A program made the translations under genes and the position numbers. A DNA stretch of 54,752 bases, counting the filler, from Jimgerdemannia flammicorona (lineage: Eukaryota), in the NCBI GenBank assembly GCA_003990765.1. It is 2 parts of 2 records of this genome, joined end to end, with 100 filler letters (N's around TTAATTAATTAA, not from the genome) between each part and the next. Parts side by side here need not be neighbours in the genome. Positions count along the whole stretch, not along the records: positions 27,432 to 54,752 come from RBNJ01000639.1; 1 more part is not named here. The stretch is one strand, 5' to 3'. Below are positions 1 to 54,752 of the stretch, in pieces. Position 1 is the first letter of the stretch, and every line of letters starts with the position of its first letter. The notes below the pieces were generated by a model. That model was not told the origin of the DNA and ran no database searches. It saw only the letters and a program-made list of their open reading frames with translations.

Positions 1-38
<38 letters not shown>
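1..38 (+). repeat. Poly-A tract at the contig start (possibly a LINE tail interrupting the integrase)
   Basis: 38 consecutive A directly abutting the chromodomain codons. Confidence 0.9.
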
Positions 39-40
<2 letters not shown>

Positions 41-43
<3 letters not shown>

Positions 44-217
44 GACCAAGAAGAGTACAAAGTTGAACAAATCCTCAACAAACATGGTAACAGAAACTAC
101 CCTGAGTACCTTGCCAAATGGAAAGGTTACCCAATCCATGATACAATCTGGGAACCCAAGACCAATCTTCAGAATGCTACTGACCTAGTTCAGGAATATG
201 ATTTCTTGAACAACTAG
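41..217 (+). CDS. Integrase C-terminal chromodomain (partial pol)
   Basis: Manual translation NDQEEYKVEQILNKHGNRNYPEYLAKWKGYPIHDTIWEPKTNLQNATDLVQEYDFLNN* matches the chromo motif (EY.VE.IL, YL.KWKGY, WEP..NL). Confidence 0.9.
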
Positions 218-343
218 AACCAAATATTCCACATCTATCCATATATACTATATATTATCCTCCCGAACATTATAATTATTGCAAACCAAACCAAGAACTC
301 AGCAGAACAAAATTAGAAGGCCCTGACAAGGACGTTGAAAGCT

Positions 344-356
344 AAGAAGGGGAGAG
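344..356 (+). other. Polypurine tract (plus-strand primer)
   Basis: AAGAAGGGGAGAG followed by one T and then TGT at 358. Confidence 0.75.
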
Positions 357-430
357 TTGTAAGCGTACAACCTTCAAGCCACCGAAATTACACATGACCT
401 CTGAACAAATCTGGAAATCACCTGCTTGAT

Positions 431-490
431 CACGAAGCTGAGTCAAACCGAAGTCACAGTGCACAAAGCTGAGTCAATATGAAGTCACAG
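431..490 (+). promoter_or_regulatory. Tandem ~31-bp repeat, each unit with GCTGAGTCA (Gcn4/AP-1-type TGASTCA site)
   Basis: cacgaagctgagtcaaaccgaagtcacag / cacaaagctgagtcaatatgaagtcacag; TGAGTCA at 439-445 and 470-476. Confidence 0.5.
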
Positions 491-613
491 AATATAAGAA
501 TTATACAAACAGAATCTTACCAATCAGGACCAAATGCATATATACCGAGCACCAAGATGCATCGAATCAGAGAATCAAAACAAACAACAACTACAACTTC
601 CAAACACACAAAC

Positions 614-1711
614 ATGACCACTGAGATCTACAACCGTATCCATGCTGACATTTGGAATGCCATTGTCAACCGAGCCACACCCCCTCTGCCCCTCATGAAT
701 ATCCATAGCCTGGCACTCCTCTACTTCATGGAAGCCTGATGGAATGCCCTAAACATGCTTAGCGAGGCCCACCAAATCGGACAAATCTCAAGCTACTACC
801 AGATTGGCTGCCTTCTGGAAGACATGGTTGAACACTACTATGATATAGACATTACCCAGATGTCTCAACACCAGAAGCTCATTGCCTGCAAACATCGAGA
901 ACTCTTCTACGAGTACAGTACCATTATTCCCCACCTCCGAGTTACTACCAGCGAAATGGTTGCTACTCTGTCCTATGGCCAAATCAATGACATGATACAA
1001 GAACTCAACCACAAGTACCTCAAGTACATTGAAACCACAGACAGAACCTTCCCATACCCCAATGATCAAATCCTGCAAATGCCCCAAGTTGGATATGCCA
1101 TAAAGGACATCTATGATATAATCTACTTCGATGAAGATAAAGCAGAAGACAATGATCCCTCTGACGCCGACATGACCTCTAGCCAAGGATCACTACCAAC
1201 CCTGATCACCTCGCCAACCTTGCCAATGAACTTACAACAGTTCATAACAACATACAAGACTTATTGGGACAATGACCACTGGTATGAATACCAACCCACA
1301 TTCACCCCCGACTACTTCAACTACAATGAAGAGACTGGAGAACACAACCTGTACCTCCAGACAATCCTCGAGATTGAACCAACCACTCCACCACCTGAGT
1401 ACGAGTGATATGAACCACAGCCGCCAGCTTACTACAATCCTGCAACTCATAGTGCTGTAACCTATAGAAGGTATGCAGACAGTGAATCCGATGAAAGCGA
1501 AAACAATACACTCCTCCTTCACCCACTAATACCTTATCCAGCATATGAGACAGACGATGCTATCCTGTGAGATGGAGATGAAGTTCCAATGTATTATTAT
1601 CTCAGCGAACAAGGAGAAGTAATCTGCAAACCATTATTCCTAAATGACTACTTCATCAGAGATGATGCAATCGATGGTGATGTCATTGAAGACTACCCAG
1701 ATAGCGCCTAA
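614..1711 (+). pseudogene. Accessory ORF (~365 codons, acidic C-terminal half) inside the putative LTR; function unknown
   Basis: One frame from ATG 614 to TAA 1711 broken only by in-frame TGA at 737, 1406 and 1568, consistent with CGA>TGA; joins track ORFs 479..739 and 755..1408. Confidence 0.75.
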
Positions 1712-1775
1712 AACTCATAAATAGCCTAGCAGTCATAATATAGTTAGATTAGCCTTGTACGACATAACTGTGAAC

Positions 1776-1909
1776 TGACTCAGCAGTCAGACGATCTCTT
1801 GACATATCAGATCACACTTGTACTATGTGATTGCATTCTGACTCAGCAAGGCACTTAGTGCTACATCCATATCTAGCATAGTCCAGATAGCCCCTCACTA
1901 GTATAAATA
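1776..1909 (+). promoter_or_regulatory. LTR promoter: two TGACTCAGCA sites plus a TATA box
   Basis: TGACTCA at 1776-1782 and 1839-1845; TATAAATA at 1902-1909. Confidence 0.55.
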
Positions 1910-2399
1910 CCCCCTCCCCCAGACCTCAGAATCTCAGACAGGAATAGACTCAAACACACAAGAACATTCCTGAACACTTCCCCACAATATCCCTTCACAC
2001 AAATACTCCTAGTATAGCAATATCATGAATAGCAAATAAACCTATTCCATAACCCACAAACCACTCTTAAGTAAATCTGCTCTCTATTAGATCCCACTCC
2101 TAACCCCATCACAAAATTTCCTAATTGGGTATTGTCTGCAGTGATACACCAATTCAACTAAGCTGGTCTTAGTTTCTTGAACTTTCTGAAATATGGAAAA
2201 TCCTGAATATCCAGAACTAGTCTGAGAAAGGACTTTGGTTAAGACGTCAATCTGATCTTAAAATCAATAAGCATAGAGGATGTACTCTATACAAAATTGA
2301 TCTTGACCATAAGAAAACAGTCTTCCAGAACATCCAGAATATCCAGGAAACCTTTCCAGAACTACATAATGGTTACCCTAAAAAGTAACCCTCTTATAC

Positions 2400-4812
2400 A
2401 GATCTTTTGCAATAGGGGAATCCAATCTCCCCCTCTCAACTCCATGACTCTCTTCAACCACCATGCTCTCAAGCAGTACAGCCTCTTTAGAAAGTCAACC
2501 AGCCTAAGTCCACTACTTGTCACTGGTAAGGATAAGACCTCTCAGCTGATCTGACTCCTTTTTCCAGCCTAGATCCACCTCTTGGCCAGCTTCATCAATC
2601 TCTTCACCACCCAGGCTAGAAAGTCCAGATGATAAGCCAGATACCACAACTTTGGCAGCCAGTAGATATTCAAAATTAAGACATGCCCTGTCAGAGACAA
2701 TTGGTGACCCCCCCAACTCTACAAGGCCTTCCCCCAGATTCCAACCCACTGCTCCCATCAGAGCCTAGGTAGAACTGACCCATAAACTGATAGATAGATA
2801 CTCAAGTACTGCACTGTCTCACTAGTAGAGATGATTGTTCCAATAGCCTCCCCTCCCATCAGACCATTGCCTAACACCATTGTTTTGCACTTATACCAAT
2901 TAAGTTTAGCCCCAGAGTTCTCCTCATACTACTCCACTGTCTCCTTAAGCTCCTCAACATCAGCAATTAATCCCAGGCCAACTACTATATTATCTGCAAA
3001 GGCCCCTACTTTCCACCCAATGCCAAAGATGGAGAGCCCTACTATCTTCTGCTGAATTCAATCCATTAAGAGTTCTAGGGAAAGAGCATACAGAATGAGA
3101 GACAGTGGGTCTCCCTGGGGTACCCCCCTACTGAGGGAAAATGCTACCCCTCTATGTCCATTACATATGAGTGCAGCCTTACTCTCTTCCAGTAGGCTGA
3201 CTATTGCTAACCTGAACTAGTGCAGAACCCTAGTCTTATCCAATACTTTTGCTAGCCAGACTCACCTCACCTGGTCATAAGCCTTTTCCTGATCCAAAAA
3301 GACCAGTCATCCATCCAATCCACTAGCTTGTGCCTCTTCAATAACTCCATGTACCCAGACTATGCCATCCCTAATGAGCTGGCCTCCTACAAAGCCCCTC
3401 TGCTCAACACTCAAGACTTACTGGACCACCTTTTATAATCTTGTAATCACCACCTTAGTGACCAACTTTCTGTCCATATCCAGTAGCATAATTGGCCTCT
3501 AGTTCTTCCAGTCTACTCACCTTCCTTTGTTCTTGAAAAGTAATATCACCAACTCCAGATCTTATTCCCCCACCCATCTCCCTGATTGTAAAATAAAATC
3601 ACACAATGCTGTCATCTCACTCAGTACTCCTGGGACTTCTACCATCTTCTTTCAGAAGTCCCAGGGCAAACTATTCTCCCCAGGTGCTGTACCCAGTATT
3701 ATTGTAGCAAGAACCTGATGAATCTTCTCTTCTTGTACTGGCAATACCAAGTCTCCCAATCCATCTACTTATAGAAGGTGCCAGTCCTCTAATGCTTGGT
3801 CAATGGCATCAGCATCTGCCCCACCCTTCTCCTCATTCTACAATCCACTCCAATGCTTCTTTAAAAATCCAAGAATGTCTTGTATACTATATATCAGTAT
3901 ATCATTAGAGTCAAGCACCCCCTCCCACCTTTGCTGTACCCTTTGTACCTAAAGGACTCTCATGAGATACTTCAAGGGTCTCTCCCCTTCTTCCAAATCC
4001 TGTCAATGGAGCCACATCACCAAACTCTATATCTTTGTCTCTTCCTCTTCCTGCAATACCTATTATAGTTTACCAACCTCCATTTTCACTCTTCTTGATC
4101 TCCAATTCTCCTCCCCCTCCAATGTCACCAGTCTCACCCAATCCTCTAAGAGTCTAGACAGTCTACTAGAGGCCCATCTCACCCATTACCTCTTCTGTTT
4201 CCCAGCCTCCTTGCCAGCCTCCCTCCAGTAGGTTCTGGTCATCTCTTTCATCCACATCCATCAAACACCAACTGGGGCACCTTCCTGTCTCCAGCACTCC
4301 ACTCTCAATTGAATATCCATAACCCACTTATCTCACCAGAACTTATCATCTAATAAGGAGAAATTGAGGCACCAATGTCCAGGCCCATCCCTACTCCCCC
4401 CAAAATGCCCCTGTCCTAAAAGCCTCCAATGATCTGACCAAGGACACCATTCCACCTCCAGTGACTTCCAAACATCCAAGCCCCAGCAGCCAACTATCAG
4501 AATCCAATCAATTCTCATCCCCAGGCCCCCTGCCCAATGTGTGTATACCTTCCTATCTCCCCAGTACTCCCTACCGGCATCTATTAGAGCACTCAGCCTT
4601 TCCACTTCCTTCCATGCTGCCAGTCCTCCACTCTGACCCTCAGCTCTCTGTCCTCTATCTGTTCTATCCAACAGTACATCTCGGACCATATTGAAGTCTC
4701 CACCAAGCATATCCACCCCAGCCTCCACAAGGGTCCCACTCTCCTGAAGGCCCTTCACCCAATCCACATGCTCGCCCCATACAGCAGGGCAGTAACAGGA
4801 GCCCACTGTGAC
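2400..4812 (-). mobile_element. Degenerate 5'-truncated L1/Tx1-like non-LTR retrotransposon (ORF2 APE-RT fragment)
   Basis: APE motifs LGGDFNM, RIDWIL, WSDH (4333-4806); RT motifs GVPQGDPLS (~3100-3130) and FADN (~2990, decayed FADD); GLRLVDF near 2500; many stops; boundaries approximate. Confidence 0.9.
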
Positions 4813-5293
4813 TGGCTCCTATCCTGCACCCGGCAGTGACAATAACGGCCTCATGCTCGCCCGCGGTCCGACCAACCAGTTTCCTGCGTGGGCCTTCCCC
4901 CTGGCCCGGTCGTCGCGCACTACCAGGCCAGGCAGATCGTCGTCTACAAATGGGAGATCGGCGCCGCGCACCTGGGTCCCTGCTTCCTCGAGCTGAGCAC
5001 TGACCCCCAGAGCAGCCAATTCCGCGTCCCACGCACCGACAACCATGGCGCAGATGTCACCGGCAATAACTTCCAGAACACCTTCCAGTTCCCCGCCCGA
5101 CATCACTTGCAACCACTGTGTCCCGCGCCTCAGGTGGCTGGCTAAGTGCGACGAGACCTACATCAACTGTGCTGTCGGAGGAGCGTCCATCGCATCCCAG
5201 GAGGACCTCAAGGATCGTGATTCTCGGAAGGGGGATGGGAAAGGGGAAGGGGAGGAAGCAGGCTCGTCGTCGCGTGATCTGAGGCGTGGATAG
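4813..5293 (+). pseudogene. Lytic polysaccharide monooxygenase (LPMO)-like gene remnant, N-terminally truncated and frameshifted
   Basis: Joining frames gives YPAP..NNGLM..GPTNQFP(C)VGLPPGPVVAHYQARQIVVYKWEIGAAHLGPCFLELS...FP(A)DITCNHCVPRLRWLAKCDETYINCA; HxGPC, TCxxCxxRxxW and ExYxNCA are LPMO-type motifs; frameshifts near 4885 and 5097. Confidence 0.6.
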
Positions 5294-5735
5294 GATAGAC
5301 GTGCGTAGCGCGGCTTTCTTTCTTGAAGCAGTTTTGCTATTAGTTATTGACATATATTTTCAAATATATTGCTTAACAAACCCAAACATCAGCTTAATAC
5401 GTAGCGAATGGTGAAAAATAAACAAATAAATAAATTGCAAGGCAATGTTGGTTCGGCAATTCGAAGAAACCATTGCCGACGTTAATCGTTTACATTCGCA
5501 CGCAGTCTCCATGGATAACATGTTCGCCTAAGCTGTATTGTTGCGGGGTACGAAAAGAGAACTACACTGTCACTCTTGAGATAGGGAACAGAACAGCATC
5601 GACCTTTGAACTTCAAGAGTAGCCATGGAGATTAAGCGTCAACGTTTGGAGGTGAATTCGGACGGTGTTTAGATCGCGCCATAGAGACTAATGGCAGGTT
5701 GCATTCACGTATGCACAGTGAAATGTGCGCGATCG

Positions 5736-5772
<37 letters not shown>
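5736..5772 (+). repeat. Poly-A homopolymer (37 nt)
   Basis: Direct observation. Confidence 0.95.
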
Positions 5773-5774
<2 letters not shown>

Positions 5775-6087
5775 ACACTCGAACGGCAATTACTAGACTG
5801 CAGTGTAAGATCATAAACTCGATCACGTTTGTGCAGACCTACCAACACGACCATCATAGATACGGCACGATGAAGACGTGGCGATCTCACTGAGATTGTC
5901 ACTTTTATATTATAATAGGGTTAACAATTATTTGGACAGAGTAAAATACATCGCCATCGAATTGATACCGTGCAACGTTCGAGCGAAAAGCAACAGTAGT
6001 CAAGGCCTAATCATATCAAAGAACGTAAAATACGCTAGCTATTCATACACAGGTGGGAGCGTGATATCGCGGGGAGAGAAGCGTCAC

Positions 6088-7078
6088 TCAAGCGGAGGCC
6101 TGTGAGGCGACCGGAGCCGGATTCGACCCGCAACACGACCCACCCTGCTCATTACTCGGATGATGCATTTTTAACGGGTCGACCGGATTTAACCCGCCCT
6201 TCTTGCCGTATTTGACGGCCGGATCGAAAGCCAGCATGCTGCCGTTAGTATGTTTGCTCTGGCTGGGCACATCCAACCCCGGATTCGCGTTGAAAAAGTT
6301 GCACGGCTTGAGCGAGAAGCCGCACGTTTCCACTGGCATTACAGGGAAATCTTCGACGCGCGGAAGGCTGCGGATGAATAAGAGTAAGAGACTCGAGATT
6401 TCCGTTACATATCCCCAGGTGATTGCGCACGTCCCCCAACTTACTGCGTCACGCCAAACGTCAGCCAGATGACGATGTCCTCATTGTTAACGTTCTTCTT
6501 GGTCTTGGTCCATTCCGGGAGGCCGTCGCCGCCTTCGTTTTGGTTGCAATAGAACCCGGCGGCGAACATCTGCTCGTCGTCGTATTGGGTAACCCACAGA
6601 TTTTTACGGGCGAATCCTGCGCGACGTTCCACGATTGATCCGGGCTTCGCGAACAGCGGGGGTGTGTGCATGCAGGCTAGAATCGTAGTGATATTTTGTT
6701 AATGTTTATTTATCTCATATGCAACGCCCCCTCCAATAATAATGATAATAATGACATACATATTTTATATCCGACCGGTTTCCTTGTGTAAGGATTGATC
6801 GAACTGGGGTTTATGATCTTCCAGAACCTGCTCGTGGCCGTATTCGCGTCGGCTTGCGCAGCGTCGGTGTCTTCGAGGAGCTTCTGTTTGGCAACGAAAC
6901 CGTTGCCCCAACGGTTTTCGGGCGAGCCGACTGGGGCCTCTACCGGCATCGTGTCCACTTGGAGGACAGAGTTGTTGACGCCATCTATCATGGGGTCCAG
7001 ACGCATTACAAAGAAATGCTGCGAACGAAAATAATTTAAATTGACAGGAATTCAGCGAATGCGCAAAGCGAAACAAAA

Positions 7079-7123
<45 letters not shown>

Positions 7124-8895
7124 GATAGGGCACGAAGAACATATTTCGAGGATTGCTTGATCTACCTGATGGTGCGGCGCATTGATCTGCGGCGCGACAA
7201 TCGTGCCAAAATCTCCCGGGTCCTCGTCCTCGGCGAGAACGGTGGTATTGAGCTCACCGGTTGCCTTCACTTCGTACTCAATGGTGCCATCCTGGTTGAA
7301 ATACCAGTAGAGCGCGTAATCATAGTTGGCTATAGAAAATAAAGAAGAAAAAATTAGCGCAATGACTATTTTCCACGAAAAAGGAAAATCGCGGTCATCT
7401 TACCAACTGTGACTATTTGAGAGACGACTAAGCGTCTCCCTCGCACGACGTGCGCGCGGCCACTACGGTAGTCAGTGTGCTTGAAAAGCAGACCGCGGTC
7501 TTCCTCATGCAGGCAGATGGCCTGGGGAACAATGAAGGGCCGGCCCTCGTGGTCGTTCATGACCGCGTCGAAGTAATGGATGGTGCCTAGGCAGTCGCAA
7601 CCCAATGCCAGGGAGTTGGTGCAGAGGCCGAGGCCATACTCTCCGACATCAAAAGCATGCTTGCGGTAGTGAGGCGACTCCGGGTCGGCATACGGAACGA
7701 CCTATAGAGGTGGTGTAGGATTTCGTGAGTGTGTGCGCGGAGAACGAAAGAATTATGGTTGCTCGCGTGGGAGGTGTAATACCATTTCGGACATGGACAT
7801 TCTGAAGAACAAAGGTCTCAGTTTGTCGCCGTCCTGATAGGTGACGTTGTGGATCACCAGCCCTTCACGGTAGTTGAAGCTAGAAAAATTTAGGTTTATA
7901 ATTTGAGTATGCTAATTTCAATTGCCTTTCATCCAACGACGAAGCCAAGCCATACCTGATCTGGAACTTGTACTTCTGCCAGGCAATCTGGTTGCCGTCG
8001 ACAGTGAAGCTGACACCCTCTGGTTGTAGTACTTGGATGGGCTTGATGTCCGTTCTCATCGTTTTAGGATCAAGAAATTCCGGCAGGAAATTGTGGTTTT
8101 CCATCGGGATGACCGGGCGAGTGAATTTGCTGCTTTTCGGAGGAATTCTCTCAACCTCAATGACCTTCATCAAGGTCACATCTAAATCATGCGCGTATGT
8201 TAGTTGCTGCAATGGCCGAGGTGTTGCGTGTAATGATTGTATGGTTTATTATTGATTTGAAAGTTCGTCGTCATGACGCTCGGTATACAAGTGCGGTTGC
8301 ATACAGCGTACGTACCGACAACAGGAACAAAGTCCAGTGGGTGCGCGTATTGGTTATCGTCCTCGAAGTTGCGATAGTACATGAGGGCGGTGAGCAAGCG
8401 CCTATCGGCACCCTTGTATTTCTCGATGTGCCCGATGGCCCAAGGATCGGCGTATACGTTGTTCATGTCGATGCCGAGCTCACGGCATTCAGCCTGCACG
8501 GCTTCATCTTGCAAAATTAGAGCCTCCACCGTCAATACCTCCTCGGCGGTGATGATGGGTTGGACGCCGGGGATGTGAATCCAAGAAGCGAGTGAATTGT
8601 CATCGAGGGAAACAATGGCCTCGTACACCATGCCAACCTCCTTTTCGATGATGACGACGAACGCCTCTCGCGGAACGGTGACGTTCGATTTCGACGTTCC
8701 TTCCTCCAGATGGTCGTAACCGAGATATTTGAGCATGAGCTTTTTTGGTGGCTCCTTGAGGGTTATAGTGTTGAAGATGATATCCATTTCGGGTTTGGCG
8801 CTCCGAAGGATGTTAGCAGTCGCCACAACTTCTTCGGCCGACAAAGGGTCGAGCGGGTGAGGCTTGCGAAGGTCCGTCTTGGCGCCGTCAGACAT
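6088..8895 (-). CDS. Copper-containing (TPQ) primary amine oxidase, 8 exons, 711 aa
   Basis: Exons 8895-8316, 8181-7956, 7879-7783, 7701-7404, 7329-7166, 7018-6760, 6676-6445 and 6367-6088 (2136 nt, all GT-AG). Motifs: HPLDPLS, FNYREG, AFDVGEYGLG (catalytic Asp), TVANYDY (TPQ), HQH and GVTH (Cu ligands), PRVEDFPVMP. Confidence 0.96.
7080..7122. repeat. Intronic poly-A/T tract in amine oxidase intron 5
   Basis: 43-nt A run within intron 7019-7165. Confidence 0.95.
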
Positions 8896-8978
8896 GATAA
8901 TTTTTTTCTAGGTGAGTGGATTGTCTTGCAAAAGGAGGATGGATACGATGTGCGGGTGTAGACGAGATAAGGCCTCCT

Positions 8979-8986
8979 AATATATA
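8979..8986 (-). promoter_or_regulatory. Candidate TATA element of the amine oxidase gene
   Basis: TATATATT on the minus strand ~85 nt upstream of the ATG. Confidence 0.4.
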
Positions 8987-11900
8987 GCCTTGGTGTTCCG
9001 AACCAGGACAAGGACTCGGGCCTGGAAACGCAGGACCTTCCTAATAAGGATAGATGAACCCACATGACTATCCAGCAGTCCCAATTCACGAGCTGTCAAC
9101 CCGTTCCAACCCTCGACCGCTTGGCTCAAGACCCCACTTAAGCCGTGCGATCGCTTGTCCATCGGACCGTCGGTGCGATTCTACCTGGAGAAGCATAAAT
9201 ATAGAAGGTGATCGCATGTCCGCAAGAACTGGACCCTCACATGGCGTCCAGGGAAAATAAACAAACGTCATATCGTCGGTGCGCAATAAATTGCAGGCGG
9301 TCACACGTAAACGTGCTCACGCAGGCGTTGTGCTCCCCCCAACCCGATAACGGCGCTGATGCCGTATCTGCGCGGTGCCGGCCGAATCGCTAATCAATGG
9401 TTTCCGTTGAGCTGGTTGATCACTGCTTCCCCGAGGGTCGGGATGTTCTCAGCTCGCTCATGGGAGGCCGGCGCAGAAAGAATGGGCAGAGTACTGTTTC
9501 GTGATGTGTTGGAGCAACCAAGAGGCGACCTCGTTGACTCATTGAATAACATCCTTCTTGGAAGGTGGTCCCACTATCGTGAGAAACGACTCTTTGGAAA
9601 ATTAGGTTGATGAGTCATGGGATCCAAATACAAGTCCGGTTTGTAAGCCAATGATGACCCATGGACAAGGAAACGAGATCCACATGTGAAAAAGGCAACA
9701 TCGTTTTTGTCTTTGCCTTGAAAAGACTCGAACGCTCTATGATGAATTTGTGAAAGTCAGATAATTGCGCACTTATGTGCGACTGTCAAGAATACTATCT
9801 CAACCTATATAATTAATATAATTAATTCACACCTGTCAATTCCGGGATGGTCACGCTACCATTGTCTCAGATACGCCCGAAGCTGCCGATGTATGAAGAT
9901 GATTGCATTTGCAATCTTACAGGCGTCGCATGCGAAGTCCGAGAGCATCGGCATTGATTAGGTTCAATACGAAACCATCTCAAACTCAACCAATTATCTG
10001 CACGACTAGTTTTTCTAGGGTTCAATTGCATACTCATAGGTTGGTCTCTTTTTCCGAAAGGGTAAGAGTTTCGCCATCATATTGCTTTATAGAACTTTTC
10101 TATGATAATTTGAAGCCATAGGTCAACAGGTTGAATCATATTAATTATGCAACGCTGGTACCCACACCAACATTAGTTAAAACAGAAAGTCGGGAACCGT
10201 AGTGATTTCTTTTGCCTCCCTCTCCAAGCCAAGTGGACGGCCACGTCATTTACAATAAATCCCAAGTTATGAACTTTATATTACTGTCTGATGCTAACCT
10301 TCTAGAGTTAGTGGATTCGGGCGCAATGTATTGACCTGAGAGAAGTGTGTTAAGGGGGGAGGTTGCTATGGAGAGGTATTAACACCTATTTGAACTTCAC
10401 ATTCGACTGGCGTAAGTCATCTGCTGATTAGTTTATCGGATCAACTTACTCGCACTCTCGCGCATTGGAATCACCGAAAAGACGGGAAATCGTCAAAATA
10501 GCTTTCAACTTGCCGCTGCTCGAAAAGGACCTTGGCTCTTCGCCGGCAATACCGGAGGCGTTCAAGTCGCGCGCATATTGCAACGGCGGATACATGAGAT
10601 ACACCCTGAGGCATTGATACCTCCAGTGCACACGGTTATTGTGGTCATTAATCCTTGGTGATGAGTATTTGGTCAACTTGCCTTCGTGGCCCTCCTTCCA
10701 GCAGATTGTTGCACGAGCAATGACCTGTTTAACGAGAAAGAAAAAAAAAGGTTACCATCGCTGTTTTCATGGATAACACTGGGGCCGAGCCTTTAGAGTA
10801 GACCTCAATTAATGAGTTGTAGATTAATGAACTTCATCGGAGTGGTTGCGAAGTGTTGTCTCACTCTCAAACGTATTTGAGAATGCTGTTTACGAAAGAG
10901 TACAAATTGTTGATCGATCTCCTCGCTGACACTCAATTTCTTGCGGGATGAAAATAATGTCTTCGTGTCTGCGCCCAGCTGAGCACTCTAGCGGTTATTT
11001 TGTCCGAATTGCTACATTGTGTCAGTAGGACACAAGGAGGAGGTCTCTCGAAAAGAGCCCCAGGATTTCCATGTAGTCAAGACCTTCTTCGGATATCACG
11101 CGCATGTCAACAGACTCAACCCTAGACATTTCTGATTGATCTACATTAATGTCGCCTTGCTTGAAAGACATATCTATATCAAACATCACAGTTGTTCTTG
11201 GTGGGGCAGCCAAAATTTCGCTGTTGGCGAGAGTCTGTACAAGTTAGAATGTTCAAATTGATAAATATACGGAGGATTCGATCAGCCCTCCCGAAAGCTT
11301 GATGGCAAATTTTGCGGTTCATGGTTAGTGAGCTCAGGAATTTCGACTTGTCACTGCTAGGGACGTTGACCATCCAGAGGTTGAGGTGGACAGCTATGTC
11401 CTTCCTCTCCTGCTTGATCAGTCAGTCTTCCTATTCTGACAGAAAGCCCGGCCCACAGTGTTGCCATGAGCCAGGCAGTAGAAAGTAGGCATAGCATGCA
11501 AAGTTTTTATACAGGTAAACCTAATAGATTATGTCAAGCACTTGCAATAGCTCAAGTCAGGGAAGAGTTCGTGGGGCGGTGAACGAAACAGAGGCCACAA
11601 ACGAGGTTGCTTGATCAAGGTCAGCTAATCTCCATATCAGTGACAGAGACACTGGTAATACGTAAGCACAAAAGTGCAGCGGTGAGGGAAGGGAAGGGGC
11701 GCAGGGAAAAGTTAATGGAATGGAAACATGATACAAATGACGAGAACGCCACACTATACGTGTTTACTGCTCGGTATCCGCTACTCCCACCAGCTCTTCC
11801 CGCCTACCTACCCCGACTCCTCTTTCTCCTTTCACAATTGAAACTTTGTCCGTCTTTCCAGCCGGTCAATCCAGTGTCATGTCTCCAGAGGCGACGCGAA

Positions 11901-14900
11901 GCGAGGTACCGGATTTGGTTATGAACGAAGCGGAATACCAAGGGAGTGGGGGCATGCGATATTCAATGGTGAAGGTAGCAGTTGGTATCAAGAAGGCACG
12001 CACTCGTATAACGTGTGTAGGAAGCGATGTATCTTGAAATGAGGAAATAGATGTGAGATGTTTAAGCGAACGGCAAAGTCAGTTAATGTTTACCGAGGCG
12101 CGATTTTCTTGACGTTATCAAGCAACGTATAGCGACATTCCCATCAGAGTCGGCTTGAATTTAGCTTTGTTGCTCCAGTGATGCGAAGCGGTGGAAGCTC
12201 TGACGCGCGGGAAGGAAGCGCTTCGATGGGTTATCTTCGGACATACTACTTTGCGGACAATGTCGTAGGACGGTCCGGGACGGCGTCACCATCTAGGAAT
12301 TTAGTCGGTGCGTGGATGTAAAGATGCATTATTATTACAACACCTTTCAATCAAATGGTGAAAATCACGTAAAGTTTCGGGAGATCATTTTTCCGTCTAA
12401 TATCGTCTTTTTTTTTTTTTTTTTTTTTTTTTTCGAATATCTTTTTTGGCATCGTCTCTGTTGGAGTGAGAATCAGATAACCCGGCCGGTTTCGGGACCA
12501 TAGTGTCTCTAAGCTAGCGCACACGACCGTAAATATGGCTCAAGTGTATCACCCATTAGTTTTGTTGCGTTGTTGCAAATATACTCCCTACGGAGTGGAG
12601 AATGCCTAGAGAAGCTTTGCAATGCCCACTATAACCAAAATGGATGGCGACATGTATGCAGGAGCTCCTGCTAATCTTGCTCAAGATACGTTGATTACTC
12701 TATCGTTTTTGGAAACGCCTCAAGTTTGTCGTCATTCTCCCAGCAGTCAATTATGTTTTGGTAAACCCTTCAAGAAACTGTTGCAATGTTAATATTTCAA
12801 GTGTTGTCTGCGCAAGGTGTAGTGAAGCCCCAAGCCACAAGCTGATAGGACAAACTTGAAATCTCTGTAGTGGATCGAAGAGTAGAAGGCGACCATTTAG
12901 ATATACGTGTCAGCATTTTGCATCGTAATCCATGAGTAATTATAATGAGGATGATTTTTATCGGCCTCTGGTGAGGGCGATGGGATTGCGATCTTTGAGG
13001 GAGCTAATCCACTATGAATCATCTAAGGCAACCCAGTCAGTTGTGGTACTGGGGGGGGGGGTTTTTTTTTGACTGCATTCAGGCTTTCTGGGAAATGAGC
13101 TCTTACGATTCGAACTCCCAGTGGATGAGGCTTTGGTATGCAAACGAGGAAGGGTTTGGGTCAAGTCGGCAAAATGGTTTGGCTAGGCTTTTTTTCTTCT
13201 TCTTCTTGGGGTCCATTATCGAGCCCAGCATATTTTTCATGTGCTTTGACTGCTCACGGCCCGACGCGGTTGTCCTGGACCCCTGCGACCCTGCAACCCT
13301 GCACCGCGCCTCTATCGCATAATCCACCAAAAATGGGAAGCTTGATTTGTTTGGCCTCGCACCCAAACAGTACGCGATCTTTTCTACCATATTCAGTCAA
13401 ACAGGTGGTCTCCATCAAGTAGTGAGCGGTTCGAGTATGGACATCTTCCGCTCCTAATCAATTCATCGAACTCAAGTCTTGAAGAACTTCATCGTCACAT
13501 GAAATTTGGCCTGAGATCTCAGCACCGGCGTCGGAGCTACTAAACGTATCAAGGTTCCTTTGAGAGTGTTTTCGATTCAATACTCCTCATAGCACTATCA
13601 ACCGTTTGAAAGCCCCGTGCCACGGGCCACCATCCGTTTCACCGGCATGCATGGCCTTCGTAAGACCTGCACGAATCTTGAATGGGCCCATTCCAAGCCC
13701 GCGTCGAATCTCAGGACATCTCCACGCCACGTTATTGTTCTTTTACAAAGGATCGGTGGCTTTGTTTGTTACCTGATAGTTAATACTATACACGCTGTGC
13801 AACGAGTTTCGAACGACCGATCAATATCAACGATGCATAGTTGTCTGTATTATTATTATAAGTTCAAATAGTCAAATAGTCGGGAGGGCATGCATGCAGG
13901 TCACTGATCCATCTAAATTTCAGGATTTTCCCCTAGACCGGCCCTGTAAATATCCATAGTGGTCACAATGTCGCAACTCCGACCCACCATTCAATTCTCC
14001 ACTTGATCGGCGATGCTCAATTTGCCGATGTCCTTGCACATTTACGAGGTCGATCTCATCATAACGGATGTATCTTCCTAGTTGTCTACAGGCTGGAATT
14101 TGACCTTTCGCTATCGCTTATGGTTTGGCGCGAAGGACAACATTCCATAGGATGGGGCGGAATAAAGACTTGTTTTTGCCATACTTGTTATTCGTCTTCG
14201 GGCTCGGATCTCGGGGATTTCGAGGAGCAATGGCGTTATCAGTATTAATAGCGTATTAAATTATCCCGAGACCGTGCTCCACTGTGCTCAGGTCTAACTC
14301 GACGGTTGTTGAGATGTTCTGTTTCAGTAGCTGGCGCTGTTTACAAATTCTGTTCTAGACCCTGACCAGAGGCTGAGCTGGGCCCACGAAATCACCTGTT
14401 TCCTCATACGGAGATTATAGATTTCAGACTAGTCCCCTTTTAGTTACGCTACCTTGTCAGCTATGAAGCACAAAATTGAGTCGGTCACATTTGATTTCAT
14501 AATATTGGTATAGGGGGTAGAGATCTCACCCCTCTGTTCGACCTATTCGAGGGGTGCAACAAGGGTACCCTGAGGACCCACGTAAAGATCCCCCTGAATA
14601 CAGGATATCTTCGGTAGCAATTCCGTTCTAATTTTGTCGCTCGGTCGGCTCACGGATGAAATGAAAACGTGGCACCAGGTACCCGCAAGGTTTCCTTGCA
14701 TTTGAGAAACCTTCGGAGCCAAATTAATCGCAAAACAGGTGTTTGGGATTGTCCTGTTGTGCTTACGGTTATATCACAAGCAATCGCTTTTTATATCATG
14801 TGCGTGTATACAAAGGCTCAGCGTAGACCTGCACAAGGTCCAAAGAGGCTGTGTTTCTAACTCGGTTCAGATTAGATACCATTTACATATACAAGTCGGG

Positions 14901-15903
14901 TGCTCCCCTTTAATGAGCAATCTACGCATTATTTTTGTCGTAGTAGGGCAATCATCCTGAACAGAGCGAAATCTGTTCCGAATAGCGCTTTTGAACCTAT
15001 TTCGACCGTTGTGGAGATCATCGATCATGAGTCCGGATTCTTCCTGTGTGTCAGCACCACGTTGCTGTGTATCAGATTCCTGCTTCCAGAACCACGAGAG
15101 CACCTGTTCAAGGACAAGTGGCAATCACGAATCGATGTATATACTAACTGCCCAAAGAACCTCCGCTCCGAATTTCTTGCATGTGATATGCGTTCAGGCC
15201 CCAAGCCAGGGAAAAACTTTCCCGGCAGCTTATCATATCAATATTTGAATTGATCTTCCACATCTCAACGTGAAACACTGGTGCGCGTCGGACCGGTACC
15301 CATCGGCATAAATCTTGTGCTTACGTTTCCCAGTGATTTGGAGTTCGGTGGGATCATCGGAGTGATCATCATCACATGCGAATTAGTACAGCTTCTCTCG
15401 AAAGCACTCCTTTTTGACCTATCTTTCTATCCATCGTGTGGTAAAACAACTTTCTGGACTCGAACAATACATTTATGCATGACAATTGTGCGGGCAAGAT
15501 CCGTTACTATCGCCAAAAAATGCATTTTGTTTGATTTGAGCGGGGATGAAATCCTCACATTGCGATTTAGGTGGCCGCGAAATCTACCTTTTCGAGTTCG
15601 CAGACGCGTAACGACGACTGTAAGCGGAAACCACTCAGAATTTTGAACGGGGAAGCCGAAACTCGCAGAATGGCATTTCTGCTAGTATGTCGCCGATTCT
15701 TTCCTTCTCTATTTTAATCTATCCTTATGCTGACGTTCCGTTCGCGGCCGAGGAGCGGCCGAGGAATGGCATGTAGTGCAGATATAATACGAATCCTCGA
15801 AAAAAAGAAAATTCATGCAAACGTGGGCACCCAGCCACCGGGATCCGATGCGAAAGTTCGGAACCTATACTGACGATTGCAGTCGGCCCAAGGCTGCACT
15901 ATT

Positions 15904-15943
15904 CCCACAGCCCAGCCTGGATACCCACAGCCCAGCCTGGATA
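15904..15943. repeat. Perfect 20-bp tandem duplication
   Basis: cccacagcccagcctggata x2. Confidence 0.9.
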
Positions 15944-17025
15944 GTGGTCCCATGAAACCCTAACCCTCACCTATACACTGTCAAAAAGTCAATGTACTCT
16001 GTTGGTCCGCAAGTTCGTAGATGACAGGCTCAGAGAACCCTTGGATCATCCCGATAGTACACGTTCCCGGTACTGTTTACTTGTATGCCGTCCTTGGCTG
16101 CCATGAGACCATAACCCGCATTCGGGAGATTGCCCCTGACCTTGGATTTCACGGGCTTCAGCTGCAACGTCCCTGACCTCTCTCATGTTGACAGCTTTTG
16201 CTCCCCGGTTTTGGAAGGTCGTGTCCGGATTCGCGCTATTGCAAAATAGAAAGAAAAAAAAAAAAAAAAAATACTTGCGTTCTCGAATGCGGTAGACTAC
16301 TATCAGGCCCGGCGTAAATAGCGCGGTTCTTCTGTCGCACACTCCCGTGGGTCAAAATTGATGATTGCAGATCGGTCCTGAACGCAGCCCGTTAAGTGCA
16401 CGATCCAAGAGGGCAGTTAACAAGACCACTATTAATTACTAACAGTTGTGAGAAAACCTCATTGGAAGGCGAATGCTAGGCGTAGGGGGCAGGGCGTGTA
16501 AACAGTTGGCGCCGAGCCCCAGAAAGTTCATATTAGTAACGAAGTATTGTGCTGATTTCGCTGCTGGAAGCGTTACATCATACGCCTTGTCAACGAAGTT
16601 GCTCGAAAGATGAATAAAATGCATAATGATGTTGACCATGTATGTTACCAGTGACGACCTTCACACCATGACGCAGCATCACTGGATCACTGGAGCAGCA
16701 GATATTGATGATAGGATGTGCCTCGGGCCTGGGGCAACCTATCAAAAGTAGCACTCGCTGCGGCTCAAAAGCTGTGGTTGCCCAGATGAAGCACAGACAG
16801 CATTGGACAAGGGGTGCGTCAAGCCATAACAGGGATCGCTCCTAATTGGGGTACAATAATCGAGTAGTCGGAACAGGAAGCCCGTTCAGAATATGTATGC
16901 CGATCTGCATCCCAGGATTTTTTTTTTTTTTTTTGTTTGCATATCAATTTCCCACTAGCCTCACCCTCTTCCGTCCGTCCTTACTCACTTCTCTCCGCCA
17001 TCCCACATTCACCCGGAACTGCCGA

Positions 17026-17033
17026 TATAAATA
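17026..17033 (+). promoter_or_regulatory. TATA box of the small gene at 17231
   Basis: TATAAATA within a pyrimidine-rich promoter, followed by a CA-rich leader. Confidence 0.6.
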
Positions 17034-17230
17034 CCCCTTCCTCCACGCTCCTTCTATTTGAACCAGTTCCAAGCATACTGCGCTCACGATCTGACACACA
17101 CCACCTGACACACACCACCGCAACCTTCATCTTACACACAGCACTTTACCTCTACTCTCCTACCAATACTTCCAAATCCACCAACACCTTTCGGAGTAAC
17201 TTCCAGATACCGTTGATAAACACCACAACC

Positions 17231-17452
17231 ATGGCACTCTGGATGATCGTCCTCAACAAGGATTTCATGATCCCTTTTGACAAGGACAATCAAAGCGCTC
17301 TAGAAGATGCCGCGAACATTGGCAAGATCTGCATCCAAATCCGCGACACACACTTCTCGGGTTACGGCTCCGTCTCCGTAGATCTTGGAGGAGACTTAGT
17401 CTGGGACAAAAGCAAAGACAAATGTTTTCGCATCACGAGAGTGAGGGGTTAA
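17231..17452 (+). CDS. Small (73 aa) WWE-like single-domain protein
   Basis: Good start context ACAACCATGG; MALWMIVLNKDFMIPFDKDNQSALEDAANIGKICIQIRDTHFSGYGSVSVDLGG resembles the WWE pattern (W...P(F/Y)....Q..LE.A...G......VD); the upstream part of ORF 16937..17452 looks like UTR. Confidence 0.6.
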   Translation: MALWMIVLNKDFMIPFDKDNQSALEDAANIGKICIQIRDTHFSGYGSVSVDLGGDLVWDKSKDKCFRITRVRG

Positions 17453-20400
17453 ATGCCTACACACCACCTGAACGAACTGCCTCAGCAAGCTGTCCAATCG
17501 AAAATTCTCAACACTCCGCCCGAAACACCGCATACATTACATTCTTTTTCATCTTTCTCACATTCTTTTTGATCTTTCTCTATCATCACGCACATACGCA
17601 TATGTCGTTCGCAGAATGAATGAATAATGCTAAGCTTATGCTGAAGAACCTTCTCTTGAAAGGTTCTTCGTTATTATAACTTTAGCACGCGCATCGCGCG
17701 CATACATGCTCTTCAATTTTTTTTCTTTCTTTTTTACTTCAAAAGCTAACCATATTATCATAGAAACACTGTAAATTATCAACCACCCAACTGTACATAT
17801 TTGAGAGTGGTGACTGTAAACATAAACATGAATTTATTGCCGATTGATATCGTAGCATCCGCTCTCCCCCAATGGTCATGTTGTGGTCACTTATGTGATG
17901 GTCGAGGAACAGTCTGATTTACGTTTTCGATTCGAATCATTCGGAAATCCAGTTTGATTATGGGCTAGCCTTGGTAAGCGATATATATTTTAATTCAGGT
18001 AATTGGTGGCTTGTTGTACCCACTTGTGGCTTTGGAGACACCAAATACTGGTGTTACATGAAGTACCTATACATTAAGTGACATGAAGAATAATTCAGTC
18101 GGCGATGCAACGACATTCGTCCTTAACATCGTCGCACCACTTAAACGTTATTGTTAAGTGGCCGGACACTCGCCGCTTATGGTACCAGTTCTGTCCTCGT
18201 GTCCGTGCAGACCCACTTTCTGTCGTTGATATCATGCAGTGAACCCTGGTCGGCCTCATGTATCTGACCGATCTCTTGTTGTACTCCGACAAAATAGAGC
18301 AGCACGACCCTGCATTTTGACGTGCTCACCCATTTACCGGATCCGGAATTCGATTGATCCGTCGATCGCGAACGGGCCACGAAGGGTTACAGCGTCATTG
18401 TACGACTGAAGGCCATCTGACGGAACTGTTTCGAATATAGTCGGTCATAGCGTCATATTTTTTTTTCGCCACAACTTAGAAGCTCGGAAGATATAGTATG
18501 GTCAAAATAGTAGGTTCAATAGAAAATGATATATGTCATTCCACCTTTTGTCATAGACAATGAATCAGTAAAGATGTATTAGCAAAATCTATTCCTTCAA
18601 ACATTGAATTATTATAGGTAGTTCTCTCAATTCTGTAGCATGAATGATTGCTCCTACCCATAACCATCTTTAATTGAACATTTACGCTTTAGCTTTCTTT
18701 GCTGGAAGTAGAAACGATAATGGTATGCTGAATTAAGCAAATAAAGGCGCAGTCGACAACGCTGAGTATATTGTCGCCATTAATATCCTTGCGGATCAAA
18801 ACGAAGATGGAAATCCGCTCCCACCCCAGAGTTCCTTTCGGTTCACTTGAGCTTTACACTGCACTTCCTTAATAAAATAATAAAGATAAAAATAAATTTT
18901 AATTTTAATTGTATAAAATAAACAAATAATAAATAAAAAGGGTGTATGAGCTTTTGATATTCTTCCTGAACTCAATTCCTGTTTCTCGTTCATCTGTTAT
19001 CGTACTCTTGGCACTCTGGGTGAACACGACTCCCGCAGTCCTTAATCTTAGTGCTGTGTGGATATCTGTCTAGTGACCCCGCATACACATACACCAGCCC
19101 CCAATATCTGAGTGGAATCCAAATGGGGCGATTTTTTTTTTGACAGAGACAGTGTTGTGGACGTGGTGCAAACCTAAAGAGTTGAACGCTTTCCAACCCA
19201 CAATCAACCCACTTTCTCACAAGCTAACCCGCACTCTTCTCAGCCTACCATACGCTCGCCGTCGCCAAAAACCTCACCCTGATCCTTCTTGTATTTATCA
19301 TAACGCTCAACATTTATCGGGCTTGTCACTCCGATAATCGTAATGCGTACCATATGCCGGTAGGTGTTGTGACCCCCTTACCGAACTCCGAACAATGCAC
19401 CAGAGAGATCTCACCGCCGTTTATGGGAGTTTCGATTCAGCATTAATGTGTTCGTTAAAGTGATTCTTGGGAGAGTGAACCCGATTACGAAGTAACGTTC
19501 TGGGATGATTGTAAGTTGCTACAGTCTGTAGGACTTTTTCTTCTGGCATTATTTGTTGCAGCATCAAAATATGCTGACAGAGCGATTTGATATTGACTCA
19601 TCGGAAGATATTCAAACTCGCCTATGGAGCCTCAGTAGCAACTATCACCATACTAAAGGTGCCAACCAATCTTTGACAAGTGTAATTTGGCGCTAACACA
19701 AAGATTAGATACAAGTAGAAGACAAACACCAGGAATCAAAGAGGAATCTTGTACCCGACGCCAACAAAACGCCAACGGCGGGCTCGTTGTTGGTTGCCGC
19801 ATGTAGCATCATGTGTAGACAAGTGAACCATTGTGAATAGCTGATGGTATATCGTCTCCTTTATGCGGAGTGGATAATTTTCTTCGATACTATTATGCCG
19901 TAGTCCTTGTTTCTGATCTCGCAACTCCAACTTTCGAGCTGTGCCCTTCCTCGAGGAAACGGCAGTTTTCTGGTTTTTATTTTTATTTTTTGCTAGGACA
20001 AGATCAAAGTTCGCCTTTAAACAAGTGATAGATCGGCGACGCCCAAGATGCAGTCAAATCCAATCAATCCCTCATAACCTTTATAAAAGGATGATAGAAA
20101 AATAAAGCCGCATCTTTCTATCATCGACGCATCTCCACAAGCACACTACCTCCGCAAGCACACTACTCCCATCAAGCATGTCCGTGAAAATCCACAACGA
20201 TTCCGTTTGCAAGCAAACCCGCAAGGCCGATCTCGAACACCAGGTTGCGACACATCCGGTCAACGGCGTACGCTGTTTCAAATGCGGGCTGTGCGGAAGC
20301 TACGCACACAAGATTAGGTGAGTTTCGTTGTCTTCAGTTATTACCAAAAGATCAAATGCAAATCCGTCCGTCGATGATATCTGATACTGATGAAATACTG

Positions 20401-21643
20401 AAATATGCGCTGTGTGCAGGGATTGCAACAAGCTCGAGCATTGAACACTTGGAATAAGGCTCTTAGTTTTCCTGAGGCGACATACGGTAACCTGTTTTAA
20501 AAAATTCCGCCGTCAAAACACATTTATTTTTTTCAAGTACATTACTGCGCTGTGTTATTGATGTAATGTTTTTAAGCTTGGCGCATGTCAGGCCAATTGA
20601 AAAATAGGATCTAAAAATAAAGGAAAATAAAGACACTATAAGGAACAATTTGTTGCTCTCCAAGCTTGTAAATAAGGTGTGCCTCATTTCCGCCTTAAAG
20701 AAAGAGAACGGGAAGTGGTAGCAAAACAACAAACCAAAAAGTGACAAGCCCACGGAGAAGAAGGAAAAAGTATGTTTTGTTGGGGGGGTCTGGAGACTCG
20801 GCGCTCCCAAATCGAGAGATTTTGACCTGGTTTGTTAGGCTGTCAAAAAATCTGGATCGTCATGCACCTTGCCTAAAGTGGTGGTAAAGAACCGGACAAC
20901 CAGCGAAGAGGTAAAGACCCGCGACGACGTTATTATAGTAGACAGCACAAGAAGGCGGTGTATAATTTCAGATGCCGTAATTCGGTTTGGGTCAACCAGG
21001 CTTTGTAATATATGTACAATTCAATTTTCCGATGTCGTCTGTATGGTTTTGGAGACTGACAGAGTCAAAGTTCATGTAGCCTGTTTACGTTGGAAGTGAC
21101 ACGTCTGGCCCGGCTCTGATATCACTGCCTTATAATCACACGTTCGAAATGACATTCTATCTACATCTCCCATTCTGTAATCTCTCTGGTACATGTATAC
21201 AAGCTTAAGGCTTGCACTGAGATGTTAGAAAGGACCTTTCGGTAAACTTAAATATATACATAGCCATTATCAGTCTTCCATCATTGATTCATCATTCAGG
21301 GGTAGGGTCGTTGTGTGCTTTCCTATGCGTCTTTGTTCATTCTGCCATTTTGGGACACAGGAAAAGGAGCGCCACCCAGACATGGATGCTGTAACAGTAC
21401 AGGGTGTTGGGTGCTGGGAGAGAAAGGGTACTTCCAGCTCATTTGCGAACGTCAACAAAGAAAAGTCGTTACACTCGTGCATACTCTTACGTCCAAAGGA
21501 CGTTGTGTATCACGCCTCAACCCAACGTGTTCGTACCTCGACACCTTTACTCCTTCTATTCGAGAGAACCGACCAGCTGTCAGCAACACGATAAGCAAGC
21601 CAAACAAAACGCTTAAGTTATCTTGAACAGTAGAACCCTCAAG

Positions 21644-24149
21644 ATGCTACGCGCAACGCACGACCCCGGCTTCTACAATACCTTTGGCCAGTCGACCACG
21701 GAGACCCTCGGCACAGGCCCTGACGACGACAACTGGGATGACATCGAATTCCCCGCTAGCAGTTTCTTCTCAACCGACTTCGGCCGCTCTGTCTCTTCGA
21801 CCACTGATTCGGACGTCGACCCACTCTACTGGCTGCAGCACGAACAGGATGTCTCTGGTGTACTCTCGAGCGTCTCTTTATACGACTCTGACTCGTCGCG
21901 CTTCGGATTCTCGCTCGGCGCTCGCTCCGACGACACCGCGCCGTCATCGGTCGGAGAGAAAGAGGAAAAGGAAATGTTCGTCGATTTTGAGGACGGCCTC
22001 CGATCCGAGGACTTAGAGAACGGGAAGAGGAACACGCGCCAAACGGTTGGCCTGGGGAAAACAAAGGGGGCAGTTATACGGCTGGGTGGGCACAGGAAGG
22101 TAGTGGATTCGACGGGGGATTGGGATGAGGATCTCGAGATCCCGGAAAACGGCCTGTCGTTGAGTGCTTTTACAGAGAGAAAGATGACGATGGTGCAGGA
22201 GATTGAGGAAGACAAAGAGGATCCATTCAATCTTAGTGATTTGGACATCACTTTCGACGAGGATGTGGTGGGGAGAGGTGTGCAGATCTTTGTGACAAGC
22301 ATCGAGGGTGAAGCGGAGTCTTCGGCAACCCAGAAGTCCGTTAATAATTCGGATTTACAGCCGGCGCCTTATGCTGATGCTTATAGCACTGACATGCTGG
22401 GCGACGAACTCGAAATACCAAAGGACATGAACATACTCCAGCTTTCTACTCGTTTTCGCGAGCAAAGCTCAGACGACCAACCTAATGATTGGGTCACAGA
22501 TCTGACTAACCTCTCCGGCGGAGCACTCGATTCCGTCGTGCAACCCAGCACTAGCCAGGTGAATGCTGTGCGCAGCCTGTCCGCGAACAGCCTCGGGAGC
22601 AGTGAAGACGAAAGTTTTGACGACATTGTTTTCCCGGAATCCATGGACAAACTGAAGCTTTCGGTCGGGGTGGAAAGTGAGTCCCCAAATCCACCTCCGG
22701 CAGCTCCCTCCCTCCAGTGGCACGATTCGGACGAGGAAAACTTCTTGTCTGGCATTGTCGTTCCCGAAGACACCGCTTTCCTCATGTCCCTAGGGAATCA
22801 CCATAACGTCAAGCACAAACCGCAACCAGTGCGCCCCGTTCGTCAGCTCGAGCGCCATGTTCTCCCCGTGCAAGTATTCTTCACACCACAACCCTCTCGC
22901 ATCCCACGGCCGAGCCTCGTGTCATCTAACAGTTCGTCGAATCGTTTGGATTCAACCCCAAGCAAAACTGCTAATATCGCACGCTCGGTCCAAAAAATCA
23001 ACGACTCTATCTCTCTGAGCCATTCGTCGTTTGTAAGCACCCCTCCGCGCACACGCGTTTCCTCCACCCCCAGCACACAAACGCTCAACCCCGCCCTTTT
23101 TCCCTTCACCAAACCCCTTGGAAAGCGCGCCTCAAGTCCTTCACTCCGCTCTGCGAGCACTCCTACAAACGGGTCTTCCACGCCACCACCAAGCTCTCCA
23201 CTTCGTCGTACCACGCCGACACTAGGCTTCGCCTCCTCCACTTCAACCCTCAAACTCCCACCAGCCCCACAGCCATCTCGCTCCACGGAACTCCGCATGA
23301 ACCTGCTCTCCAAGCGCGCGTCGAGCGCGCAACTTCGTACCATCCCGTCGCCGGCCTCCCTCCCACCGCCGCCGCCTCAACCGCAACTGCAACCGCAACC
23401 GCAATCGCAACCGCAACCACAACCACAACCATCCGTTACGCGCGCGCTCACGTGGTCCGGCTCGCCCGCGCGGGTCGCGCGCCCCGCGACCACGGCTACG
23501 GCTACGGCCACGGTCACGTCTGAAGTAAAGACCGTGAAAACGGCGAATACGTTGATGATCATGAGGAAGCCCAAACGAAGGTTGCGGTACGGGGATGGGA
23601 CGGAATTAGATGGGTTCGATGATCTACCAACCTCGGCATTGATCGAAGAGAAGTTCAGAAAGGAGCCGGTGAGGGGGGGTGGAGGTAAGAGTGCGGAAGA
23701 TGGAAGGAATAGAAGGTTCGTAGGGATGGGAGATTGGGATGGTAAGTATTTTTTCAAGATTATTATTTTATTTTTATAAATGTAATTTGATTATAAGATG
23801 ATTGTCGCCTCTCACACCTTTTCACTTCACTTGCCAAACGACCGCGACAAAGTTAAACCGCACACCACTTCAAATTTGAGACTGGCAACGCGCGAATCGT
23901 CCAAGAGTGGAGGTTTGATGCCACAAGGTCAGGATTCGCAGAGCGTGGTAAGTAGGAAAGAATGACCCTAAGCGGCAGCGCAATTATGCTTTGCTTTGAA
24001 TCTGGGGAGCCATCCATAATATTGTACATGAAATGGTGCAGAATGTAAATTGAACGACTTACAATATCTTCTAGAAACAAGGAAGACGACAACCTAACTC
24101 CATACGTCAGCTGGAAACACCCAAAACCAAAGGTGTTTTACTTTATTTC

Positions 24150-24211
<62 letters not shown>

Positions 24212-25105
24212 CCGTTTCTTGTCGTCTTTGTGCAATGGTAACGAGTCTTGATATCACCGTACATACCGCAATTGCCTTTTGCTCTTGAATAAATCCAACC
24301 AATCTTGATACTGTCCAGTCATTGGCGACATGACCTACAACCCTGCCCACCGCCGCTGGGAAGGTAATGAATCCGCTCTGCGCGATTTCGATTCTGGGTT
24401 CCATTCTTTCAGTTCGGGCGTACCTAACGGTCCATCCGCTCGGCCTGCCCTGATCTCGAACCTCGGTGCCGTAAGCAAGATTGCGCTAGTTGTGGGAAAC
24501 ATGGTTTTCGACCCGGAGCGGATGTGTTGGGTGAAGAACCCAGGCGCCGGGAACGAAGACAGTGAGGAGGAGGTGGAGGAGGAGGAAGATCCGTTCGCGG
24601 GGATGGATGACGATGATGACAATGACGAGAGGGAATGTGATGGTGGGAGAGAAGAGGCACAAACGAGCATGGTGTCATTGGAACAGGCGCGAGCGGGGTT
24701 GCCGGGACGGCGCGCCAGCGTCGGAACGCGAGCGAGACCGCGTGCATTTTCTGCGTCAGGTGCGAGAGAGTTTGTGGTGGGGACGGAGTTCGACTTGACG
24801 TCGGAGGCGGTGGACAGATGGATTGGCGAGGAGATGAGACATCGAGATGAGATGGGGAAGTGGGTGGGGGCGATGGGTGCAAGGTTGAAGAATGCGGAGA
24901 GGTATGGCGTTGGTAGAGAGCATCTATATCAGATTCGGAAGGTGAGCAATCAGTTTCGATCTTGAAGGGGACAGACCCCACAGATCTTGCATAGATTTTT
25001 GCATCTGAACGATTGTTATGTTATGCAATGATTACATCGTCTCACACACTTCTTTTGTTTTTTCCGATTAACTTGCTTCAGCTTAACTTACCGCGGCGTG
25101 CATAA
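21644..25105 (+). CDS. byr4: Byr4/Bfa1-family two-component GAP subunit (SIN/MEN cytokinesis regulator)
   Basis: Motifs YGDGTELDGFDDLPTS, MTYNPAHRRWEGNE, PALISNLG, VGNMVFDPERMCW, FVVGTEFD. Predicted exons 21644-23741, 23853-23947, 24075-24132, 24319-24941 and 25082-25105; alternatively the CDS ends at TGA 24965 without the last intron; start codon uncertain. Confidence 0.85.
23378..23431 (+). repeat. Coding hexamer repeat (CAACCG)n encoding a QP tract in Byr4
   Basis: QPQLQPQPQSQPQPQPQP. Confidence 0.9.
24152..24211 (+). repeat. Intronic poly-T (60 nt)
   Basis: Lies within predicted byr4 intron 24133-24318. Confidence 0.95.
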
Positions 25106-25617
25106 TGTCGAATACAAATAATATGAATAAGCGAGGATATAGATAAGCGGGCAAAGGTGGTTTTATATCGAGCCTTTGCTGTGGATTGCATGTATTGTAT
25201 ATCTTATTCAAAATGACTGCGCGACCCCATGAATATTTGTTGTTTTTCATATTAGTTATTGGATTACGCAATTGGCTTGGATATTTGTGTGAATTACATA
25301 TCGACTTATCTGCCATTCGCCTGAGTGTCGTGCCGTGTCATGGTTGAGGAAGAATATTTGGCGGGTGATCATGGGAAGTGAGTTCCCAAATGCACGGGAT
25401 TTCATTCTCAATCATAATGAGATGGGAAATAGGTATGTCAAATTCTTTGTGAAATACACAATCAAGTTAATTTATTTAATAGACAGCTTCTCGAAGCAAT
25501 AAGCCGATCGATCTAACTATGTAATTAACGAGGGGAAGAGGGGGGAAAGAAGAAAAAGAAAAATGGCTACGACTATTGACTCATGACCCCGTACCCCTGA
25601 AACATTTGCTAGGTATT

Positions 25618-26340
25618 CTACATTACTCTCCACACGGCCTTATAAACATCGTCTTCGACCGAGCTTTTGCGTGCGAGCATGAGGGGCAAGCCCGCCGTCC
25701 TCACGGCAGCGAAGTCATATATGATACCATTCCGAATATAACGCAAAAAATTATTATACACAGTCCACGCGTTCTGGTCAGGGCTCTTATCACACATCGC
25801 AAGAACGATCGTGGCTTCGTCGTAGTAGTTCCCGACCTTCCGGAGAGCGAAGCACTTTTTGGTGACAGCCTCCACGACATACCCGAGCGGCACCGTCATT
25901 TTGGGATTCTTGAGGACAGCGGTGCCGGTTTTGAAGTAGTCCACGTTGGCCGGTTTCGTGGTGGAGTTGGAGTAGATGGCCTTGCCGTTGACGAACGAGA
26001 GGTGGTGATCCAGGATCAACATCTTAAGGTTGTCATCCTGGAAGTTGATAACGGCCGGTCGGGAGGACGTCTTGACTTTCGAGTTGGCGATAAGCTTGAG
26101 GATGGCCTTGGTGATGTCTTCGGCGCCGCACTTGCATTTGTACGGAGCGCAGTGGTGCTCGATCGACTCGTGGTGCTTGTTCGACTTGTTATGCTCATTG
26201 CAGACCTTTTCACACATGGGTTTGAAGGTCTTGCAGAGGGCCAGCTCGACATCGCTAGGGAGCGCAGTCACGGCCAAGGGCGTAGAAAAGAGGAAGGTCA
26301 ATAGGACCGTTGCGAAGACGGCGAGTGAGCGGGATCGCAT
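25618..26340 (-). CDS. Secreted protein (240 aa): signal peptide, 6-Cys N-terminal domain, C-terminal ricin-B-like segment
   Basis: Hydrophobic N-terminus ending VTA-LP; LCKTFKPMCEKVC...HCAPYKCKC; KCFAL...IVLAMCDKSPDQNAW resembles a beta-trefoil C..C..QxW repeat; coding-like codon usage. Confidence 0.75.
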   Translation of the reverse strand: MRSRSLAVFATVLLTFLFSTPLAVTALPSDVELALCKTFKPMCEKVCNEHNKSNKHHESIEHHCAPYKCKCGAEDITKAILKLIANSKVKTSSRPAVINFQDDNLKMLILDHHLSFVNGKAIYSNSTTKPANVDYFKTGTAVLKNPKMTVPLGYVVEAVTKKCFALRKVGNYYDEATIVLAMCDKSPDQNAWTVYNNFLRYIRNGIIYDFAAVRTAGLPLMLARKSSVEDDVYKAVWRVM

Positions 26341-26380
26341 GATGATGGGATCGTTTGTGTCGGTGGGGTTGCTCCTCTGA

Positions 26381-26472
26381 GTGCAGTTCTTAAATGGATG
26401 CCCCCCGTCAAAAAATGAAACTGCGACTAAAACGTGCAGTTCTTAATGTATGCCCCGTCAAAAATGTAAAAC
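26381..26472. repeat. Imperfect tandem duplication (53-bp spacing) just upstream of the secreted-protein gene
   Basis: gtgcagttcttaaatggatgccccccgtcaaaaaatg at 26381 and gtgcagttcttaatgtatgccccgtcaaaaatg at 26434. Confidence 0.8.
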
Positions 26473-27331
26473 GCCCCTTGCCTAGTTTGAGGGGTTGTAC
26501 CACCCTTCCACATGCAGGTAGATTGCATACCAAAAAAAGAATAAAAAAAAAAAGTGCGCGTCCGAAGGTGTTTGACAATGCTTTGTTTGTGAGTTTTCAC
26601 GGTATAGGTGTGTGTTAGATTTCGATTGCAACGACGCTGTGCAAAAACATCAGAAATAAAAATGTATGGATATTTTACACACTGGTATTTATAGATGGGA
26701 TTGTCTATTGTCTGTAACCAGATGGTCATTGTAACTGCGCCCATTTTGGCTTGTGCAACATTACTCCGTCGTCTCGGCTTTTGATTGACCCCTCGCTCCC
26801 TAGAAACATTCTCTCAATTGATATGCGAATTGGTTGAATTGGTTGGAATATTGAGATTCAATAGAACAAAGACCTGGATAGAGAAACTAAAGAAAGGCTA
26901 TTGTTCACTGACCGATTGAATACAACGCAATTTTATTTATGGATAAGTATACATACAAGTATCCTTAACAAGCTTTTCCCAATAAAGCCTTACCAAAATC
27001 GGGCATTCGCGTGCTCGCAATGCTAATAACTCACAGAATGCCGAAACGGAATCCGATGTTCATTTCACTCCGTCCCAGCGACACAAAACTGAAGCCCCGC
27101 TCGCTCGCCACCTCGGGACATACACATGTTATCTCCGAATTCGTGGGCGCTGGCCGTCCTGTCCAAGTTTACGATAAACTGCAGCACGCGGTATCGACAC
27201 AGCGGCGCAGCCCAAACATTTCTCGTGGTGGAATGACTTGACTAATTCAAGGATGGATAGAGGAAAGTGGGTTGAGGTAGTTGGATGAAAAAACTATTAG
27301 GATGTTGAGCGACGAAGGAGTTTAAAAAAAA

Positions 27332-27431
27332 NNNNNNNNNNNNNNNNNNNNNNNNNNNNNNNNNNNNNNNNNNNNTTAATTAATTAANNNNNNNNNNNNN
27401 NNNNNNNNNNNNNNNNNNNNNNNNNNNNNNN
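27332..27431. other. Artificial contig-joining linker
   Basis: 44 N + TTAATTAATTAA (stops in all six frames) + 44 N = 100 nt. Confidence 0.97.
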
Positions 27432-27528
27432 TTTTTTATAGTCACTTGGACTCCTTTATTACGGAACTATCTAATAAAACAAGACCCTATCTGATAACTA
27501 CTACAAATATAACTATAAAGCGGGCCTA

Positions 27529-30500
27529 TCAGCCAACTCCTTCTTTCCACTGCACCCCCTTCTCACCAAGCACTAGGTGTCCTTGACTTTTCTGGACAAT
27601 ATCTAGCACCTTTCTCATGGCTCCCAACTGGTGCCTCTTCCCCTGATACCACCACCCTTGCACCACTTCCAGAAGCAGCCCCTTCCACCACTCCATCAAT
27701 TCACCAATCCCCATCCAAGGATCCTTCTCAAACACCCATCTCCAATGTACCGCCATCAGGACCCAGATGCTAATGATCCAGCCTAGACCCCCCCAAATGT
27801 CCCCAATCCCTCCCACCAGTTGCTGCTTGACCACCTGACAGGTGGGGCCCCCTACATGCTCACTTTCGCCACTCTAGTAGCTTTTCAACATTTGCCAAAA
27901 TCCCTCCACCCCTGGGCATACCGCCACGATATGCTCCGGCGTCTGCACCACACCCCCATCCAGCTCACAGCACCACTCGCATACCCTCACACCTTCAGCC
28001 TCCATCCATCCTGTCCTGTACCCCAGCATAACATTCCTCTGCAAAAATCTCCACCATACCACCCAGAACTTAGGTGGTACAATCTTGAGCAATGAGGTCC
28101 CCCATCCCCAAACCAGGCCCCACTCCCAATCCTCTCCAAACCCAGCCTTCTGCCAACCAACTGGCCATCTCTCAAGTAGACCCCTCCAGATCCATTCCAT
28201 CGCCCCAGACAGAGAGTATTCTGCCAACCGGTGGCCACCAATACAAATATCACCAAGACACCACCATCTCTGTTCCATGTCCTCCTCATCACCCAGCTCT
28301 GGACCTGTGAGGCCCATTGCCAGCCAAGCCTCCACTATGCCCCACCAGAACCCCCGGTACCACAATCTGCTAACTCTCCCAACCTACAGCAACCCATGTA
28401 TATCCTTCCGAACCTCACCACAGGGGCAAAACCTGACTTCCCAATTATCCATAGCCAGTTTGCCCCAACCATCCACCCCTAATTCTGCTAATCAACAGTC
28501 CCACCAACCCTGAAGCGCCTTCAGCTGCCTCCTAAAATCCACCAGCCCCAATCCACCATCTGCTGTGCACATCACTACCATCTCCCAACTGATCTGTGGT
28601 CTTCTTCCTTGCTACAGCCATCCTTCCACTACCTTCTTCAGTTTCTGTACCACCCAACTGGAAAAGTCCAAATGATATCCCAGGTACCACAGCTTTGGTA
28701 GCCAATATACATTCAGAACTACAATCCTTCCCATCAAAGAGAAGCCCCTCCCTGACCAGCCCACCAAGGTATTCTCCCACTTCTATATCATTCCACTCCA
28801 CCACTCTTTTGGCAAAACTGTTCCATATACTGAGAACCAGATCCCCAGATATTGGACTGCCTCTCCTGTATGTAGCAGTTGACCAAAATGTCCATGGTCC
28901 CCCAGCCCAGCTCTCAGCTCCATAGTTTCACACTTGCCCCAATTCAATTTCGCTCCTGCCAGCCTCTCATACTGCCCCACTCCTTCCTGAAGGTTTGTCA
29001 CATCTGCCATACAGCCTAACCCTACCACCATATCATCAGCAAAAGCCCCCAGCTTCCAGACCACCTCCCCCATCTTCAGCCTAGTGAGCCTTCCTCTCAA
29101 CCATACCAACAAGGGCTCCAAGGATAGGATGTAGAGTAGGGGCGAGAGAGGATCCCCCTGTGGCATACCTCTCTCCAAGACAAACTCTGGGCCACTCCAC
29201 CCATTCATTAGTACTGCAGCCCAACAGCCTCACACCAGGCCCATTAGTTTTCGAGCCTCCACCACACCAAATCCTGTCTTCTGCAGAACTGCCTCCAGAT
29301 AGTCCCACCTCACTCTATCATATGCCTTTTCCTGATCCAAGAACACCATTCTCCCATCTACTCACTGGCTTTGACAGCCCTCCAAGACATTTTGCACCCA
29401 GGCTGTGCTGTCTCAGATCTGTCTCTCCTTCACAAATCCTCACTGTTCTTCACCCACCAATTGGCCAATCCAACGTTGCATCCTCCCTGCCAGGATCTTG
29501 GATACCAACTTCCTGTCTACATTCAGTAGTATAATGGGCCGCCAGTTTCACCACATACAGTGATCCCCTTTCTCCTTATAGAGCAGAGAGACTAACCCTA
29601 AGGAGCCATTGCTGATCCAGCAGCCTTCACCTATTACAAAGTTTGCCATTTCTACCAGCCAACTCCCAAACTCAACTTGGAATTCCTTCCAGAACTCCCA
29701 AGGCAGTCCATCCTCTCCTGGTGATGACCCAGCCTGCACTTTTCGCAGAACCTCCAGAACCTCTTCAAGGGCCACCATGCCCATTATCGCTCTGCCTATC
29801 TCTGGCACCGCCACTACTGGCCAGCTACTAACAAGAGTGTCATTATCTTCTGGTTGAGACACTCCCCCCACCAGTCCTCCTCCATCTTGCCATAGAGTAC
29901 GCCATTGCCCCGAAACCTCTCCAAGCATATCAGTAATACCAGTAACCTCAACACTGTCCTCCCGCAACATGGAAGCCCAGCTGTGCCACACTCTCCTGGC
30001 CTTCAAGATTCCAGACAAATACTTAGTGGGTCACTCTCCTTTCTCCAACCATCTCGCCCGCAACCTTGCCAGTAGCCCATCTACCACCCTATCTTCTGCT
30101 ACCTTCAAATCTAACCACAGTTCAGCCACCTCCTTAACCAACTGAGAGCGTCTCTCTCCAGATAAATTCTCTCCCTCCAGGAATTTCAGCCACCAACGTA
30201 GACCCTGTTCAACCCTCCTTTCTCTATCCTTCTGCTCCCTGCCAGCTACCTCCCCCACATCCTGCCAGTAAGCACCTGCCAAATGTTTGAATTTCCCCCA
30301 CCACTGTGCTATCGACTGTCCACTGTCTTTCCACCATACCACTTCCTGCCTTGCAATTTCCACAAATTGGTCCCTTTCCACCTGTCTTTTGAGTAGTGCC
30401 ACATTGAGTTGCCATCTGCCTCCACCTCCACTGACCGTCTGGAATCTCCCGCACACCTCAACTCCCCAGTGATCTGACCAAGGACATCACTATACTCCTG

Positions 30501-31161
30501 TTAAATCCAATACATTGCCCCAGCATTCTGCCACCAGGATCCAATCAATCCTTGTTCCAACCAAGTCTTCGCCAACTGAGTGCCACCTAGTAAATGGCCC
30601 TGGCCTTTCCCCTTGATGCTGTCAAACTCCATCAACCAATCCCATATCCCTCTCTACCTGGAGCCACCATGAGAGCCCAGTAGATACAGCCACACCAACT
30701 CCATCATCAGATCTATCTAATGTTCTATTACGAATCATGTTAAAGTTCCCTCTCAGAATATCCAACCCCACCTCATCCTGGTCTCCCCAAGCCAGCCAGC
30801 CTTCCACCCATTGGTTCCGCTCTCTACCCACTGCTGGCAGATAAGTAGAGCTGACCACTAGTCTATCGCCAGCTCTACCTTTCAACCTCTCCCAGACCAA
30901 TTGATCATCATATACTGCAACTTCCAACAGCTCACCTCTCCCCAAGCCAACCAAAATGTCCACCTGCTCATTCCAACCTGTACTTCCATACCATTCCCTA
31001 CCCCAATCCTCATAATCCTGCTCTCCATATGCCCAAATGTCCTGTAGCAATACAACATCATATCTCCTGATCTTCAGCCAATGAAATAGATACCTTCTCT
31101 TCACTCCATCATGCAAACCATTGACATTTAACAATAAGATACGTAGACTGTTTATCATCAT
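27529..31161 (-). pseudogene. LINE ORF2: APE endonuclease, reverse transcriptase, C-terminal CCHC finger
   Basis: LLNVNGL, LQD, GNFNM, SDH; SPGEDGL, LLYKEKGD, GMPQGDPLSPLLY, FADD; CEWC...H....C (~27930-27990); multiple stops and frameshifts. Confidence 0.93.
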
Positions 31162-31173
31162 AAGTAAAAATGT

Positions 31174-33018
31174 TTAAAGCTCCACTGGAATCGCCACCAC
31201 CTTCTCTGCCCAACCACAGATTATTGCCTTCCATTCCTCACAGATTGCCCTCCAGATACAGGCTCCATTGACTCCACTGCAGAATATGTCCACTCGCTCA
31301 GATGCCACCTTCCTGATGTCAGCCGTACGATCCTTATCTACCTCATATCCTTCATCATCCAGAAGTGCAGCCACCATCGCTGTCACCAACTTCAGTCCCT
31401 GCAATACTACATTGAGAAACCCTTCCCAGGCCTCTTGAGATCCATTAAATACATCCACTTCCTTGATATCCTCCTCTGCCAGTTCCTTGAGCACTGCCTG
31501 ATACCAGTCATCAGCCGTCATCACCATGGGCCCAGGGGTGGCGGGCCTTGGGGTCCTGCTCAGTTCCTATAACATCTCTTGGTCCACCGACACATTAGAG
31601 GCCACATCTACCAGATCATCCTCCTCTGCACCCTTCTCCAGCCTCACCACTTTGCCAGCCTCTGGACACTCCCAGTGAACATTTGCTGCCCCTGCCATCT
31701 GAACATCCTCCAACTGAGTCTCTGGCACCACCTCGGCAACCTCCTGGAAACCCCCTACATTCGTCTCCTCCTTATCAGCCCACTTCCCCTTTACTGGCGC
31801 ATGAGCCGAGTCCTCCACTCCCCCCAGTTGTAAATAGGACACCTCAACTGTCTCCACCTCTTCCATCTGACTTATGGCCATCTCCACCCTTTCTTCTTCC
31901 TCTACTTTCGAGCCCTGGAAGACTGTCTGTAAGTACTCCCAGTTCGCCCTCCGCTACTTCTTCCTCTTTCCATCCATTGGAATCCAGATACAGTCCTTGG
32001 CAAACTCCTCCCATCTCCTCTTCCGCACTTCCTTCACAGCCTCTCTCTCCTCCAGGGCAATCAGCAGTTCCTCCTCCTCCTGTTCCAAGCCCTTCCTTCT
32101 CCACACTTTACACTCCTGCCCTTTGATATGGATCACCTCTGGCCAGTCCCTCCCTAGCCCTGTAGCCTCCTTGCCTTCCAGTCTCACCATTATCTCACAG
32201 TTGCCATTCCTCAGCTTGGTCCCCTCCCAGAACATGAACCCAAAGTCGACCATCTTGCCAAAGCCCCCCAGTGCCTCTGCTACAATCCCTTTTGTCTCCT
32301 GCCTTCCCAATGTTGGCAGCCCCTCAATCACCAGATGTATGGCACGCGGGTCCCACCTCAGGCACCTCACCATGCCCACCTTGATATTCTTGATGACCAG
32401 CCCTTTCTCCAAAGCTTTTGCCATATCCTCCTCCTCCACAAATCCTATCTCTACTGCCTCTGCTGATGGGATGAACTTCAGCAACTCTGCCCCAGCAACC
32501 TCCTCTCCCACTAGCCGCAAGACCTCCCTAGCAGATATCCCCAGCCCCAGGAAATTCGCCGAGATAGCCCATGTCAATACTGACTTGTGAAAGAAGGGGC
32601 ACACCACCAGTTCACCAGAGCCTGCCGCCATCATAGCCTTCTTCTTATTCTCAGATACCCTAGCAGTCACCCCAGCCACAGGCCCAGCCCCAGGAATGCC
32701 AGTCCCAGCTACACCGCTTCTGGACCCCTGGCCTCTGGCAGGCACCTGACCAATCACCTGACCAGTCACCTGGCCGGTCACCTGACTTCTACCCCTGTCA
32801 ATACTACATCCCCCCTGCCCTACTCTCATGGGCCTAGTAGCCGCCCTCCTGCCCCCCATCACTGTATGCCAACTTTCAATACCAGCCTGCCTTCCTTGAC
32901 CACCTGCTCCTCCTGCTCCAGCACCAGTCCCAGCCACTGCTGCAAAACTCTTGGGGAGGCCCAGGCCAGGCCTCTTTCTCTCCAAGCACTCAGAGCTTGA
33001 TGAACCCTGGGTCACCAT
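31174..33018 (-). pseudogene. LINE ORF1 (~615 codons; RRM-like region and charged coiled-coil)
   Basis: Track ORFs 31954..33018, 31567..31887 and 31174..31527 share one frame separated by two TAG; SFAAVA motif; ends 12 nt before the ORF2 ATG. Confidence 0.8.
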
Positions 33019-34381
33019 TTGATGAAAACTCCGCAGAATTTGACGAAATTTGTTGTAGACTGTTACTAGACTCCTGCCGCACCTTGTACATCAGAATAGA
33101 TGATGGGAAAACTTGAAAACGTGTTACTTGTCATGAAAAGATGTCCATGTGGCTTAGCTTGCTCTGAATGGTTCGAGCAAAAGGAGTCCCCCTCTTCTTT
33201 GACTGGTCTCCTTTCTTCAGATCTCTCTTATCCTTAGAGGAGTCCTTGTAGGGCTTTGACTAGGATGTCTTCTTTATCTTCTTTCTTGTCATAATCACTC
33301 CAGATAGTTTCTTGTCTGACATCAAAAAATTCTTGGGCTGCATCTACTTACTCTTCAGACCTTCTGATGCCTAAGGTGCAGATATGCTGGGCAATGTTCA
33401 GAGAAATCCCATTCATGAAAGTCATTAGACCTATGATGTCCTGGTTAGTGGCATTGAACCCAGCAGCATGCATTCTCTTCTGGATTCTTATGAAGAAGGC
33501 TCTGAGTGATTCTCTAAGATTCATCTTCATCTCTATGATAGATTCTTGAGCCTTGTGGTGGGTTTCATTTCCTGCATATTTTTCAATAAGCCAGTGGACT
33601 ATGGCTACATATTCTAGCTCATAAGAAGCTGCTGCTTATATCTGTCTTGCCAGTTCTGAATGTGGGTCATTTGCTATTCAGTGGAAAATTCCTCTGACTG
33701 GTTCTCTGAGCTGGGCCTTATATATGGTGATTTGTTTTTATCTGAGAGATTTCTCAGAGCTATAATTCCTTCAATTCCATCAAGGAATTCTCTGGGGTCT
33801 TTCTCTGGATATCTTGCAAAAGTTGGCAGTGAGGTGGCCATTTCATCATCACTTCTGATTCTGTTTCTGGTCTGGATTCTGATTTGGATTCTGACTCTAA
33901 TTCACTTTCTGAACTATCACTAGAAATGGGGGTGCTGGGGTATTGTGAGGATAGTGTTCTGGACCTTGGACAAAGTAGGCTAAGCCTAGGTATTCTTATA
34001 GGAGCTACTTCCAATTCTGCAAGGGCTTGTAGTAAAGGTTCTATAGGTGAGATTGGTAGAACTAGTATGGGGTGTCTGGTTGTAAGATCTCAGACTTATA
34101 TAATGAGATCTTCTAGTTCTTGTGCAAGTTCTTCAAGATCTCCAGCAGGGCCACCTGTATTGTCTGGTTGATCTGGTGAGAGATTTTGGGCTATGCTGGT
34201 TTCTGGTTGAGATCCTTCTGATGCTGGGTAGTTTGTAAGTCTTGAAGTAATTACTTCTCTTCCTATTCAGATACTAGTGATAACTGGTTCTCCTGTAGTG
34301 GCAGAGATTGGTATTGTATCAAATGTATTCAGTTTGACTGTAGGTTTTTGTGAGCTGAAAAGTTATGTCAATTTTTAAATT

Positions 34382-34399
34382 TTCCCAGTTGAGCCCCCA
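34382..34399 (-). other. Primer-binding site, tRNA-Pro type (copy A)
   Basis: TGGGGGCTCAACTGGGAA 2 nt after the LTR end ACA; compare the classical Pro PBS TGGGGGCTCGTCCGGGAT, with two of four differences being CpG transitions. Confidence 0.75.
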
Positions 34400-34401
34400 A
34401 A

Positions 34402-35726
34402 TGTAACATACCCAGCTCAATGGAGATAAATTACAAGGTTGGGAGTTGGTGTAGTTTGACTTGAGCCCCTAGTTACTTTGTTAAAAAGTAACAAAATATT
34501 CTAAGATTCCTGAGATCCTTAGTGTTTAGTGATATAATAGTCAAAGCTAGATATCTGTGAGTAGTTTGTGTCTCATTTCCTAATTGGGACAGTTCTCTGG
34601 GTGTAGTGGTGATTTGTGTGTAAATGGGTTTCCTTCTTGAGTTAACTGGAAATTAGTAGAATTTCGTATATAGTATGACAATCTCCTTATATATGATGGT
34701 CTGATAATTTAGCAATTTTTCTTCTTGAGTAATAGTGATCTCTGTGTGATGATCTCTGTGTAATATGACAATCTCCAAAAGTATGCAATTTCTGGCTAGC
34801 AGTACAGTTTAGTGGACAACTCAGTTTAGATACAGATTCTCCTGAACTGGCTCACTGGGAATTATGCTCAGCGGCTTACAGAGAATAGAGGGTAGCATGA
34901 GTTCTTCTTACTGGGAATAATACTAGCAGCAGGTTCTTCTTGGGCTCACTGGGAATAAACTAATAACTTGGATATGATGGATTCTTCCTGAATCAGTGGG
35001 CTTTTGAGAAATAACTTGGATGTTATGGATTCTTTCTAAATCAGTAAGCTCTTCTGAGAAAAGTTCTCTTCTTGGCAAAGTTATATTAAAGACTGGCTTC
35101 ATTTGTGTGAATAAATTACTATGAAGTTGTATCAAAAGACTGGCTTATAGCAGGACTCTCTAGGAATATAGATAACTTGGAAATAGTAGCTTATTTCTTA
35201 AGTGACAGATTACTCAAAAGGTGGCAGAGTTCTTCAGACTTATCTGGTAAGTGAACCGAAAATGGACTCATTCTTTATATTGAGAGTGAGAAAGGAGCAA
35301 AGCTCACAATCTCCTAGTAGTGGCTATAGAGCAGGTGTTTCTCTTAAGTATTGTAATCCTTTCTGGATCAAGTTTTTTTTGGCAGACATATCTCTCAAAG
35401 TATAGTAGACAGACTTGTCTTTTGCTTTGTATTTCAGAACTGAGGTTTATTCACTCTTATCTTTGGAGTATTTTATATATTCTGGTTGCTATTTAATTAC
35501 TATCTGGATAATTATAGATTTACTATTTCTGGTAATATCTGAGTATGTCCATAGGACATAAGTATGTCTACAGAACATAAGTATATCTACCAGACACAGG
35601 TGTGTCCTCAGAACACAGATAAACAACCCTGATCTGATATTCTGACTAATTATAAGTGTGATATATATGAGTAGTTATGCTGGGTGTTTATGTCATCTTG
35701 CTATATTATATTATTTACTTGTCACA
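34402..35726 (-). repeat. 5' LTR of copy A (~1.33 kb)
   Basis: TGTAAC...GTCACA boundaries; TATA ~35475 and AATAAA ~35450 on the minus strand; 19-bp repeat array 35543-35618. Confidence 0.8.
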
Positions 35727-37185
35727 CTACTTTTTATTAGCTCAAAAGTATTTTGCTAACTAGTTGTAGATGACAGATTACTGAAAGTAGAACTAGTACT
35801 AGTGGATTTGGTAGTAGATATATATATTACTCAGATCTTCTATATATATTACTTATATAAAGAATATTTTACTGCTATTATCAGTTTCACAATATTTGTA
35901 TTATTATACTTTTCTATACTTCTATAGATCTTTCTACTGCCTCTATATTACCAATGCTAGCCTCTATATTACTTAATTTTACTACTCTTCTTACCATTTT
36001 CTCACTAATAACCATAGTGTTTTCTATGTCTATACTTATTATAATATTTACAGTAACTATTATACTTAGTTAATTGACTACTATTATATTGATTTTGGAT
36101 TTGAATTTGCTGGTCTTCCTGTCTATTATCTATGCTGACTTTAGTCTTATTTACTACCATATTTATAAGACTTATAGAAGACTATTTATTATCATTATTG
36201 CTATTGTTTCTTTGATATATTTTCTCATTTATATATAAGATTTATTATAATGTAAGTATAGTTTGTAAGCTTACATAGCTATAATAATTATATTATATAC
36301 TTCTGAGAGATCTTTTGTGAATATCAGGATCTTGTTCTTATTGCTAATATAATTTATAGATATATTGAGAGAATTTACTTAATTTACTAGATTATTGATA
36401 TAATAATTTAATATAGAAACTTAAATATAATAATTCTATAATACTCTCCACACCTTATAGGCTATTATAGTATATATTACAAGCTTTATTTGTGAGTTTG
36501 ATAGTATGAATATGATCTCACATAATACTCAATAATCATTTATAGTATTACGATCTTGAATTTGTACTTATGACTTTATATAATCTGCCAAACCATATTT
36601 GTTAAGGAGATTTCATATATAGAATATAATCTTTTCTATCAAAAATTAGGATAGACCTCTTGGCTGTATTTATACTAACAATTAAGACTAAATTTTCTAT
36701 AATAGTATCTATTATTACTAAAATACTTATAATTATAATATCTATATTACTAAAGTTACTAGATCAATCATCATTTGATATTTTAGTATATATTATTATT
36801 ATTATATATATATAGCTTATAGATTATAAATTTCATATATTACTAATAAATAATATAAAACTGATGAGATGGTATAAGTTATGTATATATTAATATATTG
36901 AGTTACTATCTTAATATTATAAAATACTCAAATAATATAGTCCTTACATTAAAGATAGAAACAAATCTCTTAGCCTTATTTATACTAATAATTAGGATAA
37001 TATTTCTCATAATAATAGTATCTATAGTTATAATAGAGACTGCTTCTATTATTATCAGAATATTTACAATTAATATATCTATATTACTAAGCTGATTTTG
37101 ACTTATATTTATATTGTGATCTATATATTATATTATAGTATATATTAGAGAGATATATATTATTATAGTTATTTCTGCTTAATAC
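35727..37185 (-). mobile_element. Extremely AT-mutated Ty1/copia-like gag relic
   Basis: Minus-strand translation (~36700-36200): IFDRKDY..KYGLADYI..VLCEIIFILSNSQIKLVIYTIIAYKVWRVL..NKNKILIFTKDLSEVYNIIIIAM; reversing transitions gives copia-gag motifs FDG.DY, GL..YI, TA.EVW..L, D..K....L...Y. Confidence 0.55.
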
Positions 37186-38519
37186 TATAATGTGTCTGGC
37201 TCAATAGAGGTAAATTATAAGGTTGGGGATTAATATAGTTTGGCTTAAGCCCATAGTTACTTTGTCAAAATTAACAAAATATTCTAAGATTCCTGGTATC
37301 CTTATTGGTGTTTAGTGGTACATATATAGTTAAGTCTAGATATAATAGTTAATTTTCTGATTGAGATGGTTCTCTAGGTATAGTAGTAATTTATATATAT
37401 ATAATAGATGATTTGATATAGCATAACAATCTCTATATAGTATGGTGATCTTCTTATGTATAATAGTCTGACAATTTAGTGGTTTTCCTTCTTGAGTGAT
37501 GGGTGATCTCCAAAAGTATATAATTTCTGTATAATAATCTTATATAGTATAATGAGTTTCCTCATATAAGTTGATTAGGTAATTTGACAGTTTCTATATA
37601 TAGATTTCTTGAGAATAGCAGATGACTTGGTTTGGCACAGATTTTTCTGAATTGGGCTCACTGGGAATGGATGAATAACTCAGATCATGTGAATAACTCA
37701 GATAACTCAGAGAGTGGATAATTCAATAATTCAGATATAGATAATTTAATAACTTAGGTAAGGATAATTCAATAACTCAAATAACTTGAGATATTACAGA
37801 CTCTTCTTGAATCAGCTAGATTTGGGGAAATAACTTGAATTCTTACAAAGACTGACTTCATTTGTATGGGGTTATGTCATAGACTGACTCTACTATGAAG
37901 TTGTATTAAAAGACTGGCTTATGGCAAGGTTCTTTAAGACAGACTCTCTGGGAATGGTAGCAAATAACTCAAAAACAGTAGCTTATTCCTTAAGCAGTAG
38001 ATTACTCAAATAATGACAAAGTTCTTTACTTGAACTTAGTGGATTTCTTCAGACTTATCTGATAAGCAAACCAAAAACAGACTCATTTTTTATATCAGAA
38101 AGTAGACTAGAGTGAAAAAGAAATGCTTTGCTCACAATCTCCTAGTAGTAGCTATAGAGTTCCTCTTAAAGTATAGTAGACAGACTTATCTTTTGCTTTG
38201 GGATTCACTTTTGGACTGAGGTTTATTTACTCTTATCTCTGAGGTATTTTATACAGTTATGGTTACTATCTGGTTACTATATTGCTAACTATAGATTGCT
38301 ATTTATAGTAAGTATTCCTAGATGGTACAGTGTACCCACTCAGTATAGTATACTTACTCAGTATAGTATACCCATTTGGTACAGGCAAACATACTGTTTC
38401 TGATATCTCTAACTAATTATATAGATTAGTACAGTAAAGCAGTCTTGGTTGCTTAGTATACTAGATATAGTATATGGCTAATTTATGATTTTAGTGGTAC
38501 AATTCTATTACTCATCACA
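37186..38519 (-). repeat. 3' LTR of copy B (~1.33 kb)
   Basis: TATAAT (decayed TGTAAT) to CATCACA, adjoining PPT AGTGGGGGCTGA (38520-38531); 18-bp repeat array 38324-38384. Confidence 0.8.
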
Positions 38520-38559
38520 TCAGCCCCCACTAAAGAATGGTCTGCTCTCAGACAATCCT

Positions 38560-39090
38560 TTAGTCATTATTCTAATGTGTATAAGCATCTTCAGCATCAA
38601 TATCTAAACTGATATCTTCATTGGGATCAGAGTCACTCCACTTGACAGATTCTTCTTCTTCCTCTGTAAACAGGATTTTGACATGGTTGATAATACTTCA
38701 GTAGGTGGTGGGATTCATGTTTTGTTTATCATTCAGAGAGAATTAGACCTATATTAGTACTGGAATATTTTATTTGTATATTGTGTATAATCTGTCTACA
38801 GTAGTGGTGATTTTGTGAGTGAGGCCAGTGGAGTTTCTGATATTGGTTAGGTCTACTACTGGAAGGTTCTGCAACTGTTCTTCAATTGTATAATAGGTCT
38901 ATAGCTGGTGGACTTATAGTAAATATCTAGTCAGGATGAGGTTCTCCTGATGGATCTAGATTTGCTGAAGGGGGTTTCTATTGGCTTATTGGAATTGTAA
39001 AAGGAGAACTGGAAGTGATTGAAATAAACTCAGAACAAGGGTCTAGAGGTACTGATCAATTGTCTAGTTTATAGTGAGAGAGGTATATCT
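38560..39090 (-). pseudogene. Post-integrase accessory ORF, copy B
   Basis: ...HQENLILTRYLL*VHQL*...LQNLPVVDLTNIRNSTGLTHKITTTVDRLYTIYK...FSLND...ILFTEEEEESVKWSDSD...NND*; aligns codon-wise with copy C. Confidence 0.7.
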
Positions 39091-41944
39091 TGAGGCAGTT
39101 GATGTATACTAGTGTCCTATGGGGTTGTCCATCTATGTTTCTTAAATAGATACTGGTTCCTCTGATATTATGTATAAGATAAGGTCCTTCTCACTTAGGC
39201 TTCAGTTTGGTGGCAAAATTTATTTCAATCATGCTTCTCCAAACTAGTACTTGATCTCCAATCTTGATCTCCTAATCTTTCTACTTCTGATCATAGTTCT
39301 TCTTTTGTCTTTCTTAGGCTTTGATAATCTGAACTCATGCTTGATTACATAACAGTTCTGTCTTCTTAAGGAGGTCTCCAAGGTTCTCATAGTCAGCAGT
39401 TCTGGTTTTTTTTGCAAACATTATCTCAAATAGCTTTTGTTTGATAGAGGCAGCAGGAGTATTCTGAATTTCCCATAGGATCTCAGGTAAGCAGAGGTCT
39501 CAGTTGATAGAGTTGACTTGGGTAAGTTCTTTTTTGATAGTCTGATTCATTCTTTCTGTTATACCATTAGTCTGAGAGTAGTAGAATATAGTCTATTTGA
39601 GATGGATCTTGTAAATTTGGGCATAACTTGTGATTATGTTATTGATAAATTCTGTGCCTTAGTTAGATATGAGTTCTTCTGGGGGTCTTTATCTGAGTGT
39701 GAGTCTATGGAGAAGGCCTACAATAGTCAAGACATCTGTGATTTCAATTGGAAAAGCCTTAGGCCACTTGGTCAGATATTTAACAAATACAACAATATAC
39801 TTATTTCTTCTTAATATAACTGGTAGGAGTCCAATTACATCTACTCTCTATCTCTGAAAGGTGTTGTCTGGTGGTATGATTGGTTACAGTGGTGCTTGAT
39901 AATTCTTTCTTCCTTAGTACTTCTGATATATATCACATTTCTTAAGTATATTCCAGACTTATATTCTGAGATTGGTTCAATGTTGGTATATTGTTTGCAG
40001 CTTTTCTTCTATATTTGTCTGTTCTTGATGGGCTTTCTGATGTTCTTTTTGAATGAGGTCTTCTTATGTCTTAATAGTTAGAAGAGCTTCCTTTAGGATA
40101 TAGTTCCTTAGAACACTCTTTTTCTGGTTTATTGTAGCTGGTGGGAAAGTACATTAATATTGTTGTGAGCTTTCCCTGCTTTGTGAATAATGGTGATTTT
40201 GTAATCCTAAAGAATAATGATCCAGTGGGCTAGGATTCCAATAGGTTTCTTGCAGTTGAATAACCATTTGAGGGCTGTATGGTTAGTTATCAGAGTGAAC
40301 CTTTTACTGATAAGATAATGCTTGAACAAAGTGACTGCCCATATAACTGCAAAGCATTCCAATTTGGTGCTACTATAGTTTATCTGCTGCTGATTGGTAG
40401 CTCAGCTTGTATAAGCTATTATATAGTACTATTAGTCAGGTCTTTCTTGGGCTAGAACTGCTCCTAGACCATCTTTGGAAGTATCTGTATATAAGATGAA
40501 TGGCTTCTATAGATTGGAGCAGACTAGGATTAGTGCTGTAGTTATGCAGCACTTGAGTTCCTTGAAGGCTAGTTCTTGTGATTCTGTCTATTTATAAGAT
40601 ACTCTTTTCTTAAGAAGGATTCAAATTAGGATAGCAATTTAGGCAAAGTCCTTAATAAACCTTCTGTAGTAAGATACTAGTATTAGGAAGAATAGTATTT
40701 CTTTCAAGGTCTTAGATACTAGCCAATTGTTGATCTTCTCAGTTTTCTTTGGATCTATATGGGTTCCTTCTTTTGAAACTATAAATCCAAGGAATTCAAG
40801 TTTCTGTTTCCTGAAGTAGCATTTCTTAGCATTGAGTCTCAGGTGGTTCTTATTGGTGAGCTTGAAGAATTCTTCTAGATAGTGCAGGTATTTCTCAAAA
40901 TTCACTGAATAGATGTATGAATAATTTATGTATATAATCAGGCAGTAGTAGATCAGAGAGATATAGACTGAATTCATTATCCTCTGGAAGGTGGGGGGTG
41001 TATTGCAAAGTCTAAAGAGTATTCAGAGGTATTTAAACAGTTTTTCTAAAGCAAGAAAGGCTGTCTTTTGAATGTCTTTTAGGTCCATGGGGATCTCATG
41101 GAATCCTACAAAAAGGTCTATACTGCTGAAGTATCTGGTATCTTGTAACTGATCCAAGAGGTCATTGATTCTGAGCAAAGGATAGGTATCCTTTTTGGTA
41201 ACTGAATTGAGTTTTCTATAATCTATGTAGAGTCTCCATCCTCCTTTCTTTAATATAATAAGTATAGGGCTGACCCAAGGACTAGTTGAGAGTTGGATGA
41301 CTCTATTGTCTAAGAGTTCTTAAATATACTCCTTTTTGAATGTCTTTAAGTAATGAGATATTCTATAGAGTTTCTGTCAGATGGGTGTTATGTTTCCTAT
41401 ATTTTTACTATAGTAATATGATGGGTTATATGGCAGGTTGCCATAATTAGTAGTAAAGATATCTTGATATTTGTTGAGGAGTTTTACTAGTTGTTGCCAT
41501 TGTGGGGATATCAATTCTTCTTTAATATTAGTATAAGGCTTCACTGTCTCCTGGGTCACAGAGGGATCTTTTTTTTCTTCTGAGATCTTTTGCCATTTCC
41601 TGATAGGTTCAACTCATAGACTTCTCTATAGGTTTGATTGAGAAAGGGCACTAAATGTCCTATGATGGTTCCTTTTACAAAATGATACTTTCCCAGCTCT
41701 AGTTGGTTGCTCAGAAGTGCACTGGATTCATCTTATCAGAAAATGTGTATCCTTCAATATTCAGGTTCAGGATGTCTTCATTGAATTCGAAGAAGAGATT
41801 TCTGAGATTGAGTGGTACAAAGATTTTGAAGGTGGTTTGCTCTCCAGACTCCAATGAGATTCATGTGCAGTTTGACTGGTTGGTGGTATACTTACTGGGG
41901 AACATTCCTCTTGAGGTGATTGATCCAAAGGAGATATACTTCCT

Positions 41945-42360
41945 TTTTATCTGAGCTTCCAAATCCTTCAGCTTGTCTTATTCCTTTAGTTAGTTTGGAG
42001 ACTTCTCATAATTGTGGGGTCTTGACCTTCATGAAGACTACTTGAGCAATCTTTTGTCCTCTCAAGATTCAGTACCATTCTGCACTACTATTGTACAGGA
42101 TGACCTTGATTTCACTTATGTATTCTGGATCAATGATTTCTCCTTCTACAGTTATTCCTTGTCTGGCAAGTCTAGACCTTGAGGTCAGTTATATGTAGGT
42201 TTCTTGGAGTGATTGCATGACTAGTCTGGTTCTGATCATCAGTGTTCTTTCAGGCTTGATGGGTTCATCCTCCAGACTATGAAGGTCATACTCTATATCT
42301 TCTTGATGAGCTTTGGTCGGGGGTTTGGCCTTAGGATGTAGCAGGGCAAACTGGGCAACA
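41945..42360 (-). pseudogene. dUTPase domain in pol, copy B
   Basis: YDLH, RSRLA, IIDPEYISEI, GQKIAQ, RQAEGFGSSD. Confidence 0.9.
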
Positions 42361-45129
42361 TCTTTGCCAAGTTTGGACTATCTTTAGGCTAAAGCTCTAC
42401 TAGCAGAGAGTCTCCAGGCTCTGAGGTTGAGGTGTGGCCATCTGGCTCCATTAGAGAGGTCTTGGAGATAATTGATTTCTCTTTTTCCTATAGGGGCTAG
42501 GACTTCTATGAAGTTGGTGATATCTTCTACCCATCCTTAGTGGGTTATATATCTGATAGGAGCTAGGATGTCTTCTCCTAAATCATAGATCTTGAGGGTC
42601 CTTCTTTCTGACTTCTTGGTCTGACTTTTTTAGATCTGGCCTCTGTTATCTCCTTTCTTCAAAGTGTAGATTACAACATTATAACTGAGGTGAATTTTCC
42701 AATATCTGCTGTCTTGACAGTCTGAGTGTCTTCTATAGTTATAATATCCTATTGCTTGGAAATACTATTTCCAGTTATTAATCTCTTGTTATCTTAGGAA
42801 TCAGTATTCATCTTGATCATAGGTTAGGGGAAGGGTGGACAGGAGATATACTTCTGTTTGGGTGAAGAGACCTTATCCTCTAAATTGACTTTACAACTTA
42901 GTGGTAACTTCTTAGAAAGTAGTTGACTGTGTAACTATAGTTGGGGGTTCTAATTTTCAGAATCTCTGTCTTTCTTATTAGTCCAATATATGGTACTGAT
43001 AGTAGTAGTCTTGAGGAGAGTGGAAGACTATTTGATATAGACATCTTCCTAGCCAAAAAGCTCTTTCTTGGTGTATTTCTTACTTTAGAGTAATGGAGAT
43101 TATACTGGGTCCTTCTTTAGTATTCCAGGGGTCATTATTCTCAGGTGGTGTCCAGCAAGGATCATCCCAGGCAATGAGTTTGGGAATTTCTTCTTCTTCA
43201 GGCACTTCTTGTTTAGAGATCTCCTGTTTAGAGGTTTCTCCTTCCTCAGATAATTCTTGGTCTCAAATTGCTTGTACTTCTGCAGCTTCAGCTACAGGTG
43301 TCTCTGAAACATGTCTGTATTTCTTCTTCTTTCTTCTATACTTAAGGCAGGCTATGTCAGGTGAATTCCTTATTCCAATGATCTTGGAGAAGTGCTGAGG
43401 ACACTTGTATCTCTTGAGGCAGGTGAGGTATTCTTTGATTTCTCCTGCAATGGCTCCAATAGTGATGGGGATAGTGTTTTTGACCCACATATTGTCTTTT
43501 GGTCTGTCATCTACTAGATTGATTCAGGGATTGAGTCTGGGATTGTTTCCATCTTTGGATTCTTCTTTTTCTTCTGTAGTAGATTCTTTACTACTGATAT
43601 ATTTCTCCTGGATAGTGATCTTCTTCTTCTTCTTTGATTACTTATAGCTAGTTATCTTAACTCTGTACTTCTTGTCTCAGTAGTTAAACTTGAGTACTTG
43701 TTTACTAATATCAATAACTACATTCATTTCCTTCATTCAGTTAGTGCCAAGAATTATGTCATAAGTAATAGTGTCAGTGACAATAGCTTTCAGAATAGAG
43801 AATTGAATGTATCTAAGAGAGATAGTGATATTTCATACTTCTCCAAGGGGTTGAGTTTGGGCTCCATTTATTACTATGATACTGAGATTGGATGGTCCAT
43901 CAATAGACCATTAGAGGGTATCTAGAAATCATTCAGCAATGACACAGATAGCTACTTCTGTGTCTATGAGGATTTTTGCCTTTTATCCTCTAATATCTTC
44001 ATATAAATAAATGCTGACATATCTTTCTACAGCCTGGATAGGGATGGGAGCTGGCTCTTGCTGTGGGACTGAAACTTGGCCAGTGCTAGACCTGGTGGTC
44101 CTCATAATTTATTTTAAACTCTAGCTAATATCAGTTACAGGAACTGCAGGAGAGGTATCTCTATTTTGGCTTCTTGGATTTTCTGCCAGACTTTATTGTA
44201 GATGTCTCTGGGTATAATCTTTGGGATGTACTTCTTCTTGGGGCAGGTTTCTGTTCTTCTTGCTCCATTTCTTTATCCTCTGGAGACAGCTCATTTGTCT
44301 TATGGACAAAAGGTGATAGAGATCAGAGAGGTATTTCTACTTGCTCCTCTTTATCTTACTCTTGGATTCTTCTGCTGATATTTCTGGATGACCTTCCTAT
44401 AGGTCTCTTCCTCTTCTCTACTGGGTAAACTATCTTTCAGATAGTGACTTTGGCTGGATACAAGTCCAGGTCATTGTAGTCTTCACTGTTGCTTTTTTTC
44501 TCAAAGTCTTTGATGGGATGGGCTTCAGTCTTCTTATACTGGGTTTCATTTCTTTGGTTTGGTGGTTCTGAGTCTCTTCAGTTACTTCTTCTGTTATCAC
44601 ATTCAGTGGCATAGTATCCAAATTGTCTACAGTAGAAGCATTGGACTTGGGCTCTGTCTCAGAGTATCTTCTTTCTTCTTGCTGGTAGTTTTTATTATCT
44701 CTTGATAAATAACCTTGATTTCTCTATAGTGGATATCCTCTATTATATTGTTGATAACTCTAGTTTTCATATATAGTGAGTTTTTCAATCTTTCCAATCA
44801 ATTGGTCCAACTTAGAACTAAGGTCTTAAATTTCACTCTTGTTCTTCTTTCCTTCTTTGGCTGGTCTTCTTTCTTCAGATCTTTTCTGTCCTTAAAGAAG
44901 TCCTTGTAGGGCTTTGACCAGAATGTCTTCTTTGTTATCCTTCTTGTCTTGGTCACTCCAGGTAGTTCCTTATCTGATATCAAAGAATCCTTGGGCTATA
45001 TCTACTTACTCTTTAGACCTTCTGATGCCTATAGTATAGACATGCTGGACAATGTTTGGAGAAATTCTATTCATAAAGGTCATTGAACCTGATGTCTTAG
45101 TTGGTAGCATTGAATCTGGCTGTATATAT

Positions 45130-46547
45130 TGTAATGTGCCTGGCTCAATGGAGGCAAATTACAAGGTTAGGAGTTGATGTAGTTTGGCTTGAGCCCCCAG
45201 TTACTTTGTCAAAAAGCAACAAAATGTTCTAAGATTCCTGAGGTCCTTGGTGTTTAGTGGTATAGTCAAAGCTGGATGTCTGTAAGCGATTCTGGCGATT
45301 TCCTTATTGGATTGGTTCTCTGAGTGTAGCGGCAGTTTGTGTGAATGGGTTTTCTTCTTGGGTCAACTGGGAATGGCAGAATTTATGTGTAGTGTGAACA
45401 GTTTCCTTCTTGAGTAGTGGGTGATTTCCATGTAGCATGATGATCTCTGTACATAATGGTCTAGCAATTTAGTAGTTCTCCTTATGTGATTTCTGCATGG
45501 TAATCTTATGTAGTACAGCAATTTCTAAAAATATGTGATTTCTGGCAGATGGCTTGATTTGGCATGGCTTCCCTGAAATGGCAGCTTACTGGGAATTATA
45601 CTGGTGGTGGATTCTTCTCGGACTCACTGGGAATGATGAATAACTCAGATGTTACAGATTTGTCTTCAACAGGGAATACTACTCAAATGGCGTGAGTTAT
45701 TCTGAATTGGGCTCTTCTGGGAATGTGGATAACTTAAAAATAGCAGATGATGCAGATTCTATTAGGAGTTAACTTGGATTCTTGGCAAGTTACATCTAAG
45801 ACTGGCTTTGTTTATATGGGGTTATGTCATAGACTGGCTCTACAGTGAAGTTGCATCAGAAAGACTGGCTTATGGCAAGAATGGCAGCGAAAACTTGAGT
45901 TCTTCAGACTTATCTGATAAGTGTACCAATAGTGTGGCTTATTCCTTAAGCAGCGGATTTCTCTTCAAAAAGTGGTGAAGTTCTTTCTTGAACTTTTGGT
46001 GGCAAATTTTCAGACTTAGTCTGGTAAGTGTACCAATAATTCTAAAGGCAGTGAAGTTCTTCACTTGAACTTGGTGGTGAAATCAGCTTTGTATCGGAAA
46101 GTGGACCAGAGTGGGAATAAGGGGACCAATGCTCAATCTTTAGAGGCTTCTTTGATTTGTACTTCAATTCAGATTGAGGTTTATTCACTCTTGTCTCTGG
46201 GGTAATTTATACAAGTTGGTTGCTATCTAGTTGCTATGTGGCTAACTATAGATTTACTACTTCTGGTAATGCTTAGGTGTGTCCTCTGAGTATAGGTGTA
46301 TCCACAGGACATGAGTGTGTCTATAGGACATGAGTATGTCTGTAGGACATAAGTATGTCTGCAGGACATAAGTGTGTCCTCAGGATATAGGTAAACAATC
46401 CTGATCTGGTGTCTTGGCTAATTATAAGTGTGGTGGGCATGGGTAACTATGATACTCTGGAAGTCACATCATGCTGAGTAAGTATGCTAATTGTTTGCAT
46501 CATCTGGCTAAGTTATAATTCAGATGGTATGTTTTGGCCTTATTATA
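45130..46547 (-). repeat. 3' LTR of copy C (~1.42 kb)
   Basis: TGTAAT...TATTATA (decayed CATCACA); PPT AGTGGGGGCTGA at 46548-46559; TATAAA ~46208, AATAAA ~46183, 19-bp array 46277-46390. Confidence 0.85.
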
Positions 46548-46586
46548 TCAGCCCCCACTGAAGGGTAGTCTGTCCCAGACTAATCT

Positions 46587-47117
46587 TCAGTCATTATCCC
46601 AATAGGCATAAGTAGCTTCTGCATCTATATCTGTTCCATCATCATCATCTGTGCTATGGTTACTCCATTCCAGGGGCTCTTCTTCTTCCTTGGGGAATAG
46701 GATCTCCACTTAGTGAATGATGCTGAGGTAGGTAAGCAGTATCATTCTTTGGAGGTCATTCAGGGAGAACTGGGCCTGGATTAAGGCAGAAGGATTTCAT
46801 TTGTATATTGTGTATAGTCTGTCTGCAGCAGTAGTATTCCTTCTGTTCAGGCCAGTGGTGTTACAGACATAGGCTAGGTCTGGGAGAGGAAGATTCTGCA
46901 ATTGTTCTCTAATTGCATAGTATGCCTATAGCTGGTGGACCTGGAGTAACCTCTTGGCCAAAGTGAGGTTCTCTTGATGAACTTGGATTTTCTGAAGATA
47001 TGTTCCATTGGGTTTCTGGAACTGAGGCAGGGGAACTGGTAGGGCTTAGAGGGAACTAAGGACAAGGGTTTGAAGGTGGTTGTCAATTCTCTGGTTTATG
47101 GTGTGAGAAGAGATATA
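46587..47117 (-). pseudogene. Post-integrase accessory ORF (~175 codons), copy C
   Basis: One frame without indels: HTINQRIDNHLQTLVLSSL*ALPVPLPQFQKPNGTYLQKIQVHQENLTLAKRLLQVHQL*AYYAIREQLQNLPLPDLAYVCNTTGLNRRNTTAADRLYTIYK*NPSALIQAQFSLNDLQRMILLTYLSIIH*VEILFPKEEEEPLEWSNHSTDDDGTDIDAEATYAYWDND*; internal stops are consistent with C>T; start codon not identified. Confidence 0.75.
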
Positions 47118-48100
47118 TCTTGAGGTAATTGTTGTGTACTGGTGTCTTCAGGGTTCATCCATCCATACTTTTTAAATAGATGCTGGTTCCTCTAATGTTA
47201 TGTACAAGATAAGGTCCTTCCCATTTGGGCTCCAATTTGGCAGCAAAATTTGTTTCGATCATGCTTCTCCAAACTAGTACTTGATCACCAATCTTGATCT
47301 CCTGATCCTTCTGTTTCTGGTTATAATACTTCTTTTGTCTTGAACTTTGATAATCTGACCTTAGGCCTGATTATATATCTGTTCTGCCTTCTTGAGAAGA
47401 TCTCTGAGGTTCTCATGATCACCAGTTCTCGTTTTTCTGGCAAACATCATTTCAAAGGGCTTTTGTTTAGTGGAGGCAGCAGGGGTGTTCCGAATTTCCC
47501 ATAGGATCTCAGGTAAGCAGAGGTCTCAATTGATAGTATTGACTCAGGCAAGTCCTTTCTTGATAGTCTGGTTCATCCTTTCTGTCATACCATTGGTCTG
47601 GGGGTAGTATGATGTGGTCCATTTGAGATATATCTTGTGAATTCGAGCATAAATTGTGATTATGTTATTGATGAATTCTGTGTCTTGGTCAGAGATGAGT
47701 TCTTCTGGGGGTCCATATCTGAGTGTGAGTCCATGGAGAAGGCCTACAATGGTTAGGGCATCTGCAATTTCTATTGGGAAAGCCTCAGGCCACTTGGTCA
47801 GATGTTCTACAAATATAAGAATGTATTTTTTTCTTCTTGGTGTAACTTGTAGAGGTCCAATTACATCTACTCCCCATCTTTGAAAGATGTGAGTGGGTGA
47901 GGGAATCAGTTGTAGAGGGGCTTGATAGTTCTTCTTTCCTTGGTACTTCTGGCAGGTGTCACATTTCTGAATGATGTCTCAGACTTGAGTTCTGAGGTGG
48001 GGCCAATGTTGATATTGTTTTCGAATTTTGTCTTCTGTGCTTGTCTGTCCTTGGTGGGCTTTCTGATGTTCTTGTTGGATGAGATCTTCTTGTTCCTTGA
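47083..48100 (-). pseudogene. Integrase (zinc finger, DDE core, GPY/F), copy C; no chromodomain
   Basis: WPHL...CDTCQK; WGVDVIGPL; YYPQTNGMTERMNQTIK; KLEPKWEGPY. Confidence 0.92.
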
Positions 48101-48169
48101 TAGTTACAGGGACTTCCTTTAGGGTGTAGTTCCTTGGGACACCCTTCTTCTGGTTCATTGGGGCTGGTG

Positions 48170-49400
48170 GGAAAGTACATCAACATTGTTGTGGGCTTTT
48201 CCTGCTTTGTGAATAATGGTAATTTTGTAATCCTGAAGGATAAGGATCCAGTGGGCTAGAATTCCAGTGGGTTCCTTTTAGTTGAATAGTCATTTGAGGG
48301 CTGTATGGTCTGTGACCAGAGTGAACCTTTTTTCAATGAGGTAATGCTTGAACAGGGTGACCACCCATATGACTGCAAGACATTCCAGTTTGGTGCTACC
48401 ATAGTTCATCTGCTGCTGATTGGTAGCTCTGCTTGCATAAGCCATCATATAGTGCTATTGGTCAGATCCTTCTTGGGCTAGAACTGCTCCTAGGCCATCT
48501 TTAGAAGCATCTGTATACATGATGAATGGCTTCTGTAGATTGGAGTACATAAGGATTGGTACTGTAGTCATGCAGTTCTTGAGTTTTTTAAAGGCTTTTT
48601 CTTGCGATTCTGTCTATTTGAATGGCACTCCTTTCTTGAGAAGGATTCGGATTGGGGCAGTAATTTGGGCAAAATCCTTGATAAACCTTCTATAGTAGGA
48701 TACTAGTATCAGGAATGATAGTGTTTTCTTTGGAGTCTTGGGTACTGGCCAATTGTTGATCTTCTTGGTTTTCTTTAGATCTGCATGAGTTCCTTCTTTT
48801 GAAATCATAAATCTCAGGAATTCAAGTTTCTGTTTCCCAAAGTAGTATTTCTTTGCATTCAATCTCAAGTGATTCTTACAGGTGAGCTTGAAGAATTCCT
48901 CTAGATGGGGCAGATGTTCTTCGAAATTTGCTAAATAGATATTAGAATCGTCCATATATACAATTAGGCAGTAATGGATCAGAGGAGCATAGACTGAATT
49001 CATCATCCTCTGGAAGGTAGGGGGTGTATTGCAAAGTCCAAAGGGCATTCAGAGATATTTGAATTTTTCTAGAGCAAGGAAGGCTGTCTTTTGAATATCT
49101 TTTGGGTCCATGGGGATTTTATGGAATCCTGCGAAGAGGTCTATATTGCTGAAGTATCTGGCATCCTGTAACTAATCCAAAAGGTCATTGATTCTGGGCA
49201 GAGGATAGGCATCTTTTTTGGTAACTGCATTGAGTTTCCTATAATTCACACAGAGTCTCCATCCTCCTTTCTTTGGTACAATAAGTATAGGGCTGGCCCA
49301 GGGGCTGGTAGAGGGTCGGATGACCCCATTGTTTAAGAGTTCTTAAATGTGCTCCTTTTCGAATGTTTTCAAGTAATGGGGTATTCTATAGGGTTTCTGC
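48170..49400 (-). pseudogene. Reverse transcriptase and RNase H, copy C
   Basis: SPWASP, MPFGLCNTPPTFQRMMN, YMDD, SYYRRFIKDFA; RH YTDASKDGLGAVLAQ, TDHTAL. Confidence 0.95.
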
Positions 49401-49974
49401 TGGATGAGTGTTGTATTTCCTGTATTTATGCTGTGATGATATGATGGATTGTATGGCAGGTTGCCATAATCGGTGGTAAAGATATCTTGATATTTGTTGA
49501 GAAGTTCTACTAGTTGTTGCTGTTGTTGGGGGGTCAATTCTTCTCCAATGTTGGTGGAAGGTTTCACTGTCTCCTGGGTCGCAGAGGGGCCTTTCCTTTC
49601 TTCTGGGACCTTTTGCCATTTCCCAATAGGTTTAGTTCATAAACTTTCCTATGAGTTCAGTTGAGAAAGGGCACCAGATGTCCTATGATGGTTCCTTTGG
49701 GCAAGATGATGGTCTCCCAACTTTGGTTGGTTGCTTGGGAGTGTACTGGGTTTATCTTGTTGGGGAATGTGTGTCTCTTTATGTCCAGATGGGGAATATC
49801 TTCCTTGGGTTCAAAGAAAAGGTTTCTGGGGTCGGGTGGTCCAAAGATTTCAAAGGTTGTTTGTTCTCCAGGCTCTAGGATAAGGTTCTTGTACAGTCTG
49901 ACTGGTTGCTGGTACACTTGCTGAGGAACATTTCTCTTGAGGTAGTTGACTTGAAGGCGGTGTACTTCCTTTCT

Positions 49975-50385
49975 GTCTGAACTTCCAAATTCCTTGGCTT
50001 GTCTTGTTCCTTCAGTTAGTTCAGAGACCTCTTGTAACTGTGGGGTCTTGACTTTCATGAAGACTGCTTGGGCAATCTTCTGTCCTCTAATGATTCAGTG
50101 CTATTCTGCACTACTGTTGTGTAGGATAACCTTGATTTTGCCTGTATATCCTGGGTCAATAGTTCCTCCTTTCACAGTTATTCCTTGTCTGGTAAGTCTG
50201 GACCTTGAGGTCAGTTGGATGTAAGATTCTTGAGGTGGCTGTATTGCTAACCTGATTCTGATTATGAAGGTTTTTCCAGGTTTGATAGATTCATCCTCCA
50301 GACTGTGAAGATCATACCCTACATCCTCTGGGTGGGCTTTGGTTGGGGGTTTGGCCTTAGGATGTAGCAGGGCATACTGGGCAAT
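49975..50385 (-). pseudogene. Trimeric-type dUTPase domain between PR and RT, copy C
   Basis: KPPTKAHPEDVGYDL (motif I), SRSRL (II), GGTIDPGYTGKI (III), GQKIAQ (IV), RQAKEFGSSD (V). Confidence 0.93.
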
Positions 50386-51343
50386 GTCCTTGCTGAGTTC
50401 GGGCCATTCTAGAGCTGAGGCTCCACTAGCAGAGAGCCTCCAGGCTCTGAGGTTGAGGTGTGGCCATCTGGCTCCAGTGGAGGGGTCTCAGAGATAGTTA
50501 ATTCTCCTTCTTCCTATAGGGTCTAGGGCTTCCATGAAGTTGGTGGCATCTTCTGCCCATCCTTGGCAGATTGTATGTCTGATGAGAGCTAGGATATCTT
50601 CTCCTAAATCATAGATCTTGAGGATTCTTCTTTCTGGCTTCTTGGTTCAGCTTTTTTTGGATCTGACCTCTGTTGTCTCCTTTCTTTAAAGTATGAACTG
50701 CAACATCATGACTGAGGTGAATCTTCTGATGTCTGCAGTCTCAGCAGTCAGGGTGTCTCCCATGGTTGCAATATCTCATTGCTTGGAAGTGGTGTTCCCA
50801 GCTATTGATCTCTTGTTGCCTTAGGAATTGGTACCCATCTTGATCATAAGTTGGGGGAAGGGTAGACAAGGGATATATTTCTGTTTGAGTGAAGAAGCCT
50901 TGTCCTCTAAATCAACTTTGTAATCTTGTGGTAACTTTTTGAAAGGTGGTTGACTGTGCAAGTGTAGTTGGGGGTTCTGGTCTCTGGGGTCTCTGTCTTT
51001 CTTGTTGATCCAACAGATGACACTGATAGCAGTAGTCTCTGGGAGAGTGGAAGGCCATTTGGTATAGACACCTTCCAAGCTGAAAAGCCTTCTCTTGGTG
51101 AGTTTCTTTCTTGGGAATAATGGTGATTATACTGGATCCTTCTTCCATATTCCAAGGGTCATCATCTTCAGGTGGTGTCCAATGAGGATTATCCCAAGGA
51201 ATGAGTTCAGGGACTTCTTCTTCTTCAGGTGCTTCTTGTTCAGGGACTTCTTGATCAGAAGTTTCTTCTTCCTCAGATGATTCTTGACCCCAGATTGCTT
51301 GTACTTCTGCTGCTTCAGTTGCAGGTGTCTCTGGAACATGTCT

Positions 51344-51457
51344 GCATTTCTTCTTCTTCCTTCTGCATTCTGAGCAGGCTGTGCCAGGCAATTTCCTTGT
51401 TCCCATAATCTTGGAGGAGTGCTCAGGACACCTGTGTCTCTTGAGGCAGATAGGGCA
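51344..51457 (-). other. Zn2Cys6-like six-cysteine module in the polyprotein
   Basis: CPICLKRHRC-x17-CSECRRKKKKC; the homologous segment in copy B (43316-43430) shows C>Y transitions. Confidence 0.55.
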
Positions 51458-51699
51458 TCCTTTGGCTTCTCCTGCAATAGCTCTAATGGTTATGGGAATG
51501 GTATTCTTAGCCCATACATTGTCTTCTGGTCTGTCATCCACCAGGTTAATTTGGGGATTGAGTCTGGGATCATTTCCATTTTCGGATTCTTCCTCTTCTT
51601 CTGTGGTAGATTCTTCACTACTGGCATATTCTTCCTGAATAGTAACCTTCTTCTTCTTCTTTGATTGCTCATAGCTAGTCACCTTAACTCTATATTTCT

Positions 51700-52050
51700 T
51701 GCCTCGATAATCAAACTTGAGTACTTGTTGGCCAATATCAACAACTGTATTCATTTCCTTCATCCAGTTGGTGCCAAGAATCATGTCATAGATGACAGCT
51801 TTGGTGACAACAGCTTTAGGGATAGAGAACTAAATGTGTCCAAGAGAGATAGTGATATTCTGTACTTCTCCAAGGGTTGAGTTCGGGCTCCATCTGCTAC
51901 TATAATGCTGAGGTTGGATGGTCCATCAATGGGCCATTGAAGGGTGTCCAGAAACCATTTGGCAATGACACAGACAGCTGCTCCTATGTCTATGAGGATC
52001 TTCGCCTTTTGTCCTCCAATATCTCTATGTAGGTAGGTGCCGACATGTCT
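51700..52050 (-). pseudogene. Aspartic protease, copy C
   Basis: ILIDIGAAV (copy B LIDTEVA, consensus DTGA), IIVADG, ILGTNW. Confidence 0.85.
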
Positions 52051-52639
52051 TTCAGCTGCCTGAATAGAGATGGGAACTAGTTCTTGCTGTGGGATTGGGA
52101 CTCGGCCAGTGCTAGACCTGGTGGTTCTCAGCAATTTGTTTTGGACTCCAGCTGGTATCAGTTGCAGGAACTGCAGGAGGGGAACTTCCATCTTGGTCTC
52201 TTGGATCTTCTGCCAGGCTTCATTGTAGATGTCTCTAGGCATGGTCTTTGGGGTATACTTTTTCTTGGGCTTTGGGGCAATAGGTCCCTATTCTTCTTGT
52301 TCCATTTCTTCATCCTCTGATGGCAACTCATTTGTCTTGGGAACAAAAGGTGAGGGGGTTCAGGGAGGTGTTTCTACCTGCTCCTCTTCATGTTCTTCAT
52401 CCTCCTCTTGGATAATTCTTCTGCTGATGTTCCTAGATGGCCTTCCAACAGGTCTCTTCCTCTTCTCTGCTGGATAGACTGTTTTTTGGGTGGCAACCTT
52501 GGTAGGGTACAAGTCTAGATCACTGTAGTCTTCACTGTTGCTTGTTTCCTTGAAATCTTCAACAGGATGGGCTTCAGTTTTCTTGTACTGAGGGTCATTC
52601 CTTTGGTTCGGTAGTTCTGAGTCTCTTCGGTCACTTCTT

Positions 52640-54060
52640 TTGTTGTCACATTCAGTGGCATAGTGTCCAAATTGTCCACAGTAGAAGCATTGAACTTGAG
52701 CTATCTCAGACAGGGTACCTTCTTTCTTCTTGCTGGTAATTCCTGTTATCTCTTGGTAGATAACCTTGGCTCCTCTGTGGTGGGTATTCTCTATTATCTT
52801 GGTAGCTCTGATTTTCACATGTGGTGAGTTTTTCAATCTGTCCAACCAATTGGTCCAACTTGGAGCTGAGGTCTTGGATTTCACTTCTGTCCTTCTTTCC
52901 TTCTTTGGCTGGTTTTCTTTCTTCGAACCTTTCTTGTCCTTGCAGGAGTCCTTGTAGGGCCTTGACCAGGATGTCTTCCTTATCTTCTTTCTTATCATGA
53001 TCACTCCAGGTAGTTCTTTGTCTGATATCAATGAATCCTTGGGCTGCATCTACTTGCTCCTTAGACCTTCTGATGCCTAGAGTACAGACATGTTGGGCAA
53101 TGTTTGGATTCTATTCATGAAGGTCATTGGACCTATGATGTCCTGGTTGGTGGCATTGAATCCAGCTGCATGCATTCTCTTCTGAATTCTTATGAAGAAG
53201 GCCCTGGGTGATTCTCCAAGATTCATCTTCATCCCCATGATGGATTCTTGAGCCTTGTGGCAGGTTTCATTTCCTGCATACTTTTCAATGAGCCAGTGGA
53301 CCATGGCCTCATATTCTTGCTCTTCAGACATTGCAGCTTATATCTGTCTTGTCAGTTCTGAATCTGGATTGCCTGCTGTTTGATAGAAAATTCCTCTGGC
53401 TGGTTCTCTAAGCTGGGCCTTATAGATGGCGATTTTTCTTTTATCTGAGAGGTTCCTTAGAGCTGCGATTCCTTCGATTCCATCAAGAAATTCTCTGGGG
53501 TCTTCCTCTGGATATCCTGCAAAGGTTGGCAATGAGGTGGCCATTTTGTCATCACTTTCTTCTGATTCTGGTTCAGGTCCAGGTTCTGATTCTGGTTCAC
53601 TTTCTGAGCTGTCACTGGAAATAGGAGTGCTTGGGTATTCTGAGGATGGTGTTCGGGACCTTGGATGAAGTAGAATAGGCCTAGGTATTCTGGTAGGAGC
53701 TATTTCCAATTCTTCAAGAGTTTGTAGTAAGGGTTCTATTGGTGAAATTGATGGGACTGGTATGGGGTGTCTGGCTTTAAGATCTCGGGTTTATGTAATA
53801 AGGTCTTCTAATTCTTGTACGAGTTCTCCGAAATCTCTGGTGGGGCTGCCTGTATTGTCTGGTTGATCTGGTTGGGGATCCTGGGCTGTACTGCCTTCTG
53901 GTTCTGGTTGGGATCCTTCTGATGCTGGGTAATTGGCAAGTCTTGAGGTAATTATTTCTCTTCTTGTCCAGATACTGGTGATAACTGGTTCTCCTATAGT
54001 AGCAGAGATTGGTGTTGTATCAAATGTATCCAGTTTGACTGTGGGTTCTTGTGAGCTGAA
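52640..54060 (-). pseudogene. gag with CCHC zinc knuckle, copy C
   Basis: LPTFAGYPEEDPREFL gag motif; CFYCGQFGHYATEC; stops and frameshifts. Confidence 0.9.
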
Positions 54061-54082
54061 AAGTCATATTGATTTTGAAATT

Positions 54083-54100
54083 TTCCCAGTTGAGCCCCCA
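54083..54100 (-). other. Primer-binding site, tRNA-Pro type (copy C)
   Basis: TGGGGGCTCAACTGGGAA 2 nt from the LTR terminal ACA; identical to copy A. Confidence 0.78.
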
Positions 54101-54102
54101 AA

Positions 54103-54660
54103 TGTAATATGCCTGGCTCAATGGAGGCAAATTACAAGGTTGGGGGTTGATGTAGTTTGGCTTGAGCCCCTAGTTACTTTGTCAAAAAGCAATAAAATGT
54201 TCTAAGGTTCCTGAGGTCATTGGTGTTTAGTGGTATAATAGTCAAAGCTGGATGTCTGCAAGCGATTTTGGTGATTTCCTTAGTGAGATGGTTCTCTGGG
54301 TATAGCGGCAGTTTGTGTGAATGGGTTTCCTTCTTGGGTCAACTGAGAATAGCAGAATTTATGTATAGTGCAAGCAGTTTCCTTCTTGAGTAGTGGGTGA
54401 TTTCTGTGTAGTGCAAAGATCTCTTTACATGATGGTCTGGCAATTTAGCGGTTCTCCTTATGTGATTTCTGTATGGCGATCTTGTGTAGTGTGGCAATTT
54501 CTAAAAATGTGCAATTTCTGGCAGATGGCTTGATTTGGCATGGCTTCCCTGAAATAGTGGCTTACTGGGAATTATACTGGTAGTGGATTCTTCTTGGGCT
54601 CACTGGGAATGATGAATAACTTGGATGTCATGGATTCAGCTTCAACTAGGAATACTACTT
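54103..54660 (-). repeat. 5' LTR of copy C (partial)
   Basis: Colinear with 45130-45680, differing mainly by transitions. Confidence 0.9.
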
Positions 54661-54752
54661 GAGGGGGGGTCCTTGTGGGATAGGTTGAGGGTTCAGGATA
54701 TATTACTCTTACTATAGACACATTAATAAAGGGAGTCCAAGTGACTATAAAA
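54661..54752 (+). mobile_element. Severely 5'-truncated LINE 3' end inserted in the LTR
   Basis: Ends AATAAAGGGAGTCCAAGTGACTATAAAA, matching the 3' terminus of the LINE at 27432-27462 (reverse complement); preceded by a GVLVG*-type ORF2 end. Confidence 0.8.

Follow-up and report, generated by a model that had tools for sequence, protein, structure and literature searches.

In plant LTR retrotransposons, additional ORFs (aORFs) in the interval from pol to the 3′ LTR are a familiar feature (PMC7264820). For fungi, the figure 3 legend of a survey of Gypsy elements refers to an 'add. ORF' of unknown function (PMC2864245), and the same source reports that a dUTPase separates PR from RT in some basidiomycete elements and refers to one such case in an ascomycete. 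The Boty/BcGypsy1 elements of Botrytis cinerea and Sclerotinia carry an additional gene named brtn (Zhao et al. 2011, as cited in PMC7264820 and PMC8365987), and in bdelloid rotifers ORF3 types are described as common to different retroelement lineages of one host (PMC5408684). The initial annotation of the DNA studied here limited the coding content of canonical Ty3/gypsy elements to gag-pol, at times joined by env, a statement that is too strict given the extra fungal ORFs already published (PMC2864245, PMC7264820, PMC8365987).

The annotation of fungal LTR retrotransposons is usually confined to gag-pol, and further genes go unnoticed, above all in mutated copies. Here we analyzed a 54,752-nt window, that is, the whole stretch of DNA under study, made of parts of two records of the Jimgerdemannia flammicorona assembly GCA_003990765.1 joined end to end. 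Two copies of a Ty3/gypsy element in this window, B and C, carry a third gene that we call ORF3. ORF3 is an accessory gene that is real, has been under selection, and belongs to an orphan family; it represents a new addition to the known aORF class of retrotransposons.

Results

Position, frame, and start of ORF3

The features of the ORF3-bearing element that are needed for what follows are these:

46587..47099, minus strand: ORF3 of copy C, 171 codons with the stop counted; ATA stands at the start position (47099-47097) and the terminal TGA lies at 46589-46587
38560..39072, minus strand: ORF3 of copy B, in the same register as in copy C; the start position (39072-39070) reads ATA and the terminal codon is TAA
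47083..47085 in copy C and 39058-39056 in copy B, minus strand: pol stop TGA, within ORF3 at nt 15-17, and the same in L001, a related locus found on a metagenome contig
47100..48010, minus strand: integrase of copy C (PF17921, E 6.7e-11; PF00665, E 3.4e-6)
49660..50487, minus strand: dUTPase domain in pol of copy C (PF00692, E 1.3e-24), a lineage marker of the ORF3-bearing element
46551..46559, minus strand: putative PPT of copy C, AGTGGGGGC on the element strand, short and G-rich, 27 nt past the ORF3 stop
45130..46550, minus strand: LTR between the internal regions of copies C and B, the 3′ LTR of C, with repeat families D2, D4, D15, and D16

In both window copies, ORF3 is in the sense orientation, on the same strand as pol, and takes up the entire interval from the end of pol to the putative PPT that precedes the 3′ LTR. 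In copy C, it extends from 14 nt upstream of the conserved pol stop to 27 nt short of the putative PPT, and the arrangement of integrase and ORF3 is alike in copy B and L001. The end of pol is overlapped by 17 nt, covering the last five pol codons, and ORF3 is in the +1 frame relative to these codons in C, B, and L001, in agreement with the earlier description of the ORF as out of frame with pol. The 513-nt alignment of ORF3 between B and C contains no indel, the nearest one being a 3-nt indel upstream of ORF3, and the two translations share 56% identity (BLASTP E 2e-60).

The codon at the start column is ATA in C and B, ATG in L001 (in the context ACC-ATG), and Met in all seven database relatives that have an N-terminus. 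Since the Met of the relatives and the ATG of L001 fix the start column, ORF3 has 171 codons, and its true start is codon 7 of the frame proposed in the initial annotation. That annotation had reported an ORF of ~175 codons between integrase and PPT; its frame is indeed colinear in both copies, and only its length had to be revised.

The integrase of copy C comprises a zinc-binding domain, an rve core, and a GPY/F-type C-terminal module ending at the TGA; no chromodomain is present in it. Compared with B, copy C has lost 4 nt near 47335, which puts its integrase core and the C-terminus in different frames. Immediately after AGTGGGGGC, a TG at 46550 probably represents the first bases of the LTR. 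Both the tract and the TG are conserved in B and C; this edge of the B/C element is placed by inference, copy A being too decayed to fix the LTR start.

ORF3 evolved under purifying selection

With 68% nucleotide identity, compared to 82-86% in the pol blocks, ORF3 is the most diverged block between copies B and C. The differences between C and B follow the codon, with 60, 33, and 71 of them at codon positions 1, 2, and 3 (chi-square p 0.0009); dN/dS is 0.25 in the ORF3 frame, and the two remaining frames give 0.60 and 1.66. The counts for C and L001 were 34, 20, and 60 (ORF3-frame dN/dS 0.20), and those for B and L001 were 41, 29, and 71 (ORF3-frame dN/dS 0.17). Over the three pairwise comparisons, dN/dS was 0.17-0.30 in the ORF3 frame and 0.60-1.74 in the other two. 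As controls, the integrase-core block gave a dN/dS of 0.17 in its own frame, and codon periodicity was absent from three LTR blocks (p 0.22, 0.50, and 0.61).

ORF3 thus evolved under purifying selection. The codon-wise conservation between B and C that the initial annotation had noted is borne out by the periodic substitutions, the absence of indels, and the protein identity, and dN/dS, for which it had named values near 1 as contrary evidence, is low in the ORF3 frame only. In copy C, counting stops downstream of the corrected start gives 5, 7, and 12 for the three frames, so that frame openness alone would miss ORF3.

Decay of the window copies

Internal stops interrupt ORF3 at codons 18, 58, 101, and 130 in copy C (n = 4) and at 11 codons in copy B. 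Given these stops and the ATA at the start position, ORF3 is dead in both window copies. In a codon comparison, 7 of the 11 stops in B and 2 of the 4 in C are TAA or TAG opposite CAA or CAG of another copy, and one further stop in B is a TAG opposite TGG. The C>T stops to which the initial annotation had attributed the blindness of the ORF track to this gene therefore account for most of the interruptions. The copies were inactivated through C>T/G>A changes at CpA/TpG-type sites.

Codon 101 is TGA or TAA in the window copies and R or W in the intact relatives; L001 also has TGA there. Copies B and C have in common the ATA start and the stops at codons 58 and 101, the stop at codon 58 being identical in both, and these lesions reflect either parallel hits or shared descent. 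The shared lesions could also mean that part of the divergence arose after the death of the copies, in which case dN/dS would overestimate rather than underestimate the constraint.

Intact relatives of ORF3 in public protein sets

A word-indexed search of 5.8 billion proteins returned three relatives of ORF3 (E 2.5e-72 to 1.8e-52):

P0002, 171 aa: intact ORF3 relative, 70% identical to copy C
P0003, 172 aa: intact ORF3 relative, 66% identical to copy C
P0004, 137 aa: intact ORF3 relative, 70% identical to copy C

An exhaustive profile search of 1.84 billion representatives added five further clusters (E 2.2e-58 to 3.3e-21), beyond which there was no match at E up to 0.001. One locus, L001, with the same order of integrase, pol stop, and ORF3, was found in a scan of metagenome contigs, and two alignments scanned against viral contigs gave no relative. 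An intact ORF3 gene therefore exists outside the window copies. As the family, eight database proteins plus one locus, is tiny, the conservation of ORF3 is gauged over a narrow range.

The intact relatives in public protein sets are 137-172 aa long; no member of the eight (five from the profile search and three from the word search) is longer than 172 aa or is a pol protein. All seven that have an N-terminus align on a single Met column with the consensus M-[NT]-Q-R-[IV]-D. One relative, P0005, was called from an ATG 41 codons upstream of this column, and the ORF3 frame is open there.

These records bear on the proposal that the ORF3 stretch, from pol to the PPT, is a spacer without coding function, in which a chance frame was kept as B and C are duplicates. 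Similar stop counts in the three frames of copy C, together with the ATA start and the stops at codons 58 and 101 that B and C share, would fit such a spacer. However, independent database records contain intact ORFs of 137-172 aa, and the periodicity (p 0.0009) and the low dN/dS are confined to one frame while the LTR controls are flat, so we regard the spacer as highly improbable.

We take ORF3 instead to be a true accessory gene, specific to one family of Ty3/gypsy elements that carry a dUTPase and lack a chromodomain. The window copies are dead relics of it, and we assign to this reading a probability of roughly 0.6.

Translation start of ORF3

For the way in which ORF3 is expressed, we see about an even chance of initiation at its own AUG, as opposed to a frameshift that extends integrase. 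The locus fits a small protein with separate initiation: ORF3 has its own start codon in a good context, overlaps pol by 17 nt, and has no pol-fused relative. Ribosomes terminating at the pol stop might reinitiate just upstream of it and so make ORF3; alternatively, the protein could be produced from a subgenomic or spliced RNA.

The competing view is that ORF3 is a C-terminal extension of integrase made by programmed +1 frameshifting, a targeting module that takes the place of the chromodomain. In C, B, and L001, ORF3 is in the +1 frame where it overlaps the five terminal pol codons, and the ORF3-bearing element lacks a chromodomain; both are as such an extension would have them. In P0005, the frame continues without a stop for 41 codons ahead of the Met, which would allow a longer product or a fusion. 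Against this stand the Met in the same column in seven of seven relatives with an N-terminus and in L001, where its context is ACC-ATG, and the absence of any protein of pol length from the matches of the exhaustive profile search. Moreover, no frameshift site was identified, and L001 and C have a closed frame upstream of the Met, a weak point since both copies are decayed. Taken together, a frameshift extension appears quite improbable.

ORF3 encodes a basic, predicted-helical body and an acidic tail

Residues 1-135 of ORF3 are basic (pI 9.1-9.6). The tail, residues 136-171, has a pI of 4.05, with 15-18 D/E, no K/R, and 3-4 aromatics, and ends in Y-x-[YH]-W-D-D-D. The AF2 model, built from a 10-row alignment, places helices at residues 2-18, 34-68, 72-82, 86-100, 103-117, and 121-134, followed by disorder, at a mean pLDDT of 43.8. 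The Atlas model of P0002 has a pLDDT of 0.76 and a pTM of 0.68; among its Atlas structural neighbors none was above TM 0.37, and its feature neighbors were unrelated clusters.

In Pfam searches at E up to 1 and up to 0.01, no family was found for ORF3 of C and B or for P0002. A PDB sequence search with the profiles of ORF3 and of the chromoviral ORF described below reached best E values of 0.21 and 0.14, both with unrelated proteins. The check for an already described domain, which the initial annotation had proposed, thus returned no match to ORF3 in Pfam or PDB.

Two other identities were considered for ORF3. The maximum 19-residue Kyte-Doolittle mean is 0.9-1.1 (0.94-1.14 in P0002, P0003, and P0006), and since this maximum is only ~1.0, ORF3 has no membrane span. 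With no TM anchor by hydropathy and no fusion glycoprotein family in Pfam or PDB, an env-like ORF3 was rejected, which upholds the earlier description of the ORF as not env-like. A diverged piece of gag or pol was likewise rejected, as the ORF3 HMM scored at most 4.7 bits against 499 ORF pieces of the window.

The basic helical body may bind nucleic acid, or else a partner within the particle or at the LTR, and the acidic aromatic tail could recruit host factors. ORF3 would then be a small regulatory adaptor, transactivator-like in that the body binds and the tail recruits, rather than a structural or enzymatic protein; from the composition, we offer this reading of function as a possible but tentative one. 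The same composition would be compatible with the transactivator or anti-silencing role that the initial annotation had suggested.

A chromoviral ORF and its possible relation to ORF3

The start of the window holds the end of an element of a different kind:

38..214, plus strand: chromodomain at the C-terminus of chromoviral pol (PF00385, E 3.9e-12), with the stop at 215-217
337..356, plus strand: candidate chromoviral PPT, purine-rich, then TG at 358-359
614..1711, plus strand: chromoviral ORF, 366 codons including the stop, with internal stops at codons 42, 269, and 323 (hereafter the 614 ORF)

This element and the ORF3-bearing one differ in lineage mark, as the former has a terminal chromodomain and the latter a dUTPase and no chromodomain. 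The 614 ORF starts 397 nt downstream of the chromodomain stop, and its other two frames are crowded with stops. It has intact relatives and is therefore a real ORF: P0010 (128 aa) is 86% identical to its N-terminus and has the same Met start, and P0001 (247 aa) is 62% identical and covers its C-terminal two thirds. No Pfam family was found for the 614 ORF, P0010, or P0001. Its residues 1-141 are predicted to be helical (AF2, pLDDT 32.3), and it is acidic and aromatic from residue 163. The acidic ends that the initial annotation ascribed to both proteins are thus present, in ORF3 at residues 136-171.

Should the tract at 337-356 be a true PPT, the 614 ORF would lie inside the U3 of the 3′ LTR, a placement to which TATAAATA, present downstream of the ORF at 1902-1909, also points. 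A second copy of the chromoviral LTR was not found within the window, and a terminal inverted repeat search for the end of this LTR gave 79 matches versus 88 expected.

The initial annotation had aligned ORF3 with the 614 ORF by eye and proposed an accessory gene shared by two Ty3/gypsy lineages. In this proposal, which would add to the preferred reading of ORF3 as a lineage-specific accessory gene, the two are remote homologs in a family exchanged between chromoviral and non-chromoviral Ty3/gypsy elements of one host. The window copy itself gave three short colinear pieces by BLASTP against the 614 ORF (E 0.14, 0.23, and 1.1). The intact relatives aligned better, though still marginally: residues 23-70 match residues 24-71 without gaps and in the same register (P0006 with P0010, E 5e-4; P0004 with P0010, E 0.002), and P0003 matches the 614 ORF from Met1 of both (E 0.015).

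Shuffled and reversed controls went both ways. The ORF3 HMM scored 8.5 bits on P0010, a value reached by 6 of 2000 shuffles, compared to 1.0 on reversed P0010. In four N-terminal pairs, Smith-Waterman z values were 3.2-5.8 and the real score was reached by 1 to 32 of 3000 shuffles, whereas in two full-length pairwise tests the local score was reached by 198 and 367 of 3000. The real score exceeded that of the reversed target in six of seven members. In a decoy test over 499 window ORFs, however, the piece at 740-1405 came second at 3.9 bits, below the top decoy at 4.7 and at noise level.

Profile-profile comparison, the check put forward in the initial annotation, left the kinship marginal. 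The hhalign runs of ORF3 against the 614 ORF gave E values of 0.074, 0.012, and 0.0068 at probabilities of 0.8, 3.5, and 5.6%. The best of these was a local alignment whose real score of 23.8 was reached by none of 140 column shuffles, but the reversed template scored 21.5 locally and, globally, 11.0 versus 8.2 for the real one, and the global score was reached by 3 of 140 shuffles.

The architectures of the two proteins are alike in several respects. Both ORFs are in the sense orientation 3′ of pol, and both encode helices followed by acidic aromatic sequence, with similar helix boundaries in ORF3 and the 614 ORF (2-18/3-20, 86-100/85-102, 103-117/104-113, and 121-134/121-141), although AF2 modeled both with low confidence (pLDDT 43.8 and 32.3, respectively). 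The top clusters of the Atlas feature search are identical for P0002 and P0010, likely a hub effect because these clusters are unrelated (prokaryote and virus) and the recognition value of P0010 is below the bar. On the other hand, the charge of the body is opposed (pI 9.1-9.6 in ORF3 and 5.3 in the 614 ORF), and most invariant residues of the ORF3 family, such as HQENL, have no counterpart; the match to YWDND is YWGEN in P0001. The placement also differs if the PPT at 337-356 is real, with the 614 ORF in U3 and ORF3 upstream of the PPT.

From these alignments, homology between ORF3 and the 614 ORF appears marginal and doubtful, and exchange between lineages stays hypothetical because the hhalign probability is low and the reversed control nearly equal. 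Of the gene shared by two lineages, the unannotated, coding, non-env ORF in a dUTPase-bearing element stands, and the sharing is at most marginally supported (hhalign 0.8-5.6%). A broader version, in which ORF3 and the 366-codon ORF form one mobile accessory family, placed upstream of the PPT or in U3 and serving as a small regulator of element transcription or host silencing, seems rather unlikely.

Discussion

ORF3 provides a clean case of an orphan third gene under selection: its start is defined, and the gene overlaps the pol stop. In P0002 (171 aa), it also offers a concrete protein for testing the regulation of the element or its interaction with the host. The general impact is for now modest, given a very small family.

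Small regulators encoded 3′ of pol or in U3 are familiar from retroviruses and include foamy-virus Tas/Bel1, MMTV Sag, and lentiviral Nef. ORF3 showed no sequence or fold similarity to them in Pfam, PDB, or Atlas. Like them, it is small, lies 3′ of pol (the 614 ORF possibly in U3), and has an acidic region as found in activation domains. If ORF3 and the 614 ORF were indeed one family of small regulators, fungal retrotransposons would possess a retrovirus-style regulatory gene.

Among the systems described in retrotransposons, the plant aORFs share with ORF3 the location between pol and the 3′ LTR, gene-like conservation among copies, and the lack of a recognizable domain (PMC7264820). ORF3 differs from the known aORFs in that its sequence family is an orphan, with no relative in Pfam or PDB. 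The literature searched contained no described sense ORF3 of this kind in fungi; the element listing that supplements PMC2864245 may bear on this point.

Like ORF3, brtn supplements the gene set of a fungal Ty3/gypsy element, sits past pol and ahead of the 3′ LTR, and has no known function. As described, brtn is antisense to gag-pol (PMC7264820); ORF3, in contrast, has the sense orientation and runs across the pol stop. A brtn-type gene of the Boty kind was accordingly rejected as an identity for ORF3, which is on the same strand as pol.

The bdelloid rotifers provide a precedent for one ORF3 type in different retroelement lineages of a host. Their ORF3s, as described, have clear homology (env-like, GDSL esterase, and DEDDy exonuclease), whereas the similarity seen here is marginal and the protein is a non-enzymatic orphan (PMC5408684). 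The rotifer lineages that bear an ORF3 likewise encode a dUTPase (PMC5408684). If the link between ORF3 and the 614 ORF were true, it would point to a modular exchange of accessory genes between fungal gypsy lineages, as in rotifers.

Arrangement of the related Ty3/gypsy copies

Three copies (A, B and C) of a dUTPase-bearing, chromodomain-less Ty3/gypsy element occupy two intervals:

37186-54752: copies B and C, head-to-tail array (LTR / C internal / LTR / B internal / LTR)
33086-35790: copy A, truncated third copy of the B/C element, reduced to a 5' LTR plus the gag side of the internal region

A single LTR (45130-46550) is common to copies B and C. Homologous points of these two copies are spaced 8023-8049 nt apart across the internal region vs 8973 nt at the LTR, a difference which indicates that, relative to copies C and A, copy B is missing approximately 0.9 kb from the 5' end of its internal region, on the PBS/gag side. 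Copy A is adjoined on its low-coordinate side by a non-LTR retrotransposon and on its other side by a stretch of very high AT content (GC 0.21 at 36001-37000).

Divergence of ORF3

ORF3, the accessory ORF between integrase and PPT (46587-47099 in copy C), was found to be far more diverged between copies B and C, at 68% nucleotide identity and a pS of 0.58, than the neighboring pol blocks (47109-49363), which retain 82-86% nucleotide identity. This greater divergence hints at either faster evolution or another recombination history of the ORF3 module.

Other elements and open frames

Outside the array and copy A, the following features were recorded:

4336-5359 (-): non-LTR retrotransposon remains, with an Exo_endo_phos fragment at 4336-4818 (E 2.7e-4)
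7055-8907 (-): host copper amine oxidase gene of several exons, with N2 and N3 domains (8203-8907) and the enzyme domain (7369-7701 and 7055-7399)
21617-23776 (+): long open frame, 720 aa
25621-26442 (-): long open frame, 274 aa
27800-33090 (-): non-LTR retrotransposon remains, with RVT_1 at 28786-29229 (E 5.2e-12)

GC skew is strongly negative (-0.31 to -0.50) in the 27800-33090 region. No Pfam family was found for either long open frame; the 274-aa product has an N-terminus resembling a secretion signal. Near 7080-7130, at the copper amine oxidase gene, there is a long homopolymer run of T/A. At the window start, approximately 38 A's (1-38) immediately precede the chromodomain coding sequence of the separate chromovirus element, and this run may encode a poly-Lys linker in pol or else be an assembly/insertion artefact.

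The dUTPase of copy C

The pol of copy C contains the following domain:

49660-50487 (-): dUTPase domain (PF00692, E 1.3e-24)

By coordinates, it is placed between a weak protease match (51784-52287) and the RT-side ORF (48617-49048). In this placement copy C resembles some basidiomycete gypsy elements, which, according to PMC2864245, carry a dUTPase in the same position.
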